NCBI GenBank assembly: GCA_963703315.1
Contig: OY969811.1
Location: 4,480,001-4,544,000, forward strand
Length of the DNA: 64,000 nucleotides
Direction: 5' to 3'
DNA from: an uncultured cyanobacterium
Lineage (GTDB): Bacteria > Cyanobacteriota > Cyanobacteriia > Pseudanabaenales > Pseudanabaenaceae
Numbering within the stretch: the first letter of the stretch is position 1; each line of letters begins with the position of its first letter. Both the position numbers and the translations under genes were made by a program. The notes under the pieces were generated by a model that saw only the letters and a program-made list of their open reading frames with translations, did no database searches and had not been told where the DNA came from. Shown one piece after another: positions 1 to 64,000 of this stretch.

Positions 1-923
1 AATACTTCGGTCTGTTTATGCAGTTCTAATGGATTAAGAACTTGAAATAAACTGCTACGAGTGATAATCCCTAATAGCTCTCCTTGCTCATTAGTTACCG
101 CTAGTCGATGGACTAACCTCTCCTCCATGCTACGATACAATGCCCAGAGGGAGTCTTCAGGACTAGCCGTAATAATTGGCGCACTCATTACATCCTGAGC
201 TAGATAGGCTTCCAAATCTAATCCTAATGATTGAAATTGCACAATATCTCGCTCAGTCACAATTCCAATAGGAATTTGCCTCGTTTCTGCTTGTCGATCC
301 GACTGCACAATAATTACAGAACTAATGTGGTGATCAAACATCAGTTGAGTAATTGCCAGCATTGAACTATTGGCAGTTGCCCAAATAACTTCACGGGTCA
401 TCACTTCTGATACTGTGCGCGATCGCAGGATATCCTCATGACTGGTAATTTGCCTGATACTCTCATGGGTCAATAATCCTACTAAATGGTTCTGTTCACT
501 TAAAATCGGTATATGGCGAATGCGATATTTTTGAAGTAGATTCGCCACAAAAAATAAATTGGGAAAAGTAGATTCATTCAGTGTAACCACAGGATAGGTC
601 ATCACATCCCTTACTAGTAAGTCATCCAAAGATCGCTTTTGAGCAGTTAGTCTTACGATATCGCGTTCTGTGAGAATACCAACTAATTTTTCATCTCTCA
701 ATACGATGACACAACTTGATTTCGCCTCTAGCTGCATAACTTCCAATTGATCAGACTCAGTTCTAATGGTTGTGCAGACAGAATGTTTCGTACTCATCAT
801 CCTAATTGCATCAATCACCATTGTGTCGGGTGAAATCGTCAAAGGATTACGAATGATCGCAGAACTCAATGACCTTAATTCTGATTTAGTGAAAGTCGTA
901 CTAGTAAGCATTGTATTTGTCAT
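1..923 (-). CDS. N-terminal part of a multi-CBS-domain signalling protein (runs off the window start)
   Basis: Manual translation of the minus strand from ATG 923: MTNTMLTS...LVGILTERDIVRL...IRHIPIL...LVGLLTHESIRQ...IGIVTERDIVQ...LLGIITRSSL. Four CBS-like repeats, open to position 1. Confidence 0.8.
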   Translation of the reverse strand, partial: MTNTMLTSTTFTKSELRSLSSAIIRNPLTISPDTMVIDAIRMMSTKHSVCTTIRTESDQLEVMQLEAKSSCVIVLRDEKLVGILTERDIVRLTAQKRSLDDLLVRDVMTYPVVTLNESTFPNLFFVANLLQKYRIRHIPILSEQNHLVGLLTHESIRQITSHEDILRSRTVSEVMTREVIWATANSSMLAITQLMFDHHISSVIIVQSDRQAETRQIPIGIVTERDIVQFQSLGLDLEAYLAQDVMSAPIITASPEDSLWALYRSMEERLVHRLAVTNEQGELLGIITRSSLFQVLNPLELHKQTEV

Positions 924-1166
924 GAAAACCTTAAAAATGAAAGAATAGACAAGGATTCCTAATATTTGTCTCGAAATACTACTTGCTATGTTCAAATATT
1001 CCTTAATAATACGAGATATCTAGAATAGGCATTGTTTTTACTTATCTCAATAGTCTTGCTTATCCTCAAATATTTGTTCAATTTCCCATAGATTGGTTAT
1101 TACACTTAGTATTGGAATATACTTTGGATATAAAGAGATTGTTAAATTTTAAAGAGATTCTTAATA

Positions 1167-1661
1167 ATGTATCCCCAAAGACTTGAACCGCAAGCAGGAC
1201 AGGAATCTGTTTGGGATTATCCCCGTCCAGCGATTTTAGAAGATACGGATAAGTATATTCGTGTGATTTGTAATGGAATTGTCTTAGCTGAAACGCAAAG
1301 GGCTAAGCGAGTTCTTGAAACCAGTCATCCACCTTGCTATTATATTCCTATGGAAGATATTAAAATGGAATATCTAGTTGCCACCTCCCGCCGCACTCGC
1401 TGCGAATGGAAAGGTATTAGTGAATATTATGATGTGGCGATCGCTGATAAATATATTCAGAATGCCGCATGGCGATATACGATCCCCACTCCTAATTTTG
1501 AAGATATCCAAAACTCGATCAGTTTCTACGGCAGCCTTATGGATGCTTGCTATGTTAATGATGAATTAATCACGCCCCAAGCAGGTGATTTCTACGGCGG
1601 CTGGATCACTTCCGATATTGTAGGACCGTTTAAAGGTGAATTAGGAACTTGGGGCTGGTAA
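1167..1661 (+). CDS. DUF427 family protein
   Basis: ESVWDYPRP, ETSHPP.YY, CEWKG, AAWRY and FYGGWIT motifs. Confidence 0.8.
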   Translation: MYPQRLEPQAGQESVWDYPRPAILEDTDKYIRVICNGIVLAETQRAKRVLETSHPPCYYIPMEDIKMEYLVATSRRTRCEWKGISEYYDVAIADKYIQNAAWRYTIPTPNFEDIQNSISFYGSLMDACYVNDELITPQAGDFYGGWITSDIVGPFKGELGTWGW

Positions 1662-1664
1662 TAC

Positions 1665-1703
1665 AGTTTAGGTTGGTGGCGCTTTGCGCCACCAACCTAA
1701 ACT
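1665..1703. repeat. Perfect hairpin with GCGC-NNN-GCGC core (REP-like family)
   Basis: AGTTTAGGTTGGTGGCGC-TTT-GCGCCACCAACCTAAACT, 18-bp arms. Confidence 0.8.
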
Positions 1704-1729
1704 ATCTAAATCTGATTTGGTAGGAGAGT

Positions 1730-3547
1730 ATGACAGCAAACTTTTGGGATATAGTCCTTTATTTCCGACGCTATCGGACAATGGCGATCTGGAGCATTAC
1801 AGGTTCCAGTTTATTTGAGATTATTGACTTAACTGTTCCCTATGCCGTTGGGCAAATCCTGAATGTATTGTCAGGGCGATCGCTTGATCACGAAATCAAT
1901 AGCTTAGTAACGGCTACGGCGGCGTTATTTGGACAACCTGTTAATCAAACTAGTAGCTTAATTATTCTGTCAGGATTGATCTTTGTGGTGACGGTGATCC
2001 GTGCGCCAATTCAGGTGTGGGTTGCCAATAATTTCCATTGGGAAATTGCGCTCAAAACTCGTCGCGATCGCACCCAAAAGGCGATCGCCAAAATCTTGAC
2101 CTTACCGATTGAATTTTACGATGAGAATAATGCGGGACGGATTGCGGGTAGGGTGGCGCGTGGTTTAGCCAATCATATGTGGTCATATCCTGAAATCGCA
2201 GGGCAGTTAATTCCTAAAGTCGTGCGAATTCTCGGCATTTTTGTGATTATCTGCGCGATCGCATGGTGGATTTCGGCATTCTTTTTAGTCTCATTTATTT
2301 TAGTACTATTGGGAAGTTTGCAAAAACTCAAGGGATTAGTTAAAACAGAAGAAAACCTCGATATCTATCAAGAGAATACGGAAAGTCGCACTTCTGAAAT
2401 TATTACCAATATCAAAACTGTGAAGGCTTTTGCCAATGAAGCGAAGGAATATAAGCGCCAACGCGATCGCCTCGAACGGGAAGCAAAGGTATCTCTCTGG
2501 GGCATTCATATCGGTTATGTGAAGTTGGGCATGGTGCGCGATACGGTGCTAGAAGCCTGTCAATTTGTCGTGTTTGGCGCAGCCCTATTTGCAACTTTGG
2601 GCGGCAAGATGTCGATTGGACATTTCATTACTATTTCTACTTTAGCAAGCATGGCATATTCGGAAATCAAGCCAATTTGTCTATTAGCCGAAGTCTTTGC
2701 CCGTCGCTATTCCTCCATGTTGCGCTTCCATGAGTTCATGAAACAAGCCAATGGACAGGATGCCGCGATCGCTTTACATCCCGATACCAAATATCCGCAG
2801 TATCACTTTGATGGCAAAGTAGAGTTTCGCAATCTTACCTTTGGCTACGATCGCGATCGCCCTGTTCTTGAAAATATTCAATTCACCATCGAACCTTATG
2901 AAACAGTTGCATTAGTCGGAAAATCTGGTTCTGGCAAATCCACATTAGTGAAGTTATTATTCCGTTACTTCGAGCCGATTGGCGGCAGTATTTTGATTGA
3001 CGGCACAAGTATTACTGACCTTGATATTACGGGCTATCGTAAACGTTTAGCGATCGTGCATCAGGAAGTGGATATCTTTAATGGAACCTTAATGGATAAT
3101 CTCATTTATGGCAATCCTACAGCAACTTTTGAGCAGGTCAAAGAAGCCTGTGCGATCGCTAGTGTGGATGAGTTTATCCATCTCTTACCACGCGGCTATA
3201 ACACCATTGTCGGTGAGCGCGGGGTGAGACTTTCTGGTGGTCAGCGTCAAAGGTTGGGCATTGCACGGGCGCTGTTAGTCAATCCCGATATTCTGATCTT
3301 TGATGAAGCTACTTCTAGTCTTGATTATGAATCTGAGCGATCGATTCAACTTGCCATGCGTCGGATTCAGGGAACCTGCACCACGATTGTGATTGCTCAC
3401 CGTCTTAGCACTGTGCGCGAAGCCGATAAAATTGTAGTTTTAGATAAAGGTCAAGTTGTGGAAATTGGCTCCCATCAACAACTTCTATCGCAAGGTGGGA
3501 TCTATCATCGCTTACATTCACTCCAAGAAACAGGAGAACTGCTGTAA
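1730..3547 (+). CDS. ABC exporter, fused permease/ATPase (MsbA-like)
   Basis: N-terminal TM domain, Walker A GKSGSGKST, signature LSGGQRQR, DEATSSLD. Confidence 0.9.
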   Translation: MTANFWDIVLYFRRYRTMAIWSITGSSLFEIIDLTVPYAVGQILNVLSGRSLDHEINSLVTATAALFGQPVNQTSSLIILSGLIFVVTVIRAPIQVWVANNFHWEIALKTRRDRTQKAIAKILTLPIEFYDENNAGRIAGRVARGLANHMWSYPEIAGQLIPKVVRILGIFVIICAIAWWISAFFLVSFILVLLGSLQKLKGLVKTEENLDIYQENTESRTSEIITNIKTVKAFANEAKEYKRQRDRLEREAKVSLWGIHIGYVKLGMVRDTVLEACQFVVFGAALFATLGGKMSIGHFITISTLASMAYSEIKPICLLAEVFARRYSSMLRFHEFMKQANGQDAAIALHPDTKYPQYHFDGKVEFRNLTFGYDRDRPVLENIQFTIEPYETVALVGKSGSGKSTLVKLLFRYFEPIGGSILIDGTSITDLDITGYRKRLAIVHQEVDIFNGTLMDNLIYGNPTATFEQVKEACAIASVDEFIHLLPRGYNTIVGERGVRLSGGQRQRLGIARALLVNPDILIFDEATSSLDYESERSIQLAMRRIQGTCTTIVIAHRLSTVREADKIVVLDKGQVVEIGSHQQLLSQGGIYHRLHSLQETGELL

Positions 3548-3659
3548 TTTAGTGAATGATGGCGCTTAGCGCCATCATTCGCTTTTGTTGTGCGAATTAA
3601 AAACTAAATCCAGTAATATCACAGCTAAGAAATGGCGTAGCCATTTCTTAGCTGTGATA

Positions 3660-4691
3660 TTACTTAAAAGGCGTATATTTACCACCCAAGCCTTCAACAA
3701 TTGTGCGCGTATTCGCAATCAACATCCCTGCGTAGGTTTCTGCCTCACTACCCTGCGCTCCCAATCCATCAGCGTATAGTTCGCGATCGCTAACCTTAAC
3801 ATTGGCTTCTTTAGCAACAGCATTAATCAACTTAGGATTGATGGATACTTCTGCAAAAATTGTCGGTACTTTGCTAGATTTAATCACTTCAACTAATTCT
3901 TTAACTCTTGTCGGTGTTGCTTGTTCCTCAGTACTAATGCCATTCAATGCACCTTCAACGGGAATATTGTATGCCTTAGCGTAATAACCCAAAGCATCAT
4001 GGGTAGTAATCAATTTACGCGAATCAACAGGAATCGTAGCAATTTGCACTTTGATCCAAGCATCAATTTGTTCTAATTCATTTACAAGTTTTACAGTATT
4101 TTTTGCATAGGTTTCCGATTGATCGGGGCGTAGTGTACTCAAGCTTTTACTGATTGCCTGCGCGATTTTGATCCCATTTTGAGCATCATTCCAAACATGA
4201 GGATCGGCTTCCTTTCCCTCTTTATCTTTTTTATCCTGATCATGATCGTGATTATGTCCGACTTCTGCAATCAAAGGACGCAGCACTGCAACTTCATTCA
4301 CAGCAACTTTGGGAGAACTATTAGAACTTGCCTGAATCAGTTTGATCAAGTTCGCCTCAAAGTTATAACCACCATAGAGAACTAACTTAGCAGAGTCGAT
4401 CGCTTTGCGATCTTCAGGTTTAGGTTGATAGAGATGGACATCCGTACCACCCTCAACCAAGCATTTCAGGTCAATTGTATTGTCTGCAATTTGCCTCGCA
4501 AGATCACAAATAACAGAGTTGGTTGCCACGACTAAGGGTAGACTTTCAGTTTTAGCGGTGGTAGTAGTGGTGATCGGATTATTCGATGAGTTGCTTGGAT
4601 TTAAGCTACAAGAGGTCATGCTAGTAGCGATCGCTATTAAAAACCACAGCAGAGACTTTGAGAATAATTTTGTAGATAAATTTGAAGACAT
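3660..4691 (-). CDS. znuA: Zn/Mn ABC transporter substrate-binding lipoprotein (ZnuA/TroA family)
   Basis: Lipoprotein signal (TSC), DVHLY, His-rich loop HNHDHD, DPHVW, THDALGY; Zur box upstream. Confidence 0.8.
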   Translation of the reverse strand: MSSNLSTKLFSKSLLWFLIAIATSMTSCSLNPSNSSNNPITTTTTAKTESLPLVVATNSVICDLARQIADNTIDLKCLVEGGTDVHLYQPKPEDRKAIDSAKLVLYGGYNFEANLIKLIQASSNSSPKVAVNEVAVLRPLIAEVGHNHDHDQDKKDKEGKEADPHVWNDAQNGIKIAQAISKSLSTLRPDQSETYAKNTVKLVNELEQIDAWIKVQIATIPVDSRKLITTHDALGYYAKAYNIPVEGALNGISTEEQATPTRVKELVEVIKSSKVPTIFAEVSINPKLINAVAKEANVKVSDRELYADGLGAQGSEAETYAGMLIANTRTIVEGLGGKYTPFK

Positions 4692-4708
4692 CTGGAGATT
4701 TTTAAATA

Positions 4709-4725
4709 ATGATAATCATTATCAT
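4709..4725. promoter_or_regulatory. Zur box
   Basis: Perfect palindrome ATGATAATCATTATCAT matching the cyanobacterial Zur consensus TGATAATNATTATCA, about 18 bp upstream of the znuA-like start. Confidence 0.8.
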
Positions 4726-4789
4726 AATATCTTTGAAGAAATATTTGTTAGTGTCATAATTTATTTGCGCCCAAAACGATGATCCCCAC

Positions 4790-4980
4790 GTAGGGGCAAA
4801 GCATTCCCACAAAAATCCATAAGCTTTCAGATTGTTTTGGTTTGGGAATGCTCTGCCCTGAACTTGCAACGCAGGGACAATTTATCGGTAAAAGCGCAAA
4901 AGGTTTAGCATTTGCGTTTCAAGATGTTTCAAGATTATGTTGAGGAGAATAAAACGTTGGCACAAATGCTAAATCCCTAC
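4790..4980. repeat. GTAG-type REP-like inverted repeats
   Basis: GTAGGGGCAAAGCATTCCC (4790) pairs with GGGAATGCTCTGCCCT (4844); GGTTTAGCATTTG (4902) pairs with CAAATGCTAAATCCCTAC (to 4980). Confidence 0.55.
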
Positions 4981-5113
4981 AAGTGCTTTCTATATTTTAT
5001 TCGTATAACTAATAAATACAAGAAAATACAGATCCGTCTTTAGTTTAGATTACACCTCGCGATTTAGGGAATAATATGCAGTAATTTAATAATGTGTGTT
5101 TATTTAAAGAGAT

Positions 5114-7372
5114 ATGACCCCAACCCTCCCCACCGAGCAAATTGATCGCATTGTGTGGAATCAACACCACGACCCGTTTACAGTCCTTGGTCCCCATGAA
5201 ATTGAGCAAGATGGTAAGTCGGTATGGGTGGTTAGAGCGTATCTACCCGACGCAGAGGCAGTATCCGTAGTTACGCCCGATCAGCACAAGGAATATCCGA
5301 TGCATTCGGTGCATCATCCCCACTTTTTTGAATGCATAATTAGTGACGCGCCCCACCTATTTAGTTACCAATTTAAGGTGAAATCTGGAGGCAGCGATCG
5401 CCTAATTCATGATCCCTACTATTTCAAATCACCACTACTCACCGAATTTGATGCTTACCTATTTGGTGAAGGGACACATTATCAAATTTACGAAAAAATG
5501 GGCGCACACCCCACCACTATTGATGGTGTGAGTGGTGTATATTTTGCAGTTTGGGCTCCCAATGCCCGCAACGTCTCAATCATTGGTGACTTCAATAGCT
5601 GGGACGGACGCAAGCACCAAATGCGTAAAGGCAACACAGGTATTTGGGATCTGTTTATTCCTGAATTAGTTGTTGGCACTGTTTACAAATACGAAATTAA
5701 AAGTCCTGAAGGACATATCTACGAAAAATCTGATCCCTATGGATATTTTCAAGAGGTACGTCCCAAAACTGCTTCAATCGTCACCGATCTCAATACTTAC
5801 GAATGGGGCGATCAGAAATGGCTAGAAACACGACGTTCTGAAGATCCTCTCAAGAAGCCCATCTCGGTTTATGAAATGCATCTTGGCTCATGGATGCACG
5901 CCTCTACTACTAATCCACCTGAAAATGGCTATCCTAGCGTTTCTGCCGCCGATCTCAAGCCAGGGGCAAGATTTCTCACCTATCGTGAACTCGCTGAAGA
6001 TCTGATTCCTTACGTTAAGGAAATGGGCTATACCCATATCGAAATGATGCCCGTTGCTGAGCATCCCTTTGATGGTTCTTGGGGCTATCAGGTGACAGGC
6101 TACTATGCCGCGACCTCACGTTATGGCACGCCTCAAGACTTGATGTACTTCATTGATAAGTGCCACCAAAATAACATTGGGATCATTGTTGATTGGGTTC
6201 CCGCGCACTTTCCCAAGGATGGACATGGTTTATCCTTCTTTGACGGTACATTTCTCTATGAGCCAGCCGATGAGCGCATTGGGGAACATAAAGAATGGGG
6301 AACTAAAATCTTTAACTACAAGCGTAGTGAAGTCAAGAATTTTTTGATTGCCAATGTTCTCTTTTGGTTTGATAAATATCACATCGATGGGATTCGCGTT
6401 GATGCCGTTGCTTCAATGATCTATCGTGACTATAACCGCGAACCAGGTACATGGCTTGCTAATGAGTATGGTGGTCGTGAAAGTCTGGAAGCGATCGAGC
6501 TATTCCGTCACTTGCACAGCATTCTGTTTACCTATTACCCAGGCGCTTTATCCATTGCTGAAGAATCTACTTCTTGGCCAATGGTGACATGGCCCGCCTA
6601 CTCAGGAGGCTTAGGCTTTAACTTGAAGTGGAATATGGGCTGGATGCACGATATGCTCGACTACTTCAAGCTTGATCCCTATTTCCGAGGACATAACAAT
6701 AACTACCTCACTTTTAGTATTTGGTATGCCTTCAGTGAGAACTTTATGTTGGCGCTCTCCCATGATGAAGTGGTGCATGGCAAGAGTCCAATGATCGGCA
6801 AGATGCCAGGGGATGAGTGGCAGAAGTTTGCCAACCTGCGCTGTCTCTATGGCTATATGTTCACTCACCCTGGCAAGAAAACCATGTTCATGGGCATGGA
6901 GTTTGGTCAGTGGGCAGAATGGAATGTTTGGGGCGATTTGGAATGGCATTTGCTGCAATATCCTAGCCACAAGACACTTCAGAGATATGTGAGTGATCTC
7001 AACAAACTTTTGCGATCGCTACCTGAACTCTATACCCAAGATTTCTCAGAAGCTGGTTTTGAATGGATTGAGTGCAACGACACCCAAAACTCGGTGATAT
7101 CTTTCTTACGCAAAGCCGAAGATGGTGAGTTTGTGTTGGTAGTTTGTAACTTTACACCTGTTCCCCATCATAATTATCGTGTTGGTGTTCCTGAGAGAGG
7201 ATTCTATAAAGAAGTTCTCAACAGCGATGCTCCTATCTATGGTGGTACTGGTATTGGCAATCTTGGCGGCAAGTATACCGATGATTATGGTACGCATGGT
7301 AAACCTTACTCCATTGATGTGACTGCTCCTCCTTTAGGCGTGGTTGTCCTGAAATATCGAGGCGAAGTATAA
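5114..7372 (+). CDS. glgB: 1,4-alpha-glucan branching enzyme
   Basis: FAVWAPNA, SWGYQ, DWVPAHF, DGIRVDAVASM, AEEST, SHDEVVHGK. Confidence 0.97.
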   Translation: MTPTLPTEQIDRIVWNQHHDPFTVLGPHEIEQDGKSVWVVRAYLPDAEAVSVVTPDQHKEYPMHSVHHPHFFECIISDAPHLFSYQFKVKSGGSDRLIHDPYYFKSPLLTEFDAYLFGEGTHYQIYEKMGAHPTTIDGVSGVYFAVWAPNARNVSIIGDFNSWDGRKHQMRKGNTGIWDLFIPELVVGTVYKYEIKSPEGHIYEKSDPYGYFQEVRPKTASIVTDLNTYEWGDQKWLETRRSEDPLKKPISVYEMHLGSWMHASTTNPPENGYPSVSAADLKPGARFLTYRELAEDLIPYVKEMGYTHIEMMPVAEHPFDGSWGYQVTGYYAATSRYGTPQDLMYFIDKCHQNNIGIIVDWVPAHFPKDGHGLSFFDGTFLYEPADERIGEHKEWGTKIFNYKRSEVKNFLIANVLFWFDKYHIDGIRVDAVASMIYRDYNREPGTWLANEYGGRESLEAIELFRHLHSILFTYYPGALSIAEESTSWPMVTWPAYSGGLGFNLKWNMGWMHDMLDYFKLDPYFRGHNNNYLTFSIWYAFSENFMLALSHDEVVHGKSPMIGKMPGDEWQKFANLRCLYGYMFTHPGKKTMFMGMEFGQWAEWNVWGDLEWHLLQYPSHKTLQRYVSDLNKLLRSLPELYTQDFSEAGFEWIECNDTQNSVISFLRKAEDGEFVLVVCNFTPVPHHNYRVGVPERGFYKEVLNSDAPIYGGTGIGNLGGKYTDDYGTHGKPYSIDVTAPPLGVVVLKYRGEV

Positions 7373-7471
7373 CGATCGCTAGCTTGTTTTCATAAAAAAG
7401 GGGCGCAATGCGCCCTTTTTTTATACGCCGCGAAAATCTATCACTATATCCATTTTTTCAATAATGTTTTC

Positions 7472-8239
7472 TTATAGAGAAAAGGATGAGCGAAGCTTTT
7501 GCTCAATCCTCCTTTCATCTAGATCGCTACTCAATGCTGTAGATTTGGGGCAAGTTCTAGTTTTAGAATTACATTGGCGTAAAAACTCTTGTTGCCAACT
7601 ATAAGGAATGGATAGTAAATCTCTAGCTCCCGTCATTCCCTGACCGATAAATAGAAGCAAAGCAAAGCAATTTAGAATTATGTGGATATTCCGCCAGCGA
7701 TTTTGTTTATCCTTGTAGATATCTTGAGTAATAGCTATCGAAACGATCATTAATATTGCCGCCACAAGACCATAGTAATAATGGGAAAAGAACCATTCAT
7801 TGTCGCGTCGAAATACTTCTGGTTGCGCCCCTAACACAATCAATCCCATTGATGTTGCCGCAGCAAAAATATTACGCCATATTCTGACCTTTGCTTTAAA
7901 CAGAAATGTAAAGGTAGCAATAGTGCCAATAAAAATAGCGATTACTAAAAATGCTCGTACAGGCTCTTTGGAGAAGATATCATTTTTGAGAAACTTAGAA
8001 GAAATGGGATAAGCCATCCCCAATAGAGCGACACCTACCACTGAGATGCTCAACCAGTGACCACCCTCTACATGTTCAGATCCCACAACTGGGGGGATTT
8101 TACTTTTTTCGCCGTTGATGACTTGCAAACGACGCTGACGAACCAGCCAAGCGCGATTGGTCACAATGCCAATCAAGGGAAACACTACAATAATAGCGAT
8201 CGCAGGATGTACTAAAGCAAAAAAGTCTTCCAGTTCCAT
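7472..8239 (-). CDS. Integral membrane protein, DUF4079-like
   Basis: Multiple TM helices with conserved His residues; ATG 8239 (MELEDFF) is the likely start. Confidence 0.6.
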   Translation of the reverse strand: MELEDFFALVHPAIAIIVVFPLIGIVTNRAWLVRQRRLQVINGEKSKIPPVVGSEHVEGGHWLSISVVGVALLGMAYPISSKFLKNDIFSKEPVRAFLVIAIFIGTIATFTFLFKAKVRIWRNIFAAATSMGLIVLGAQPEVFRRDNEWFFSHYYYGLVAAILMIVSIAITQDIYKDKQNRWRNIHIILNCFALLLFIGQGMTGARDLLSIPYSWQQEFLRQCNSKTRTCPKSTALSSDLDERRIEQKLRSSFSL

Positions 8240-8384
8240 GGTCTTAATCCACGAATGATAGCTGTTGCCATTTGTCCTATAGGACAAACGGCAACAGCTA
8301 TCATATAGCAATTTTCTAAAAACCCCAAAAGAGATGGGTTACAACGCAACCCATCTCTTTTGGGATAACAATAATTATGTAAGT

Positions 8385-8678
8385 TTAAGAAGCATTGGCG
8401 AATAGGCGATCGCCCGATTCATAACCCTTATGTATATCGCTTTGATGATGCTTCCATGTACGTGAATTGAGAAATCTGGGTAACGCAACTTTACTAGTCG
8501 GAACTATATCAATAACCTGATGCTGTTCTGGCAAGTTGTAATCTTGGTCAAGATCTTGGGCAAAATCCTGTGCATCTCTCTCGATTTCACTTAAAACCTG
8601 TAAAGCCAGATGGAGATGAGCTTCCAGATAGTTAATTCGATTTTGTAGTGCTTCGATGGTCGCTTCTTGTGTGTTCAT
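8385..8678 (-). CDS. Hypothetical protein (coiled-coil N-terminus)
   Basis: 97-aa ORF with GGAGG ribosome-binding site just upstream on the minus strand. Confidence 0.65.
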   Translation of the reverse strand: MNTQEATIEALQNRINYLEAHLHLALQVLSEIERDAQDFAQDLDQDYNLPEQHQVIDIVPTSKVALPRFLNSRTWKHHQSDIHKGYESGDRLFANAS

Positions 8679-9045
8679 AACATGACCTCCATCAGTGGGC
8701 TAATACTGATCTTTACCAATCCAAATATTTGAGACAGAGTGTAGTCTTTAAATCCACACTGTATCCTCCTGCAAAAGGATGATCCTACAAGAGAAGTGCG
8801 GTGTAAATTACAGGCAACGAATCCTAAGGGGATTTGAGAAAGAAGTTCCCAAGTATGGATATACGGAAGAATAAATTTATCTAATCCGAGGTAAATGAGG
8901 ACAGAGAGGGAACCGAAAAACTATTTAAGATTTTGTGTGGTGCGGCGAGGCCGTACAAGATCTGTTTTTTATTTTACTGCGCGTCCCCAAATCTTGTAGT
9001 TGCCTTACAGCAATAGCACACGTTTGCGAATAATTAATGAACAAG

Positions 9046-9162
9046 CTATAGCAAAAAAAGAGTTAGCTAGTACAAACCAAAACCCAAGAAGCGAGTTGCG
9101 GCGCTTCGCGCCGCAACTCATCTTCTGGTTTTATGTCCTAAGCAAAACTTGCTTTGCTATAT
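9046..9162. repeat. ~115-bp MITE-like element with central GCGC hairpin
   Basis: TATAGCAAA...TTTGCTATA termini, internal GAGTTGCGGCGC-TTC-GCGCCGCAACTC; relatives at about 21310, 43761 and 44221. Confidence 0.6.
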
Positions 9163-9190
9163 AAATGCTTATCAGATAAAAATGAATACA

Positions 9191-9241
9191 AACCCTAAAA
9201 GCAAGTGGCGGCGCTTTGCGCCGCCACTTGCTTTTAGGGTT
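9191..9241. repeat. Perfect 24-bp-arm hairpin (REP-like family)
   Basis: AACCCTAAAAGCAAGTGGCGGCGC-TTT-GCGCCGCCACTTGCTTTTAGGGTT. Confidence 0.8.
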
Positions 9242-9472
9242 CTGCCCCAATTTCTATGACTATATATCTGGAAATGATACCCAAATTGAGATCGCTGATT
9301 TGATTGTCTTAGTGTATAATTCGGGCGTTCTATGTACTTTATTTTTTGAATATATAGAATTAATTGTTTTAGTACGTTAGATACGGAGCATCTTTTTTAG
9401 AGAGGCAAACAGGTTGGCATTATCGGCGTTCAGATCGGCATTTCCAATTGAAGTTTTGGGTAGAAAAGCAAA

Positions 9473-11608
9473 GTGAGAGTTCCCCTAGACTGTTACCGCA
9501 TTCTTGGTTTAACACACCTGTCAGGGCTAGACAAAATCCATCAAGCCCATCGCGATCGCCTGCTTTCCATGCCAAGGCGAGAATATTCTGATGCGGCGAT
9601 CGCCTCTCGCAAGCGCATCATCGATAAGGCTTATGAAACTTTGGTCGAAGGCAGTCAAGCCATTGTTGCTAGCACATTAGATGAACCAACTAGCGATCGC
9701 CCCAACTTAAACCTGCCCCCGCAAATCGAAGCTGACGAAAAAGACTTTTCAGGGTTGTTGCTAATTTTGTATGAACTCGGCGAATCCGAGAAAGTCCTTG
9801 CTCTTGCCAAGCCCTATTACGATCCTGAAGAAGCCGAGTACCAGTCCGCCCGAATCTCCCCCCATGATCCTGATCTACTACTTTCTGTGTCGCTTTCCTT
9901 CTTAGATCTTGGTCGAGAATATTGGAAACAAGGACAATATGAGTTGGCGGCGACCTCCCTAGAAGCAGCTCAAGAAATTTTATTGCGAGAAGGATTATTT
10001 CTAAGTATTCGCAGTGAAATTCAAGCTGACCTATTTCGCTTGCGCCCCTATCGCATCCTTGAATTGTTAGCGACTCCTGACAATCACACTAGTGAGCATC
10101 GCAGGGGGATGTCGCTTTTGCAAGAGATGCTAGATGCTCGTCGTGGTATTGACGGCTCAGGTAATGACTATTCCAGTCTCGGTATTGATGACTTTTTGCG
10201 ATTTATCCAGCAATTACGCAGCTACATGACAGCTATCGAGCAGCAAACTTTGTTTGAAGAAGAAGCCCGTCGTCCGTCATCGGTAGCTACTTATCTCGCT
10301 GTATATGCGTTGATTGCGCGTGGTTTTTCGCAACGTCAGCCAGCATTAATTCGTCGTGCTAAGGGTTTGCTGGTTAAACTCAGCGCGAAGCAAGATATTT
10401 ATCTAGAAAAAGCCGTTTGTGCTTTGCTACTGGGACAAACTGAAGAGGCAAGTGCGGCGATCGACAATAGCTCTGAAGAAGATCAAATCGCGTTTATTCG
10501 CCAAAATTCTGAAGGTGCGCCTGATTTATTGCCGGGGCTATGCTTATATAGCGAACGCTGGCTGCAAGAAGAAGTGTATCCGCATTTCCGTGATCTGATG
10601 AGTCAAATCGTCTCCCTTAAGGATTACTTTGCCGATGAGCAGGTGCAAGCATATTTAGAAGAACTACCCAATACTGGAGCCATGTCATCGGATTGGACTT
10701 CGCCTGTTGCATCCCTCTCTCCCCTAGATAGCCTGACTAGGGGCAGAAGTGATCTGGAAACTAGTGCTAATCCTGAGCCAAGCCTTTCTAGTTATGCGCC
10801 TGAGACTCCCAATCGGTTTCAGCGTGCTGCTACGCCCGTGATGGAGCGTCCCGCCTATACGGCTGCTGATAATACGGCACGAGATACTGTGCGAGATCCA
10901 GTGCGAGATTTACCGCGATCGCGCCGCCCCAATAATATTCCTCCTAGCAAAACCTCGAAGAATGTTAATGAAGCAGTTAAGGAAATTAAGCGTCCAGCCC
11001 AAGCTCATGCAGCTACATCTAAACGTAAATTTAAGGCAGGTCGTTTAGCGATCGTCATTGCGGTCGCGATCGCCCTAGTTGGTAGTTCTCTAGGTCTAGT
11101 GGTATGGGCATTTCGTTCCTTAAGCGGTTCTAGTTCCAGTGCATATACTCCCTTAGAAAAGCCCATCACCGCTTTAGCTCAGACTATCAAAGAAACAAAT
11201 ACCGTACCGACTGCTCAGCCTGGACCTATAGATAAGGAAACAGCAACTAAGGTCATCGAAACATGGCAAGCCACAAAAACCAAAGCTCTCGGTAAGACGT
11301 ATGAAGACAATCTCTTAGAAGAAATTTTGACTGATCCTGCTCTAAGTGATTGGAAAGCCCGTGCTAAGGATTTGAAAGCCAGTAACTCTTATTTGCAGTA
11401 TCAAGTTAAATCTAGTGAAGTTGATACTGTTACTCCTGACGGTGATAGTAAAGCTAAGGTCACTGCCAAAATCTCTGAGAGCCGTAATTATTTTTATAAT
11501 GGTGAGCTTGATCGCAGTGCCTCAAAAGATGACGCTAGCTATACAGTTGAGTATGACTTAGTGAAAAAAGATAATCGGTGGCTGATTCGGGAAATGTTAG
11601 TTTTCTAA
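9473..11608 (+). CDS. ftn2: Cell division protein Ftn2/ZipN (ARC6 homologue)
   Basis: J-like N-terminus PLDCYRILG, DLLPGLCLYSERWL, one TM helix, C-terminal IMS domain (W...KTKALG...YTVEYDL...WLI). Confidence 0.9.
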   Translation: MRVPLDCYRILGLTHLSGLDKIHQAHRDRLLSMPRREYSDAAIASRKRIIDKAYETLVEGSQAIVASTLDEPTSDRPNLNLPPQIEADEKDFSGLLLILYELGESEKVLALAKPYYDPEEAEYQSARISPHDPDLLLSVSLSFLDLGREYWKQGQYELAATSLEAAQEILLREGLFLSIRSEIQADLFRLRPYRILELLATPDNHTSEHRRGMSLLQEMLDARRGIDGSGNDYSSLGIDDFLRFIQQLRSYMTAIEQQTLFEEEARRPSSVATYLAVYALIARGFSQRQPALIRRAKGLLVKLSAKQDIYLEKAVCALLLGQTEEASAAIDNSSEEDQIAFIRQNSEGAPDLLPGLCLYSERWLQEEVYPHFRDLMSQIVSLKDYFADEQVQAYLEELPNTGAMSSDWTSPVASLSPLDSLTRGRSDLETSANPEPSLSSYAPETPNRFQRAATPVMERPAYTAADNTARDTVRDPVRDLPRSRRPNNIPPSKTSKNVNEAVKEIKRPAQAHAATSKRKFKAGRLAIVIAVAIALVGSSLGLVVWAFRSLSGSSSSAYTPLEKPITALAQTIKETNTVPTAQPGPIDKETATKVIETWQATKTKALGKTYEDNLLEEILTDPALSDWKARAKDLKASNSYLQYQVKSSEVDTVTPDGDSKAKVTAKISESRNYFYNGELDRSASKDDASYTVEYDLVKKDNRWLIREMLVF

Positions 11609-11695
11609 AAAGAATGGGGCGCTTTGCGCCCCATTCTTTTTAGATGTCGTCCAATAAGCGAGTGGCGGCGCAAAGCGCCGCCACTCGCTTATTGG
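11604..11695. repeat. Two tandem perfect hairpins between convergent ftn2 and recA; probable bidirectional terminator
   Basis: TCTAAAAAGAATGGGGCGC-TTT-GCGCCCCATTCTTTTTAGA and CCAATAAGCGAGTGGCGGCGC-AAA-GCGCCGCCACTCGCTTATTGG. Confidence 0.75.
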
Positions 11696-11720
11696 GTTTT
11701 TGTCTTCACAAGAATTTGGA

Positions 11721-12860
11721 TTAGAAATCGTCTGGAGGTAATTCATCATCTTCAGGTTCAATTTCTTCGGGAACAACCTTAGTTGCCGAAACTGCTACAC
11801 CTGCGGAGAGTTTTTCACGGACTTGCCTTTCCACATCTTGAGCAAATTCGGGTTTGTCTTCCATATATTTGATCGTATTGTCGCGACCCTGACCAATGTT
11901 GTCGCCTTGGTAGCTGTACCATGCCCCCTTACGGACGATGATACTCATTTCTTCAGCAAGATCGACCAGACAGCCAATAGTAGAGATGCCTTTGCCAAAG
12001 ATAATGTCAAATTCGGCAATACGGAAAGGTGGGGCAACTTTGTTTTTGGCAACCTTGACCTTAGCGCGGATACCAAATTCTTCTGTACCTTTTTTAAGGG
12101 TTTGAATACGACGAATATCTAAACGGACTGAGGCATAAAATTTTAGGGCAGTTCCACCTGTGGTGACTTCAGGACTACCATAGGATACGCCGATTTTTTG
12201 GCGCAACTGGTTTAAGAAAATGACGATGCAATTGGATCTGCCAACATTGGCGGTGATTTTACGGAGAGCTTGGCTCATCAAACGTGCTTGCAAACCAACA
12301 TGGGACGCGCCCATTTCCCCTTCAATTTCCGCACGAGGCACAAGAGCCGCTACTGAGTCGATCGCAATGATATCCACTGCCATCGATCGCACGAGGTTAT
12401 CGACAATTTCCAGCGCCATTTCCCCTGAGTCGGGCTGGGAAATCAGCAAATTATCAATATCAACACCCACAGCCGCTGCATAAGTTGGATCGAGGGCGTG
12501 TTCCGCATCAACGAAGGCAGCCACACCACCACGCTTTTGGACTTCGGCGATCGCATGAAGTACTAAAGTTGTTTTACCAGAGCTTTCGGGACCATATACT
12601 TCGATTACCCGTCCTTTGGGCAAGCCACCACCTAGGGCAAGATCGAGGGGTAATGCGCCACTGGGAATGGTCTCGACCCGCATATTCGTAGCATCACCCA
12701 AACGCATAATTGCGCCTTTGCCGTGATCCTTCTCGATTTTTTGCATGATTGCATCGAGTGCCTTCTTTTTCTCAGGACTGATGCTGGATTTGGTCGCTTG
12801 GGCGATCGCCGCCGTTTTATCAGCCTGACTATTTGCCGTCGCAGAGGAATTTTTCGCCAT
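11721..12860 (-). CDS. recA: Recombinase A
   Basis: [36 protein letters not shown]. Confidence 0.99.
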
Positions 12861-13249
12861 TACCGTTCGAGGTGTAGTTCGTCTAATACGTCTGCCTCAT
12901 TATGACACTAAGCTTCTAATTTTGAGGGATTAAATCTACACTGAATTTTAAGTGATTGCCTTGCAGACACTTGAATTTAGATATTTGTACTAAAAAATCG
13001 CAACATTTATTTAGGTATATGGTGTTTCACAGTCTAGTGAAATACGGGATTATTTTCCCGCCGAAGGCAGGAAAATAATCCTTTGTACAAAAGTCTTATA
13101 TGGCGATCGCCACTTTGGCTAAAAAGTAGATGCGGCGCTTTACGCCGCATCTACTTTTTAGATTTAGATTTTGTGCTAAAAGAAACGCAACATTTGTAAA
13201 TTCTAGTGTCAGAATTAAGATAGGTAATTTTCTCTAAAGGTCTACTAGT

Positions 13250-13795
13250 ATGTCTGCGGAACATCCGCCAGTTATGTTGGTGGACGGCTATAACGTGATT
13301 GGACTATGGCGATCCTTGCAGGAGACGAGAGATCTGCAAGGGTTTGACGTGGCGCGATCGCTTTTAACCGAGACAATGGTGAACTTTAGTGCCTATCATG
13401 GCTATAAAACCACATTGGTATTTGATGCATACGTGCAAGCAACTCCTGCCAAAGCCGAAAAAATCACCAAAAATTTAAAGCTATATTTCACAGACCATAA
13501 CGAAACTGCGGATACTTATATCGAACGTCAATGTGGCAAATACCGACGTGATCCGCTTAGACATTTAAAAAGAATTATCGTGGTCACATCTGATCGCGCT
13601 CAACAACTCACTGCCGTTGGCTTTGGTGCTGAGTGGCTATCGGCAACAGCATTAGAACAGGAAGTAGAAGCAACCCTGCGATCGGTACAAAGTCGTCAAA
13701 AACCCCAAAAGGCTAATACTAGTAATCTTTTGGGTAATCGGATTGATAGTAAGACTAAAGCTCAATTAGCGAAGTGGCGCAATAGTCTAAATTAG
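13250..13795 (+). CDS. NYN-domain (YacP/Rae1-like) endoribonuclease
   Basis: LVDGYNVI, VFDA, ETADTYIER, VVTSD. Confidence 0.85.
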   Translation: MSAEHPPVMLVDGYNVIGLWRSLQETRDLQGFDVARSLLTETMVNFSAYHGYKTTLVFDAYVQATPAKAEKITKNLKLYFTDHNETADTYIERQCGKYRRDPLRHLKRIIVVTSDRAQQLTAVGFGAEWLSATALEQEVEATLRSVQSRQKPQKANTSNLLGNRIDSKTKAQLAKWRNSLN

Positions 13796-13828
13796 CATTT
13801 CAAACCAAACCCAAGAAGCGAGTTGCGG

Positions 13829-14833
13829 TTAGCCAATTTGATAGGTTTGGTTTCTACCTAATTCCTTTGCTCGATACAGAGCATAGTCGGCGGCTGTCAG
13901 TAAAACAGAAGGATTAGAATCAATTTTAGGAATTAAAGAAGTAACTCCCATACTCAAAGTCACAAACTCGCTCACTGCCGAATCTTCGTGGGGAATCTCT
14001 AAATCTAATAGCCCATGACGAATACATTCAGCAATCTGCATCGCGCCTTCGATATCTGTATTCGGCAAGACCACCACAAACTCTTCTCCTCCATAACGAG
14101 CAGCCAAGTCCGCAGGACGACGTACCGATTGCTTAATTAAACTGGAAACCTTGCGTAAACAATCATCGCCAATGATATGTCCGTAAGTATCGTTATAGTT
14201 TTTAAAAAAATCAATATCACACATAATCAAGGATAAAGGCATCTGCTCACGAGCCAGTCTCTGCCATTCCTGATCTAGATATTCATCAAAACAACGACGA
14301 TTAGCAATTTGCGTTAAACCATCTAGGTTAACTAACTGTCCTAGCTTCTCATTAGCTTCTTGCAACAATGTTTCGGCAATAATCCGACTATTAACTTCCT
14401 GTATAAGGCGTTCATTTTGCTGCTGTAACTGTCTTTGCAATCTTCGCAATGCAAGCTGATTCTCAACTCTTGCCAATACTTCCGCAATTTGAAATGGCTT
14501 AGTAATGTAATCGACACCACCCACCGCAAAAGCTTGTACCTTATCTAAAACCTCATCTCGCGCACTGATAAAAATGACAGGAATATCATGAGTCAGATCA
14601 TTGGACTTGAGTTGTTCACAAACCTCAAATCCATTCATACTTGGCATATTAATATCTAACAGCACTAAGTCAGGCAATTTGCGCTGCACGTCAGATAATG
14701 CCACTAAGCCATCGTTTACACCGCGTGCTTCATAACCTTTGCGCGTCAGCATGGTAATTAGCAAATGCAGATTAGGCGGCGTATCATCAATGACTAAAAT
14801 ATAATCTTTTCTAGGGGCTTCAGGCGGCTGCAT
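13829..14833 (-). CDS. Response-regulator diguanylate cyclase (REC-GGDEF, PleD-like)
   Basis: REC domain (VIDD, LLDINMP, ITKP), DGLT.IANRR, RPAD I-site, GGEEF. Confidence 0.92.
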   Translation of the reverse strand: MQPPEAPRKDYILVIDDTPPNLHLLITMLTRKGYEARGVNDGLVALSDVQRKLPDLVLLDINMPSMNGFEVCEQLKSNDLTHDIPVIFISARDEVLDKVQAFAVGGVDYITKPFQIAEVLARVENQLALRRLQRQLQQQNERLIQEVNSRIIAETLLQEANEKLGQLVNLDGLTQIANRRCFDEYLDQEWQRLAREQMPLSLIMCDIDFFKNYNDTYGHIIGDDCLRKVSSLIKQSVRRPADLAARYGGEEFVVVLPNTDIEGAMQIAECIRHGLLDLEIPHEDSAVSEFVTLSMGVTSLIPKIDSNPSVLLTAADYALYRAKELGRNQTYQIG

Positions 14834-15300
14834 TTTCCTATCTTCAGGACATTTTGGACATTGTGAACGCAATATTAAAATTTACTACTTTACTTGATTT
14901 CTTAGAAATTATTTGCAATGTATTAATTTTAATTCATTCATATAGCGTTTCACAGCCTAGGGAAATACGGGATTGTTTACCCACCGATGCTGGGGAAACA
15001 ATCCTCTGTAACTCGCTTGCTTGAAAAGCGCTATAAAGTTTTTTTGTCTTACGGAGACTGCGAAGTATCTAAGCATAATTAAAAACCAGAGCAAAAACCT
15101 GTGGCGCACGCTGCGCGTGCGCCACAGGTTTTTGGGTTTTATATTTAATTGCGCCCAGATACTTAGAGATAATTCCTAAAATTGATTCTACTGAGTGAAA
15201 ATGATTGCGCTTTACTGAGGATTGCTATATCAGCTAGTATGGTGATGTTCAGCACTTTTTAAAGTCTTAACATAGAATTTTTAATTATTTGTGTCAGCTA

Positions 15301-16047
15301 ATGTCTAGTAGTGCATCTCAAAGAATCAATCTATCAGGAAGCGCTTTGGGAATGGTCTCAACTATTAGTTTTCCTGCGATCGTAGGAACGGCTGATATGA
15401 TGCTCAAGTCCGCAACGGTGCGACTAGTGGGGTACGAAAAAGTTGGTAATGGCTTTTGTACAGCAATCATTCGGGGGCAAATCACTGATGTACGGATGGC
15501 GGTAGAAGCAGGAGCAGAAACCGCTAGAGAATTTGGTCAACTCGTATCCACGATTGTGATTCCGCGTCCTTACCCGAACTTAGAAGCGATTTTGCCGATT
15601 AGTAGTCGCCTTAGTCAATTGACCGATGGGCAATATAGCCGTCTCAGTAATCAAGCGATCGGTTTATTAGAAACAAGGGGATTTCCTGCAATGGTAGGGG
15701 CTGCGGATATGATGTTGAAATCCGCCGATGTACAGCTAGCAGGCTATGAAACTATTGGCGCAGGACTATGTACGGCAATAATTCGGGGTAATGTTGCGGA
15801 TGTGGCGATCGCGATCGAGTCAGGTATGTATGAAGCTGAACGCATTGGTGAGTTTCATACTTTGATGATTATTCCTCGTCCCCTTGATGACCTCGAAGAA
15901 ACTCTGCCCACTTCCGACTATTGGATCGAGTCACCAGTACCTGTAAATATTCCAATGATTGCTTTACAAGAACAAGAAAGAGAATTAGTGCAATTGCCAA
16001 ACTTAGAAATTGCAGAAGTTGAAACCATCTCCATAGGCGATCGCTAG
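15301..16047 (+). CDS. ccmO: Tandem-BMC carboxysome shell protein CcmO
   Basis: Two BMC domains (SFPAIVGTADMMLKSA; GFPAMVGAADMMLKSA). Confidence 0.85.
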   Translation: MSSSASQRINLSGSALGMVSTISFPAIVGTADMMLKSATVRLVGYEKVGNGFCTAIIRGQITDVRMAVEAGAETAREFGQLVSTIVIPRPYPNLEAILPISSRLSQLTDGQYSRLSNQAIGLLETRGFPAMVGAADMMLKSADVQLAGYETIGAGLCTAIIRGNVADVAIAIESGMYEAERIGEFHTLMIIPRPLDDLEETLPTSDYWIESPVPVNIPMIALQEQERELVQLPNLEIAEVETISIGDR

Positions 16048-16585
16048 TTGATCAAGAGAGTGGCGGTGCTTTGCACCAACACTCTCTTTTGTTTTTAGAT
16101 CTCGCAAGCACATACACTAACTTTTACTAAATAAGCCAGCTTTATATACATTATTTAGATTTATCATGGCGGCTTATATTGTCAAATGTACCGCCACTCG
16201 TTATCGTAGATATAAAGATAGAGTTGAATGTATTTATATTATTTAACTTCTCTGATTATTCAGATTTATCATGTCTAGGTCTGTAGTAACAAATACCTAT
16301 CTAAATATTTTTTAGATAATTAATTACAACAGAATCGCCAAAACATATCTGTAAATTAGCTGCGAAAAGCTAGCTGCAAAAGTAGCTGTGTAAAAACACC
16401 TGCGTAAGCGCCAAGCGTCATCTCATTTTTATTTTGTATTAAAAATTTAAAATTTGATGTTTTAAGCGAACCGATCGTAGCTAAGATCAATAGTTGCGCT
16501 CGTGCATCTACATCTGAATCTGATTGATAGATAAACCGCGAGAACTTCAGTTTTTTAGAGAGTCGTAAGGACACTGGCTTAAATT

Positions 16586-16894
16586 ATGCCGATCGCTATT
16601 GGAATGATCGAAACTAGGGGCTTCCCCGCAGTTGTAGAAGCTGCTGATGCCATGGTTAAGGCTGCTCGCGTCACCCTTGTGGGTTACGAAAAAATCGGCA
16701 GTGGACGGGTAACAGTAATCATTAGAGGTGATATCTCTGAGGTAACTGCATCCATTGCTGCTGGTGTTGAAGGTGCAAAACGAGTTAATGGTGGCGAAGT
16801 CGTTTCGACTCATACCATTGCCCGACCACAGGAAAACCTAGAGTATGTACTACCAATTCGCTATACGCGAGAAGTAGAGCAATTTGCCTTTTAA
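16586..16894 (+). CDS. ccmK: Carboxysome shell protein CcmK (short form)
   Basis: [35 protein letters not shown], 102 aa. Confidence 0.95.
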
Positions 16895-17009
16895 GTTTGC
16901 TTTTTAAATGTACTTCTTTAAGATTGTCTCAAAAGGACTTTCCAAAAAAAGTATCAAAAGACTAAATTTTCATTAATTTCATTATTTGTTTTTTAGGAGA
17001 ACATAAATT

Positions 17010-17351
17010 ATGGCGATCGCAGTTGGAATGATTGAAACCCTTGGTTTCCCTGCCGTTGTAGAAGCAGCCGATGCTATGGTCAAAGCTGCTCGTGTCACCT
17101 TAGTTGGTTACGAAAAGATCGGTAGTGGTCGTGTAACCGTTATCGTTCGTGGCGATGTCTCTGAAGTACAAGCTTCAGTAGCCGCAGGTACTGACTCAGT
17201 AAAGCGTGTTAACGGTGGACAAGTTCTTTCTACCCACATCATTGCTCGTCCTCACGAAAACCTCGAATACGTTCTACCGATTCGCTACACCGAAGAAGTC
17301 GAGCAGTTTCGTGACAACGTAAACTCCATCCGTCCTATTAACCGTCCATAG
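17010..17351 (+). CDS. ccmK: Carboxysome shell protein CcmK with C-terminal extension (CcmK1-type)
   Basis: Same BMC motif plus extension [20 protein letters not shown]. Confidence 0.95.
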
Positions 17352-17471
17352 TTAGGGCTGAACTAGCGCGATCGCTTTTTTCGTCTTTAATTATTTCCTG
17401 CTGTATTTTTACGGCAATTGCTAAGCCACCATTGCGCCAGCTTCCACATTTGTCCACGTACTTAAAGCAAT

Positions 17472-17780
17472 ATGCAAATCGCTAAAGTTTGCGGTACGGT
17501 CGTCAGTACCTACAAAGACTCCAATCTATCTGGAACCAAGTTCCTGCTTTTACAAATCGTTGATCTGCAAGGGCAGTTACTTCCAGACTATGAAGTGGCA
17601 ACTGATACTGTCGGTGCTGGCGTAGATGAATGGGTACTGTTTACTCGTGGTAGTGGCGCAAGGCAAGTGCGAGATAGCGCAAACCGTCCCATTGATGCAG
17701 CAGTTATTGCCATCATTGACACAGTGAGCCTAAGCGATCGTACTCTCTATAGCAAGAAATATAGCGAGAGAATGCAGTAG
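17472..17780 (+). CDS. ccmL: Carboxysome vertex pentamer CcmL
   Basis: MQIAKVCGTVVST, YEVATDTVGAG, RGSGAR, DAAVIAIID. Confidence 0.95.
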   Translation: MQIAKVCGTVVSTYKDSNLSGTKFLLLQIVDLQGQLLPDYEVATDTVGAGVDEWVLFTRGSGARQVRDSANRPIDAAVIAIIDTVSLSDRTLYSKKYSERMQ

Positions 17781-17935
17781 CCATATAGAGAAAATATGTA
17801 CCGATCAGCGCTAGTAAGTAAAATTTCTCCGACATTGTCGCTTAAGTTGTTATTTGGAGGAGCGCTTTTAAGCCGCTTATGAATTTGATATTGATAGTCA
17901 AAATATAAGCAAAACTTAAAAGTGCGGATTTCAGT

Positions 17936-19981
17936 ATGGTAGTTCGTAGCTTTGCTGCCCCTCCTACACCTTGGTCTAGGAAATTAGCAGAACCCAAAAT
18001 TGATCCATCAGCCTACGTTCATTCTTTTTCTAATTTGATTGGCGATGTCCACATCGGCGCAAATGTCTTGATTGCCCCTGGCACTTCAATTCGTGCAGAC
18101 GAAGGCAACCCTTTTCATATTGGCAATAGTACAAACGTTCAAGATGGCGTAGTCATTCATGGTCTGGAAAAAGGTCGTGTGATTGGCGATGACGGTAAAG
18201 AATATTCCGTCTGGATTGGTGACAGTACCTCAATCACACACATGGCTCTGATTCATGGACCAGCTTATGTTGGCAACAACTGCTTCATTGGGTTCCGCTC
18301 AACAGTATTTAATGCCAGAGTCGGTGATGGCTGCATTATTTCCTTACACGCTCTTGTCCAAGATGTAGAAATTCCTGCGGGTAAATATGTTCCTTCTGGC
18401 GCAGTGATTACAACTCAGCAACAAGCCGATCTGCTACCGAATGTACGGGCATCAGAACAAAGCTTTGCTAGTCACGTTGTCGGTATTAACGAGTCCTTGA
18501 GAGAAGGTTATCGCTGTGCTGCTGATATTGCTTGCATTACACCGATTCGCCAGCAACAAGAGAACTCGGCACAGCCAAGTAGTAATCCTGCCAAAAATTT
18601 TAATAAACAGCTTAATACGCAAAATTCTAATCAAATTAATCACAATCTTACAGATATACAAGCACAGAGGACTGGATCTATGGCTGGGGATTTAGCGCAG
18701 CAAATACGACAAATTTTAGCTCAGGGCCATCATGTTGGTGCTGAGTACGCAGATGAAAGAAGATTTCGCACAGGTTCTTGGCAATCTTGCGCGATTCCGC
18801 ATACATCTGAAGCCTCTACAGTCATTGCGGCTGTACAAGCAGCACTCGTTGAAAATGAAGGTGACTATGTTCGCATCTTTGGTGTTGATCCCAAAGCAAA
18901 GCGTCGTCTTGCAGAAACAATTGTGCAACGCCCCAGTGATAAGCCTGCGGTAATTAGCAATGCAACCCCTAGTCATGGAGCTAGCAATGGCTACAAAGCA
19001 CCATCAGCTACATCCAATGGTGCAGCTAGTGCTAGCAATGCCGATATTTCTGGTCAAGTACGTCAACTGTTGGCTCAAGGCTATCGCATCAGTACTGAGT
19101 ATGCTGATGCGCGTCGCTTCCGTTCAGCCGCTTGGCAAACTGGTCCTGCGATCGATGCATCAAATGAATCCACAGTAATTGCGGCATTAAATAGCATTCT
19201 TGCTGAGCATGAAGGTGAATATGTTCGTTTAGTCGGTGTTGATCCTAAAGCAAAGCGCCGCGTCGTCGAAACCATCATTCAACGTGCTGATGGTAGTGCC
19301 GTGAGCATTGGTAAGTCCAATGGTAATGGAGCCGCAGCCAGCTATAGCGCCCCTCGCCCTAGTAATGGCAATGGTGTAGCTAATGACGTATCAACTACTG
19401 TGGGTCAACTATTGGCTCAAGGTCATCGAATTAGTGTTGAACACGCCGATGAGCGTCATTTCCGTACTACTTCTTGGCAGACGCTTCCTGCGATTACAGC
19501 TAACAATCCAGCCGCCGCGATCGCCGCTTTAGAAAATTACATTGCTGAATACAGTGATGAGTATGTGCGTCTTGTTGGCGTTGATCCTAAAGCAAAGCGC
19601 CGCGTCGTCGAATTGTTAGTCCATCGTCCAAATGGTCAGCCTGTCGCCGTAACTCGCACTGCGGTTAAGGTAAATAACTCTAGTAATAGTTCTTACGGTG
19701 GCGGTAGTGCTGGCAAGATTAGCGCTGATATGATGACCCGCATTCGTCAACTTTTGTCTCAGGGCTATCGCATTGGTACTGAACACGCCGATGAACGTCA
19801 TTTCCGCACTAGTTCTTGGCATAGCTGCTCACCGATCGCTGCGGCTAACGAGTCTGAAGTAATTCGTGCTTTAGAAGCTTGTTTGGCTGAACATGGTGAT
19901 GAGTATGTGCGTTTGCTTGGTATTGATACCAAAGCCAAGCGCCGTGTATTTGAAGGCATAATTCAACGGCCTGCAAAGTAA
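17936..19981 (+). CDS. ccmM: CcmM: gamma-carbonic anhydrase domain plus four RbcS-like (SSUL) repeats
   Basis: [28 protein letters not shown]; four repeats of LxQGxxIxxExADxRxFR. Confidence 0.97.
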
Positions 19982-20165
19982 CGTGATTTAGAGAACCTCG
20001 CTTTGCGAGGTTCTCTAAATATTAGGGATAAATATCAGGTTTGACTTCAGCAAAAATCGCTGTAGAAGTCAGTGAATTAAAAACCAGCCCCAACAAGGGT
20101 TTTCAAAACTAAAAACGGCTACACCATTTTTAGTTTTGGTATTAGAGAATCTAGCAAATAATGTA

Positions 20166-21008
20166 ATGCAATCGAACTACTTACCACCTTTAGAACCGAT
20201 CGGAGATTTTCGCTCCTACGTTTGTGGGGATGTAGTGATCGATCAGACTGCGGCGATCGCCTCTGGGGTATTGATTCAAGCAGATCATGGTGGACAAATT
20301 ATTATCGCGGCGGGTGTATGTATTGGCATGGGAGCTGTACTACACGCACAGGGTGGATTATTAGAAATTGGCGCAGGGGCAAACTTAGGGGCAGGGGTGC
20401 TGGTTTATGGCAGTAGTAAAATTGGTGAAGGTGCTTGTATTGGGGCTTCCAGTTCCATTGTTCGGGCTGTAATTGCCAAAGGGGCGATCGTGCCACCATG
20501 CTCTTTGATTAGTGGTTTAGAACAAAGTTCTGTAGAAAAAGAAGCTAGCCCTGCGATCGCTCAAGAATTAGAGACCAAGAATACTGCTGTTTCTGCTCAG
20601 GCTTCACCCACAAATTATTCTTTTACACATACCTATTCATCGGCAAATCCTTTAAATCCTCCTTTAACTAATTCTGATATTAATGAAAATATTGTAGGGC
20701 GATCGACCACAGAAACCCATGTGCATACGAATGTGACGGCAACTCCTGAAAGTTTAGTTGCTAATTCTGTTGAGCGCACAGTTACCGAAACTCAAGTTGA
20801 AATCCCTACAAATTCTATTTCTGAGCCACCATTAGAATCTGGAGAAGCTGAACAACAGTCTGGGGCGGATATATTAGAAAATACAGACCCTAATCCAATG
20901 ATGGGATCGGATATTTCGACAATCACTAGTGCTAATTCTGCTCAAGCTAAAGCTTACGCCCAGTCTCAAATTAATCGCTACATCAAAAGACTTTTTCCTC
21001 AAAATTAA
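20166..21008 (+). CDS. ccmN: Carboxysome assembly protein CcmN
   Basis: Hexapeptide-repeat N-terminus, low-complexity linker, C-terminal encapsulation peptide ending LFPQN; follows ccmM. Confidence 0.88.
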   Translation: MQSNYLPPLEPIGDFRSYVCGDVVIDQTAAIASGVLIQADHGGQIIIAAGVCIGMGAVLHAQGGLLEIGAGANLGAGVLVYGSSKIGEGACIGASSSIVRAVIAKGAIVPPCSLISGLEQSSVEKEASPAIAQELETKNTAVSAQASPTNYSFTHTYSSANPLNPPLTNSDINENIVGRSTTETHVHTNVTATPESLVANSVERTVTETQVEIPTNSISEPPLESGEAEQQSGADILENTDPNPMMGSDISTITSANSAQAKAYAQSQINRYIKRLFPQN

Positions 21009-21309
21009 TGTCCATGTCTAGAGAGTTGCGGCGCGAAGCGCCGCAACTCTCTCTTTAGTTTATCGAGATAAATCACCCGTTTAGAGCTTTGCGCTTTTTC
21101 ATAAAACCCATAAAGTAACCACAGAGGCTTCGCTATTGTATTTACTTTATGGGTTTTATGAATTTTATGGTTTGGATGTGATGGGGATCAAGCTGTAAGT
21201 GATGAAAATCACCAAAACTTGATATTTAAGTTACATTCTCATCTTGATTTCCCCATTAACATCAATGCAATTAATGTGACTTTTTCAGACTGAATTGAAA
21301 ATTATGTTG

Positions 21310-21424
21310 TATAGCTGTCGCCATTCTTGCTAGGGCAAAACCCCAGAAGCAAGTGGCGGCGCGGAGCGCCGCCACTTGCTTCTGGGGTTTTGTAATTTGT
21401 CTTAACACAAATAGCGATAACTAT
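21310..21424. repeat. MITE-like element with central GCGC hairpin
   Basis: TATAGCTGTCGCC...CAAAACCCCAGAAGCAAGTGGCGGCGC-GGA-GCGCCGCCACTTGCTTCTGGGGTTTTG...GCGATAACTAT. Confidence 0.6.
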
Positions 21425-21527
21425 CAATCAGAAGCTAAAGATTTAGTTCAGCAGACGATTAGGAAACAAAAGACGCAAATTTTAGTCATTGCAATCGTTG
21501 GGACAACCTTGTTGGAGGAATATGAAG

Positions 21528-21707
21528 ATGAATAGCACTTTTAGCCTTAAATCTAGTATTGCCTTGCTAGTTTTGAGTTTTGCTATGTTGGCAAATCCAA
21601 ACCAACCAACCAAATCAACATTAGCTGCACTCAGTGCTTACCAACCAGAGATCGCTGCCTCGGCTGTCGGAGCGATCGCCACCACTATGCAATATGAAAT
21701 TGTCTAG
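21528..21707 (+). CDS. Small putative secreted protein (59 aa)
   Basis: GGAGGA at 21514-21519, ATG 8 nt downstream, signal-peptide-like hydrophobic stretch. Confidence 0.45.
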   Translation: MNSTFSLKSSIALLVLSFAMLANPNQPTKSTLAALSAYQPEIAASAVGAIATTMQYEIV

Positions 21708-21866
21708 TGAGTTATCATCATCCTTAAACAAATAGAGGCGGCGCATTGCGCCGCCTCTATTTTTGTAACAAAGAGAGTTGCAGCGCATTGCGCTGCAACT
21801 CTCTTTGTTACAAAAAAGGTAGAATACTAGAGAAGTTTTTTTGGCTTTGATGAACAAGGGGCAATT

Positions 21867-23951
21867 TTGGAAAAAGGTACACTAGTCGAAGTGAAATTGC
21901 ATGGCGATCGCCGCCTTGTGGTAATTGATCGTCCTGAAGGCAAAAAGCATTTTCAAGCGATCGATCAAAATGGTAATACCCATACAATCCATCCCCGCGA
22001 GATTAACTACATCATTAAAGCCAGTGGTGAAAGCACAAGTTTTACGCCTACCCAAATCCCCTCATTTTTACAAAAAGTCGATAAATTTCTCGATCCTTCT
22101 AGCCTTGAAGTTGCTTGGGAAATTCTGATTGAAGATAGTCAAATAACTAGTCCTAACGATCTCGCGAATCTTCTCTTTTCAGAAATATCAGCAGTTACTT
22201 CCTACGCTTCCTATTGCTTATTAGCTAATGACAAGATTTACTTTAAGCAAAAGGGAGATTTGTACGAACCAAGATCGAGTTCACAAGTATTAGAACTCAA
22301 GCACCAAGCCGAAGCCGCCGCTCAACGCGCTAAGTTAATTGAAGAATTTCAGCAAAAGTTGACGACTAAGTTGTCAGGTGATGAGGTGACATGGACAACT
22401 AGCGATCGCAGTCGATTAGATTGTTTAGAACGCTATGCTCTGTATGGTGATGAAGCCTCAGATAAAGCGGCGGCTCAAGAACTTCTAAGTTTTGCCAAAC
22501 GTTCTAAAAATGAACAAGCGGCTTTTCAAATGCTCGTCGATCTAGGTATTTGGAGCGAACATGAAAATCTGAATTTACTTCGCAGTCAAATTCCCATTCG
22601 TTTTGCTAATGAGTTGATTGCCGCCGCCCAAGAATGTTTCACTGCACCAATTCCTGACAATATGGGAGACTTGCGGCGCGATCTAACGCACCTGCACGTT
22701 TATACAATTGATGATATTAGCACCACCGAAATTGATGATGGGCTGAGCATTGAAACCCTTGCTGATGGTCGCAAGCGCATCTGGGTGCATATTGCCGATC
22801 CGACCCGATGGCTCGATCCTGATAGTCCTCTCGACAAAGATGCTCGCAAGCGTGGTACGAGCGTTTATCTGCCTACAGGCGTGATCCCCATGTTTCCAAT
22901 TGAGTTGGCGGCGGGACCAATGAGTTTGATCGAGAATAAGGTCTGTCATGCGATGTCCTTTGCGGTTGATCTTGATGAAGTGGGAGCGATCGCCCATTAT
23001 GAAATAGTCGCAAGTTTAGTGAAGCCCAACTATCGCCTCACTTATGAAGATGTTGAAGAAATGCTGCAACTCGGTGTGGAGGATGATCTCGAACGTCTTG
23101 CTGATTTTGCCCGTTTGCGTAAAAAATGGCGCGTTGCTCAAGGTGCGATCGAAATTCACTTACCTGATACCAGTGTCAAAGTTGATTCTAAAAATGATGA
23201 TCGCCTGACTTTAGAATTAATGGAAGATACCTTCTCGCGTCAACTAGTCGCTGAGATGATGATCCTCGCAGGGGAAGTTGCTGCCAAATTTGCCCAAACC
23301 AATAATATTCCCATCCCCTATCGCTACCAAGAACAACCCGAATTGCCGCCTCTTGATACATTGATGCAATTGCCATCAGGTCCCGTGCGCGAGTTTGCGA
23401 TTTGTCGCTGTATGACTAAAGGTTCTCTAGGACTATATGCCTCTCGCCATGCAGGTTTGGGACTTGATGCTTACGCGCAGGTCACTTCACCAATTCGTCG
23501 TTATAGCGACTTGCTAGCCCATTGGCAAATCAAAGCTTTCTTGCGCGAAGAGCCTTTGCCCTTTACGGCGGAAATGCTGACGGCTATTTTGCAAGCGATC
23601 GATCCTGCGATTTGGGATGCCAATCAGGTCGAGAAGCAGTCGGTGCGTTATTGGAGCTTAGAATATTTGCGCCGTAACAAAGATGTGGTGTGGGAAGCAT
23701 TGATGCTGGATTGGTTGCGTGAAAATGAAAAGTTAGCGCTAGTGCTGATCGAAGATTTAGGTTTAAAGTTACCGATGCGAATCAATCGCCAAATTCAAGT
23801 TGGTGATACGCTGCGAATTAAAACTGGTGAAGTCGATCCCCGCAAAGATATTATTTATTTCCAAGAAGCTCAACAGTCAACTTCTATTTTAGAAATAGAA
23901 ATGGAACGAGATAGCGATCGCCTTGAATCTGAGTATGCAACTATTTCTTGA
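21867..23951 (+). CDS. rnb: Ribonuclease II/R family exoribonuclease
   Basis: TIDDISTTEIDDGLS, VHIAD, RGTSVYLP, TSPIRRYSDL. Confidence 0.92.
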   Translation: MEKGTLVEVKLHGDRRLVVIDRPEGKKHFQAIDQNGNTHTIHPREINYIIKASGESTSFTPTQIPSFLQKVDKFLDPSSLEVAWEILIEDSQITSPNDLANLLFSEISAVTSYASYCLLANDKIYFKQKGDLYEPRSSSQVLELKHQAEAAAQRAKLIEEFQQKLTTKLSGDEVTWTTSDRSRLDCLERYALYGDEASDKAAAQELLSFAKRSKNEQAAFQMLVDLGIWSEHENLNLLRSQIPIRFANELIAAAQECFTAPIPDNMGDLRRDLTHLHVYTIDDISTTEIDDGLSIETLADGRKRIWVHIADPTRWLDPDSPLDKDARKRGTSVYLPTGVIPMFPIELAAGPMSLIENKVCHAMSFAVDLDEVGAIAHYEIVASLVKPNYRLTYEDVEEMLQLGVEDDLERLADFARLRKKWRVAQGAIEIHLPDTSVKVDSKNDDRLTLELMEDTFSRQLVAEMMILAGEVAAKFAQTNNIPIPYRYQEQPELPPLDTLMQLPSGPVREFAICRCMTKGSLGLYASRHAGLGLDAYAQVTSPIRRYSDLLAHWQIKAFLREEPLPFTAEMLTAILQAIDPAIWDANQVEKQSVRYWSLEYLRRNKDVVWEALMLDWLRENEKLALVLIEDLGLKLPMRINRQIQVGDTLRIKTGEVDPRKDIIYFQEAQQSTSILEIEMERDSDRLESEYATIS

Positions 23952-24095
23952 TCACTTCAGCAAGAAAATTTTTAAAAGCGTTGCAAAGCAACGCTTTTAA
24001 AAATTTTCTTGGTTCGAGCTTGAGCGCAAAGCGCTGTAAATAGCTAACGCTTTTCTGCTAATCTGAGAACTGGTATCTACTATACAAAATGCATC

Positions 24096-25061
24096 ATGGC
24101 CGATCGCCAAATCCTGCTTGACTTTGAAAAGCCCATCGTTGAACTAGAAAATCGTATCGCCCAAATCCGCGAACTCGCGAATGAAAACGATGTCGATATG
24201 GTTGAGCAAATTCACCTTTTAGAGCAACGTGCCGAGCTTTTGCGGCGAGAAATTTTTTCAGGATTAGGCGCGATGCAACGGATGCAGATCGCCAGACATC
24301 CCCGCCGTCCTAGCACCCTTGACTATGTGCAGGCGATTACCGATGAGTGGATGGAGTTGCATGGCGATCGCCGAGGTAATGATGATCCAGCTTTAGTTGG
24401 TGGGCTTGCCCGCATTGGCGATCGCCCTGTGGTGATTTTGGGGCATCAAAAGGGACGTGATACTAAGGACAATATGACCCGCAACTTTGGCATGGCTTCC
24501 CCAGGGGGGTATCGCAAGGCGGCTCGACTAATGGATCATGCTAACCGTTTTAAATTGCCAATTATTACCTTAATTGATACCCCTGGGGCATATCCAGGGG
24601 TGTCGGCGGAGGAGCAAGGACAAGGTGAGGCGATCGCTGCAAATTTACGGCAAATGTTTGGACTAGGTGTGCCGATTATTTGTACCGTCATTGGTGAAGG
24701 CGGATCAGGTGGCGCTTTGGGGATCGGGATTGGCGATCACATCATGATGTTTGAAAACTCAGTCTATACAGTAGCGACACCTGAAGCTTGTGCCGCAATT
24801 TTATGGCGCGACTCGGCAAAGGCGGGTAAGGCTGCCGAAGCTTTAAAAATTACGGCTCCTGACTTGAAACGTTTAGGCATAGTCGATTATGTGATTGATG
24901 AGCCTCTCGGTGGGGCGCATCGTTTGCCATTACAAGCGGCTGAGAATCTGAAAGCTGCCCTAGTCGAAAATCTCGATCGCTTAAGTCAATTGCCTGTCGA
25001 AGATTTACAGGAGCTACGCTATCAAAAATTCCGCAAGATGGGCGTATTTCTCGAATCTTAA
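24096..25061 (+). CDS. accA: Acetyl-CoA carboxylase carboxyltransferase alpha subunit
   Basis: [31 protein letters not shown]. Confidence 0.97.
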
Positions 25062-25111
25062 GCACTTTAACAAGAGAGTGACGGCGCGAAGCGCCGTCGC
25101 TCTCTTGTAGG

Positions 25112-26794
25112 TTATTGCAGGGGTAATTGCAAATGGGAAGGATAGTCAGCACTATAAAAAATTTGCTGTGTTGCCTCTACGAAATCAGTGACCTTTGCCT
25201 CTGATGGTAATTTCTGGGTATTAGAATGGCGCTCAATAATAGGGAATGCAGAACTAGCGATCGCCACGCCAATCCGATGTCCTTTCGTAAAATTCTGACA
25301 AGTCGCTCTTAACTTAATTCGGTATTCATTCACTACATCAGGTTCAATCCATTCAGGCTCAGTCCATGAATTACGGAACTTGGCTCGCAACACACCAATA
25401 GTTACTAACATTTGCTTACCATCAGGATAAATATCTAATAACTTCACTACCCAATCGGTATCGGGAGCTGTAGTGGCGGCATAGAGGATAAATTCGGGAA
25501 TACCTGCGATCGCTAGATCTTCTTCCATTACATCGCTTTGATAAACCAACACATCCCAACGTTGATGCACAGAACGCTGATCATAGAATCCTTGAGGTGT
25601 GGATGGATTAGGATTGCGAGGATCGTAGACGTAGATATCGGGTAGTTGGTGATTGGTGATTGGTAATTGGTTTTTTAGTTGCTTTTGAGCAGATAGATAG
25701 AAGTTCTGTGTAATTATATTTTGAAGGGGATTTTGCGGGAATTCTGGTAAATCTAGCCAGTGATTTTTGCCCATCAGGAAAAGATTCACAGGAGCGCGAT
25801 CGCTGATGCCATTCTCAATACCTTTGAGCCAAAAATCAAACCAATCAACTTGTAATTGATCAATTGTGGAAACTGCGGCTTCCCCAAAATCAATTTCTCC
25901 CACTTTTGGCAACCAAGGTAGATGCTGCCAAGGGGCGACAACTAAATGTTGAGGCTGTGAGGTGGCGGCTTTGGCTTGATGATAGGTGTTAATTGTTGCC
26001 TCGATAAACAGATCTGCCCATCCTGCAATATGCAAAGCTGGTAGATCAAAGCGATCGAAATAACTGAGAGGATTAAGTTTTTGCCAATATTGATCATTGG
26101 CTTGCTGATTGCCAATCCAATCAAAAAAGAACTCTCCAAATTCTTTGTTTTTAAATAGTTCTATTTCAGTCAATGGTGAAGTTTCTAACCATTTAGAGAC
26201 CTCCTTCTGAGCGTTAAAAAGTTGGGTTGCTTGCGGTTCTTTTTGTAAATACCACGCTCGATTTTGTGCTAGTTGCAAAGCCCAGCCCAAACTAAAATCA
26301 AGACATACCGCACCACCAAAATAGAACCATCCATGATATAAATCTGCCGTTGCCATACTCGGACAGATGGTAACTAGCCCTTGAGGTTGCTGTACTGCTG
26401 CCTGAAATTGTGTGACACCCTGATAGGAAAATCCATACATTCCCACCTTGCCACTACTACCTTCTAGTTCCTTCGCGCACCATTCTACTGTGTCAAAACC
26501 ATCGTCATACTCATTCCGAAATGGATAGAACTCTCCTTCGGAAGTGCCGCAACCACGCACATCCTGAATTACCACGATATAGCCTTGATGGGCGTACCAA
26601 CTAGGATGAGCATAAGTACAAGTAGAGGCGATCGCTCGACCATAGGGTAGGCGCATTAGCAGCACGGGCAGAGGATGATCAACACCTTTCGGACGATAAA
26701 TATCTGCCGTCAAGTTGGTGCGATCGCGCATGGGGATTTTGACTTGACGCTGCACATTGACTTGAGAATGGAACGCCGTTAATTTAGGAGGCAT
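25112..26794 (-). CDS. CocE/NonD family hydrolase
   Basis: RLPYG, QDVRG, GFSYQG nucleophile elbow, GWAD, PWQH; start uncertain (26794 or 26842). Confidence 0.88.
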   Translation of the reverse strand: MPPKLTAFHSQVNVQRQVKIPMRDRTNLTADIYRPKGVDHPLPVLLMRLPYGRAIASTCTYAHPSWYAHQGYIVVIQDVRGCGTSEGEFYPFRNEYDDGFDTVEWCAKELEGSSGKVGMYGFSYQGVTQFQAAVQQPQGLVTICPSMATADLYHGWFYFGGAVCLDFSLGWALQLAQNRAWYLQKEPQATQLFNAQKEVSKWLETSPLTEIELFKNKEFGEFFFDWIGNQQANDQYWQKLNPLSYFDRFDLPALHIAGWADLFIEATINTYHQAKAATSQPQHLVVAPWQHLPWLPKVGEIDFGEAAVSTIDQLQVDWFDFWLKGIENGISDRAPVNLFLMGKNHWLDLPEFPQNPLQNIITQNFYLSAQKQLKNQLPITNHQLPDIYVYDPRNPNPSTPQGFYDQRSVHQRWDVLVYQSDVMEEDLAIAGIPEFILYAATTAPDTDWVVKLLDIYPDGKQMLVTIGVLRAKFRNSWTEPEWIEPDVVNEYRIKLRATCQNFTKGHRIGVAIASSAFPIIERHSNTQKLPSEAKVTDFVEATQQIFYSADYPSHLQLPLQ

Positions 26795-26851
26795 AAAAAA
26801 TATTGTTGAAGAATTTTTCTTTTTTGAGTGAGCTTTGCTCACTCAAAAAGT

Positions 26852-27037
26852 TTAATTTTGTTGCCAGTCTGGGAAGACCTTTCTGATTTCGATGAGCAGA
26901 TCATCAAGTTCTTCTAAAGCTTGAATGACATCGATGCTCAATGTACCCAAATTATCCTTGAGAGACAATTGCACCAGTAATTCACGCTTGCTAGCGATCG
27001 CCACAAATCTTTCTTTGAGAGTTTCAGGAGTTAACAT
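26852..27037 (-). CDS. Small hypothetical protein
   Basis: 61-aa helical ORF co-oriented between cysK and the CocE-family gene. Confidence 0.55.
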   Translation of the reverse strand: MLTPETLKERFVAIASKRELLVQLSLKDNLGTLSIDVIQALEELDDLLIEIRKVFPDWQQN

Positions 27038-27125
27038 ATCAAGTAGTTTTGTAAATTGTTTTAATTAGGACTTACGCAAAAGAACGAAATGTAAGAGCAA
27101 TTCATGAATTGCCCTTACATTACAG

Positions 27126-28079
27126 CTAGCTAAGTGCCAATAGTTCAGGATCTTGGAACAGCGCCGTACTCAGGTAACGTTCGCCAAAACTAGGTTGAAT
27201 CATCACGATCATTTTACCTGCATTCTCTGGACGTTTAGCAATTTGGATTGCGGCATAAAGCGCTGCGCCACTAGAAATTCCTGAAAGCAAGCCTTCTTCT
27301 CTAGCTAGTCTGCGTCCGTAGATGATCGCCTGTTCATCGGTGACAGGAATAACTTCATCAATCAATTCCGTTTTCAAAACTTCAGGCACAAATCCCGCAC
27401 CGATACCTTGAATTTTGTGAGGACCTGGGCGACTACCCGCTAATACTTGACTGTTGGCTGGTTCGACAGCGATCGCCTTAAACTCTGGCTTGCGTGCTTT
27501 AATTACTTCCGCAACCCCTGTAATCGTACCGCCAGTTCCCACACCCGAAATTAAGAAATCAACCTGTCCATCGGTATCTTCCCAAATCTCTTCGGCTGTA
27601 GTTTTACGATGAATAGAAGGATTAGAAGGATTACGAAACTGTTGCAGCATATAGGCATCAGGAGTACTTTCGGTAATTTCCTTAGCGCGACGGATTGCCC
27701 CCCCCATGCCTTCGCTACCTGTAGTTAGTTCCAGTTCGGCTCCATAGGCGCGTAACATCGATCGCCTCTCAATGCTCATCGTTTCAGGCATAGTCAGGAT
27801 CAATCGATATCCCTTAGCCGCAGCGACCATCGCCAAAGCAATGCCTGTATTGCCCGAAGTTGGCTCTACCAAAATCGTTTTATTCGGTGCAATTAAGCCC
27901 TGATCCTCTGCTTCTTGGATCATGTTTACGCCGATGCGATCTTTAACAGATGCGGCAGGATTCATGCTTTCCAGTTTGACGATAATTCTTGCCACACACC
28001 CTTCAGCCTTAGGAATGCGTTGCAATTCAACTAGGGGCGTACGACCGACTAATTCTGTAATATTATTGGCAATTTTCAT
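27126..28079 (-). CDS. cysK: Cysteine synthase A
   Basis: [11 protein letters not shown] (PLP lysine), PTSGNTG, GVGTGGT, HKIQGIG. Confidence 0.97.
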
Positions 28080-28286
28080 AGATAAAAGCTTAAATGATTG
28101 CGGGTAAATGAGCTTGTAGTCAACTTTAGAGCATTTTTGATGTCTTGGAAAATTAGCGATCGCCACTTTTATGCCCCAAAAGCTACACACACTAACTCTT
28201 TTCGGCTTTAATAGGGATATTGCGATCGCAAAAAATTTTCACAACATCATCACAAACTTATTAATTAACCATTAAGTAACTTAATT

Positions 28287-28694
28287 ATGGCTGCTACTTT
28301 AAAAGATTTTTTAGAAGAATGTCACACTCTCGGCTTAGTCCGCCTGATCGTCACCAGTGATGCGGGTGTGCTGGAAGCAAGGGTAAATATCGAGAAGCTA
28401 TTTTACGCGGAACTCCCCAAGGGCAAGTATGCGAATATGCATTCCGAACACATCGAGTTTCACCTAAACATGGACAAAATTACCGATGTCCGCTTTGAAA
28501 CCGCCGAAGCCAAACGCGGCAATTTCACCACCTACGCCGTCCGTTTCCTCGATGCCAATGACAAGCCCCAAATGAGTGCTTTCCTACAATGGGGTAAACC
28601 AGGGGAATATGCTGAAGGTCAAGTCGAAGCATGGGCTGCCCTCAAAGACAAGTACGGCGAAACTTGGAAGCCTGAGCCTGTTGAGAGTATATAA
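28287..28694 (+). CDS. ChuX/HutX-like putative haem-binding protein
   Basis: LGLVRLIV, GKYANM, EFHL motifs recalled from cyanobacterial HutX-like proteins. Confidence 0.6.
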   Translation: MAATLKDFLEECHTLGLVRLIVTSDAGVLEARVNIEKLFYAELPKGKYANMHSEHIEFHLNMDKITDVRFETAEAKRGNFTTYAVRFLDANDKPQMSAFLQWGKPGEYAEGQVEAWAALKDKYGETWKPEPVESI

Positions 28695-28741
28695 ATATTT
28701 TTGAGATGATTGGTAAAAATACCCAGAGCTATTAAATTCTC

Positions 28742-30043
28742 ATGAAAATACTAAGGGAAATAAGTCGTGGTGGTTTTGGTCGAGTTGAGCTAGTTGAATT
28801 AGATACAAGTAGTATTGTTGCTAGAAAAGTATTTGATCCTGTTCCTAGTATTTTAGACGCATCTGAACTACCAAAGTTGAAAAAGCGATTTCAAAGAGAA
28901 GTCAAAGTCCAAAAGTCACTAAGTAGTGATTATTTTATGTCAGTTCTTGATGCTGATCTTGATGCTGAAACCCCTTGGTTTACTATGCCACTTGCAGATC
29001 GAAACCTTTCGGAAGAACTAGAGGAATCTCGTAAAAATGGTAATATCCCTCTAGAAGCATTGTCAGACATTCTAAATGCGCTAGAAGAACTTCATTCACT
29101 CGGCTATGTTCATCGCGATCTTAAGCCTCAAAACATCCTTTTTCATGAAAATCGTTGGAAGTTATCAGATTTTGGTTTAGTACTTCCTGTTTCAGGTGCT
29201 ACTACCAAATTGACATCTATTGATTCATCTTGGGGAACTATGGGCTACTGTGCTCCAGAACAGGCTGAAGACTTTCGTAATGCTACACCCAGCGTAGATA
29301 TTTATGCTTTTGGGTGCATACTACATGATCTATTTGCAGGATTTCCTCGTGTACCTTATCAACGTTATACAATACAACATCCTGTAGGCATGATAATTGA
29401 AAAATGTACAGAGATAGAACCCAAAAAGCGATTTAAAAATATTACTTCACTACGCGGTACACTTCTCAAGCTATTATCAGAATCGCAAAGTCTTACTCCT
29501 AGCCCTAGTGCTACAGAATGGGAAGGAAAACTGCAAAATCTATCTAATTGGAATATTCAACAATTAGAAGATTTTGCAAGATTTATGAAATCAACTCAAG
29601 ATGAATCTGATTTGTGGGTTGTATGTCGGGCAATTGATGAAGAAGTTTTGCGTACTCTCTGCTCAATAGATAGAGAACTTTGGCAATTAATAGCTCTAGG
29701 ATATTGTGATTGGTCACATGGCTCATTTAACTTCGACTACTGCGATGTGATTATCAGGAGATTGGAAGTGATTTTTGAGTTAGGCAATCTTGATGTCAAA
29801 TCATCTGCTGCTATAGCAAGTGCCACTTTAGGGTGGTCTCATCATCGCTGGTTTGTCATGGGAAAAGTTCTATTTATGCTGGGTGCAAATTTAGATAATT
29901 TGGTAGCACAGCGAATTGCAATAGAAATAAGTGTCGAAGAAGTTTACAAACAATTTATTTCTTGTGCAGAGTTTCTCAAACGAAGTGTCAATGATTACCA
30001 CCCTCAAATTGCTGAAGTTTTGATTGAGTATCAAAAAAAATAG
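28742..30043 (+). CDS. Soluble Hanks-type Ser/Thr protein kinase with unknown helical C-terminal domain
   Basis: RGGFGRV, ARK, HRDLKPQN, SDFG, GTMGYCAPEQ, DIYAFG; no TM segment seen. Confidence 0.9.
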   Translation: MKILREISRGGFGRVELVELDTSSIVARKVFDPVPSILDASELPKLKKRFQREVKVQKSLSSDYFMSVLDADLDAETPWFTMPLADRNLSEELEESRKNGNIPLEALSDILNALEELHSLGYVHRDLKPQNILFHENRWKLSDFGLVLPVSGATTKLTSIDSSWGTMGYCAPEQAEDFRNATPSVDIYAFGCILHDLFAGFPRVPYQRYTIQHPVGMIIEKCTEIEPKKRFKNITSLRGTLLKLLSESQSLTPSPSATEWEGKLQNLSNWNIQQLEDFARFMKSTQDESDLWVVCRAIDEEVLRTLCSIDRELWQLIALGYCDWSHGSFNFDYCDVIIRRLEVIFELGNLDVKSSAAIASATLGWSHHRWFVMGKVLFMLGANLDNLVAQRIAIEISVEEVYKQFISCAEFLKRSVNDYHPQIAEVLIEYQKK

Positions 30044-30102
30044 TTGTCTTCTAGTTGCATTTCAGTAAAACATCTTAAATCCTTAAAAGATTAAGATACC
30101 AA

Positions 30103-30219
30103 TTTGATTTTTGTGGAGTAGCGATCATGATGTTTTGGGTGTTGAGGAGGCGATCTCTGTTTGATTTTCATGAAGTGGCGATCGCGATTTTGGGTGTTGA
30201 GGGGGCGATCGCTGTTTGA
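30103..30219 (+). repeat. HIP1-punctuated cassette-junction repeat R1
   Basis: TTTGATTTTTGTGGAGTA-GCGATCAT-GATGTTTTGGGTGTTGAGGAG-GCGATCTC-TGTTTGATTTTCATGAAGTG-GCGATCGC-GATTTTGGGTGTTGAGGGG-GCGATCGC-TGTTTGA. Confidence 0.9.
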
Positions 30220-30237
30220 ATATTGTAAAATCAAATA

Positions 30238-30471
30238 ATGGGTAAGAAAGAAAAACTACTTGAACTCCTAAAAAACAGTCCCAACAATGTGACGTTTGGC
30301 GATATTCGTAAACTTTTAGAGCTAGAAGGTTTTGACTTGGATAGAATTACAGGTAGTCATCATATTTTCAAAAGAGATGAAGTAGTTCTAGTCATCCCAG
30401 TCCACAACAACCGAGTCAAGTCTGTATATGTTAAAAGAGTTGTAGAACTTATTGAAGGAGAACAATCATGA
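30238..30471 (+). CDS. hicA: HicA family toxin
   Basis: 77 aa, RITGSHHIF, IPVH; ATGA overlap with hicB. Confidence 0.88.
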   Translation: MGKKEKLLELLKNSPNNVTFGDIRKLLELEGFDLDRITGSHHIFKRDEVVLVIPVHNNRVKSVYVKRVVELIEGEQS

Positions 30472-30695
30472 AATATCCAATAGTGATTTATCCATGTGAA
30501 GAAGGTGGTTTTGTAGCTGAAATTCCTGCTTTAAAAGGATGTTTAGCTCAAGGTGAAACCCTAGAAGAAACCTTGCAAGAGTTAATTACAGTAAGAACTT
30601 TGTGGCTAGAGACAGCCCAAAAGCATGGTCAAAAACTTCCAGATGAAAGTAAGGCGATCGCTAGAGTAAAAGCATTAAGTGCGATCGCTGTTTGA
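30468..30695 (+). CDS. hicB: HicB family antitoxin (short form)
   Basis: EEGGFVAEIPALKGCLAQGETLEE; last codons AIAV* are supplied by the junction repeat. Confidence 0.88.
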   Translation: MKYPIVIYPCEEGGFVAEIPALKGCLAQGETLEETLQELITVRTLWLETAQKHGQKLPDESKAIARVKALSAIAV

Positions 30696-30742
30696 TTTTT
30701 GTGAAGTAGCGATCGCGATTTTGGGTGTTGAGGGGGCGGGCT
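30681..30742 (+). repeat. HIP1-punctuated cassette-junction repeat R2
   Basis: GCGATCGC-TGTTTGATTTTTGTGAAGTA-GCGATCGC-GATTTTGGGTGTTGAGGGG-GCG. Confidence 0.9.
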
Positions 30743-30804
30743 GTGTTAACAAAGTGACTCAATTGTTATAATCATTTCTACAACATGATTAAGTTCTAAT
30801 CCTA

Positions 30805-31020
30805 ATGTCAATAACCCTAGAAGAAAGAGTCGCAATCCTAGAAGCTGAAATATCCCTGATTAAGAACAAAGTGGAAAGTCCAACTGTCACAGTAAAACCT
30901 TGGTGGGAGCAAATCACGGGAACATTTGCTGACAGCCCAGACTATGACAAAGCCATGCAACTAGGCAAAAAATACCGTGAGTCATTGCGTAAGACATCAA
31001 CAAAGTCCCGCAAAAAATAG
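30805..31020 (+). CDS. Putative antitoxin partner of VapC
   Basis: 71 aa, LEERVAILE...PWWEQITGTF; stop abuts the PIN-domain toxin start. Confidence 0.7.
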   Translation: MSITLEERVAILEAEISLIKNKVESPTVTVKPWWEQITGTFADSPDYDKAMQLGKKYRESLRKTSTKSRKK

Positions 31021-31341
31021 ATGTACATACTCGATACAGACCATCTCAGCGTATTAGATCGTGGTGGGACTACTGCTCAGCGTCTTCTTACTCGATTAGC
31101 AAAAGTCAATCCTAATCAAGTCTCAGCAACCATCATCAGCTACGAAGAACAGACAAGAGGGTGGTTAAGCCACATTTCCAAAGCACGCAATCTTGAAGCG
31201 CAAGTTGAAATTTACAAACAACTTAAAAGACAAATTAATAATTACTGCACTATTCCAATAATTGATTTTGATATAGAAGCCGCAAATGAATTCCAACGAA
31301 TCAGAAAGTTATACCCTCGCCTCGGCACAATGGACTTAAAA

Positions 31342-33057
31342 CCCACATTCCGCTCGTAATGGAAGAAAAAAAACAATTACGAAACAGGAGCAGGGAGCAA
31401 ATAGTAGCGTTGGCAGGAGGGAGAAAAGAAATTCAAAATGTGAATCCGAAGAGGAGACAAATTAACAACTTGAGTGAGTCCCTGAAAAGAAACTAAATGA
31501 ACCGCCATAAAACATTGAAAAATCCAACGCAAAGTTGGCGAATTAGTGGGTTTACCCAATTGATTAGGAATAGTATCTTGAGCGATGGCTAAGGCAAGTC
31601 TGAGTTGACGTTGGGCTAAATTATAAACGAGCAAGCACAGTGCCATAATCATGCCCAAAGCCTCAATGCGTTTAGCAGACTTGAGAAAAACACTCGAAGT
31701 AAAAAACAAAGGATCTTTGAGGAAACGAAAACCACGCTCAGTGCTCTGCTGAGCCTTGTATTCCCGTAAAGCATCATCAGCCGTGAATTGTAAGGAATCA
31801 AGAATATTCGTGGCTAAAATAAACCTGCCACAACGCTGTTGCTGAGCCAAGATTTCTGAGTCTATAGGAATCACCGTTGCAGTAATCCGATAACTAATGC
31901 TGGTGGGTATAGCATCAGGTTGTGGCTTACCCCGTTTCGCATAATGTGGTTTTTCTACTGCCTGAATATGGTCGAGTTGATGCCATTTCATCTTGGTTGA
32001 TAATTTTTCAGCAGCAGCGATCGCGTCAGCAGCACAGGCAAAATCTTGTCCCGCCAAAGTGTGTAAATCTTGATGACATTTTTGCTGGACTTGCTCAAGC
32101 TTTTTGTCTAACTTTTTGATGTCTGATTTACGTCTTGCTTGGCTATCAACTAAAATCCATCTCTGTCTTACACCACCATACTCACTCACAGTTTCGGCTG
32201 TCCTGTATCCCTTAAATTTACTTTCTTGTAGGTCAGTTGTGCTTGACACTAAGTCACTTGCAGTTTTGATGCTTAATGGCACTCGGGTTAGCCATTTTAG
32301 TCCTGTCATTGCTACCAGATTTTCTTCACTGTATAGCGCTGCATCGCCTACGCATATTCCCTCAAATGTCCACTGGGTTTTGAATTCTTGTAATAGTCCT
32401 GCAAATCTTGCTTTGTCGGCTTGATTTCCACTTACCACTTCCATCATTACGGGAATGTCTCCATCTCCTACACAGATCAGGTTCATCATAAATTGCTTCA
32501 GGTCGGGGCGATGGTCGCGTGAATATCCGTGTGTGATTTCGATACTCCCTTCTTCCTCTCTGCCATATTCCCCATCTACGTGAAATGAGGTTGAGTCTAT
32601 ATGTCCTGTTTCTACCTTGACATCGTATTTCGCTACTGCTTTCAGGCTGATTCCTAAAAATGTCTCACTCAGTCCTGCTTCATGTAAGTCATCCAGTACT
32701 TTACCGATGCGGTCATCATTGATTTGTTCGGCTGTTATCCCTTCCCCCAATAAGTGCTCGGTTGGTTTTCCTTCAAAGAATTTACCAAACATATACAGGG
32801 GTGCTGATACAAATCCTAATCCATTCAGGAGCATGGCTTTGACAATTACTCCTGCACTTACTTTTTCTCTTGAGCTTCTCCCGATTATCGTGTTTATTTC
32901 TTCCACGATTCCCATCTCGTCGATGATTCCTGCCACGATCCCTAGATGGTCTAGGTTCGTTACTTTCATCTCTGTATTAATACCTGCCTCCTCTTTTTGC
33001 TCTTGTGCCTTACCTTTAGTTAATTATTTTACCCTTCCATTACGAGCGGAATGTGGG
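31342..33057 (-). mobile_element. IS1634-family insertion sequence, 1716 bp
   Basis: Perfect 24-bp terminal inverted repeats CCCACATTCCGCTCGTAATGGAAG (31342-31365 / 33034-33057) and 6-bp target duplication TTAAAA (31336-31341 / 33058-33063). Confidence 0.95.
31377..32969 (-). CDS. IS1634-family DDE transposase
   Basis: LDHLGIVAG, HIDSTSF, GYSRDHRPDLKQ, GRFILATN, ERGFRFLKDP. Confidence 0.93.
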   Translation of the reverse strand: MKVTNLDHLGIVAGIIDEMGIVEEINTIIGRSSREKVSAGVIVKAMLLNGLGFVSAPLYMFGKFFEGKPTEHLLGEGITAEQINDDRIGKVLDDLHEAGLSETFLGISLKAVAKYDVKVETGHIDSTSFHVDGEYGREEEGSIEITHGYSRDHRPDLKQFMMNLICVGDGDIPVMMEVVSGNQADKARFAGLLQEFKTQWTFEGICVGDAALYSEENLVAMTGLKWLTRVPLSIKTASDLVSSTTDLQESKFKGYRTAETVSEYGGVRQRWILVDSQARRKSDIKKLDKKLEQVQQKCHQDLHTLAGQDFACAADAIAAAEKLSTKMKWHQLDHIQAVEKPHYAKRGKPQPDAIPTSISYRITATVIPIDSEILAQQQRCGRFILATNILDSLQFTADDALREYKAQQSTERGFRFLKDPLFFTSSVFLKSAKRIEALGMIMALCLLVYNLAQRQLRLALAIAQDTIPNQLGKPTNSPTLRWIFQCFMAVHLVSFQGLTQVVNLSPLRIHILNFFSPSCQRYYLLPAPVS

Positions 33058-33168
33058 TTAAAAATTGCAGCGATCGCCATTGTTAACAATGCGATCGTGT
33101 TAACCAGAAACACTTCTGATTTTGGGCAAATTGCAAACTTACAAATAGAAGATTGGACACAGTAAATT

Positions 33169-33200
33169 GATCGCTGTTTGATTTTTGTGGAATGGCGAGC
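33169..33200 (+). repeat. HIP1-punctuated cassette-junction repeat R3
   Basis: GATCGC-TGTTTGATTTTTGTGGAATG-GCGAGC, 3 nt after the vapC stop. Confidence 0.85.
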
Positions 33201-33277
33201 ATTTGGCAAACGGCGTGCTAAAAGTTGCTTATTGGTTATAAACTCATTGGCTATAATAATTTGTATACGCTAAAAGC

Positions 33278-33553
33278 ATGAAATTTGAATGGGACGCAAA
33301 TAAACAACAACAAAATCAACAAAAGCATAAGATTTCCTTTGAAGAAGCAACAACCGTTTGGACTGATCCATTAGCTTTAATTGCTCCTGATCCAACTCAT
33401 TCAATAACAGAACAAAGAGAATGGATTATTGGACAATCATACGAAAGTCGTATATTAGTAGTTGTTTTCACAATGAGAGAAGAGATAATTAGAATTATCA
33501 GTGTTAGACCTGCCAATAAATCGGAAAGAAAAAAGTATGTCGAATCAACCTGA
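33278..33553 (+). CDS. brnT: BrnT family toxin
   Basis: MKFEWDANK...N..KHKISFEEA...EQR...IG...VVFT.R...IRIISVR.A...ER..Y. Confidence 0.9.
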   Translation: MKFEWDANKQQQNQQKHKISFEEATTVWTDPLALIAPDPTHSITEQREWIIGQSYESRILVVVFTMREEIIRIISVRPANKSERKKYVEST

Positions 33554-33806
33554 ATTTCCTTTTGCTAATGCCAGAAGAATTAGTGAATCAGAAGTAATAG
33601 CTGCCGAGCAAGCTATTAAACAACAATTTGGAATTAATCTCACACAGCATAAAGATTCAACTAAAAATGAAACAGAAAATTATCAATCAATTTCTATTCA
33701 GCTAGATCCTAAAATAATTGCTTGGGCAAAAGCTGAAGCTACAAAAAAAGGAGTTAAATATCAAGCAATCATTAATGAAGTACTTCTCAAGGCGATCGCT
33801 TTTTGA
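33537..33806 (+). CDS. brnA: BrnA family antitoxin
   Basis: ISIQLDPKII.W.K...YQAIINEVL; overlaps brnT; ends AIAF* inside the junction repeat. Confidence 0.85.
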   Translation: MSNQPEFPFANARRISESEVIAAEQAIKQQFGINLTQHKDSTKNETENYQSISIQLDPKIIAWAKAEATKKGVKYQAIINEVLLKAIAF

Positions 33807-33825
33807 TTTTGATGAAGGGGCGATC
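33792..33825 (+). repeat. HIP1-punctuated cassette-junction repeat R4
   Basis: GCGATCGC-TTTTTGATTTTGATGAAGGG-GCGATC. Confidence 0.8.
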
Positions 33826-33884
33826 TCTTTACCTCATGTTAGGATTTAACAAAGTAAATATACTTGTACACAATTAATTCTCTT

Positions 33885-34106
33885 ATGAACACCCTAGTAG
33901 AGATTAAAACAGCGATCGCTAGATTGTCTGATGACGAAACATCAGCATTATTATCGTGGCTACAAGAACGCTCAGAAGATGACTGGGATAAACAAATAAA
34001 GAAAGACTCTGAGCTGGGTAAATTAGACAAAATTATCCAACGAACAAAAGCCCATATCGCCGCCAATCGCGTCAAGAAACTGGATGAAGTCATTAACAAC
34101 TCCTGA
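33885..34106 (+). CDS. Putative antitoxin
   Basis: EIKTAIARL...WDKQIKKD..GKLD; overlaps the downstream RelE-like toxin. Confidence 0.65.
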   Translation: MNTLVEIKTAIARLSDDETSALLSWLQERSEDDWDKQIKKDSELGKLDKIIQRTKAHIAANRVKKLDEVINNS

Positions 34107-34347
34107 TTTTTGGGAGGCTTACGTAGCTTTGCCGCCATCCATCAAAGCCCAAGCCAAAAAAACTTATCAAATCTGGCTAAGCGATCGCTTTTATCCATCC
34201 CTACATTTCAAAAAAGTCAATCAAAATCTATGGTCTATTCGCATCAATAGAGAATATCGAGCTTTAGCCTTAAAAGAAGGAGATGATTATTACTGGTTTT
34301 GGATCGGTTTGCATGACGAATACGACAGATTAATTGATGAAAATTAA
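34084..34347 (+). CDS. RelE/ParE-superfamily toxin
   Basis: TTPDFWEAY..LP, YPSLHFKKV, WSIRINREYRAL, WFWIGLHDEYD. Confidence 0.8.
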   Translation: MKSLTTPDFWEAYVALPPSIKAQAKKTYQIWLSDRFYPSLHFKKVNQNLWSIRINREYRALALKEGDDYYWFWIGLHDEYDRLIDEN

Positions 34348-34348
34348 T

Positions 34349-34428
34349 ATTGAGGAGGCGATCGCTGTTTGATTTTTGTATGGAGTGGCGATAGTGATTT
34401 TAGGTGTTGAGGTGCGATCGCTGTTTGA
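34349..34428 (+). repeat. HIP1-punctuated cassette-junction repeat R5
   Basis: TTGAGGAG-GCGATCGC-TGTTTGATTTTTGTATGGAGTG-GCGATAGT-GATTTTAGGTGTTGAGGT-GCGATCGC-TGTTTGA. Confidence 0.9.
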
Positions 34429-34446
34429 ATATTGTAAAATCAAATA

Positions 34447-34675
34447 ATAGGGTAAGAAAGAAAAACTACTTGAACTCCTAAAAAACAGTCCCAACAACGT
34501 GACGTTTGGCGATATTCGTAAACTTTTAGAGCTAGAAGGTTTTGACTTGGATAGAATTACAGGTAGTCATCATATTTTCAAAAGAGATGAAGTAGTTCTA
34601 GTCATCCCAGTCCACAACAACCGAGTCAAGTCTGTATATGTTAAAAGAGTCGTAGAACTCATAGAAGGAGAATAA
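34447..34675 (+). pseudogene. hicA: Second hicA copy with destroyed start codon
   Basis: Near-identical to 30238-30471 but AATAATG-GGT has become AATAATAG-GGT (in-frame TAG 34448-34450); only an internal GTG at 34499 remains. Confidence 0.8.
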
Positions 34676-34677
34676 TT

Positions 34678-34905
34678 ATGAGATATCCAATAGTAATTTA
34701 TCCCTGTGAAGAAGGTGGTTTTGTTGCTGAAATTCCAGCTTTAAAAGGATGTTTAGCTCAAGGTGAAACCCTAGAAGAAACTTTGCAAGAGTTAATTACA
34801 GTAAGAACTTTGTGGCTAGAGACAGCCCAAAAGCATGGTCAAAAACTTCCAGATGAAAGTAAGGCGATCGCTAGAGTAAAAGCATTAAGTGCGATCGCTG
34901 TTTGA
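34678..34905 (+). CDS. hicB: HicB family antitoxin, second copy
   Basis: Differs from the 30468-30695 protein only at residue 2 (K to R). Confidence 0.88.
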   Translation: MRYPIVIYPCEEGGFVAEIPALKGCLAQGETLEETLQELITVRTLWLETAQKHGQKLPDESKAIARVKALSAIAV

Positions 34906-35011
34906 TTTTTGTGAAGTAGCGATCGCGATGCTTTTTGTTGTTGATGGGGCGATCGTGCTATTTGGGTTGAGATTAGGGGCGATCGCTAGTTGATTTTGGT
35001 GGAGTGGCGAT
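34891..35011 (+). repeat. HIP1-punctuated cassette-junction repeat R6
   Basis: Five GCGAT(CGC) cores separated by linkers such as TGTTTGATTTTTGTGAAGTA and TAGTTGATTTTGGTGGAGTG. Confidence 0.9.
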
Positions 35012-35042
35012 TATTATGTTTATTGTAGTTAGGTAGACCCAA

Positions 35043-35300
35043 ATGCCAACAGTTTTATATGTAAAGGGCTGGCGATTTTTCTTTTATTCAGATGAAGGAA
35101 ACGAGCCAATTCATATTCATGTTCAGAAAGGAGACAGCGAATGTAAATATTGGCTAGACATTGATCTATACGAAATCCGTGAGGCTTACTCCTATGGAAT
35201 GTCATCACGCGATACGAGAGAAGTTAAGAAAATAATTTTACAAAACTTTGATGAAATAGTAGAAGAATGGCAAGCATTCAGGAGTCAGCAAAATGGATAA
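35043..35300 (+). CDS. DUF4160 family protein (predicted TA component)
   Basis: MPTV...GWRFFFYSDE..EPIHIHV...CKYWL. Confidence 0.8.
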   Translation: MPTVLYVKGWRFFFYSDEGNEPIHIHVQKGDSECKYWLDIDLYEIREAYSYGMSSRDTREVKKIILQNFDEIVEEWQAFRSQQNG

Positions 35301-35538
35301 GCAATACAACGTATCGAATATAGAATTTAGTGGCGAATGGATAATTCTATCGGTTAATGAAGAAACCTATCAAATCCCAATTGTTCAAGCTTCTAAAAAA
35401 CTTGCTCAAGCAACAGATATTGAACGTAAGATGTACCGCATTTCTCCATCAGGTTATGGGATTCATTGGTATGCGATCGATGAAGATTTAACAACTAAAG
35501 GACTTATTAAGTTAGCCACAGTTGCCCAAACAGCTTAA
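35293..35538 (+). CDS. DUF2442 family protein (predicted TA component)
   Basis: L..AT..ER...ISPSGYGIHWYAIDEDL; overlaps the DUF4160 gene. Confidence 0.8.
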   Translation: MDKQYNVSNIEFSGEWIILSVNEETYQIPIVQASKKLAQATDIERKMYRISPSGYGIHWYAIDEDLTTKGLIKLATVAQTA

Positions 35539-35545
35539 ACAATGG

Positions 35546-35578
35546 GCGATCGCTGTTTGATTTTTGTGAAGTAGCGAT
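35546..35578 (+). repeat. HIP1-punctuated cassette-junction repeat R7
   Basis: GCGATCGC-TGTTTGATTTTTGTGAAGTA-GCGAT. Confidence 0.88.
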
Positions 35579-35644
35579 ATTACACCCATTAAATTTGTTT
35601 TTTGCTAGACTACATACCAGATACTCATCACTTTGAGGTTATTT

Positions 35645-35872
35645 ATGAGATCAATAGAGCTACTTACGAAAGAATTATTATCTCTCCCTAGTATTTCTAG
35701 AGCGCTATTAGCAGAAAAACTAGTCGAAAGCCTAGAATTTGACACCGATCCAACTGTTCAGGCAACATGGACAGCCGAAGCAAAAAAAAGACGTGATGCA
35801 GTCCGTGATAGTTCTGTTCAAACAATCGAAGGAGAAGATGCTCTAGCTCAGGTAAGACGGTTACTTGCGTAA
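35645..35872 (+). CDS. Addiction-module antitoxin (TIGR02574-like)
   Basis: LSLP..SRALLAEKLVESL...W.AEAKKR; TAATG overlap with the toxin. Confidence 0.8.
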   Translation: MRSIELLTKELLSLPSISRALLAEKLVESLEFDTDPTVQATWTAEAKKRRDAVRDSSVQTIEGEDALAQVRRLLA

Positions 35873-36162
35873 TGAAGTATGTATTTCATCCCGAAGCACT
35901 TGCTGAATATTCTGATGCAGTTCAATATTATGCTGAACAGAGAACAGAAATTGCCCAAGCATTTATCAATGCAATTGAAGATGCAATTTTTCGGATTAAG
36001 GAATCTCCTAATCGTTACGCCGCAATTGATGAAGATATTCGACGATGCATGACACGAAAATTCCCCTACGGAATCCTCTATACGATTGAGGAAGATTATA
36101 TTCTGATCTTAGCCGTGATGCATTGCAGTCGAGAAGTTGGATATTGGAAAAATAGGAAGTAA
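35872..36162 (+). CDS. ParE/RelE family toxin
   Basis: FHPEALAEY..A..YY, RRC...KFPYGILY, ILAVMH.SR..GYW. Confidence 0.88.
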   Translation: MKYVFHPEALAEYSDAVQYYAEQRTEIAQAFINAIEDAIFRIKESPNRYAAIDEDIRRCMTRKFPYGILYTIEEDYILILAVMHCSREVGYWKNRK

Positions 36163-36163
36163 G

Positions 36164-36173
36164 GCGATCGCTG
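36164..36173 (+). repeat. Minimal junction R8 (single HIP1 plus TG)
   Basis: GCGATCGCTG 1 nt after the parE stop. Confidence 0.5.
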
Positions 36174-36200
36174 ATTACAAAATTTACATTGATATAACCC

Positions 36201-36229
36201 TTCGCATTTAACGTGCCACGTTATATGAT
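36201..36229 (+). promoter_or_regulatory. higBA promoter with palindromic operator
   Basis: TTCGCA-17 nt-TATGAT; the spacer contains the perfect inverted repeat TAACGTG-C-CACGTTA (36209-36223). Confidence 0.6.
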
Positions 36230-36257
36230 ACGAATATAAACTTACTATTCCTTAGTC

Positions 36258-36539
36258 GTGATCCGAAGCTTTAAGGATAAAGAAACTCAAAAAATCTTTG
36301 AGAGACTGCGATCGCGTAAATTGCCATCAGAAATTCAACAAGTAGCCTTACGAAAATTGCGTATGCTAAATCAGTCACCCACTCTTCAAGAACTTCGTAT
36401 TCCACCAGCAAATCGATTAGAACGACTAAGTGGCGATCGTGAAGGTCAATATAGCATTCGGATTAACAATCAATGGCGTATTTGCTTTGAATGGCAAAAT
36501 GATGACGCTTTCAATGTGGAAATTGTTGATTATCATTGA
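36258..36539 (+). CDS. higB: HigB toxin (plasmid maintenance killer family)
   Basis: MIRSFKDKET, PPANRLERLSGDREGQYSIRINNQWRICF, EIVDYH. Confidence 0.93.
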   Translation: MIRSFKDKETQKIFERLRSRKLPSEIQQVALRKLRMLNQSPTLQELRIPPANRLERLSGDREGQYSIRINNQWRICFEWQNDDAFNVEIVDYH

Positions 36540-36548
36540 GGAATCAAA

Positions 36549-36845
36549 ATGAACGAAGATAAACTTAATCCAATTCATCCTGGGGAAGTTCTTTTAGAAG
36601 AATTTCTTAAACCGATGAACTTGAGTCAAAATCAACTAGCGTTAGCTCTTCGAGTTCCCGCCCGACGTATTAACGAAATCATTCACGGTAAACGACGAAT
36701 CACCACAGATACGGCAATTCGCTTAGCATTCTATTTCAATATGTCCCCCAGATTTTGGCTTGGATTACAAATGGATTACGATTTAGATATAGCTGAAGAT
36801 GAAGTTGGAGAAAAACTAAAAATGGAAGTAGCAGTTTTTAGCTAA
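36549..36845 (+). CDS. higA: HigA antitoxin (HTH)
   Basis: PIHPGEVLLEEFL, RINEIIHGKRRIT, FWLGLQ..YDL. Confidence 0.93.
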   Translation: MNEDKLNPIHPGEVLLEEFLKPMNLSQNQLALALRVPARRINEIIHGKRRITTDTAIRLAFYFNMSPRFWLGLQMDYDLDIAEDEVGEKLKMEVAVFS

Positions 36846-36846
36846 A

Positions 36847-36912
36847 GCGATCGCTGTTTGATTTTTTGAAGTGGCGATCGCCCAGCATTGCACTAATTGT
36901 GAGGGCGATCGC
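36847..36912 (+). repeat. HIP1-punctuated cassette-junction repeat R9 (end of array 1)
   Basis: GCGATCGC-TGTTTGATTTTTTGAAGTG-GCGATCGC-23 nt-GCGATCGC. Confidence 0.88.
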
Positions 36913-36934
36913 TTGTGAGAGATAGAACTTGTGA

Positions 36935-39202
<2,268 letters not shown>

Positions 39203-39260
39203 TTAAATGATACATGGCTTAGTTAATCTGATTCGTATCGGTTTTATCCAGAAAATAGCG

Positions 39261-39366
39261 ATCGAGCTTCACCTAAAATATAGACAAAATTACCGATGTT
39301 CGCTTTGAAACCAATTCCACTACCACGCGATCCGCTCCAACGATGCCGATGATAAGCCCCAAATGA
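39261..39366 (+). pseudogene. Decayed internal fragment of the hutX-like gene (copy of 28452-28575)
   Basis: ATCGAGCTTCACCTAAAATATAGACAAAATTACCGATGTTCGCTTTGAAACC...GATAAGCCCCAAATGA aligns by eye to 28452-28575, with a frameshift and an ~18-bp deletion. Confidence 0.85.
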
Positions 39367-39476
39367 TTCTGTAATAAGGTAAGATAACCCACTGAGAGTC
39401 TGTAGGAAATATACTATGTTTTTAAGCTATATTTAAATATTAGATAAGTCTATAAAGAAAATAACCAGTTATATAT

Positions 39477-40736
39477 ATGGTAAAAGCTGTTATGTCCAAT
39501 CTAAAACTTTTTGAGGAAGAAAAAAAGGATTTAACTTTCTTTGAAGAAAAAGAAGATACAGATAGTGATTCTGATGATCTCCAAAAACTATTAGAAGAGA
39601 TTGCCGAAATCCTCGTGACTGGGACTGATTGGACAACAAGAACTTTACTAGATCAACTTGTGAGGGAAAATATTCAATTAAATCCAAGATTTCAAAGACG
39701 TGATGCGTGGAATATCGTACGAAAAAGTAGATTTATAGAATCAATTATTCTTGGATTTCCTATCCCACACATAGTTTTAGCATCTAATCAAAAAGAACGA
39801 GGAAAATTCGTTGTTCTTGATGGTAAGCAACGCCTACTTACGATTCTTCAATTTTACGGTAAAAGCACGGCGACAAAAAATAATAATTTCTCTTTGAGAG
39901 GATTAGAATTCAGGAAAGATCTAGATGGTCTTTCGTATAAAGATTTAGAAAATAATCCAGACTATGCTTCTATAGTTGCACCTCTTGATAATCAGACTAT
40001 TCGCACTATCTTGATCCGAAATTGGCATACTGAATCTTTTCTCTATAAAATCTTTTTACGTCTTAATGTTGAAAGTACGCCTTTATCACCTCAAGAACTT
40101 AGACAGGCACTTCATCCAGGTGATTTTGTCAACTTTTTAGACGATCAATCGGTTGCTAGTCAATCGTTGAGGCGAATTTTTAAGTCAAAAGAGCCTGATT
40201 TTAGGATGAGAGACAATGAATTGCTTATGAGGTTTATGGGATTTCATTATTTCTTACCTGAGTATCGTGGCACATTAAAAGCTTTTCTAGATATGACTTG
40301 TAAAAGGCTTAATGAAGAATGGGAAAATAAAGCAGACGATATTAAGGAAGCCGCTAATCAGTTTGAATACGCTATAGAAGTAACTATTGAGATATTTGGA
40401 GAAAGACATTTCTCCCGTCTTTGGCTAGATAAATCACAAACATATCGCAGTCAATTTAATAGAGCGATTTTAGATGCTATGGTTTTCTATTTTTCTGATC
40501 CTATTATTAGAAATGTAGCAGTAACTAGAAAAGAATCAATAAATACCGCATTCAAGGAACTATGTTCTTCTACTGGAAATGGATTTAGAGAATCTGTCGA
40601 GGGTAATACAAAAAATATTGGTGAAACCTTTACTCGCTTATCTTTATGGGGGAAAACTCTTAGAGATATATTAGATATAGATTTCAATGTACCTGATTTA
40701 ATTGAAAACCGCATAGTCTTCACCAGTTTACATTAG
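39477..40736 (+). CDS. DUF262 (GmrSD N-terminal/ParB-like) domain protein
   Basis: P.FQR..W, FIESI..G.PIP, VLDGKQRL, IFLRLN...PLSPQELR. Confidence 0.85.
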   Translation: MVKAVMSNLKLFEEEKKDLTFFEEKEDTDSDSDDLQKLLEEIAEILVTGTDWTTRTLLDQLVRENIQLNPRFQRRDAWNIVRKSRFIESIILGFPIPHIVLASNQKERGKFVVLDGKQRLLTILQFYGKSTATKNNNFSLRGLEFRKDLDGLSYKDLENNPDYASIVAPLDNQTIRTILIRNWHTESFLYKIFLRLNVESTPLSPQELRQALHPGDFVNFLDDQSVASQSLRRIFKSKEPDFRMRDNELLMRFMGFHYFLPEYRGTLKAFLDMTCKRLNEEWENKADDIKEAANQFEYAIEVTIEIFGERHFSRLWLDKSQTYRSQFNRAILDAMVFYFSDPIIRNVAVTRKESINTAFKELCSSTGNGFRESVEGNTKNIGETFTRLSLWGKTLRDILDIDFNVPDLIENRIVFTSLH

Positions 40737-40750
40737 TTTCTATTTAGAAT

Positions 40751-41344
40751 ATGTCGATTTCAAGAAGGTTTCGTGATTTAGAGAGAGAGCTAAGTAGACT
40801 AAAAAAGCAATTTCTACCTAAAATTAGTCCTACTGGCTCATATTCTGATAGAAAGCTGTCCTTAACTATTGCTTATAGAGTTTTAGCTCATGCTGAGATT
40901 GAATCCTATCTTGAGAATAGAGCTGAGGAAGTAGTTCTCTATGCAAAGAGAAAATGGGATGTTGATGGCAATTCTAGTCGCGCATTGGTTGCTATTGTGG
41001 CTTTTGCAGAAAACAAGCGAACTGCATCTGCGCCATTCTTAAATGATAAAATAAGATTTGCAGTTGATATTTTTCAGACTGCAATCCGAGAAAATCATGG
41101 AATAAAAGAAAAGAATATTCTGAATTTGATGTTGCCAATAGGTATAGATAATAATGATTTAGATACTGTTTTCTTGGCTAATATGAATACGTTTGGAGAA
41201 GATAGAGGTCTTGTAGCGCATTCATCAGCAACACTATATAGAGTAACAAATTTACCAGATCCTGCTACTGAGTTAAATAGAATACAGCAAATTACTAATG
41301 ACCTTAGAAATTTAGATCAGCTAATAAGTGCTTTGATGGAATAA
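40751..41344 (+). CDS. HEPN-domain protein (RiboL-PSP/MAE_28990-like)
   Basis: LAHAEIESYLE helix and Rx4H motif RGLVAH; 14 nt after the DUF262 gene. Confidence 0.75.
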   Translation: MSISRRFRDLERELSRLKKQFLPKISPTGSYSDRKLSLTIAYRVLAHAEIESYLENRAEEVVLYAKRKWDVDGNSSRALVAIVAFAENKRTASAPFLNDKIRFAVDIFQTAIRENHGIKEKNILNLMLPIGIDNNDLDTVFLANMNTFGEDRGLVAHSSATLYRVTNLPDPATELNRIQQITNDLRNLDQLISALME

Positions 41345-41352
41345 AGAATGTA

Positions 41353-41499
41353 GTGATCGCTGTTTGATTTTTGTAGAGAGGTGATCGTGATGTTTTTGGG
41401 TGTTGAGAGGGCGATCACTGTTTCATTTTTGTGGAATGGCGATCGTGATATTGAAGTGTTGAGGGGGCGATCGCTGTTTGATTTTTGATTGGGGCGATC
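41353..41499 (+). repeat. HIP1-punctuated cassette-junction repeat R10 (longest)
   Basis: Six HIP1-like cores with alternating linkers A (TGTTTGATTTTTGTRGARDG) and B (GATNTTTGGGTGTTGAGRGG). Confidence 0.9.
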
Positions 41500-41536
41500 A
41501 TGTTAATCTATAAAATATAAATTAGGGAACAAAGAT

Positions 41537-41728
41537 ATGACTGCTGTAGTACAAGAGCTTCTAAATACCTTTGATAATCTCACATACGCAGAAAGACTAG
41601 ACTTATTATCAGAAATTCTAAGACGAACAGTTGACTTAGAATTTGAACCATTATCTGATGAAGAACTAACATTGAACGCCGAAGACCTGTTTCTAACGTT
41701 GGACGAAGAAGAGTTAGCCGATGAGTAG
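41537..41728 (+). CDS. Putative acidic antitoxin
   Basis: 63 aa, very acidic C-terminus; overlaps the MazF-like toxin. Confidence 0.7.
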   Translation: MTAVVQELLNTFDNLTYAERLDLLSEILRRTVDLEFEPLSDEELTLNAEDLFLTLDEEELADE

Positions 41729-42056
41729 CCCAGAACGTGGAGAAGTTTGGCTAGTCGATCTTGGCTATGTCGCAAAAGTCAGACCATGCTTAGTTATTAG
41801 TATCCCAGCCCTAGACAGCGATCGCGCATTAGTAACCCTAGTTCCACATACAACGAGTTTGCGCGATTGCAGATTTGAAGTAAAAGTCAAAGCTAAATTT
41901 TTGCGAGAAGGCGCATTTGACGTACAAAATCTCATCACAATCCCTCATGCCAAACTTTTACGCAAACTAGGAGAGCTAACATCAGAGCAAATGGAAGACT
42001 TAGAAGATGTCTTACTCGTATGGTTAGGATTTGAATCTGAAAAAGACGAAGACTAA
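41721..42056 (+). CDS. mazF: PemK/MazF family toxin
   Basis: RGEVWLVDLG..AKVRPCLVIS, LVPHTT, KLGEL. Confidence 0.88.
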   Translation: MSSPERGEVWLVDLGYVAKVRPCLVISIPALDSDRALVTLVPHTTSLRDCRFEVKVKAKFLREGAFDVQNLITIPHAKLLRKLGELTSEQMEDLEDVLLVWLGFESEKDED

Positions 42057-42077
42057 GCATAGAAAACTTTGAAAAAG

Positions 42078-42147
42078 GCGATCGCTGTTTGATTTTTGTG
42101 GAGAGGCGAGCGTGATTTTTGGGGTTGAGATGGGCAATCGCTGTTTA
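42078..42147 (+). repeat. HIP1-punctuated cassette-junction repeat R11
   Basis: GCGATCGC-TGTTTGATTTTTGTGGAGAG-GCGAGCGT-GATTTTTGGGGTTGAGATGG-GCAATCGC-TGTTTA. Confidence 0.88.
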
Positions 42148-42166
42148 AACATTGTAAAATCAAGTT

Positions 42167-42341
42167 GTGGGTAAGAAAAAATAAACTACTTGAACTCCTA
42201 AAAAATAGCCCCACGTGACGTTTGCAGATATTCGTAAACTTTTAGAGCTAGAAAGTTTTGACTTGGATAGAATTACAGGCAGTCACCATATTTTCAAAAG
42301 AGATGAAGTAGTTTTCGTCATCCCAGTTCATAACAACCGAG
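42167..42341 (+). pseudogene. hicA: Third hicA copy, frameshifted and truncated, no hicB
   Basis: Aligns to the 30238-30416 region; GTG start, extra base giving an early TAA, small deletion, ends after CATAACAACCGAG. Confidence 0.85.
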
Positions 42342-42535
42342 CAGCAATTCTCATTATGGAAAATTAACGGCGTTGCACACACTCATAATGATCAAGTAAA
42401 AATAGGAAAGGATTTCTGATTTTTGCGTTTGAGGTAAAAAAGTAGTAACCGAATCGAAATCTGCAACATTAATCATCACTAACTCCCTTTTACTTTTATT
42501 GGTAACATAGATTAAGAAATATATTGAAATAACTC

Positions 42536-43743
<1,208 letters not shown>

Positions 43744-43901
43744 AGAAGAGCCGCTATAATATATAACTGTCGCCACTTGCATTAGGATCAATCAAAATCC
43801 AAGAAGCAAGTGGCGGCGTGAATCGCTGCAATTCATCTTCTGGTTTTGTGTCCGAACAAGACTGATGACAGGTATAGTTCAAATAAATTTAGGGAATTGT
43901 T

Positions 43902-44159
43902 ATGGCAAAAGTTGAAATATACACATGGCGCTTGTGTCCTTTTTGTATTAGAGCAAAGCATCTGCTCAATAGCAAAGGGGTCAAGTACACCGAATATGTG
44001 ATTGATGGTGATGAATCAGCGCGATCGGCAATGGTGGCTAGAGGTTCCGATGGTAAGCGTTCTGTACCGCAAATTTTTATCAATGATCAACATATCGGCG
44101 GCTGTGATGCCATCCATGAATTAGACCATCAAGGTAAACTTGATCCTTTACTAAATTAA
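43902..44159 (+). CDS. grxC: Glutaredoxin 3
   Basis: CPFC, SVPQIFI, IGGCD. Confidence 0.92.
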   Translation: MAKVEIYTWRLCPFCIRAKHLLNSKGVKYTEYVIDGDESARSAMVARGSDGKRSVPQIFINDQHIGGCDAIHELDHQGKLDPLLN

Positions 44160-44333
44160 TTTAATTAATTAAGATAGCAATTTTCAAATGAGTGTCTGCT
44201 CATTTAAAAACTTCAAAGCATTATAGAAAAGCAAGATTTAGCTAGTAAAAATCAAAACCCAGAAGATGAGTTGTGGCGCTTCGCGCCGCAACTCATCTTC
44301 TGGGTTTTGGTGATTTGATTGGTATTTAAGCGG

Positions 44334-44657
44334 TTACAGGTACTTCTCAATAGTTGCACTAAACTCCTCGTAAGTCTTGACTCCAATCATGGTCTCGACT
44401 AACTCTCCTTGCTTAAAGAACAGCACCGCAGGAATGCTCTTGAGTCCAAACTGTTTGGCTAAGGGTTTATTGGTATCAATGTCTATTTTTCGGATTTCGG
44501 CGCGATCGCCAAAGTTTTCTGCCAATTTATCAATGAAGGGCGCGATCACTTTACAAGGACCACACCAAGTTGCGGTGCAGTCCACAACTAGTAAAGATGT
44601 ATTTTTTTGGAGCTTTTCAAATTCAGCTTGATCGGGAATAAAAGTGGCTGTACTCAT
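44334..44657 (-). CDS. Thioredoxin
   Basis: WCGPC, SIPA. Confidence 0.92.
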   Translation of the reverse strand: MSTATFIPDQAEFEKLQKNTSLLVVDCTATWCGPCKVIAPFIDKLAENFGDRAEIRKIDIDTNKPLAKQFGLKSIPAVLFFKQGELVETMIGVKTYEEFSATIEKYL

Positions 44658-44780
44658 ATTGACAACTATTGTGACCTTACGGCTAGATGAAGTTAGTGAA
44701 GTTAATATTGTTGCAGAAAGTGGGACAGACTAAATAGCTCAGCATAAGTTTGTGCTGCCCGCATAGTGGGTGGGACAAAC

Positions 44781-46262
44781 TTATGCTGAGCTAGTGGAAT
44801 TGCCGTAAATTGCTTCATTAGCTTTGGCAGAGGCAAATAAATCAACAATAGGATGGGGATAGTCAACACCGAGTCGCATATTAAATCGTTGCTGCTCCAC
44901 AGGTAGAAGCTGCCAAGGTTGATGGATTTTACTAGCAGGAAGCTCCGCAAGTTCTGGAAGCCAATGTTTGACATATTCCCCTTGCGGATCATAATCCTGT
45001 GATTGCTTATTGATATTAAAGAATCTAAAGCCTCTAGCATCATTCCCAATCCCTGCGGTATAGTTCCAATTTCCCCAATTACTACAAGGATCGTAATCTA
45101 GGAGCAGTGATTCAAACCATTCCGCACCCATGCGCCAATCGATACCGAGATTTTTGGTAAGGAAACTCGCTACATTCTGACGACCACGATTGGACATAAA
45201 GCCAGTCGCAGCAAGTTCCCGCATATTCGCATCCACTAAAGGGAAGCCTGTTCTCCCAGTTTGCCAAAGTTCAAAACGTCGCCAGTCTTGTTTCCAAGGT
45301 ATATCCATTCCTCGCAAACCTGTGCGATAGAATAATTTGTCGCCATGTTTCGCCGCCACCAATCGAAAATAGTCGCGCCATAGCAGTTCAAAAATTAACC
45401 AGTAAGTCGAGTCATTGGCAAGGCGATCGCTTTCGTATTGTTTTACTTGAGCATATACATAGCGGGGACTAAGACAACCTAAGGCTAACCAAGGTGAAAA
45501 TTTGGAAGAGTCATCAGGGTGCAGCATTCCATTGCGAGTTTGTTTGTAAACCTGTAGGCGATCGCTTTGCCAAAAGTAATAATCAAGGCGTTGCAAAGCT
45601 TCAGTTTCACCTCCTTGGAAATCTATTCTAGCGCGATCGCATGGTTCAGGTTCCATTAGCCCTAGTTTTGCTAAGGTCGGAATTTCGCCAGTATCAAGAT
45701 CTTGAGGTAATGGATTGAGTGCTTGAGGAATTGGAAAAACCTCACGAATGTTCAGATTGGTTTCAACTTGTTTGCGAAAGTGGGTGAAAAGTTTAGGAAG
45801 TTTGGCGATCGTAAAAGGTAAATCATCGGGATGGAGTAATGTACTTCCCCAAAAGCTTTTTAAGTGGGTATTTTGTGGTTTGAGAATATTACGCAAATTA
45901 GTTTCGACAAGTTTCTCTTCCGTCGTAACTTCTTCATGATAATAAACCGAGCCAATTTCCCATCGTTGAATTAAGTCGGGAAGAAGATCTTCAGGTTTAC
46001 CAATGCGAATAATTAAATCGGAATTTAGCGATCGCAAACTTTCTCGTAAATTTGTCACGCTCTCAATCAAGAATTTAGCTCGAAATGCCCCTGTTTTGGC
46101 AAACCCAAAGGAAGTTTTCGCAAAATGACGCGGATCAAAGCAGTATAGACAAAATATCTTTACACCTGTTTGTTTGGCTACTTGAGATGCTCGATACAAC
46201 GTTTCGCAATCCTGCGATCGCAGGTCATTACGGAACCAAACTAAAATATTTTGATTATGCAT
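44781..46262 (-). CDS. DASH-family cryptochrome
   Basis: WFRNDLR, YKQTRNG, SSKFSPWLALG, ELLWRDYF, GFMSNRGRQNVASFL, DYDPCSNWGNW. Confidence 0.92.
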   Translation of the reverse strand: MHNQNILVWFRNDLRSQDCETLYRASQVAKQTGVKIFCLYCFDPRHFAKTSFGFAKTGAFRAKFLIESVTNLRESLRSLNSDLIIRIGKPEDLLPDLIQRWEIGSVYYHEEVTTEEKLVETNLRNILKPQNTHLKSFWGSTLLHPDDLPFTIAKLPKLFTHFRKQVETNLNIREVFPIPQALNPLPQDLDTGEIPTLAKLGLMEPEPCDRARIDFQGGETEALQRLDYYFWQSDRLQVYKQTRNGMLHPDDSSKFSPWLALGCLSPRYVYAQVKQYESDRLANDSTYWLIFELLWRDYFRLVAAKHGDKLFYRTGLRGMDIPWKQDWRRFELWQTGRTGFPLVDANMRELAATGFMSNRGRQNVASFLTKNLGIDWRMGAEWFESLLLDYDPCSNWGNWNYTAGIGNDARGFRFFNINKQSQDYDPQGEYVKHWLPELAELPASKIHQPWQLLPVEQQRFNMRLGVDYPHPIVDLFASAKANEAIYGNSTSSA

Positions 46263-46315
46263 ATTGGGGATTTACAGGAAAATTAAATTAAATGGGCGCT
46301 TTACGCCCATTTAAT

Positions 46316-47260
46316 TTAGCGCTCAACAATTTGAAACTGACGATTTAGTAAGTTCATGCTAGCGGAAATGGTCAGACTCATCGCCAGATATACTCCCATA
46401 ATAATCAAAATCACATTTACAGGTCTACCCGTCTGATTAATGGTGGTGGAAGCAACGCGATAGATATCTGTATAGCCGATCGCGATCGCTAAACTAGAGT
46501 TCTTGGCAATATTTACATATTGACTAGTTAATGATGGAATAATCACCCGTAATGCTTGCGGTAGAACGATTTTTCGCATAGTTTGGAAGTTACTTAAGCC
46601 TAAAGCTTTTGCCGCTTCCGTTTGTCCTTTGGGAACTGCAAGAATTCCACCACGCACAATTTCGGCAATGAAGGCACTAGAAAACATCGTTAACCCTAAG
46701 ACTAAAGCGCAAAACTCAGAGGTCAAAGTCATCTTCAGAGACTCAATGGTAATACCAGACTTAGCAAGGGTAATCAATCCAAAGGAAAGGCGATCGCTAG
46801 TATCAGGAAGTGTCAAGAAAATGGCTGAATACCAGAAAAACATTTGTAATAGCAGTGGTGTATTACGCAGGATTTCCACATAAACACGCGCAATTTGTTT
46901 GAGTAGCCAATTACTTGAAAGCCTTGAGATACCTACCGTGACTCCCACTAAAGTTGCGGAAATAATACTCACTGCGATCGCCTTCAAAGAGTTCACTAAA
47001 CCCACTTGTAAGGCACGAGTATAGTTATCAGAAGAGGTATAAGAAAAAGGTATGTCGGCAATATCAAAGGAAGCAGGATCACTAAGAAAGTCAAAACTAA
47101 TCGCTAGTCCTGAGCTTCGCATATTTCGCACTAGGGTATTCCATGCCAAAATGCTGCAAATAATCACGATCGCTAAAAAAACTAACTGCGCGATCGTGCG
47201 CCAATTCCAAAAGTTTCTTTTAAAATTAGTTTGCCAATTAGTTTCAGAAAATAGTTTCAT
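46316..47260 (-). CDS. Polar amino-acid ABC transporter permease (AapQ/BztB-like)
   Basis: RNTPLLLQ, AEIVRGGI.AVPKGQTEAA, KNSSLAIAIGY. Confidence 0.88.
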   Translation of the reverse strand: MKLFSETNWQTNFKRNFWNWRTIAQLVFLAIVIICSILAWNTLVRNMRSSGLAISFDFLSDPASFDIADIPFSYTSSDNYTRALQVGLVNSLKAIAVSIISATLVGVTVGISRLSSNWLLKQIARVYVEILRNTPLLLQMFFWYSAIFLTLPDTSDRLSFGLITLAKSGITIESLKMTLTSEFCALVLGLTMFSSAFIAEIVRGGILAVPKGQTEAAKALGLSNFQTMRKIVLPQALRVIIPSLTSQYVNIAKNSSLAIAIGYTDIYRVASTTINQTGRPVNVILIIMGVYLAMSLTISASMNLLNRQFQIVER

Positions 47261-47603
47261 CTTCCTTCCGCCAAGCAGGATCGACGATACAGATAAATAC
47301 AATTGGCTCATCCCCAATATTCTTGAGAAATTGCTTCGCATTTGGCGGGATATACACCGCATCACCTGATTCTATTTCGCGAACTTCTCCATCAATATAC
47401 ATTTCACCTCTGCCACTTAAGATGTAATAGACCTCAGAAGTAGTGAGAGAATGTGGTTGTGAAGTCTCTCCTATCGGTAAAATTGCATGGGCAAGGCTAT
47501 AGCGAAGATTAATCGCCTGTTTGTCAGGATGTAATAATTCGCGCAAAATCGTCGAATCACCTGCAATAAATTCTGGGCAGTCAAGCAGTTTCTGAATCAA
47601 CAT
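47244..47603 (-). CDS. Cupin domain protein
   Basis: PHSL..SEVYYILSGRG, GDAVYIPP. Confidence 0.8.
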   Translation of the reverse strand: MLIQKLLDCPEFIAGDSTILRELLHPDKQAINLRYSLAHAILPIGETSQPHSLTTSEVYYILSGRGEMYIDGEVREIESGDAVYIPPNAKQFLKNIGDEPIVFICIVDPAWRKEDETIF

Positions 47604-47648
47604 CAATAGGTTCCTTGATAAAAAAGGCGACGCAAGCGCCGCCCAGAT

Positions 47649-48215
47649 TTATTTAATTGTTTGGACATCCTTTGTCGCGAAGCCGTGAGCAGTTAATTCT
47701 TTGTTAAGAGCAACGGGATTTTTAACGCGATCGACAAATAACACTCCATTCAAATGATCCATCTCATGTTGAATTACCCTTGCCAATAAACCATCAGCGA
47801 TCAAGTGTTTGGGTCTACCATCTTCATCGCGATAGGAAACCTCCACGCGATCGGGACGTACGACATCAAGAAATACTTCAGGAATACTGAGACATCCTTC
47901 TTCACCAGTAATTAAGTCTCCGCCCGAACCTTTGACTTCGGGATTAATCATCACTAAAGGAGGCTTGCTCTCATCTTTGAGTTCGATATCAATAACGAGT
48001 AATTGTTTGTTAACCCCCACCTGTGGCGCAGCTAGTCCAATTCCATCGTTGCTATACATCGTGATCAGCATATCAACAATGATTTGCCGAATTTCATCGT
48101 TGACTTTGCTAATGCGCTTAGCGGGCTGACGTAATACGCGATCGCCTAAAGTGTGAACTTGCAGTGGCGGATTTTTGACTTTTTGTTTGGGGACTTTGAT
48201 AGAAATTGCAGACAT
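47649..48215 (-). CDS. def: Peptide deformylase
   Basis: GIGLAAPQVG, EGCLS, QHEMDHLNG. Confidence 0.97.
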   Translation of the reverse strand: MSAISIKVPKQKVKNPPLQVHTLGDRVLRQPAKRISKVNDEIRQIIVDMLITMYSNDGIGLAAPQVGVNKQLLVIDIELKDESKPPLVMINPEVKGSGGDLITGEEGCLSIPEVFLDVVRPDRVEVSYRDEDGRPKHLIADGLLARVIQHEMDHLNGVLFVDRVKNPVALNKELTAHGFATKDVQTIK

Positions 48216-48314
48216 TGCCAATCAGCTTGTAAATATAAGCTTGTAGTGAACTAGTTATATTTTGGCATAGTTTCGATTATTAAAAAGAGATAGCGGCGCT
48301 ATCTCTTTTTAGTG

Positions 48315-48410
48315 AAACCAAAAATGGCGTAGCCATTTTTGGTTTGAAAACCCTCGTTGGGTTTGTTTTTTAATGCCCAAAAGTGTTGTCACACTTTCGT
48401 GAATTGGTAT
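48315..48410 (+). repeat. ~95-bp dispersed repeat (family with AATGGC-GTA-GCCATT hairpin)
   Basis: Direct copy at 51375-51473; inverted partial copies at about 20073-20140 and 3591-3660. Confidence 0.7.
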
Positions 48411-48594
48411 AAGTTTCTGAGGAACAGTCTGAACTAACCCGATCTACAACAATTAATAGCAAGGGACGCGCAGAAAAATAAAAAACCGATTTTTGTGGCG
48501 CGGCGAAGCCGCGCCACAAATAATATGGTTCCTTATTAAATTGCAGACACCCAAGTGTTGATTAAACCTTGTATTAATTATCTCCAAAGCGCTT

Positions 48595-49278
48595 ATGTAT
48601 ATTGACGCTACGCCCTATCCCTATCCTTACAATGGCAATCTTAGACCAGACAATACCGTACTAATTATTATTGATATGCAGACCGATTTCTGCGGTATCG
48701 GCGGTTATGTGGACAAAATGGGCTATGACTTATCCCTGACCAGAGCGCCCATTGAACCAATCAAAAAAGTCTTGACCCTATTTCGGGAAAAGGGCTTTCA
48801 CGTCATTCACACCCGTGAAGGTCATCGCCCCAACCTGTCGGATTTGCCTGAAAATAAGCGCTGGCGATCGCAAAGGATTGGTGCTGGCATCGGCGATGTA
48901 GGACCTTGCGGCAAAATCTTAGTTCGTGGTGAAGCAGGTTGGGACATCATTCCTGAACTTTACCCAATCGATGGTGAACCAATTATCGATAAACCGGGGA
49001 AAGGCTCATTTTATGCCACTGATCTCAATCTGATTTTGAAGCGCAAAGGTATTCAAAATATTATTTTGTCAGGAATCACCACCGATGTTTGCGTACATAC
49101 AACCATGCGTGATGCCAACGATCGCGGCTATGAATGTTTGATGCTGTCGGACTGCACGGGTGCAACGGATTATGGCAATCATCTGGCAGCTTTGAAAATG
49201 ATCGAAATGCAGGGTGGTGTGTTTGGAGCAGTCACTGATTCTGAAACATTGACTACAGCAATTAAGCAAAGTTTCTAG
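48595..49278 (+). CDS. biuH: Biuret hydrolase (isochorismatase-like cysteine hydrolase)
   Basis: [55 protein letters not shown], matching recalled BiuH signatures. Confidence 0.85.
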
Positions 49279-49300
49279 TTAACTGATAAAAATGTGCTAA

Positions 49301-50953
49301 GTGGACGATGACATGGAAAAACCAATTCCTGACGATCTCGAAAGCGATCTAGCTGATAATCTGGTGGAAGAAGAATCTATGAAAGAGTCGATACCATCCT
49401 TGACTATTCCATCTAGTGTTTCTGCCGATACTCTGCGATCGCATTTACCACCTGAGCTAGAGCTAGTAAATGTCTCCAAAAAGTTTGGCTCTTTCACGGC
49501 GGTTGATAACGTCTCGCTCAAACTTGCCCCTGGTACTTTCCATGCCCTGCTTGGTGAAAATGGTGCGGGTAAAAGTACACTGGTCAAGTGCATCATGGGT
49601 TTTCATGCTGCCAGTCATGGTGATATTTTAATTAACAAACAGTCCCGTGAAATTAATAGTCCCCGCGATGCCTATAACTATGGTATCGGCATGGTCTATC
49701 AGCACTTCACGGTTGTACCCGCGATGACGGTTGCCGAAAATCTCTTGTTAGTGCGTCCTGACACACCGACGATCATTAATTGGAAAGATGAATACGAAAA
49801 GTTAGAAGCTTTCATGGCATCGGCTCCTTTTAAAATTGACCTTTATACACCCATTTCCCAACTAGCGGCTGGGCAGAAGCAAAAACTAGAAATTCTCAAA
49901 CAGCTTTATCTCAAAAGTCGGATTCTCATTCTTGATGAGCCAACTTCAGTTTTAACGCCACAGGAAGCTGATGAAGTACTAGGACTGTTGCGTGAAGAAG
50001 TCACCGCAGGACGATTGAGCGTTCTGATGATTAGCCACAAGTTCCGTGAAATCACTGCCTTTGCCGATAATGTCACCGTATTGCGTAAGGGCAAATTTGC
50101 AGGGACAGGTTCCACCAAAGAGCTATCAGTCTCTGACATGGCAGCAATGATGTTAGGTGAAGCAAAGGAAGCCCGCAAAGTTGCCAAAACTGAAGTTATC
50201 GCCGAGAATCTAGTTCTGGATGCGCGAAACATCCATGCAGATAAAGACAACGGTTTAGAAGCAGTTTCTGGTGTTGACCTGCAAATCACTAGTGGTGAGA
50301 TAGTTGGTATTGCAGGTGTCTCAGGCAACGGTCAGCGTGAACTCGTGGAAGTTCTCTCTGGTCAGAGAGTTGCGACATCTGGCGAGATATTTGTTAACGG
50401 CGATCGCTATACAGCTACTCGCAAAGAAATGTATAGCCATCAAGTCTTCTCCCTCCCTGAAGAACCGCTACGCAATGCCTGTGTCCCTCACATGAGCGTT
50501 GCCGAGAATTTAGCTCTAAGAACCTTTGATCGTCCTCCCCAAGCTCAAGGTGGAGTTCTATTAATATTCAAAGCAATTCGTGAAACTGCGAAGAATTTGA
50601 TCAAAGTCTTCTCTATTAAAACACCTTCACCAGAAACTCCTGTGGGCAATCTCTCTGGTGGCAATGTGCAGCGCACGGTGCTTGCAAGAGAGCTTTCCGC
50701 CGAACAAATCAAATTATTGATTGTCGCTAATCCTGTCTTCGGTCTAGATTTTGCCGCAGTGGAATACATTCATAATCAAATTGTAGAAGCTCGTAATCGC
50801 GGTGTTGCTATTCTCTTAGTCAGTGAAGATCTTGATGAGATTCTGACCCTCAGCGATCGCATTCTGGTGATGAGTGAAGGTAAATTTGTCTATGAAAGCA
50901 GCAGTGCTAATGTCGATCTTGCGGCGATCGGGCAGAAAATGGCAGGGCATTAA
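49301..50953 (+). CDS. ABC transporter ATPase, double-domain (sugar/nucleoside CUT2 type)
   Basis: GENGAGKSTL, LDEPT, LSGGNVQR. Confidence 0.9.
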   Translation: MDDDMEKPIPDDLESDLADNLVEEESMKESIPSLTIPSSVSADTLRSHLPPELELVNVSKKFGSFTAVDNVSLKLAPGTFHALLGENGAGKSTLVKCIMGFHAASHGDILINKQSREINSPRDAYNYGIGMVYQHFTVVPAMTVAENLLLVRPDTPTIINWKDEYEKLEAFMASAPFKIDLYTPISQLAAGQKQKLEILKQLYLKSRILILDEPTSVLTPQEADEVLGLLREEVTAGRLSVLMISHKFREITAFADNVTVLRKGKFAGTGSTKELSVSDMAAMMLGEAKEARKVAKTEVIAENLVLDARNIHADKDNGLEAVSGVDLQITSGEIVGIAGVSGNGQRELVEVLSGQRVATSGEIFVNGDRYTATRKEMYSHQVFSLPEEPLRNACVPHMSVAENLALRTFDRPPQAQGGVLLIFKAIRETAKNLIKVFSIKTPSPETPVGNLSGGNVQRTVLARELSAEQIKLLIVANPVFGLDFAAVEYIHNQIVEARNRGVAILLVSEDLDEILTLSDRILVMSEGKFVYESSSANVDLAAIGQKMAGH

Positions 50954-51003
50954 CAACTTTTTTGAGGGTGCATTGCACCCTCAAAAAATAATTATTAAAA
51001 ACA

Positions 51004-51372
51004 ATGATTATCAATCAACAAGTCAATCAACAAGTTCGGATTTTTCCTGAATTACTTACCCGTGAACATTACGATGATCTACCTTGGGAGCCATTTCGTA
51101 AAGGAGTAGAAATCTATCCCTTATATAAGAATGATATGGGAGCTAGTGCAGCATTACTACGCTATGAAGCGGGGGCAAAGGTTCCACATCATTTACATTC
51201 AGGATATGAGCATATTTTCGTGCTATCAGGTTCGCAATCCGATGCGAATGGAAAATATACCAAAGGTTCGGTGATTATTAATCCTCCTGATACTAGTCAT
51301 CAGGTTTCTAGTGAAGAAGGCTGTGTAGTTCTCATCGTCTGGGAAAAGCCTGTCATCATTGCCAACGAATAG
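51004..51372 (+). CDS. ChrR-like cupin
   Basis: LLRYEAGAKVPHHLH.GYEHIFVLSG, NPPDTSH, GC. Confidence 0.8.
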   Translation: MIINQQVNQQVRIFPELLTREHYDDLPWEPFRKGVEIYPLYKNDMGASAALLRYEAGAKVPHHLHSGYEHIFVLSGSQSDANGKYTKGSVIINPPDTSHQVSSEEGCVVLIVWEKPVIIANE

Positions 51373-51374
51373 TA

Positions 51375-51473
51375 CCAAAACTAAAAATGGCGGAGCCATT
51401 TTTAGTTTTGAAAACCCTTACTGGGTTTGGTTTTTAATTCACGAAAGTGTGATCACACTTTCGTGAATTGGTG
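51375..51473 (+). repeat. ~95-bp dispersed repeat, copy 2
   Basis: AAAAATGGCGGAGCCATTTT...GAAAACCCT...GGGTTTG...AAAGTGT...CACACTTTCGTGAATTGGT, shared with 48315-48410. Confidence 0.7.
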
Positions 51474-51508
51474 TAATTTCTGTCCCTTAAATTAAATAGG
51501 AGAAACTT

Positions 51509-52180
51509 ATGTCTGCGATCGCTGCTCAGCCATACAATTACGAGCTACCGACTGATAGCAAGATAGCTCTTGTAATTATTGATATGCAACGGGATTTCTT
51601 AGAACATGGCGGCTTTGGTGATGCTTTGGGAAATGATGTCACCCAGTTACAAAGCATTGTCCCCACAGTCAAAAAATTGCTGGAGACATTCCGATCGCTC
51701 AATTTCCCAGTTATTCATACCATTGAAGCCCATGCTCCTGATCTATCCGACTGTCCTCCCTCTAAGCTGCACCGTAGCAAAGGTGGACTGAAAATTGGTG
51801 ATCAAGGCTCTATGGGCAGAATCTTAATTGTCGGGGAAGCTGGTAATAATCCTATTCCCGAACTTACGCCTTTAGAAAATGAAATCGTAATTGTGAAGCC
51901 CGGCAAAGGCGCATTTTGTCGCACTAATTTAGAAGAGATTTTACAAAAAGAAAATATTACGCATCTACTCTTTACAGGAGTTACTACCGAAGTTTGTGTG
52001 CAAACCACCATGCGTGAAGCCAACGATCGCGGTTATGAATGTTTACTCATCGAAGATGGAACTGCTAGTTATTTCCCAGAATTTAAAGAATCAACCATCG
52101 AAATGCTCCGCGCTCAAGGTGGCATCATTGGCTGGACTGCTAAATCTGAACAGGTAATTGAGGCATTAGTAACTCAGTGA
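51509..52180 (+). CDS. trtA: Triuret hydrolase-like cysteine hydrolase
   Basis: [44 protein letters not shown], matching recalled TrtA-discriminating residues. Confidence 0.75.
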
Positions 52181-52201
52181 TTTGTTGTATTAAGGCTTGC
52201 G

Positions 52202-52969
52202 CTACAACAAGTAGGCGATCGCTACTAAACTCAAAGCCTCAGTCCACTCCACGATCGCCCCATAGGTATCGCCAGTCTGTCCGCCAAGTTGACGATTTAG
52301 CCATGCGCCGATGAGCCATGAAAAGCTAAACCCAATTACTGTTAAGCCAATTCCTAAATAAAGTGATTTGCAAATATAGGCGATCGCCAAATTGCCAATC
52401 GTTAATAAAATCGCTACTAGCCACACTTGCCAGTGATGCAAATCCTCTTGATGAAATTTGCCTTTGCCGATCGCTTTGAGATAGGGATAAGCCATAATGG
52501 CGCGAAGCTGTCCCCACCTTGCCCAAGCCCAAATACTAGCTAAAATCCAAAAGCGATGATCTCGAATTGCGGCAAGAGCAATAACTTTTAATAACAAAAT
52601 CGTAATTCCTGCGATCGCCCCAAAAGCACCAGTGTTACTATCTGCCATCACCTCAAGGCGGCGATCAGGATCGGTGACGGCTAGCCCATCGGCAGTATCC
52701 ATCGCGCCATCAAGATGTAAGCCGCCTGTGATTAATAGTCCTAATAAAATCGTGAGTAGCGATCGCAGATATATAAATTCTGGGGCAGGTTTGAGCAGTC
52801 CTAAGCACAGATCAAAAGAGGCGATCGTGCTACCGATGAAAATACCGATTAGTGGCGCATAGAGAGCAATTCCCCGAAAATCCAGTGTTCCCTGTGGACG
52901 CAAAGGCAAACAAGTATAAAAAATTAGCGCTGCTTGAAATTTCCGCCAATGCTGCATTTGAAAACCCAT
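52202..52969 (-). CDS. cobS: Adenosylcobinamide-GDP ribazoletransferase
   Basis: TGGLHLDGAMDTADG, MADSNTGAFG, GGQTGDTYGA. Confidence 0.93.
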   Translation of the reverse strand: MGFQMQHWRKFQAALIFYTCLPLRPQGTLDFRGIALYAPLIGIFIGSTIASFDLCLGLLKPAPEFIYLRSLLTILLGLLITGGLHLDGAMDTADGLAVTDPDRRLEVMADSNTGAFGAIAGITILLLKVIALAAIRDHRFWILASIWAWARWGQLRAIMAYPYLKAIGKGKFHQEDLHHWQVWLVAILLTIGNLAIAYICKSLYLGIGLTVIGFSFSWLIGAWLNRQLGGQTGDTYGAIVEWTEALSLVAIAYLL

Positions 52970-53113
52970 AAACTTAGAGAGGGTGCGAATCGTCTTTTCT
53001 AATTTATGGGGTTTCTGTGTCTTAGGTACTAAAAATTGGGAAATTGGGTGTGATGAAAGCTAGATTAGTTAGGATAGAGAAATATTTTTATAGAAAAATT
53101 TTTTATACAGAGC

Positions 53114-54382
53114 ATGATAAAACAGCGTCGTCTTTGGTCTTGGCTCGTAATTAGTTTAGTCGCGATCGCCTTGCAGTTTTTCTGGATTGGTGGCGCAAAT
53201 GCTGCGGTGACGGACTATTTACAAGAACAAAAATTTCTCACTAATGTTTGGCAAATTGTGAACCGTTCCTATGTGGACGCTGATTTTAATCATCAAAATT
53301 GGTACAAAGTGCGCCGCCAGTTTGTCAATCGTAAATTTAATAGCCGCGAAGATACCTATCAAGCCATTCGCGAAATGCTGGCAACTTTGGACGATCCTTT
53401 TACTAGGCTGCTAGAACCAGATAAGTTTAAGAGTATGCAAACTAGTACATCAGGAGAATTAACAGGCGTAGGATTGCAAATTGCCGTTGATGAACCTGAT
53501 AACAATGTCACTGTGATTGCTCCGATTGAAGGTTCGCCTGCGGATATAGCAGGTGTGCGATCGCGCGATCGCATTGTTGGCATTGATAACATTCCCACTA
53601 AGGGCTTAACCCTTGATGAATGTGCGAATAGAATGCGCGGCAAAATTGGCTCCGAAGTCAAGCTGACACTGGAACGTCCCATTGCTGATAGTAAAGGGTT
53701 TGAGAAGTTGGATGTGGTGATTAAACGCGATCGCATAGCCGTTACTCCCATCATTGCCAAACTCAATCAAGAAGAGAAGCACAAAGTTGGCTATATTCGC
53801 TTAAATCAGTTCAATGGTAACGCTTCCGCAGATATGGAAAAAACTCTCAAAAAATTTAAAGCTGAAGGAGCCGATCGCTATGTTCTCGATCTACGCGGTA
53901 ATCCGGGGGGACTCTTTGATGCGGGGTTACAGATTGCGCGGATGTGGATTCCTGATGGCACTGTCGTTTATACAGTTGATCGTCATGGTGTCCAAGAGAG
54001 TTTTGAAGCGAAGGGTAATGCAATTACCACTGATCCCTTAGTGGTTCTCACCGATGGTGGTAGTGCTAGTGCTAGTGAAATCCTTGCTGGCGCATTACAA
54101 GAGAACGATCGCGCTCAACTGGTTGGCACAAAAACCTATGGTAAAGGCTTAATTCAATCGCTGTATGAATTGGAAGATGGTGCAGGTTTAGCGGTAACGA
54201 TCGCCAAGTATGAGACTCCATTACATCACAATATCCATAAACGCGGCATCATTCCTAATGTAGAAGTCGCATTGACAGAACCAATTACTCGTAAACAACT
54301 AGGCACAAAGGAAGATCCTCAATATGTTGCGGCTCTCTCAGTTTTAGATGGAACTTCTAACCACGTAATTGCCAAATCTTAG
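53114..54382 (+). CDS. ctpA: C-terminal processing protease (S41)
   Basis: LDDPFT, PDZ domain, DLRGNPGG, SASASEILAGAL, TYGKG. Confidence 0.85.
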   Translation: MIKQRRLWSWLVISLVAIALQFFWIGGANAAVTDYLQEQKFLTNVWQIVNRSYVDADFNHQNWYKVRRQFVNRKFNSREDTYQAIREMLATLDDPFTRLLEPDKFKSMQTSTSGELTGVGLQIAVDEPDNNVTVIAPIEGSPADIAGVRSRDRIVGIDNIPTKGLTLDECANRMRGKIGSEVKLTLERPIADSKGFEKLDVVIKRDRIAVTPIIAKLNQEEKHKVGYIRLNQFNGNASADMEKTLKKFKAEGADRYVLDLRGNPGGLFDAGLQIARMWIPDGTVVYTVDRHGVQESFEAKGNAITTDPLVVLTDGGSASASEILAGALQENDRAQLVGTKTYGKGLIQSLYELEDGAGLAVTIAKYETPLHHNIHKRGIIPNVEVALTEPITRKQLGTKEDPQYVAALSVLDGTSNHVIAKS

Positions 54383-54403
54383 CTATACATCAAAGTTTAA
54401 AAT

Positions 54404-54553
54404 GTAGGATGCGTTAGTGCAACGTAACGCATCCATTAGGCATAGATGATGGGTTACGTTGCACTAACGCATCCCCTAAACTCAACAATCCAAGACAGCC
54501 GCCTATCTTGGAAGGCATAGATGATGGGTTACGCTATCGCTAACCCATCCTAC
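54404..54553. repeat. GTAG-type REP cluster (BIME-like)
   Basis: GTAGGATGCGTTAGTGCAACGTAACGCATC followed by two inverted copies (GATGGGTTACGTTGCACTAACGCATCC; GATGGGTTACGCTATCGCTAACCCATCCTAC), each preceded by GGCATAGAT. Confidence 0.75.
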
Positions 54554-54586
54554 GTTTGATTCCGACAACTTACTGTTGCCTTGAAG

Positions 54587-55216
54587 CTAAGATTGTAAGG
54601 TCAATTGTCCAAATCGCTTTAAAATTCGCAGGACATCATAGAGAGCATTACCACGATTAAACAAGAAAAAACTATCAGATAGTCCGTACTGTGGAGTTTC
54701 ACCTCTAGTCACTTTTACAAATAGAGAATGATCACCACTGGTAATTAAGCCAAATACAGGTTTTTCTGGATGGGGGGAAGTTACCATGTAGGTAAGGATT
54801 TGCGGCAAGGCTTCCATTACATTAAATTTAGCGAGTTTTGATTCGATCACTGCAATCCAAAATTTGCCTTGGACAACTAAAATATCAATCTGTCCCTTAA
54901 TTATTTCATCGTCTTCTTCTACCGAAATTTCGATCGCTTCTTCGGCTCTGACTAAAAAAGGCGGATCATAAAAACCAGCTAGTTCTAGCAATGGCGACAA
55001 AACCAACATCTTTACGACCACTTCCAGCATGGGACGTTTGGATAGATACAGATAATGGGTTTTAACCTGATCTAATCTTTGTCGATCTTGATCGCTAATT
55101 TCAGGTAAGTCGTCAATCCATTCTCTGAAAAATTGCTCATTATCTGTAAATCGCAAGTTAAACTTACTTTCTACATCATAAAGATTAAGTTTTGAAGCAT
55201 AGAGAGTCTGTGTCAT
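54587..55216 (-). CDS. Restriction-endonuclease-fold (HsdR N-terminal-like) protein
   Basis: GQIDILV...IAVIESK...ALPQILTYM...GLITSG (PD-D/ExK-like). Confidence 0.7.
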   Translation of the reverse strand: MTQTLYASKLNLYDVESKFNLRFTDNEQFFREWIDDLPEISDQDRQRLDQVKTHYLYLSKRPMLEVVVKMLVLSPLLELAGFYDPPFLVRAEEAIEISVEEDDEIIKGQIDILVVQGKFWIAVIESKLAKFNVMEALPQILTYMVTSPHPEKPVFGLITSGDHSLFVKVTRGETPQYGLSDSFFLFNRGNALYDVLRILKRFGQLTLQS

Positions 55217-55375
55217 ATTTCTGCTCTTTCTTGTAGAAACAAGGAAGCTTAAGCTTCTTCGTTTCATTTTATAGCAGTTTTCGATCAAAAAAACACAAGC
55301 AAAATTTTAAAAGCCTTGCAAAGCAAGGCTTTTAAAATTTTGCTTGGTTTGGGTTTGAGCGCAAAGCGCTGTAAA

Positions 55376-58096
55376 CTACTTGCCTTGCAACTGAGCTAAA
55401 CGAGCTTTGAGAATCTCTTGCTGTTTTAGTGATTCTTCCAATTCAGCGCGAGCTGTTGCCACAACTTCAGGTGGTGCTTTCTTGACATAGCCTTCATTGT
55501 TTAAACGACCTTGCGTAGAGGCGATCGCTCCTTCAAGTTTTTTGAGTGTGCGCTCTAATTTCGCAATCAGTTGATTGATATCAACCACGCCGACTAGAGA
55601 GACGATCGCCTGTACAGTGCCGACTACACCAGCGATCGCCTCTTCCGTTGCGGACTCATCGACCGCAGCCACAACTTCTAAATCTTCCACTCTCGCCAAG
55701 TCAAGAATATAGCTTTTACCTGCTTCTAACAGACTGCGTTCGCGATCGCTGTCGGACTGCAAAATCGCTTTCACCTTAACACTAGGCTTAATCTCCGCTT
55801 CCGCCCGCAAATTGCGAATGGTGCGAATCGTGCCGATTAACAGATTAAACTGCTCTTCTAGTTCCGTATTAATATGTGCTGTGTCAATTTCAGGATAGGA
55901 CTGAATGGCAAGCACAGGGCGATCGCTTGATGGTTCACTCGTGCCGTAGGTGAGCAATTGCCAAATCTCCTCAGTTACGTGGGGTGTAAAGGGATGTAAT
56001 AAGCGCAAAATGCCATCAAGGACAAAGGCGAGAGTTTGCTGTACGGTAGTGCGGGAAATTGGATCGGCAGTTTCCTGTAAACGCGATTTGACTAGTTCAA
56101 TATACCAATCACAAAAGTCGCCCCAGAAGAATTCATAGAGACTTCTCGTTGCCTCACCTAAGCTATAGCTATCAAGTTGTTCTCGCACTTGCAAGACTGT
56201 TTGAGCATAGCGTGACAAAATCCAGCGATCGGCGAGTTCTAAATTCTCAATTGCCAGATTTTCAGCACGATTTTCTAAACCAGAGATATTCGTAATCACA
56301 AATCGAGAAGCATTCCACAGCTTATTAGCAAAGTTCCGTGCCGTCTCTACAGTTGTCGATTCATCAGTTTTACGATTGTAATCCAGACGAATATCCTGAC
56401 CTGCACCCGTCACTTCTTTAACTAAGGAATAACGCAACGCATCAACGCCGTATTTATTAATTAGAACTAGGGGATCAATGCCATTATTCTTAGATTTTGA
56501 CATCTTCTGGTTATTTTCATCCCGCACTAGTCCATGAATATAGACCGTATGGAATGGCATTTTGCCCGTGAAATATCCTGCCATCATCGTCATCCGCGCC
56601 ACCCAGAAAAAGATAATGTCAAAGCCAGTAACTAGAACACTGTTAGGATAAAAAGTTTCAAAATCCTGTGTTGGTTCTGGCCAGCCCAAAGTCGAAAATG
56701 GCCATAATCCCGACGAGAACCATGTATCTAGTACATCAGGATCACGTTCGAGAGTTACATCTGTACCAAATTTTGACCGAGCTTGTTGATAAGCTTCTGC
56801 TTCAGTACGAGCCACAAAAATTGTGCCATCGGGTGCATACCACGCAGGAATCTGATGTCCCCACCAGAGTTGACGGGAAATACACCAATCCTTGAGGCGA
56901 ATTAGCCAATCGCGATAGACTTTACCCCAGCGATCGGGGACAAAAGTAGGTGAATTCTGTTTGTCAAATTGTTCCAATGCAAAATCTGATAATGGTTTAA
57001 TCTTCACAAACCATTGAATCGATAGCAAAGGCTCGACGGGAACTTTACCGCGCTCAGAATAGGGGACGCTGTGGGTATAGTCTTCAATTTTTTCCAATAA
57101 GCCCAGTTCTTCTAACTTTGCCACAACATTCTTTCTAGCGACAAAGCGATCTTGACCTTGGAACTCACCGCCATTCTCATTGATCGAGCCATCTTTATTC
57201 AGAATATTAATTAAGGGCAGGTTGTGCCTCTGTCCCATTTCAAAATCATTAGGATCATGGGCAGGTGTGATTTTGACGCAACCACTTCCAAAAGCTTTGT
57301 CAACATATTGATCGGCAATAATGGGAATCTCACGATTCATAATTGGTAAGAGAATCGTTTTACCAATCAAATGTTTGTAGCGATCGTCTTCAGGATTAAC
57401 AGCTACCGCCGTATCCCCCAGCATCGTCTCTGGGCGTGTGGTGGCAACCACTAAATGTCCGCTACCATCGGCTAAAGGATAGCGAAAATTCCACAGATGA
57501 CCGTTAACTTCTTTACTATCAACTTCAAGATCAGATACGGCGGACTGAGATTCTGGACACCAGTTAACCAGATATTCGCCACGATAAATTAAACCTGCTT
57601 CATAGAGTTTGACAAAGGCTTCGGTGACAGAATTAGATAGCCCTTCATCCATCGTGAAGCGTTCTCTTGTCCAGTCGGCAGATACCCCCAAGCGGCGCAA
57701 TTGGGAAACAATCGTACCTTCTGATTTCGCTTTCCATTGCCAAGCCCGTTCTAGAAATTTCTCGCGTCCAATCTCTTGATTGGTTTTGCCTTCAGCTTTG
57801 ATTTGTTTGTCGAGAATCGTCTGTACAGCGATGCTGGCATGATCTGTCCCCGGCAGCCAGAGCGTATTGCAGCCACGCATACGGTGATAACGAATCAAAA
57901 TATCAATCAAGACTTCTTGAAAGGCATGACCCATGTGTAAACTACCCGTGACATTGGGAGGCGGGATCATGATACAGTAAGGCTCTTTGTCACTTTGACT
58001 AGCTGCTACAAATACGCCACTTTCCTCCCAATATTTTTGCCATTTGGCTTCAGATTCGAGAGGATTATATTGTTTCGGAAGTTCGGTCGTACTCAT
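55376..58096 (-). CDS. valS: Valine--tRNA ligase
   Basis: [31 protein letters not shown]-terminal coiled coil. Confidence 0.98.
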
Positions 58097-58263
58097 AGCG
58101 GGTTACTTAAAATTACTTAAAGAATTATTCAGGTTAGTTGAAGGCTATATTTAGCTTATATCTTAAGTTTATATTTGCGTTAGAGACATACAGTAAAATA
58201 AAGAACCGATTTTTAGTGGCGCGGCAAAGCCACACCACTAAAAGTTTAAATCGTAGAAACCTT

Positions 58264-59433
58264 ATGTTTGTAATTCCTTTAGCATGGTTACAACTTACTT
58301 ATCAAAAGGGGCGACTAGCGATCGCGATCGCAGGGATCATGTTTGCGGTAATTTTGATCGCCATGCAGTTAGGTTTTCAAGAAGCCCTGTTTAAAAGTGC
58401 CGTACTGTTACACCTTAACTTGCGTAGTGATTTAGTCCTGATTCATCCCAGCTCGAACAATTTACTCAATCTAAGACAATTTTCACGCCGCCGTTTACAT
58501 CAAGCGGCTGGATTTACAGGGGTCAAATCGGTTTACCCAGTATATGTTGGTCTAGCTGTGTGGAATGCAACGGAGCTGGGCGTAAAGGAAGATATTTTAG
58601 CGATCGGCGTTTCCCCCCAATCCAATCCATTTCTATTTCCTAATATCAAACCAGATTTAGATAAAACTTTATTACCTGATATTGTTCTGTTTGATCGTGG
58701 CTCAAGGGAAGATTTTTATGGCTCAGTGGCTGCTGAATATGAAGCAGCGATCGCTCAAGGTAAAATCCTCACCAAAGAAGTTTCTAACCGCGCCATTACG
58801 ATCGGCGGAATATTTACGATGGGAGTATCTTTTGCGGCTAACGGCACATTGATTACCAGTGAGCAAAACTTCTTAAGAATTTTCCCCGATCGCCCCGTTG
58901 GAAATATTAGCTTAGGCTTAGTGCAATTAGAAAAAAGTGCAAATGCGATCGCTGTTCGTGATGCGATGCGATCGCAGTTAGACCAAGATATAAAGATATT
59001 GACTAGACAAGAATTTATTGATTTAGAGCTAAATTATTGGTCTGAAGCAACCCCAATCGGTTTTATCTTTGGCTTAGGTGTGACCATGGGCTTTATTGTT
59101 GGTGTCGTTATTGTCTACCAAGTTTTATATAAAGATGTGTCCGATCATCTAGCTGAATATGCCACCCTTAAGGCAATGGGCTACAGCAACTTTTATTTGT
59201 TTAGACTAGTTTTACAAGAATCCTTGCTGTTATCTCTATGTGGATTTGTGCCAGCCCTGTTAGTTTGTGCAATTCTTTATAATCTGACCCAAATTGCTAC
59301 AGGTTTGTTAATGGAACTAAATAGTGATCGCATTGTGCAGTTATTTTTATTAACAATTTCAATGTGTGCTATTTCTGGCACTCTCTCTCTTCGCAAAGTC
59401 CAAACTGCCGATCCTGCGGAAATATTTGAATAA
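58264..59433 (+). CDS. devC: ABC exporter permease DevC family
   Basis: PLAWLQL, IAGIMFA..L..MQLGF, IVYQVLY.DVSDHLAEYATLKAMGY, ADPAEIF. Confidence 0.88.
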   Translation: MFVIPLAWLQLTYQKGRLAIAIAGIMFAVILIAMQLGFQEALFKSAVLLHLNLRSDLVLIHPSSNNLLNLRQFSRRRLHQAAGFTGVKSVYPVYVGLAVWNATELGVKEDILAIGVSPQSNPFLFPNIKPDLDKTLLPDIVLFDRGSREDFYGSVAAEYEAAIAQGKILTKEVSNRAITIGGIFTMGVSFAANGTLITSEQNFLRIFPDRPVGNISLGLVQLEKSANAIAVRDAMRSQLDQDIKILTRQEFIDLELNYWSEATPIGFIFGLGVTMGFIVGVVIVYQVLYKDVSDHLAEYATLKAMGYSNFYLFRLVLQESLLLSLCGFVPALLVCAILYNLTQIATGLLMELNSDRIVQLFLLTISMCAISGTLSLRKVQTADPAEIFE

Positions 59434-59679
59434 ATATTTGAATAGATGTGCAATCTCTTCTCAAATAATTTCATCACAAGGCGATCGCTTATAGTTGATA
59501 TCGAGATTAAAATAAATTGAGATGAATGATTGCAGGAGTGTTGACTTATTTTAAGCTTTTTGCCCAAATAAATGAATGTGGTGCAATTCGCCACATTCAT
59601 TTATTTGAGGTGCAAAATCAAGCATAGGTGCGTAACATTTAGTTACAATAGATTACTGACCAATTGCCAAGCAAACCCT

Positions 59680-61197
59680 ATGCCCCGTGACCTGCGATCC
59701 TTTCTTAATCTGCTTGAAGAGCGTAAACAACTACATCGCGTCAAAGCCCTAGTTGATCCTGAATTAGAGATTGCTGAGATTAGTAATCGGCTTTTGCAAT
59801 CAGGGGGACCAGCATTGCTATTTGAGAATGTGAAGGGTTATAACACACCAGTTGCGGTGAACTTATTGGGAACAGTAGAGCGCGTCTGCTGGGCAATGGG
59901 GATGAAAGAGCAGTCGGAATTAGAAGCGCTTGGGGTGAAATTGGGCAAGCTGCAAAGTCCGAAACCACCGAAAAAAATTTCTCAGGCGATCGAGTTTGGC
60001 AAGATTCTCTTTGATGTCGTCAAGTCTCGTCCGCAAAAGGTTCTCTTTGGGAATGCACCTTGTCAGGAAGTCGTGTTGCAAGGAGATGATGTAGATCTCG
60101 ATCAAATTCCAATTCTGCGTCCCTATCCTAAGGATGGTGGGCGGGCGGTAACGTTGGCGCTGGTGATTACTAAAGATGTGGAGAATGGCATTCCTAATGT
60201 TGGTGTCTATCGCTTGCAGCAGCAGTCTAAAAATACGATGACGGTGCAATGGTTGTCAGTGCGTGGCGGGGCAAGGCATTTACGCAAGGCAACTGAGGCG
60301 GGGAAGAAACTGGAAATTGCGATCGCGATCGGTGTTGATCCAGTGCTAATTATGGCGGCGGCAACTCCGATTCCTGTGGATTTATCGGAATGGATTTTTG
60401 CGGGACTCTATGGCAATGAAGGCGTACAACTTACTAAATGTAAAACCCTTGATTTGGAAGTTCCTGCCTGTGCCGAATATATTTTAGAAGGAACGATTAC
60501 GCCCCATGAAGTCGGAACTGATGGACCTTTTGGCGATCACATGGGCTATTACGGCGGCATTAATGAGCAAGCACCCTTGCTGCGATTCCATTGCATGACC
60601 CATCGCAAAGATCCGATTTATCTCACCACTTTTAGTGGTTTGCCTCCCAAGGAAGAAGCAATGATGGCGATCGCTTTAAATCGCATTTACACACCAATCC
60701 TGCGACAACAGGTTTCGGAAATTACCGACTTCTTTTTACCGATGGAGGCTCTATCTTATAAAGCCGCAATCATCTCTATTAAAAAGGCTTACCCTGGACA
60801 AGCAAGACGGGCTGCCCTCGCTTTTTGGAGTGCCTTACCTCAATTTACCTATACCAAATTTGTGATTGTGGTTGACCACACGATTAATATTCGTGATCCG
60901 CGCATGGTCGTCTGGGCGCTTAGTTCTAAGGTTGACCCTACTCGTGATGTGTTTATTCTGCCCGATAATCCCTTTGATTCTCTAGATTTTGCCTGTGAGA
61001 AGGAAGGTTTGGGCGGAAGGATGGGGATTGATGCGACTACCAAAATCTATCCTGAAACCGATCGCGATTGGGGCGATCCTTTAGAAAGTGATCCTGCTGT
61101 TGCCGAGATGGTAACTCGACGATGGGCGGAGTATGGCTTGGCTGATCTGAAGCTTGATGGAGCCGATCCAAATTTATTTGGTTATGACATCCATTAG
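59680..61197 (+). CDS. ubiD: UbiD-family decarboxylase
   Basis: DLRSFL, GPALLFENV, NVGVYR, DGPFGDHMGYY, MGIDAT. Confidence 0.92.
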   Translation: MPRDLRSFLNLLEERKQLHRVKALVDPELEIAEISNRLLQSGGPALLFENVKGYNTPVAVNLLGTVERVCWAMGMKEQSELEALGVKLGKLQSPKPPKKISQAIEFGKILFDVVKSRPQKVLFGNAPCQEVVLQGDDVDLDQIPILRPYPKDGGRAVTLALVITKDVENGIPNVGVYRLQQQSKNTMTVQWLSVRGGARHLRKATEAGKKLEIAIAIGVDPVLIMAAATPIPVDLSEWIFAGLYGNEGVQLTKCKTLDLEVPACAEYILEGTITPHEVGTDGPFGDHMGYYGGINEQAPLLRFHCMTHRKDPIYLTTFSGLPPKEEAMMAIALNRIYTPILRQQVSEITDFFLPMEALSYKAAIISIKKAYPGQARRAALAFWSALPQFTYTKFVIVVDHTINIRDPRMVVWALSSKVDPTRDVFILPDNPFDSLDFACEKEGLGGRMGIDATTKIYPETDRDWGDPLESDPAVAEMVTRRWAEYGLADLKLDGADPNLFGYDIH

Positions 61198-61233
61198 ATC
61201 TTTAGTTAACAAGGGTCTTCAGACCCTTGTTAA

Positions 61234-62532
61234 CTAAAGATCTTGTAGCCTTAATCTTACTGAATCTCCGTGAGAGGGTAAACCTTCGGCGGCGGTGAGT
61301 GAGGCGATCGCCCCTGATACTTCTTTTAGGGCTTCGGGACTGTACTGAATCAAACTGGAATGCTTTAAAAATGTCTCGACCCCCAGCGCTGAGGAATACC
61401 TTGCCCCACCACAGGTCGGCAAAGTATGGTTAGGACCTGCCAGATAATCTCCTACGGCTTCAGGTGTAGAATGTCCGAGGAAGATTGCACCTGCATGACG
61501 GATCTGCTCGACTAGTTGCCAAGGCTCTTCCACTTCTAATTCGAGGTGTTCTGGTGCAAATTGATTAGAGAGTTCGGCGGCAGTTTTGAGGCTATCGACG
61601 ACGACAATTAAGCCATAGTGGGCGATCGCTTTCTCCGTCATCAAACGGCGCGGATGATTTTCCAGCATCCGATTCACTTCTTCGGAAACTCGATTAGCCA
61701 AACGGGAATCATTGGTAATTAGAATTGAGGCTGCCATCTGGTCATGTTCGGCTTGAGCCAGCATATCTGCCGCTACATAGGTAGGATTTGCACTGGCATC
61801 GGCAATGATCAGCACCTCAGAAGGTCCTGCGATCGAGTCGATACCTACGCGCCCAAATACTTGTTTTTTGGCAAGGGTGACATAAATATTGCCCGGTCCT
61901 GTGATCACATCGACTTTAGGAATGGTTTCTGTACCATAGGCTAAAGCAGCGATCGCCTGCGCCCCACCGACGCGATAAATTTCTTCCACACCCGCTACCT
62001 GTGCTGCCACCAAAATCGCAGGATTCATGGTGCGATCTTGTCCGGGAGGCGTAACCATGACAATCTTTTTCACCCCTGCAACTTTGGCAGGTACAGCATT
62101 CATCAAAACTGTACTGGGATAGGCTGCTTTCCCCCCCGGAATGTAAATACCCGCAGCATCGACAGGTGTATAGCGCTTGCCTAGCACCACATTCTTGTCC
62201 GCAAAATGTACCCAACTTTTCGGCACACGCATTTTATGAAACTCTTCAATGCGCTTGTGAGCCATTTCGATCGCTTTTAGCAAATCACTATTGACTTGCT
62301 GATAGGCAGCATCTAGTTCTGATCCACTGACCCGCAACTCAGCCGCCGTAAAGTCTTGCTGATCAAACTCAGACGTGTAGTGCAGGAGAGCCGTATCGCC
62401 CTTACGTCTGACCGTTTGAATGATTTCGGTGACGGTGGCTTCTTTGTGGATCATCTGATCATCATAGATGCGATCGCAAATCCGCTTGATTTCGGATTCT
62501 GCTTCAGTTCTCTGGGTGACAATTCGTAGCAT
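61234..62532 (-). CDS. hisD: Histidinol dehydrogenase
   Basis: YIPGGKAAYPS, GPGNIYV, AGPSEV, QAEHD, APEHLE, GPNHTLPT. Confidence 0.97.
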   Translation of the reverse strand: MLRIVTQRTEAESEIKRICDRIYDDQMIHKEATVTEIIQTVRRKGDTALLHYTSEFDQQDFTAAELRVSGSELDAAYQQVNSDLLKAIEMAHKRIEEFHKMRVPKSWVHFADKNVVLGKRYTPVDAAGIYIPGGKAAYPSTVLMNAVPAKVAGVKKIVMVTPPGQDRTMNPAILVAAQVAGVEEIYRVGGAQAIAALAYGTETIPKVDVITGPGNIYVTLAKKQVFGRVGIDSIAGPSEVLIIADASANPTYVAADMLAQAEHDQMAASILITNDSRLANRVSEEVNRMLENHPRRLMTEKAIAHYGLIVVVDSLKTAAELSNQFAPEHLELEVEEPWQLVEQIRHAGAIFLGHSTPEAVGDYLAGPNHTLPTCGGARYSSALGVETFLKHSSLIQYSPEALKEVSGAIASLTAAEGLPSHGDSVRLRLQDL

Positions 62533-62664
62533 AGATTGTGACGTAAGAAGCGATGATTAATCCTAGCTTAACCTGTATTCTCGTAAGTTGTGTAAGCTAA
62601 AGCTGAAAAAGGACGTTTGTTCCATAAGTTTACGAGATCGCCTTATCCACACAGTCAAAAAACT

Positions 62665-63759
62665 ATGAGCGAGTACCAATCAAATCACGCACGCCCAATT
62701 CATGGGGGAAATCGGCAATGGGCGGCGAGTCTGGCGGGTATATCACCAGAACAAATCTTAGATTTTTCGGCAAGCATTAACCCCCTTGGTGTCCCTAAAT
62801 CTGCGATCACCGCGATCCAGTCTCACTTAACCGATCTAAGTCACTATCCTGATCCCGAATATACCTTGCTTAGAGAGGCGATCGGCAAATTTCATCAGCT
62901 ATCACCAGAGTGGATTTTGGCTGGTAACGGTGTGGCGGAGCTATTAACTTGGGTGGGGCGAGATCTTTCCCAATTATCGGCAACGGTGCTATTTACACCT
63001 GCTTTTACTGATTACGATCGCGCTCTGAAAACTTTTGATTGTCACGTCGAAAGGTATCCCCTTCTATTGCAAAATCAAAAGGTGAGTTTAAATCCAGAAC
63101 TTCCAGAAATTACTAATTCCCATCGTAAAGGAATTTTAATCAATAATCCCCATAATCCCACAGGATATTTATTTTCTAGAGATAGTCTTTTGCCTTATTT
63201 GGAGAGGTTTGCGCTGGTAGTAATTGATGAAGCCTTTATGGATTTTTTGACACCAGATCAACAACAAAGTTTAATCGATTTAGTTCCATCGCATCCTAAT
63301 CTAGTAATTTTGCGATCGCTTACCAAGTTTTACAGTTTACCTGCGCTCAGACTTGGCTATGCGATCGCCCATCCCGAACGGTTACAGCGTTGGCAAGCAT
63401 GGCGCGATCCTTGGTGTGTGAATAGTTTAGCTGTTGCCGCAGGAATTGCCGTACTTGAAGATGTGGAATTTCAGCAACAAACATGGACTTGGTTAAAGCG
63501 TGCCAAATCACAACTATTTACAGGCTTATCGAAAATATCAGGTTTAAATCCATTACCAAATGCTGCAAATTATTTACTAGTGCAAACAGAAATAGCAGGT
63601 TCCATTTTACAAAAAGAACTATTGCAAAAGCATCAAATCCTCATTCGTGATTGTCTCAGTTTTCCTGAATTAGGCGATCGCTACTTTCGAGTTGCTGTAC
63701 GCCTAGAAAGCGAAAATCAACGCTTGATCGAAGCATTACAGAAATTTGCGCTGACTTGA
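62665..63759 (+). CDS. cobD: Threonine-phosphate decarboxylase (CobD, class I/II PLP enzyme)
   Basis: HGGN, LDFSASINPLG, NPHNPTG, DEAFMDF, RSLTKFYSLPALRLGY. Confidence 0.85.
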   Translation: MSEYQSNHARPIHGGNRQWAASLAGISPEQILDFSASINPLGVPKSAITAIQSHLTDLSHYPDPEYTLLREAIGKFHQLSPEWILAGNGVAELLTWVGRDLSQLSATVLFTPAFTDYDRALKTFDCHVERYPLLLQNQKVSLNPELPEITNSHRKGILINNPHNPTGYLFSRDSLLPYLERFALVVIDEAFMDFLTPDQQQSLIDLVPSHPNLVILRSLTKFYSLPALRLGYAIAHPERLQRWQAWRDPWCVNSLAVAAGIAVLEDVEFQQQTWTWLKRAKSQLFTGLSKISGLNPLPNAANYLLVQTEIAGSILQKELLQKHQILIRDCLSFPELGDRYFRVAVRLESENQRLIEALQKFALT

Positions 63760-63856
63760 AAACCAGAAAAAACTATGAAAGCGCGGCGAAGCCGCGCTTT
63801 CATAGTTTTTTCAAATCCCAATAAACAAGGGGCTTAAGCCCCTTGTCTGTAATTTA

Positions 63857-64000
63857 TTAAGAAGTAGCTAACGTACGGCGCTTGGTGACCATGCGGAAGG
63901 CTTCGATAACATCGCCCTCTTTCCATGTCGAGAACTTCGCCAGAGAGATACCGCACTCAAAACCAGAGGCAACTTCTCTCGCATCGTCTTTGACACGTCT
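63857..64000 (-). CDS. infB: C-terminal end of translation initiation factor IF-2 (partial)
   Basis: Manual translation [47 protein letters not shown]. Confidence 0.9.

Follow-up and report, generated by a model that had tools for sequence, protein, structure and literature searches.

A Toxin-Antitoxin Cassette Array With HIP1-Bounded Repeats at Its Module Junctions in an Uncultured Cyanobacterium

Gene Content of the Locus

The window analyzed here is the whole 64-kb stretch of DNA, and positions refer to it. The sequence-only reading of this DNA had described an array of nine two-gene toxin-antitoxin (TA) modules with a hicA remnant and two candidate defence loci, and this content was confirmed by Pfam and PADLOC searches. 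The modules supported by Pfam were two hicAB copies, brnTA, a ParE-like pair, DUF4160/DUF2442, Unstab_antitox/ParE, higBA, a PemK/MazF pair and the hicA remnant. Given that adjacent small genes match toxin and antitoxin families in Pfam, the array cargo is predicted to consist of type II TA modules; the presumed antitoxins at 30805-31020, 33864-34106 and 41537-41728 gave no match in the Pfam search. The features are as follows.

28742..30043, + strand: Ser/Thr protein kinase, candidate defence gene (Pfam Pkinase 5e-30; PADLOC mad6/PD-T4-6/Stk2-like)
30238..30695, + strand: hicAB copy 1 (Pfam HicA_toxin, HicB_lk_antitox)
30805..31359, + strand: vapB-like gene and 5' part of vapC (PIN), vapC interrupted by IS
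31340..33059, - strand: IS element with DUF4277 + DDE_Tnp_1 transposase (530 aa), 45-nt terminal inverted repeats, multicopy
33278..33806, + strand: brnTA (Pfam BrnT_toxin 3e-29, BrnA_antitoxin)
33864..34347, + strand: small gene without family and ParE-like toxin (Pfam ParE_like 2e-10)
34499..34905, + strand: hicAB copy 2, 96% identical to copy 1
35043..35538, + strand: DUF4160/DUF2442 pair (Pfam)
35633..36162, + strand: Unstab_antitox/ParE pair (Pfam)
36258..36845, + strand: higBA (Pfam HigB-like_toxin 1.6e-23, HTH_3)
36935..39166, - strand: icd, monomeric isocitrate dehydrogenase (Pfam IDH 1298 bits), splitting the array and not bounded by the repeat
39477..41344, + strand: GmrSD_N (NsnA-like) gene then RiboL-PSP HEPN gene, candidate defence pair (Pfam; PADLOC NsnA, E 2.4e-64)
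41537..42056, + strand: small gene and PemK/MazF toxin (Pfam PemK_toxin 3e-14)
42215..42367, + strand: hicA remnant, a truncated third copy at the right end of the array, before dapF

All array modules had been placed on the + strand, which is correct for the modules themselves, but icd and the IS transposase gene (31377-32969) lie on the minus strand inside the array span, and the locus is therefore better described as two sub-arrays flanking icd. The kinase gene is the first accessory gene 3' of hutX and was not found near icd in eight congeners, and the GmrSD_N and RiboL-PSP pair also adjoins icd in another genome (G017). The hicA gene of hicAB copy 2 carries a 1-nt insertion at its start codon. 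What had been called a vapC pair kept its family assignment through an intact congener homologue (L049:739-1161), a PIN protein scoring 28.8 bits against a cut-off of 23.6, but vapC itself is interrupted by the IS and its 3' part resumes at ~33060-33165, beyond the element. The IS reached a depth of 70-220 vs ~9 in metagenome run X1, and its empty-site joint (31335 to 33058) was found in contigs of run X5. No tyrosine or serine recombinase is encoded in the 64-kb window, as had been claimed from the sequence and was borne out by genome-wide recombinase profile searches; PF00589 matched two loci in the whole genome, neither of them in the window.

A HIP1-Bounded Repeat Marks the Module Junctions

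As first proposed, the same repeat occurs at all 11 module junctions, in one case (junction 8, R8) as a bare HIP1. The repeat unit is ~28 nt long, G/T-rich, bounded by HIP1 and often tandem, two HIP1 octamers enclosing a G/T-rich stretch of ~20 nt. The junctions, all on the + strand, are as follows.

Junction 1, 30095..30237, + strand: 2.5 units in tandem, the 5' end degenerate
Junction 2, 30681..30741, + strand: A+B units, with the stop codon of hicB (copy 1) inside the repeat
Junction 3, 33169..33200, + strand: one A unit
Junction 4, 33792..33825, + strand: one A unit, with the brnA stop codon inside the repeat
Junction 5, 34358..34447, + strand: A+B units and the beginning of another A unit
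Junction 6, 34891..35012, + strand: ~4 units
Junction 7, 35546..35579, + strand: one A unit, with the distal HIP1 ending after GCGAT
Junction 8 (R8), 36164..36171, + strand: bare HIP1
Junction 9, 36847..36912, + strand: A unit and a divergent unit, three HIP1 sites
Junction 10, 41353..41502, + strand: 2.5 tandem A+B units
Junction 11, 42078..42167, + strand: A+B units and a hicAB-type leader

At 10 of the 11 junctions the repeat begins 0-21 nt past the upstream stop codon or overlaps it, the exception being the kinase junction (junction 1), where it begins ~50 nt past the stop. The repeat was absent between a toxin and its own antitoxin and elsewhere in the 64 kb (no profile match at E<0.01), and it was found neither at the hutX-kinase and icd-GmrSD_N joints nor at the joint from the hicA remnant to dapF. 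Bare HIP1 is no marker alone, with 126 sites in the window and 8189 in the genome. HIP1 copies within junctions are spaced 18-22 nt apart and HIP1 is the only dyad in the joints. At R8, the bare HIP1 stands before higBA, which elsewhere is preceded by a full repeat ending in HIP1 in six of seven other loci. Comparison of loci showed 0.5 to 10 units per joint, an inner repeat part without cassette specificity, and repeat subfamilies that are specific to one array or common to few. A cassette thus bounded has its own conserved leader of 50-100 nt, two genes and no 3' untranslated stretch.

Genome-Wide and Genus-Wide Distribution of the Repeat

A profile search returned 94 repeat matches in 33 loci of the genome, of which 77 (17 loci) lie beside Pfam TA-family genes; the repeat is thus not scattered free of TA genes, and this genome has at least seven such arrays, the window locus among them. 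Conversely, 20 of 84 toxin-family matches lie within 600 nt of a repeat vs 1.6% expected at random, a ~15-fold enrichment. The association with TA genes extends beyond the window as an enrichment, but about three quarters of the toxin matches in the genome (64/84) are not beside this repeat family. All 48 genomes of the genus contained this genus-specific repeat, and three other genera of the same family yielded none. The same genome also holds a different HIP1-bounded joint (copies at 974146 and 976144, and six between 2.73 and 2.75 Mb) that is alike in consisting of HIP1, ~21 nt and HIP1 and in flanking accessory or defence cassettes, whereas its spacer sequence is unrelated and it is not tandem.

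One alternative is a small non-autonomous mobile repeat, MITE- or REP-like, with a preference for insertion at the 3' end of TA operons. Each unit is short and palindrome-bounded, HicB and BrnA take their stop codon and final residues from the repeat, the genome has one Y1 transposase, and SDR5-type small elements insert into HIP1 in Nostocaceae according to Elhai (2015; PMC4390886). We nevertheless regard this origin as highly improbable: the junctions inspected showed neither a target-site duplication nor any terminal inverted repeat other than HIP1, the units are tandem and co-oriented within arrays, the single Y1_Tnp match (348969) lies away from all arrays, and insertion alone leaves neighbour changes of whole cassettes unexplained.

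Cassette Order, Orientation and Breakpoints

Cassette order is not conserved between relatives: in other genomes, which are not independent samples, 22 distinct direct-neighbour pairs were found among 25, several in both orders, and only four repeat an adjacency of the window. The evidence for shuffling is comparative and comes from assemblies and from contigs, rather than raw reads, of three public metagenome runs; these contigs contained alternative joins at repeats and a precise absence of the higBA cassette, and one joint in run X5 shares the 8-nt HIP1 only. Breakpoints were predicted to fall at the repeats, and 131 of 190 homology-block ends indeed lie within 10 nt of a repeat vs 10.7% expected, an enrichment that arises partly from the anatomy because BLAST blocks must end where a shared repeat ends. 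Of 92 substantial homology matches, 88 span one cassette only. Cassette edges fall at fixed HIP1 positions across genomes (Unstab/ParE, 13 loci; ParE-like pair, 10; hicAB, 8; higBA, 7), with 5' edges at HIP1 ending after GCGAT or GCGATC, and the distal HIP1 is so shortened in most joints.

Repeats of one locus share a single strand in all 34 loci elsewhere and in all 14 clusters in genome G000, and in 171 of 171 cases a cassette keeps its orientation with respect to the repeats. The description of a co-oriented array suits the window modules but not all others: all three modules in array L001 and several in L002 run opposite to the repeats, with the same repeat frame and edges, and in other arrays repeats also occur between divergent modules.

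These orientations bear on the proposal that the repeats are mainly expression elements, acting as terminators, as insulators that separate autoregulated operons or in RNA stability, with shuffling as a by-product of their similarity. Consistent with such a role, 10 of the 11 window junctions have the repeat starting no more than 21 nt from the stop codon, the sense-strand A unit folds as a 14-bp hairpin followed by GAUUUUGGG (z about -2), and the cassettes have no other 3' untranslated region. In contrast, a consensus terminator scan, which admits loops of 3-8 nt only, found none at the repeats; for the oppositely oriented modules of L001 and L002 the antisense strand offers only a 9-bp HIP1:HIP1 stem and no U-tract; divergent modules have repeats between them too; and up to 10 tandem units exceeds the need of a terminator. 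We thus judge this explanation improbable as the main one, and it is in any case compatible with a recombination role.

Comparison With Integrons and Other Cassette Systems

We found no published description of HIP1-repeat-bounded TA cassette arrays in the literature. Integron attC sites are imperfect palindromes, 57-141 nt in length, that carry R'' (RYYYAAC) and R' (GTTRRRY) cores, and integron cassettes mostly lack promoters, all face one way and are expressed from Pc. Like integron arrays and CALINs (attC clusters without an integrase), the array lines up small, self-contained cassettes in which TA and defence genes are frequent, each followed by one conserved element, and relatives differ in cassette order but not in orientation polarity; the window array in particular is co-oriented and TA-rich with the repeat 3' of each module. 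In contrast, two defining features are lacking: no IntI was detected genome-wide (best TIGR02249 score of 38 bits vs a cut-off of 265), and a core motif search found an R''/R' pair in none of the 11 junctions, with five per strand across the 64 kb. The repeats fold as HIP1-based stems of 8-14 bp, HIP1:HIP1 stems having loops of 18-20 nt, and not as long imperfect attC palindromes. Each cassette has its own leader, other arrays (L001, L002) hold cassettes in either orientation, the joints are tandem repeats of variable number, and the arrays are multiple and dispersed. There is thus practically no chance that this is a true integron or CALIN, and the label "integron-like" is apt as an analogy of behaviour but fails for the machinery.

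A second comparison concerns pdif sites, which are 28 bp long, have a XerC and a XerD arm in inverted orientation on either side of a 6-nt spacer and flank modules on plasmids in alternating orientation. The joints here do not have this structure, being chromosomal, HIP1-based and tandem direct repeats, of the uniform strand recorded above. Canonical XerC and XerD were not detected in the genome by profile search, and one 507-aa Xer-like protein scored 134 and 130 bits vs XerC/XerD cut-offs of 335 and 330. Acinetobacter dif modules (PMC13141974; PMC6449649) are otherwise alike in being discrete modules that include TA genes of higBA and brnTA types, have short bounding sites and are shuffled with no module-encoded recombinase.

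In their general design the arrays also resemble a third system, in which variable cassettes lie between arrays of short repeats. In Neisseria, intergenic mosaic elements (dRS3/RS repeats) and minimal mobile elements undergo repeat- or flank-mediated cassette exchange via transformation, their cassettes including toxin/immunity genes, through homologous recombination in a naturally transformable host with a genome that abounds in an oligomer linked to uptake or recombination. The sequences and phylum are unrelated, and here the HIP1 oligomer forms the unit boundaries and the cargo is mostly type II TA pairs. With cassette order permuted between relatives and homology breaking in shared repeats, the arrays behave like repeat-mediated cassette exchange, a likeness of working and not of sequence family.

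Recombination Between Repeats as the Likely Mechanism

The TA association, permuted order and breakpoints support the earlier proposal that HIP1-containing repeats are the recombination sites of a shuffling platform. Each of the three outcomes that had been named in advance as refuting it was checked, and none occurred. We consider homologous recombination between shared repeats, both intrachromosomal and after natural transformation and with HIP1 as an enhancer, to be the most likely mechanism, at a probability of roughly 55% on these sequence comparisons. Because the shuffled cassettes of relatives break inside the repeats, the repeats would act as swap points without integron machinery. They would be portable homology: a crossover between any two of them would delete, duplicate, or excise and re-insert a cassette within the chromosome, and a relative's DNA, once taken up, could be spliced into any array via a crossover in each flanking repeat. 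Both routes, presumably RecA-dependent, would permute the cassettes without turning them round. The three or more HIP1 sites at each joint probably make recombination or uptake more frequent; according to Kamoku & Nielsen (bioRxiv 10.1101/2024.09.10.611283), HIP1 in homology arms raised integration up to 7-fold, and >100-fold when methylated. The genome encodes ComEC, DprA and three C5-methylases. There is no recombinase in or adjoining the arrays, and the genome searches found one Xer-like tyrosine recombinase and no serine recombinase. The variable unit number, the inner sequence that is not cassette-specific and the subfamilies that track arrays were counted as signs of homology-driven exchange. 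TA modules may predominate because, in a region prone to deletion, selection acts against losing an addiction module. Counting against homologous recombination, some cassette edges are sharper than it needs, and recombination between direct repeats cannot yield modules opposite to the repeat frame.

These two points lend some weight to a trans-encoded enzyme that cuts and rejoins at HIP1 or at a conserved HIP1+TGTTTGATTTT core, so that cassettes would move as discrete units like integron cassettes or Acinetobacter dif modules; such an enzyme could be the genome's one Xer-like tyrosine recombinase or else a nuclease that acts on the CGATCG core. We rate this as unlikely but worth serious consideration. 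Edge positions at HIP1 are fixed across genomes, conservation is much higher over the first 19-20 nt of the repeat than over its remainder, the distal HIP1 is shortened after GCGAT(C) in most joints, orientation polarity is strict, anti-oriented modules have the same edges, as a palindromic site would allow, and two junctions (R8 and the X5 joint) have only the 8-nt HIP1 in common. Precedents are evidence tying HIP1 to site-specific recombination and the insertion of SDR5 between nt 3 and 4 of HIP1 (Elhai, 2015; PMC4390886), and the shuffling of TA genes in dif modules by recombinases in trans (PMC13141974; PMC6449649). On the other hand, no array has a linked recombinase, the sole clear tyrosine recombinase falls well short of the XerC/XerD/IntI cut-offs in score, the joint has no 6-8 nt spacer with inverted binding arms on its two sides, there is free variation in unit number and inner sequence, and the tracking of arrays by subfamilies is predicted by homology-dependent exchange and not required by a core-site mechanism.

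Finally, the joints that share only the 8-nt HIP1 would be too short for RecA, which suggests breakage and joining at HIP1. We therefore raise, as a speculation, that HIP1 itself might be the crossover site of a phylum-wide, integrase-free cassette system in which the CGATCG core is where a host activity breaks and rejoins DNA; both the edges shortened after GCGAT(C) and the junctions sharing only the palindrome would then be accounted for, and modules could enter in either orientation since HIP1 is palindromic. If so, G/T-rich HIP1 tandem repeats would be docking arrays for TA, defence and polymorphic-toxin modules in many cyanobacteria, and HIP1 would gain a concrete natural function after 30 years. 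Analogous repeats were found in TA or selfish-gene arrays of other cyanobacterial families, at all four loci looked at.

Structure and placement of the repeat

Bare HIP1 was ruled out as a marker of the array, since the octamer occurs at ~1.8 per kb everywhere (126 copies in the window, 8189 across the genome of 4.57 Mb). The repeat at the junctions is built from G/T-rich units, 18-22 nt long, that lie between HIP1 octamers, with two unit types alternating; A units start TGTTTGATTTT, while B units start GATTTTGGG and end GAGGGG. As the sequence-only reading had proposed, this element was present at all 11 inter-module junctions, with 0.5 to 2.5 A+B pairs per junction and a single HIP1 at junction 8 (R8, 36164-36171, between Unstab_antitox/ParE and higBA). 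Ten of the 11 junctions begin 0-21 nt past the upstream stop codon, and the proposal that the repeat is confined to the junctions held as well, no further profile match being obtained in the window at E<0.01. The coding regions of hicB and brnA end within the repeat itself: the sequences at 30681-30695 and 33792-33806 provide the final four codons and the TGA stop of hicB (…AIAV, stop) and brnA (…AIAF, stop), and HIP1 stands in one and the same reading frame in both genes. Read on the minus strand, the repeats yield spurious ORFs of 40-60 aa, and annotation of such regions therefore has to reckon with repeats that provide stop codons and generate false genes.

On its G/T-rich strand the A unit forms a 14-bp hairpin followed by GAUUUUGGG, the folds being HIP1:HIP1 stems. 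This predicted hairpin could serve as a terminator only where the genes run in the direction of the repeats. A scan for consensus terminators, which is blind to 20-nt loops, found none at the repeats, and no Rfam family matched 28000-43000 at E<=0.1. The idea that the repeat is an expression element, with shuffling a by-product, would draw on the hairpin and on the position close behind stop codons, and it meets its difficulty in arrays whose genes face the other way; we consider it unlikely.

Gene content of the array

The gene list of the sequence-only reading was borne out by Pfam matches for nearly all modules:

Features of the window array
28742-42367: array, flanked by hutX (28287-28694) and dapF (42536-43372)
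HicA/HicB, two copies (Pfam)
BrnT/BrnA (Pfam)
ParE-like pair (Pfam)
DUF4160/DUF2442 (Pfam)
Unstab_antitox/ParE (Pfam)
HigB/HTH antitoxin (Pfam)
PemK/MazF pair (Pfam)
Third hicA, truncated (Pfam)
Candidate defence gene: Ser/Thr kinase resembling PADLOC defence kinases
Candidate defence pair: GmrSD_N protein (PADLOC NsnA match, nearly full length), then RiboL-PSP HEPN protein

The modules lie on the plus strand, as described; icd (36935-39166) and a DDE transposase gene (31377-32969) are minus-strand genes inside the span. The gene called vapC is interrupted by an IS, and an intact homologue in a congener (a genome of the same genus) is a PIN protein by Pfam. The second hicA copy carries a 1-nt insertion at its start codon, and three presumed antitoxins had no family match in Pfam. 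The IS that splits vapC (31340-33059, minus strand) encodes a 530-aa DUF4277 + DDE_Tnp_1 transposase and has 45-nt terminal inverted repeats; read depth in metagenome contigs indicates many copies of it. Upstream of icd lies a hutX fragment (39276-39366) that matches the middle of intact hutX (28466-28575) at 81-92% identity. The fragment is on the same strand as the intact copy, 10.8 kb away from it, and records an earlier rearrangement or import at that spot.

Distribution in the genome and association with TA genes

The whole genome was scanned with an iterated nhmmer profile of the repeat at a cut-off of E<=0.01, giving 94 matches in 33 loci. The expected enrichment beside toxin-antitoxin (TA) genes was found, 77 of the 94 matches standing next to TA-family genes:

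Neighbourhoods of the repeat loci
17 loci (77 matches): Pfam toxin- or antitoxin-family gene <=900 nt away
8 loci: housekeeping neighbours only
8 loci: ambiguous neighbours (DUF29, Uma2, AAA_14/DUF4143, unknown small ORFs)

The TA loci include arrays at 0.06, 0.44, 1.37, 2.19, 2.25, 3.46, 3.47 and 3.59 Mb, with DUF5615/DUF433, BrnTA, DUF6883/DUF4926, YoeB, Phd/ParE, MazF, HicA and DUF4160/DUF2442 modules. At 2.19 Mb (fetched locus L002, 3055-3374) a DUF6883 gene is split into two ORFs of 51 and 58 aa; it is probably the toxin or antitoxin partner of the adjoining DUF4926 gene, disrupted by a frameshift. The ParE, PemK, HicA, BrnT and PIN families gave 84 toxin matches in the genome, 20 of which lie <=600 nt from a repeat as against 1.6% for random intervals, with BrnT highest (6/10) and PIN lowest (2/25); these counts are lower bounds, since the search overlooked at least the window's own ParE, and they make the association between repeat and TA genes strong but partial.

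Repeat direction was uniform in 14 of 14 multi-match clusters. Repeat subfamilies are each restricted to one array or common to a few: the window array has one of its own, the arrays at 0.44, 2.19 and 2.25 Mb have one in common, and a third is common to the arrays at 1.37 and 4.37 Mb. A mobile small repeat would draw on the short, palindrome-bounded units; the units are tandem and co-oriented within arrays, the one Y1 transposase of the genome lies far from any array, and we regard this explanation as very improbable. The genome also holds a second joint family, HIP1-N21-HIP1, whose spacer is unrelated to the TA-array repeat and of which there are 8 copies at <=8 mismatches (974146, 976144 and six in 2731748-2746724, at 2.73-2.75 Mb).

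Cassette order and breakpoints across the genus

A 150-nt piece of the repeat had matches in 48 of 48 genomes of the genus; among 251 genomes drawn from the class, the repeat was present in 16/16 congeners and 0/3 other genera of the family, and 11 further genomes matched weakly (E 1.6e-5 to 6.4e-4). None of cysK, hutX and dapF lay near icd in eight congeners, where window cassettes occurred around icd in other combinations and on its opposite side, in nucleotide homology blocks that begin and end in repeats:

Cassettes and homology blocks at icd in congeners (window coordinates)
Combinations: higBA+brnTA; higBA+ParE-like+brnTA; GmrSD_N+HEPN; brnTA alone; hicAB alone
36163/36164/36190 to 36880/36881: higBA block
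33169/33244/33246 to 33810/33825: brnTA block
33791-34392: ParE-like pair block
30103-30736: hicAB block

A 3.6-kb query across six cassettes gave 102 non-self matches in 39 of the 47 other genomes, and 88 of 92 substantial matches covered a single cassette. Breakpoints fell in the repeats, as had been predicted: 131 of 190 internal block ends lay <=10 nt from a repeat (10.7% expected), in BLAST blocks that necessarily extend to the end of any common repeat and in non-independent samples from one genus. The anticipated variation in cassette order was equally evident, with 22 distinct combinations among 25 direct neighbour pairs (duplicate loci dropped), only four of the 25 reproducing a window adjacency, and several pairs occurring in both orders in the fetched loci. 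Cassette types were co-oriented with adjoining repeats in 171/171 cases, and repeat strand was uniform in 34/34 fetched loci, both figures being slightly inflated because three loci duplicate others.

The icd gene was rejected as a repeat-bounded cassette, its flanks differing in 8/8 relatives, most of which lack both the repeat and HIP1 at the 3′ edge. In these relatives (L023-L030) the differences comprise the DNA past the stop codon and that more than ~100 nt upstream. Among the congeners sampled, 11 of 18 had this gene for a monomeric isocitrate dehydrogenase, and none of 12 genomes from other families did; it is a central-metabolism gene in a hypervariable spot.

Cassette edges at nucleotide level

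At the 3′ edge of a cassette the stop codon is followed by 0-21 nt, HIP1 and the well-conserved start of the A unit; the remainder of the unit is variable and is not carried along with the cassette. The 5′ edges are specific to each cassette type and conserved across genomes:

Cassette 5′ edges
Unstab/ParE: A unit, distal HIP1 ending after GCGAT or a degenerate form (13/13 other loci)
ParE-like pair: after GCGATC (10 loci)
hicAB: 7 nt inside the A unit (8 loci)
higBA: immediately after a full HIP1 (7 loci), B unit ahead in 6/7

Because higBA is elsewhere preceded by a B unit and a full HIP1, the bare R8 junction looks as though the DNA between two HIP1 sites had collapsed. Orientation is constant for each cassette type, and arrays with genes opposite to the repeats have identical edge positions, the stop codon again flush with the edge, so that the repeats form a fixed frame in which cargo may face either way.

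Joints in environmental contigs

Four public metagenome runs were compared with the array as contigs only, one containing 89% of sampled words and three 21-34%, with uncovered stretches being no evidence of absence. Contig joints may include mis-joins at repeats, and rare events and circles are invisible in them:

Joints in metagenome contigs
36173->36870: higBA precisely missing, 16 nt of A spacer between
36165->30683: Unstab/ParE joined to the repeat before vapBC via the common 8-nt HIP1
35545->30681: DUF2442 joined to the repeat before vapBC via a common 33-nt unit
39259->42080 and 42119->36167: icd 5′ flank joined to repeat, then higBA; likewise in two congeners
31335->33058: empty IS site

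A joint 28701->36844, with the entire left sub-array missing, came from one contig with a 25-nt side and was not relied on; several others inside genes or between repeat copies may be alignment ambiguity.

Recombinases and mechanism of exchange

The whole genome contains two PF00589 loci and no serine recombinase. One locus encodes a Xer-like protein of 507 aa whose scores fall far short of the XerC, XerD and IntI cut-offs; its gene (L031 529-2052, genome 1754114-1755637), the only clear tyrosine recombinase gene present, has two Phage_integrase-type stretches and directly adjoins a mazEF pair. The other is a sub-threshold TetR fusion, a 415-aa ORF beside brnTA (L033 669-2640, genome about 4366860-4368830) whose N-terminal domain is of the TetR type and whose C-terminal part weakly resembles an integrase, and which at 26 bits, below the Pfam cut-off, was not accepted as a recombinase; the adjacent brnT open frame extends upstream through variant repeats. 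Cumulative GC skew has its minimum at 330 kb and maximum at 4550 kb with an almost monotonic rise between, and lacking a two-arm shape it leaves origin and terminus unreadable. Like integrons, dif modules and neisserial repeat arrays, these are modular cassette arrays with conserved joints; the joint itself is of a novel type, and no recombinase dedicated to it was seen. With an attC-type core pair at 0 of 11 junctions, we give an integron practically no credence.

The array data fit homologous recombination between joints, to which we assign a probability of about 0.55 from the sequence comparisons. Scrambled order with orientation kept fits this mechanism, as do the variation in repeat units per joint (0.5 to 10), an inner repeat sequence that is not cassette-specific, and subfamilies confined to one or few arrays. 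An excised circle with one joint could go back in at any joint belonging to its subfamily, and imported DNA bearing two joints could be spliced in; ComEC, DprA and three C5-methylases are encoded in the genome. We infer that TA modules would be enriched because, where deletion is frequent, addictive modules alone persist. Recent laboratory work connects HIP1 with how efficiently DNA is transformed and recombined: in Synechococcus PCC 7002, homology arms that contain HIP1 give higher integration, with a larger gain on methylation (10.1101/2024.09.10.611283), and HIP1 abundance correlates with DNA-uptake genes (PMC13756078). Older papers connect it with recombination of both the site-specific and the illegitimate kind (Elhai 2015, PMC4390886; NAR 2018, PMC5861425).

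Edges inside HIP1, two junctions with only 8 nt in common and opposite-oriented cargo in some arrays pull against homologous recombination, and together suggest breakage and joining at HIP1 in at least the original capture events, perhaps in exchange itself. A HIP1- or joint-specific enzyme acting in trans could produce such edges, and the variable unit numbers and confined subfamilies speak for homologous recombination instead; the enzyme is a tentative, less probable explanation.

Generality and significance

The four best out-of-genus repeat matches, chosen on similarity alone, all had tandem G/T-rich units between HIP1 sites; at two loci the repeats stand in arrays of HicAB, ParE, BrnT, Phd/ParE and PIN modules, and at two they adjoin Rhs-repeat gene ends, Uma2 genes and XisH/XisI pairs. 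These analogous repeats in other cyanobacterial families suggest that the pattern is general.

HIP1 is among the most over-represented bacterial oligomers known and, to our knowledge, the question of its function dates back to the 1990s. As judged from the genomes compared, dozens of marked cassettes of selectable size have demonstrably swapped places at HIP1-dense joints genus-wide; the arrays are a natural readout and bring the question within reach of ordinary genetics. They also show how TA and defence genes can attain an integron-like modularity without an integron integrase, and offer an explanation of why TA modules pile up in such regions. In the literature searched, we found no description of HIP1-bounded TA cassette arrays, and searching Elhai 2015 and Scholz et al. 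2019 by term gave none either.

In two loci from other genera (L091 54-2372 and L092 217-2874), Rhs-repeat genes end beside tandem HIP1-bounded G/T-rich repeats and are followed by Uma2 or XisH/XisI genes, and the same joint type may punctuate polymorphic-toxin tip arrays.

Follow-up and report, generated by a model that had tools for sequence, protein, structure and literature searches.

The gene junctions between 28.7 and 42.4 kb of the window, the 64,000-nucleotide stretch of an uncultured cyanobacterium of the Pseudanabaenaceae analyzed in this study, raise the question of why a tandem repeat should stand at the end of one small gene pair after another. The repeat is one-directional and is built on HIP1, the palindrome GCGATCGC, a common octamer whose function is described as open for three decades in the accessible text of PMC13756078 and PMC5861425.

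Eleven junctions in the window each carry one to six HIP1-like cores, and the number, coordinates and architecture of the blocks hold as given in the original prediction. Whole cores stand on both sides of linkers of 18 to 23 nt, with core-to-core periods of 26 to 31 bp (n = 23). The predicted period of 27 to 28 bp was found in 16 of these, but the strict alternation of two linkers, A and B, was not, as the block at 34891 reads A-B-B'-A and the second linker of the block at 36847 is unrelated to either. Several linker classes, more than one A/B pair, exist across the genome. The linkers were correctly described as almost devoid of C, with 9 C in about 465 bases, five of them in one atypical linker (36882-36904). 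The first core was also correctly described as usually intact and the inner ones as often degenerate, a perfect HIP1 being present in 8 of 11 first cores and 9 of 24 later ones; block 1 has two perfect cores out of four.

The blocks belong to two arrays (Table 1), one lying 3' of the chuX/hutX gene and the other on the upstream side of icd, and a block follows every complete cassette. The cassettes that they bound measure 500 to 700 bp and are mostly type II toxin-antitoxin pairs. At the ends of hicB and brnA, a core and the start of linker A are read as the last codons and the stop (30681-30695, 33792-33806 and 34891-34905); linker A supplies the stop, and therefore the joint completes the gene of the cassette. 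The Ser/Thr kinase of array 1, which PADLOC matches through the kinase domain only, occupies the same locus in genome G002 and is replaced in most other genomes; the sequence 3' of the chuX stop codon varies among congeners. The GmrSD-domain gene of array 2 matches NsnA in PADLOC (E = 2e-64). No Pfam or other family match was obtained for the PIN-like fragment, of which congeners carry an intact 140-aa form. The IS1634 element that splits it has several near-identical copies elsewhere in the genome and is absent from this site in the contigs of other strains.

Table 1. Genes and HIP1 blocks of the two cassette arrays, in order of position in the window
Feature	Position	Strand	Basis and remarks
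chuX/hutX-family housekeeping gene, anchor of array 1	28287..28694	+	Pfam PF06228; orthologous loci
Ser/Thr kinase, strain-variable lead cargo, no left block	28742..30043	+	Pfam PF00069
Junction block 1	30101..30212	+	Linker A (leading core decayed), then cores at 30121, 30150, 30178 and 30205; A-B-A-B
HicA-HicB cassette	30238..30695	+	Pfam PF07927, PF15919; hicB frame crosses core at 30681 and stops in linker A
Junction block 2	30681..30743	+	3 cores, A-B
Small gene and PIN-like gene	30805..33165	+	ORFs; second gene split by IS1634; PIN is a reading of the sequence
IS1634-family insertion sequence, unrelated to the blocks	31340..33059	-	Inverted repeats; NF033559 above cut-off
Junction block 3	33167..33202	+	2 degenerate cores, A
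BrnT-BrnA cassette	33278..33806	+	Pfam PF04365, PF14384; brnA stop inside next block
Junction block 4	33792..33827	+	2 cores, A
Small gene and ParE-like toxin cassette	33864..34347	+	Pfam PF24732
Junction block 5	34358..34421	+	3 cores, A-B
Second HicA-HicB cassette	34422..34905	+	97% identical to first HicA-HicB; hicA ATG disrupted
Junction block 6	34891..35014	+	5 cores, A-B-B'-A; first unit identical to first unit of block 2
DUF4160-DUF2442 pair	35043..35538	+	Pfam; weak DhiT toxin match, NF048015 below cut-off
Junction block 7	35546..35581	+	2 cores, A
Addiction-module antitoxin and ParE toxin cassette	35633..36162	+	Pfam PF09720, PF05016
Lone HIP1	36164..36171	.	Joins two cassettes, each with full flanking blocks in other genomes
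HigB-HigA cassette	36258..36845	+	Pfam PF05015, PF01381
Junction block 9	36847..36912	+	3 perfect cores; A, then unrelated C-containing linker; ends array 1
Monomeric isocitrate dehydrogenase	36935..39166	-	Pfam PF03971; upstream side anchors array 2; loci L048-L052
Decayed chuX piece, 73% identity	39261..39366	+	Precedes lead cargo of array 2
GmrSD N-terminal domain (DUF262-type) gene and RiboL-PSP-HEPN gene, defence-like lead cargo	39477..41344	+	Pfam PF03235, PF18735
Junction block 10	41353..41501	+	6 cores, A-B-A-B-A
Small gene and MazF/PemK toxin cassette	41537..42056	+	Pfam PF02452
Junction block 11	42078..42141	+	3 cores, A-B
Third hicA copy, broken, without hicB	42142..42367	+	dapF next at 42536

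Because the source genome contains 8,189 copies of HIP1, the chains of cores needed a chance control. Under the block filter, 29 chains of at least three cores were found in the genome, none in the reversed genome and none in each of three shuffles that retained every HIP1 position. HIP1 pairs 24 to 45 bp apart show no overall excess (330 observed, about 323 expected), pairs at 27 bp number 33 against 14.7 expected, and strand-skewed linkers join 85 of the 330 pairs compared with 6.9% in controls. The genome holds about 19 clusters of related blocks, with linkers typical of each locus, and most clusters surround small gene pairs. Long blocks lie outside ORFs of at least 150 aa in 28 of 29 cases, while 85% of HIP1 sites are inside such ORFs. 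For 78 toxin genes of five Pfam families in the source genome, a block was found within 1 kb of 24, compared with 4.1% of random positions.

The unit pattern matches 42 of 47 congeners (Pseudanabaena), the other five being genomes of 73 to 94% completeness; elsewhere in the family it matches 3 of 23 genomes. Of 300 genomes sampled from the phylum, 1 matched a stricter pattern, and with a looser one all 15 congeners tested and 6 of 185 further members of the class were matched. The matches listed from a collection-wide scan are mostly Pseudanabaena. Only one of 72,556 plasmid records matched; viral contigs gave one match, which the filter did not call a block, and several single matches in Nostoc fall inside a coding sequence and are due to chance. 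Tumidithrix (L080) has comparable arrays, and so does Cronbergia (L097), where the linker is different and one cassette is shared with Pseudanabaena at 88 to 90% identity. Positional bias is thus strong and the blocks are lineage-restricted, so that the linkers are not a ubiquitous repeat without preferred position. Outside the family, longer HIP1-linker blocks with other linkers were seen in L097/L314:1-3954, L311:7253-9868 and L312:6243-6539, the Cronbergia blocks that bound cassettes having 8 to 15 cores each. The end of a contig labelled Bacteroidetes (L111:1-670) is 99% identical to window positions 30637-31303 and is probably a chimeric assembly.

These counts bear on the view that the blocks are a neutral minisatellite, grown by slippage from a HIP1 pair, and that cassettes collect there only because any repeat at a neutral place between genes would be recombinogenic, HIP1 having no special part in it. 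Unit number does vary widely, from one to six in the window to more than ten in blocks of L048 and L097, the T-runs and G-runs of the linkers vary in length, and 54 of the 78 toxin genes have no block within 1 kb. However, the central GATC is kept at 98 to 100% in 964 inner cores while the linkers drift, a figure to which the filter itself contributes; core and polarity are the same, and the period similar, in linker classes that are unrelated to one another; and blocks stand between almost every cassette and hardly elsewhere, long ones nearly always outside the larger ORFs. We consider a neutral minisatellite improbable.

To see where a cassette ends, we compared the copies in different genomes. 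For the window cassettes, homology to copies elsewhere ends at or within blocks, and in the cross-genome comparison the DNA proper to a cassette extends, on either side, no farther than a core. On the 3' side it reaches the first core, with linker A next in 160 of 226 segments. On the 5' side cassette-specific sequence takes in the right half of the last core, preceded by a unit that may be A or B. Across the 226 segments, positions 1-5 of the last core match HIP1 in 96 to 100% and positions 7-8 in 58 to 61%. Among ten pairs at least 97% identical, identity drops from 96% just inside the cassette to 86% in the adjacent unit, which is still above the background of 72 to 74%. Adjacent units thus go partly along with a cassette or else change rapidly, and these data do not place the crossover at one bond. 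ParDE and HigBA are joined by a single HIP1 at 36164, and each has full flanking blocks elsewhere. No block stands to the left of the lead genes; in its place, short repeated pieces of the 3' end of chuX, some of them decayed, come before lead genes of the defence-like kind (39261-39366 in the window; L105, L036, L043, L209, L215 and L080), which suggests a second possible route of exchange through the end of the anchor gene.

What lies between the blocks was sampled as 226 distinct segments from the source genome and from fetched loci longer than 1.5 kb. They fall into 113 families, and 142 of them measure 500 to 700 bp. When 90 ORFs from 51 families were scanned, 34 families carried named toxin-antitoxin domains, 6 carried domains of unknown function typical of such pairs, and 11 carried neither. 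Homologous cassettes share a downstream neighbour in only 3 of 83 pairs and keep their orientation to the repeat in all 257 pairs. Neighbouring blocks of at least three cores are on the same strand in 158 of 158 cases, and the cassette genes run with the block direction in 124 instances and against it in 100. Linker class is shared by 237 of 242 homologous pairs, where 47% is expected, these pairs being non-independent through shared ancestry and the classes being motifs written after the data were seen, in a sample that leans to one class and from which 24 of 226 unclassable segments were dropped. Three cassette families cross linker classes. With respect to the anchor gene, blocks run 56 with and 30 against when upstream and 34 with and 35 against when downstream, by crude anchor calls; the GC skew of the source genome is too flat for defining replichores.

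Orthologous chuX and icd loci hold different cassette sets in different genomes. The housekeeping gene downstream of these arrays varies between most genomes (L033-L052). On comparison of gene order, the arrays coincide with putative rearrangement breakpoints. We also looked for new joints in metagenome contigs. Among 15 of 38 joints listed, which have mostly short sides and come mostly from other strains, nine have both ends and four have one end in a block; the best-supported of them joins a DUF4160 cassette to a PIN-like cassette. No joint among these 15 closes a cassette on itself, in contigs that drop rare forms.

From these comparisons, the blocks define what we read as a multi-locus, genus-wide pool of interchangeable toxin-antitoxin cassettes; they mark the cassette edges and likely act as points of exchange, with no integrase alongside. 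The proposal that the repeats are scars of insertion and excision at HIP1 agrees with cassette ends at cores, scrambled order and the lone-HIP1 junction. Mere scars are unlikely to be the whole story, since polarity and linker class are kept.

A different role would be played if the blocks acted at the RNA level, insulating the cassettes as terminators, sites of processing or stabilising hairpins, and DNA exchange were incidental. This idea draws on the position of the blocks after stop codons, some of which, those of hicB and brnA, linker A itself provides in the window, and on the stronger RNA folding of the G/T-rich strand (mean −11.95 kcal/mol, against −7.73 kcal/mol for its complement). 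The linkers had been called not self-complementary, and as DNA they indeed fold no better than shuffled linkers (mean z 0.04, 400 of 965 units); what has to be added is that successive cores are able to pair with each other because HIP1 is palindromic, and that one A unit folds as a G-U-rich RNA stem of 13 pairs. As RNA, the linkers fold slightly better than their shuffles (mean z −0.74), so that linker order adds little to folding in either form. Against it, the genes of the cassettes run in either direction, none of the terminator-like sites coincides with a block, promoter and terminator scans gave nothing above chance, and no Rfam match was obtained at E ≤ 0.1 between 28000 and 43000 of the window. 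An RNA role would also leave the cassette ends inside cores unexplained, and we regard it as very improbable.

We suggest that cassettes are gained, lost and reordered by HIP1-directed short-homology recombination through host machinery, probably during natural transformation, and that the linkers set direction and compatibility; we give this reading a probability of about 0.55. Incoming DNA, or another copy of the chromosome, would pair with a resident block, and the HIP1 core would be the preferred crossover point. On either side, about ten bases of T-rich and purine-rich linker would add homology, fixing the direction and giving preference to blocks of like class. If tandem units paired out of register, a cassette could be inserted or deleted, the unit number altered and duplicates such as the two HicAB cassettes produced; a crossover of the first core with the last would reduce a junction to a lone HIP1, as at 36164. 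For the larger lead genes, a swap might use the first block on one side and homology in the anchor gene's 3' end on the other. Direct repeats invite deletion, and the likely reason for the build-up of toxin-antitoxin pairs is that they resist it. The longest exact match is 11 to 28 bp between blocks of one array, reaching 39 bp in the window, and has a median of 13 bp between blocks of different arrays, which fits class preference. Exact identity below 25 bp, as in most block pairs, is short for ordinary RecA pairing. The host encodes recA within the window, and comEC, dprA and a Dam-family methylase are present as well. According to the available text of bioRxiv 10.1101/2024.09.10.611283, a homologous HIP1 ending a homology arm raised integration in Synechococcus PCC 7002 7-fold, and 83-fold if methylated, and precise deletion between HIP1 sites is cited in PMC13756078. 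The evidence for recombination at the blocks is comparative throughout.

We turn to the enzymes that might move the cassettes. The source genome is 99.67% complete and contains no match to a serine resolvase and no integron integrase. In chromosomal integrons, small cassettes of uniform size, many of them type II toxin-antitoxin pairs, each carry a downstream repeat of fixed polarity and change order between strains, and the toxin-antitoxin arrays of the window resemble them; the HIP1 blocks likewise bound reordered cassettes of fixed polarity to their sites. The arrays might thus be integron remnants, that is, attC clusters without an integrase, or else REP-like substrates of an HUH tyrosine transposase. 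Integron integrases are indeed encoded by 27 of 47 congeners, and RAYT genes are followed by two-core units in L313. However, attC sites end in the boxes R'' (RYYYAAC) and R' (GTTRRRY), and none of the 11 window junctions has this motif pair on either strand. Of 30 intI loci, only 1 has a block within 1.5 kb, and there it is inside the ORF; unit counts are the same in genomes with and without intI (median 12 and 12, p = 0.83). Unlike integrons, the blocks have no linked intI, no imperfect long palindrome and, given DNA folding at the level of shuffles, no strand-specific long hairpin with extrahelical bases; they form about 19 separate clusters in one genome, have several repeats per junction and bound genes that face either way. 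Blocks occur within 1.5 kb at 3 of 30 RAYT loci, and the single RAYT of the source genome has flanking repeats of its own, one long and direct and the others short motifs, unrelated to the blocks (L250:1110-1260, 1850-2050), unlike a REP or BIME system with its cognate transposase. Close RAYT homologues are found in 27 of 47 congeners and in neither of two g151 genomes. An origin from integrons or REP-like elements is largely refuted, and we give it hardly any credence. The original prediction that the repeat is neither attC, REP nor CRISPR is borne out by the missing end boxes, the unrelated RAYT repeats and the blank Rfam search; in addition, the linkers are repeated families, in contrast to the unique spacers of CRISPR.

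Two loci had suggested otherwise. In L091:2270-4320, a Synechococcales metagenome contig, an intI with an internal stop is followed by a same-strand block, a Phd-RelE-type pair and another block; this is the only metagenome case seen of intI beside a block, and the integron link that it suggested was rejected on intI distance, unit counts and the lack of attC boxes. In L313:5205-7118, tandem RAYT genes are each followed by a two-core HIP1 unit, and a toxin-antitoxin-like pair comes next; RAYT as a general driver was rejected on its 3 of 30 loci, its own unrelated repeats and its patchy homologues. Integron integrases above cut-off were recorded in 30 of 71 genomes of the family, at varied loci without HIP1 blocks (L281-L310).

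The only tyrosine recombinase above cut-off in the source genome is a 507-aa Xer-like protein (G000:C1:1754114-1755634, where G000 is the source genome; L248:1495-3018). Its gene is present in 45 of 47 congeners, nearly always as a single copy and 75 to 88% identical. At 43% identity, the N-terminal domain resembles the catalytic domain of the same protein; it has neither the HxxR histidine nor the tyrosine-bearing end, and from its sequence it is a catalytically incomplete copy of that domain. The full-length two-domain form is restricted to the genus and g151, both of which are block-positive, and in other genera of the family the N-terminal extension is different or absent. As an array-linked integrase the gene was rejected, since a block of at least three cores lies within 4 kb at only 1 of 20 loci and the surroundings are mostly conserved and housekeeping. 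The protein is a candidate dimer resolvase in a phylum without a known dif site. A second integrase-family match, at 26.1 bits and below cut-off, is a TetR-family protein; the C-terminal half of this protein (G000:C1:4366193-4369654; L249:1393-2640) weakly matches tyrosine recombinase models, and it abuts a block array.

A host recombinase could still act in trans on a HIP1-centred site of about 28 bp, in the way that XerC/D acts on pdif, with the Xer-like protein as candidate and its dead N-terminal copy perhaps reading the neighbouring unit. The period of 26 to 28 bp (654 of 965 units) and the TTT conserved at linker positions 3-5 although the linker sequence varies look like a possible protein footprint that pure homology does not predict, a signal that is partly the product of the search pattern and the block filter; because of the tight period, we keep a protein-read site as the main rival. 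The period is near the 28 bp of dif, which was not predictable in cyanobacteria according to the accessible part of PMC3025954, and that source and bioRxiv 10.1101/542381, as far as their text was available, point to a cyanobacterial recombinase subgroup. Strict block polarity, cassette boundaries inside the core and the co-occurrence of the two-domain form with blocks also agree with such a site. The pdif modules of Acinetobacter are similar in that some are toxin-antitoxin pairs of about 770 bp with short bounding sites close to 28 bp in length and no recombinase of their own, as described in the available text of PMC6449649. However, that text gives the module sites as XerC/D and XerD/C, whereas the HIP1 sites are tandem direct repeats with a palindromic centre, do not alternate in orientation between neighbouring long blocks and are mainly chromosomal. 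The arms around the inner cores are not inverted repeats about a central spacer, with 2.1 of 10 symmetric positions against 2.6 for random HIP1, and the genome has one divergent Xer-like gene in place of a XerC/XerD pair. The co-occurrence is confounded by kinship, and G330 has blocks and yet matches the C-terminal part of the protein only. The conserved locus, the missing left block of the lead genes and the lack of a cassette circle among the joints listed also count against it. We consider action of this protein in trans unlikely.

Somewhat broader, and still doubtful in our view, is the possibility of a dedicated cassette system, in which HIP1 would be the crossover core of a polar site of 27 to 28 bp recognised in trans by an enzyme of the host, perhaps the two-domain Xer-like protein, and the linker classes would be compatibility groups that sort a toxin-antitoxin and defence pool among many landing sites, across cyanobacterial orders.

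Short-homology recombination at HIP1, the reading that we prefer, has its closest parallel in Neisseria. The NIME arrays of this naturally transformable genus consist of 20-bp dRS3 cores and RS elements of 19 to 214 bp and, like the HIP1 blocks, alternate short palindromic cores with spacer families at variable length in syntenic sites; exchange with incoming DNA by homologous or site-specific recombination has been proposed for them, and minimal mobile elements are small alternative gene sets between conserved genes (accessible text of PMC1797815). The HIP1 blocks are likewise dynamic arrays at syntenic sites tied to gene exchange. They differ in that the core is the 8-bp HIP1 and the linkers are of about 20 bp and strand-polar, that they bound each cassette of a shuffled toxin-antitoxin pool whereas NIME flank surface-antigen genes, and that no phage recombinase is known for them.

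A likeness to small dispersed repeats within HIP1 sites of Nostoc had also been proposed. SDR5 is a 21-nt insert between bases 3 and 4 of HIP1 as described, in part through citing papers, in the available text of PMC4390886, PMC13756078 and PMC5861425, and the proposed likeness fails on architecture because the cores here are whole on both sides of the linker. The smtB deletion, plasmid recombination in PCC 7002 and SDR5, as cited in these three papers, do share HIP1 as the junction sequence, and the lone HIP1 at 36164 matches a precise core-to-core deletion. They are, however, single events or 21-nt inserts inside HIP1 in Nostocaceae, in contrast to tandem whole cores with polar linkers and an organised gene pool. 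We conclude that the HIP1 blocks work like NIME and minimal mobile elements and give integron-like or pdif-like arrays, and that none of these systems has all its defining features matched by the blocks. HIP1-jointed cassette arrays were not described in the literature searched, which consisted of main texts, few of them of subscription papers.

In this genome, HIP1 is used at scale as a boundary of mobile cargo, and the arrays offer natural variants of core, linker, polarity and class. They would reveal how, with no integrase, a large stock of toxin-antitoxin and defence genes is maintained and reshuffled in a cyanobacterium. Strains differ in the gene downstream of an array, so the blocks may in addition promote chromosome rearrangement, and class-matched blocks could serve as short directional landing pads in cyanobacterial engineering. 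If the dedicated system were true, it would be a functional equivalent of the integron built on the genome's own methylated octamer, and would give HIP1 a direct function.

What the first reader, a model, noticed from the sequence alone, without database searches (positions are those of the whole stretch)
30205..34929. hicAB cassette duplicated from HIP1 to HIP1
Seen: 30205-30719 and 34414-34929 are near-identical over about 515 bp. Both begin at GCGATCGC-TGTTTGAATATTGTAAAATCAAAT and end in GCGATCGC-TGTTTGATTTTTGTGAAGTA-GCGATCGCGAT, yet have different neighbours on each side (kinase/vapC pair versus RelE-like pair/DUF4160). A third, older copy starts at the same motif at 42134. Inference: this is the best internal evidence that the repeat-to-repeat unit is what moves.
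Basis: partly seen in the sequence, partly recalled or inferred. Interest (0 to 1): 0.78.

Follow-up and report, generated by a model that had tools for sequence, protein, structure and literature searches.

The report
Toxin cassettes shuffled at HIP1 joints
A cyanobacterium carries a toxin-antitoxin gene pair twice inside a row of small gene packets whose ends sit on short repeats built from the common cyanobacterial palindrome HIP1; related strains hold the same packets in other orders and this genome has no integrase, so the cell's own recombination likely does the swapping, which would give the long-unexplained palindrome a testable job.

Summary
The duplication is real: 503 of 516 columns are identical, and both alleles and both contexts appear in public contigs. 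It is one piece of a larger structure, an array of about nine toxin-antitoxin/defence cassettes joined by co-oriented tracts of ~27-bp HIP1-to-HIP1 units. The same cassettes recur in relatives (87-96% identity) with the same ends and in different orders. One relative has the hicAB site empty. Homology breaks fall at HIP1 cores near arrays (64 of 139) but not elsewhere (25 of 183; background 9%). The joints are not attC sites, and this genome has no integron integrase. The copies are mosaics (10 of 13 differences in 87 bp). Both neighbour pairs already exist in relatives, so the duplication alone is weak evidence. HIP1 alone is not enough, because the tract matters. Copy 2's hicA has lost its ATG; copy 3 is a hicA remnant. 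Most likely mechanism (0.6): host homologous recombination at tracts, resolving at HIP1, probably during natural transformation. I found no paper on it, but this scan has noted the same system before, at other loci of this genome and in other genomes.

The parts
28287..28694 (+). ChuX/HutX-family gene, conserved left anchor; different first cassettes start right at its stop codon in relatives, without HIP1
28742..30043 (+). Ser/Thr kinase cassette; in G002 it is followed directly by the vapB-like unit (hicAB site empty)
30100..30219 (+). Repeat tract (A and B units of 27-28 bp, HIP1 core plus G/T-rich spacer), left joint of copy 1
30205..30719 (+). hicAB cassette copy 1, with its bounding HIP1 sites
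30238..30471 (+). hicA, intact ORF of 77 aa (PF07927)
30468..30695 (+). short hicB (75 aa, positions 1-65 of the 123-position Pfam model); its last codons and stop come from the repeat unit
30654..30688 (+). HIP1-to-HIP1 tail of hicB; found detached from hicB as a spacer in relatives
30681..30740 (+). Repeat tract, right joint of copy 1
30805..33166 (+). vapB-like gene plus vapC (PIN) cassette, split by an IS; intact in relatives
31342..33057 (-). DUF4277/DDE insertion sequence (IS1634-like, label recalled), ~23-bp inverted ends, 6-bp target duplication, several more copies in the genome
33167..33806 (+). degenerate A unit plus brnT/brnA cassette; brnA stop supplied by the next unit
33792..34357 (+). 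A unit plus ParE-like pair cassette
34358..34428 (+). Repeat tract, left joint of copy 2
34414..34929 (+). hicAB cassette copy 2: hicA start codon broken, hicB intact (34678-34905)
34891..35012 (+). Repeat tract, right joint of copy 2
35013..35545 (+). DUF4160/DUF2442 cassette
35546..36163 (+). A unit plus addiction-module antitoxin/ParE cassette
36164..36171 (.). single HIP1 joining two cassettes; relatives have tracts at both of these ends
36172..36846 (+). higB/higA cassette
36847..36912 (+). terminal units before the 3' end of icd
39477..41344 (+). second array (after icd): GmrSD-N plus HEPN cassette
41353..41499 (+). Repeat tract
41500..42077 (+). small ORF plus PemK/MazF cassette
42078..42341 (+). 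Repeat tract and hicA remnant (copy 3, from 42134), frameshifted, cut off without a repeat

Best explanation
The two hicAB copies are cassettes in an array of toxin-antitoxin and defence modules that has no integrase and whose joints are co-oriented tracts of ~27-bp HIP1-to-HIP1 units; cassettes are likely gained, lost and reordered by the host's own homologous recombination at these tracts, with exchanges likely resolving at the HIP1 cores. Shown: the array, the fixed cassette ends, different orders in relatives, an empty hicAB site, and no IntI, attC or serine recombinase here. Inferred: incoming DNA from related strains (natural transformation; comEC, dprA and recA ORFs are open) pairs through a tract and/or a shared cassette, so a cassette or block is swapped in. 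HIP1-to-HIP1 loss or gain of units then changes tract length and phase. Copy 2 is most simply a second hicAB allele that came in with or beside the DUF4160 unit and was later partly homogenised with copy 1, or a duplicate that received an 87-bp foreign patch. Its toxin has since lost its start codon.
For: Same cassettes in different orders at the hutX-like and icd anchors in relatives, 87-96% identity. With tracts masked, 59 of 88 non-continuing homology ends lie within 10 bp of a tract or HIP1 core, against 6.4% of array positions. Unmasked control: 64 of 139 ends near arrays versus 25 of 183 away from them, background 9.3%. The empty site is in G002 and in a contig of run X10. The first unit after a cassette is type A in 29 of 30 parsable right ends (52 examined). 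The unit before a fixed cassette start can be A or B (ParE-like pair: 4 A, 2 B, 1 none), and two cassettes are joined by one bare HIP1 at 36164. The hicB tail between two HIP1 sites recurs as a free spacer; 4 of 9 detached copies start exactly at the inner HIP1. All 11 clusters of 3 or more units in the genome are co-oriented, and the 10 I annotated hold TA-like cassettes. Mosaic copies show short-patch recombination inside a cassette. comEC, dprA and three full C5-methyltransferase ORFs are present; recA is in the window. In Synechococcus PCC 7002, homologous HIP1 sites raised integration up to 7-fold, and over 100-fold when methylated (10.1101/2024.09.10.611283).
Against: No recombination event or intermediate was observed. 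Not all joints use HIP1. Array starts lie at the hutX-like stop codon. Several fusions or truncations have no HIP1 (L050 vapC into higB; L054 higA-like into hicB; copy 3's end), and 29 of 88 ends are not near one. 5 of 9 detached hicB tails carry 12-40 extra hicB-like bases. Units average only ~78% identity between genomes and 83% within one, which is poor substrate for RecA (general knowledge). Loci were chosen because they matched the window, and kin are not independent. In another family, hicAB homologues (75-81% nt) sit in TA arrays jointed by an unrelated ~80-bp repeat in HIP1-poor DNA, so HIP1 is not needed for such arrays. Natural competence of this organism was not tested.
Confidence: 0.6

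Rival explanations
1. A dedicated, still unknown factor acting in trans cuts and joins at HIP1 cores in the tract context (true site-specific recombination), excising cassettes as circles and reinserting them.
For: Cassette ends sit at fixed offsets from HIP1 whatever the unit phase; there is a single-HIP1 joint; polarity is strict. HIP1 site-specific recombination has been reported in PCC 7002 (Akiyama 1998, seen only as cited in PMC4390886).
Against: No candidate enzyme near the window arrays. PF00589 gives 3 matches in 2 ORFs. There is no serine resolvase and one Y1 transposase far away. The TetR-plus-integrase-like ORF beside one small array appears by eye to lack the first catalytic Arg (motif recalled). 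Mosaic patches and HIP1-free joints need homologous or illegitimate recombination anyway.
Confidence: 0.2
2. The tracts are secondary: self-expanding mini-repeats that colonise HIP1 sites at joints made by other means (one-sided, homology-facilitated illegitimate recombination), so they mark the joints but do not drive them.
For: Tract length varies from none to about nine A units. Flanking units do not track their cassette across genomes (permutation p 0.13 for right A units; 0.10 and 0.64 for left units). Array starts lack HIP1. A different repeat plays the same part in another family.
Against: HIP1 sites away from arrays are not breakpoints. Repeat units supply the stop codons of hicB and brnA, so they are part of the joint. 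The empty hicAB site already holds a tract.
Confidence: 0.12
3. The array is a CALIN whose cassettes are moved by an integron integrase supplied in trans or since lost.
For: 23 of 48 genus genomes have IntI over the cut-off. This genome keeps attC-like sites at 0.65 Mb and 2.74-2.75 Mb.
Against: A model of the genus's own attC sites hit 9 of 13 held-out IntI loci and 0 of 28 other sources, including the window. The 20 IntI loci hold only 2 stray A-unit matches, both inside ORFs.
Confidence: 0.04
4. The duplication is an assembly artefact joining two strain haplotypes.
For: No contig spans the array, and the IS breaks contiguity. The shared 183-bp piece has depth 12.3, not twice the 9-10 of the flanks. 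Both adjacencies exist separately in relatives.
Against: Run X1 holds both alleles (depth 6.4 and 5.4, summing to about the shared depth). Its contigs end 30 bp inside the identity limits, and depth is even (8-11) over the other cassettes. The genome is one contig.
Confidence: 0.04

Closest known systems
Integrons and CALIN arrays (Cury et al. 2016, PMC4889954; passages read)
   Same: Arrays of small accessory genes rich in TA modules, one-directional joints, order shuffled between strains, no integrase nearby.
   Different: Joints are tandem HIP1-to-HIP1 units, not attC. The genus's real attC arrays are separate and lie beside IntI. Cassettes are mostly two-gene operons, in either orientation in other arrays of this genome.
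HIP1-bounded rearrangements: smtB deletion (Gupta 1993), HIP1 recombination in PCC 7002 (Akiyama 1998), HIP1-enhanced transformation (Kamoku and Nielsen)
   Same: HIP1 cores at the ends of lost or gained segments. The first two were seen only as cited in PMC13756078 and PMC4390886; the third in part 1 and passages.
   Different: Those are single events or lab constructs. Here HIP1 is built into tandem tracts that organise many natural arrays, and plain HIP1 sites elsewhere are not breakpoints.
SDR5 of Nostocaceae (Elhai 2008; paper not held; described second-hand in PMC4390886, PMC5861425, PMC13756078)
   Same: A spacer of about 20 nt tied to HIP1.
   Different: SDR5 inserts between bases 3 and 4 of one HIP1. 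Here units lie between whole HIP1 cores, run in tandem, vary in sequence and bound gene cassettes.
Acinetobacter dif modules (pdif/XerCD; search listing and abstract starts only)
   Same: Shuffled small modules, with short boundary sites acted on by a host function.
   Different: pdif sites are XerC/XerD boxes in alternating orientation on plasmids (recalled). These joints are co-oriented, chromosomal and HIP1-based.
HicAB type II toxin-antitoxin
   Same: HicA (PF07927) upstream of an overlapping HicB-like gene.
   Different: HicB is short and lacks the C-terminal half of the Pfam model. Copy 2's hicA is broken.

Membership tests
Integron | Integron integrase (IntI) at the array or in the genome | tested here: not met
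   TIGR02249: best match in G000 32 bits versus cut-off 265; 23 of 48 genus genomes pass
Integron / CALIN | attC sites between cassettes | tested here: not met
   Genus-trained model: 0 hits in the window and in 27 other non-IntI sources, 17 hits in 9 of 13 held-out IntI loci; a simple box finder gave one hit, inside the kinase ORF; no convincing Rfam match
Integron / CALIN | Co-oriented joints and a shuffled cassette order | tested here: met
Integron / CALIN | attI site and Pc promoter | not tested
   No IntI to anchor a search
Integron / CALIN | Circular cassette intermediates | not testable with these tools
   Only assembled contigs were available
SDR5 | 21-nt element inserted inside one HIP1 | tested here: inconclusive
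pdif/dif modules | XerC/XerD sites in alternating orientation (recalled) | tested here: not met
   11 of 11 clusters with 3 or more units are co-oriented; Xer boxes were not searched for
Transposon / IS-bounded unit | Terminal inverted repeats and a transposase belonging to the cassette | tested here: not met
   The only IS sits inside vapC and is absent at that site in relatives
HicAB type II TA | hicA then hicB, overlapping, with Pfam matches | tested here: met
   PF07927 4e-10 and PF15919 5e-8 for copy 1; copy 2 hicA lacks its ATG
HicAB type II TA | Toxicity neutralised by the antitoxin | not testable with these tools
   Needs expression tests

The most novel reading that the evidence does not exclude
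Pseudanabaena-type cyanobacteria run a genome-wide gene-cassette system without an integrase. In it, methylated HIP1 cores set in polar tandem tracts are the actual strand-exchange points, worked by a HIP1-recognising host factor. Any DNA between two HIP1 sites, even the tail of a gene, can be recruited as a cassette or as a new joint. This would be a natural function of HIP1 and a cassette platform parallel to integrons.
Probability: 0.25. Interest if true: 0.85.

Novelty: new variant of a known kind. Interest (0 to 1): 0.63.

Why it matters
HIP1 is hyper-abundant in most cyanobacteria and its function has been open for about 30 years (PMC13756078, introduction read). These arrays are natural, replicated sites where gene gain and loss end at HIP1 cores, and HIP1 sites elsewhere serve as an internal negative control. 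That makes the question of whether HIP1 directs recombination directly testable with defined donors. They would also explain how these bacteria stock and turn over TA and defence genes without an integrase, in a form that attC-based tools cannot see.

Tried and rejected
Searches with no useful hit: Rfam over 28000-44000 gave only two chance-level hits. The promoter/terminator scan found no excess over shuffles (15 vs 18.9; 4 vs 4.5). The unit pattern gave 0 hits in viral contigs; in plasmids the cassette query matched one Pseudanabaena record, over 21% of its length. Folding: tracts fold only by HIP1-HIP1 pairing around an open loop; the z-scores follow from the palindromes and say nothing more. 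Repeat units travelling with their cassette: not supported. Array polarity following replication strand: no clear pattern, skew irregular. A REP/RAYT-like mover: one Y1 transposase, at 0.35 Mb, not at an array. IntI as mover: rejected. HIP1 as a genome-wide breakpoint: rejected. My first attC finder was too strict for the genus's own sites, so I relaxed it and then built a model. My tract finder misses degenerate units (33167, 35546, 42078), so counts are lower bounds. Literature searches found no description of these arrays; the library lacks most subscription papers, and Elhai 2008 could not be read. No supplements were read.
Full report
Observation. The window lies in a one-contig, 4.57-Mb genome with 8231 HIP1 sites (1.8 per kb). 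The repeat pattern found here occurs mostly in records titled Pseudanabaena (about 122 of 150 loci by my count of titles), so the host is probably of that genus (inference). 30205-30719 and 34414-34929 match at 503 of 516 columns. Each holds hicA and a short hicB. In copy 2 an extra A breaks the hicA start codon and a substitution brings the stop two codons earlier; hicB differs by one residue. The third copy starts at a one-mismatch HIP1 at 42134, is an 88.7% identical, frameshifted 212-bp hicA remnant, and ends without a repeat. In run X1, which may be the source sample and so is not independent, contigs end 30 bp inside the identity limits. Both alleles are present (depth 6.4 and 5.4 over the variable patch; the shared 183-bp piece has 12.3, less than twice the flanks' 9-10). 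Both right flanks and copy 2's left flank appear. No piece spans the array, so long reads are still wanted.

What it sits in. Between a hutX-like gene and icd lie kinase | hicAB | vapBC (split by an IS at 31342-33057) | brnTA | ParE-like pair | hicAB | DUF4160/2442 | addiction-ParE | higBA. After icd come GmrSD-HEPN | MazF pair | hicA remnant. The bars are tracts of 27-28-bp units, each a HIP1 core plus a G/T-rich spacer, in two alternating types, A and B. A strict census finds 136 such units in the genome, against about 29 expected from 743 adjacent core pairs. They form 59 clusters, and all 11 clusters with three or more units are co-oriented. Ten of those 11 were annotated and hold TA-like cassettes, each locus with its own spacer dialect; at 0.48 Mb I saw only a DUF29 gene and unassigned ORFs.

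Relatives. All 18 genus genomes match parts of the array, and 40 regions were fetched. Cassettes recur at 87-96% identity in other orders. G003: icd, X, higBA, ParE-like, brnTA. G007: hutX, DUF2281, X, ParE-like, MazF pair, vapBC, higA, addiction-ParE. G012: hutX, DUF2281, HNH, hicAB, DUF4160, ParE-like. G016: hutX, DUF2281, HNH, hicAB, vapBC, DUF4160. G002 has kinase, tract, vapB-like gene with no hicAB, and a contig of run X10 shows the same skip. For hicAB, 9 of 9 distinct left ends and 14 of 15 distinct right ends lie at a HIP1 or near-HIP1 core, with at least 7 left and 5 right neighbours (rows that repeat another row letter for letter were dropped). With tracts masked, 59 of 88 non-continuing homology ends lay within 10 bp of a tract or HIP1 core, against 6.4% of positions (hicAB matches count twice, and IS edges and contig ends were left out). 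An unmasked control over 60 loci gave 64 of 139 ends near arrays (34 of 71 distinct places) versus 25 of 183 away from them (12 of 147), with a background of 9.3%. HIP1 therefore marks breakpoints only in the tract setting. The loci were chosen by similarity, and kin are not independent, so these are descriptions, not probabilities.

Fine anatomy. The first unit after a cassette is type A in 29 of 30 parsable cases out of 52, while the unit before a fixed cassette start may be A or B. At 36164 two cassettes meet at one bare HIP1. The A unit supplies the last codons and stop of hicB and brnA; hicB homologues of other families end with their own codons at this point. The 27-bp stretch between the two HIP1 sites in the hicB tail recurs detached from hicB in 9 places in relatives. 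Four of these (all in G014) start exactly at the inner HIP1, and five carry 12-40 more hicB-like bases (judged by eye; one probably chimeric record and three chance genome hits left out). Against a pure HIP1 rule: array starts lie at the hutX-like stop codon with no HIP1; several fusions and truncations lack HIP1; and flanking units do not track their cassette (p 0.13, 0.10, 0.64).

The duplication itself. Ten of 13 differences fall in 87 bp (p about 1e-4). The other 428 bp differ at 3 sites, while the closest relatives are 94% identical or less. In the patch, most relatives side with copy 1, and no donor for copy 2 was found. Both neighbour pairs exist in relatives. So either two alleles met in one array and were partly homogenised, or a duplicate received a foreign patch. 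Both require short-patch homologous recombination. Neither makes the duplication, on its own, proof of a single HIP1-to-HIP1 move; the cross-genome comparison is the stronger evidence.

Enzymes. G000 has no IntI (23 of 48 genus genomes do), no serine resolvase, one Y1 transposase and two ORFs with tyrosine-recombinase matches, at 1.75 and 4.37 Mb. The IntI loci of relatives carry canonical attC sites and not these units. A model from 18 of those attC sites hit 9 of 13 held-out IntI loci and none of 28 other sources. It did find attC-like sites at 0.65 and 2.74-2.75 Mb of G000, the latter beside HIP1 units. comEC, dprA, recA and C5-methyltransferase ORFs are open; which methyltransferase, if any, targets HIP1 was not tested.

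A parallel in another family. hicAB homologues at 75-81% nucleotide identity were found in 19 genomes outside the genus among 400 drawn from the phylum. In one genus they sit in TA arrays jointed by an unrelated ~80-bp repeat, in DNA with only 4-10 HIP1 sites per 19-20 kb. Repeat-jointed TA arrays are thus not tied to HIP1, which favours a homology-based mechanism over a HIP1-only enzyme. Cassette-plus-unit DNA at up to 85-93% identity to Pseudanabaena loci also occurs in records titled Spirulina, Cronbergia and Planktothrix, suggesting transfer across genera (inference; the Planktothrix record is a MAG).

Mechanism. Best (0.6): host homologous recombination at tracts, probably fed by natural transformation, with exchanges resolving at HIP1 cores. 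Rivals: a HIP1-specific factor in trans (0.2), tracts as secondary markers of joints made otherwise (0.12), IntI (0.04), artefact (0.04). The architecture and the absence of IntI/attC are shown; every step of the reaction is inferred.

Literature seen. PMC13756078: part 1 of 6. 10.1101/2024.09.10.611283: part 1 of 4 and passages. PMC4390886, PMC5861425, PMC4889954, PMC3184786: passages. Homology-facilitated illegitimate recombination and dif-module papers: listings and abstract starts. Elhai 2008: not held. Gupta 1993 and Akiyama 1998: second-hand only. Searches found no description of these arrays. I stated my reading, before seeing any notes. Searches then showed that this scan has reported the same system at other loci of this genome and similar joints in other genomes; those notes are unchecked and are not counted as support.

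Verdict. The feature is real. It works like an integron array without being one. New variant of a known kind; interest 0.63.

Noticed in passing
L116-L119, L121 (family f19): TA arrays (PIN, HigB, hicAB) jointed by a different ~80-bp repeat in both orientations, forming long imperfect palindromes that abut the hicB stop, in HIP1-poor DNA. It looks like a second, independent repeat-jointed cassette system.
   Followed up: partly
G000:C1:2735172-2747909 and 653037-653125: attC-like sites in a genome without IntI; those at 2.74-2.75 Mb lie beside HIP1 units.
   Followed up: partly
window 31342-33057: DUF4277/DDE insertion sequence splits vapC; at least six further near-identical copies in the genome; relatives have the empty site.
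   Followed up: partly
G000:C1:4367585-4368832 (L083): TetR-type N-terminus fused to a tyrosine-recombinase-like C-terminus (below the Pfam cut-off), directly beside a three-unit array with brnTA and divergent from a desaturase-like gene.
   Followed up: partly
L082:1495-3018: 507-aa ORF with two tyrosine-recombinase matches in one frame, far from any large array.
   Followed up: no
L058/L031 (G014), L032, L159: The hicB tail between two HIP1 sites is reused as a spacer unit, suggesting how new repeat dialects arise.
   Followed up: partly
window 28694 and 39250-39310; L044, L046, L051, L056, L059, L061: A DUF2281-type cassette recurs as first member at both the hutX-like and the icd anchors, starting about 25 bp before a HIP1.
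   Followed up: partly
window 36847-36935: The hutX-anchored array abuts the 3' end of icd here, but in none of the 11 relatives' icd loci examined, suggesting a rearrangement at the array end.
   Followed up: partly
L151, L170, L202: Unit-bounded cassette DNA at up to 85-93% identity to Pseudanabaena loci in records titled Spirulina, Cronbergia and Planktothrix.
   Followed up: partly
L177:1-669: 99% match to window 30637-31303 at the end of a contig binned as Bacteroidetes; probably mis-assembly or mis-binning.
   Followed up: no
L062:8111-8590: Tract of about nine A/B repeats after the GmrSD-HEPN cassette, showing strong tract expansion.
   Followed up: no
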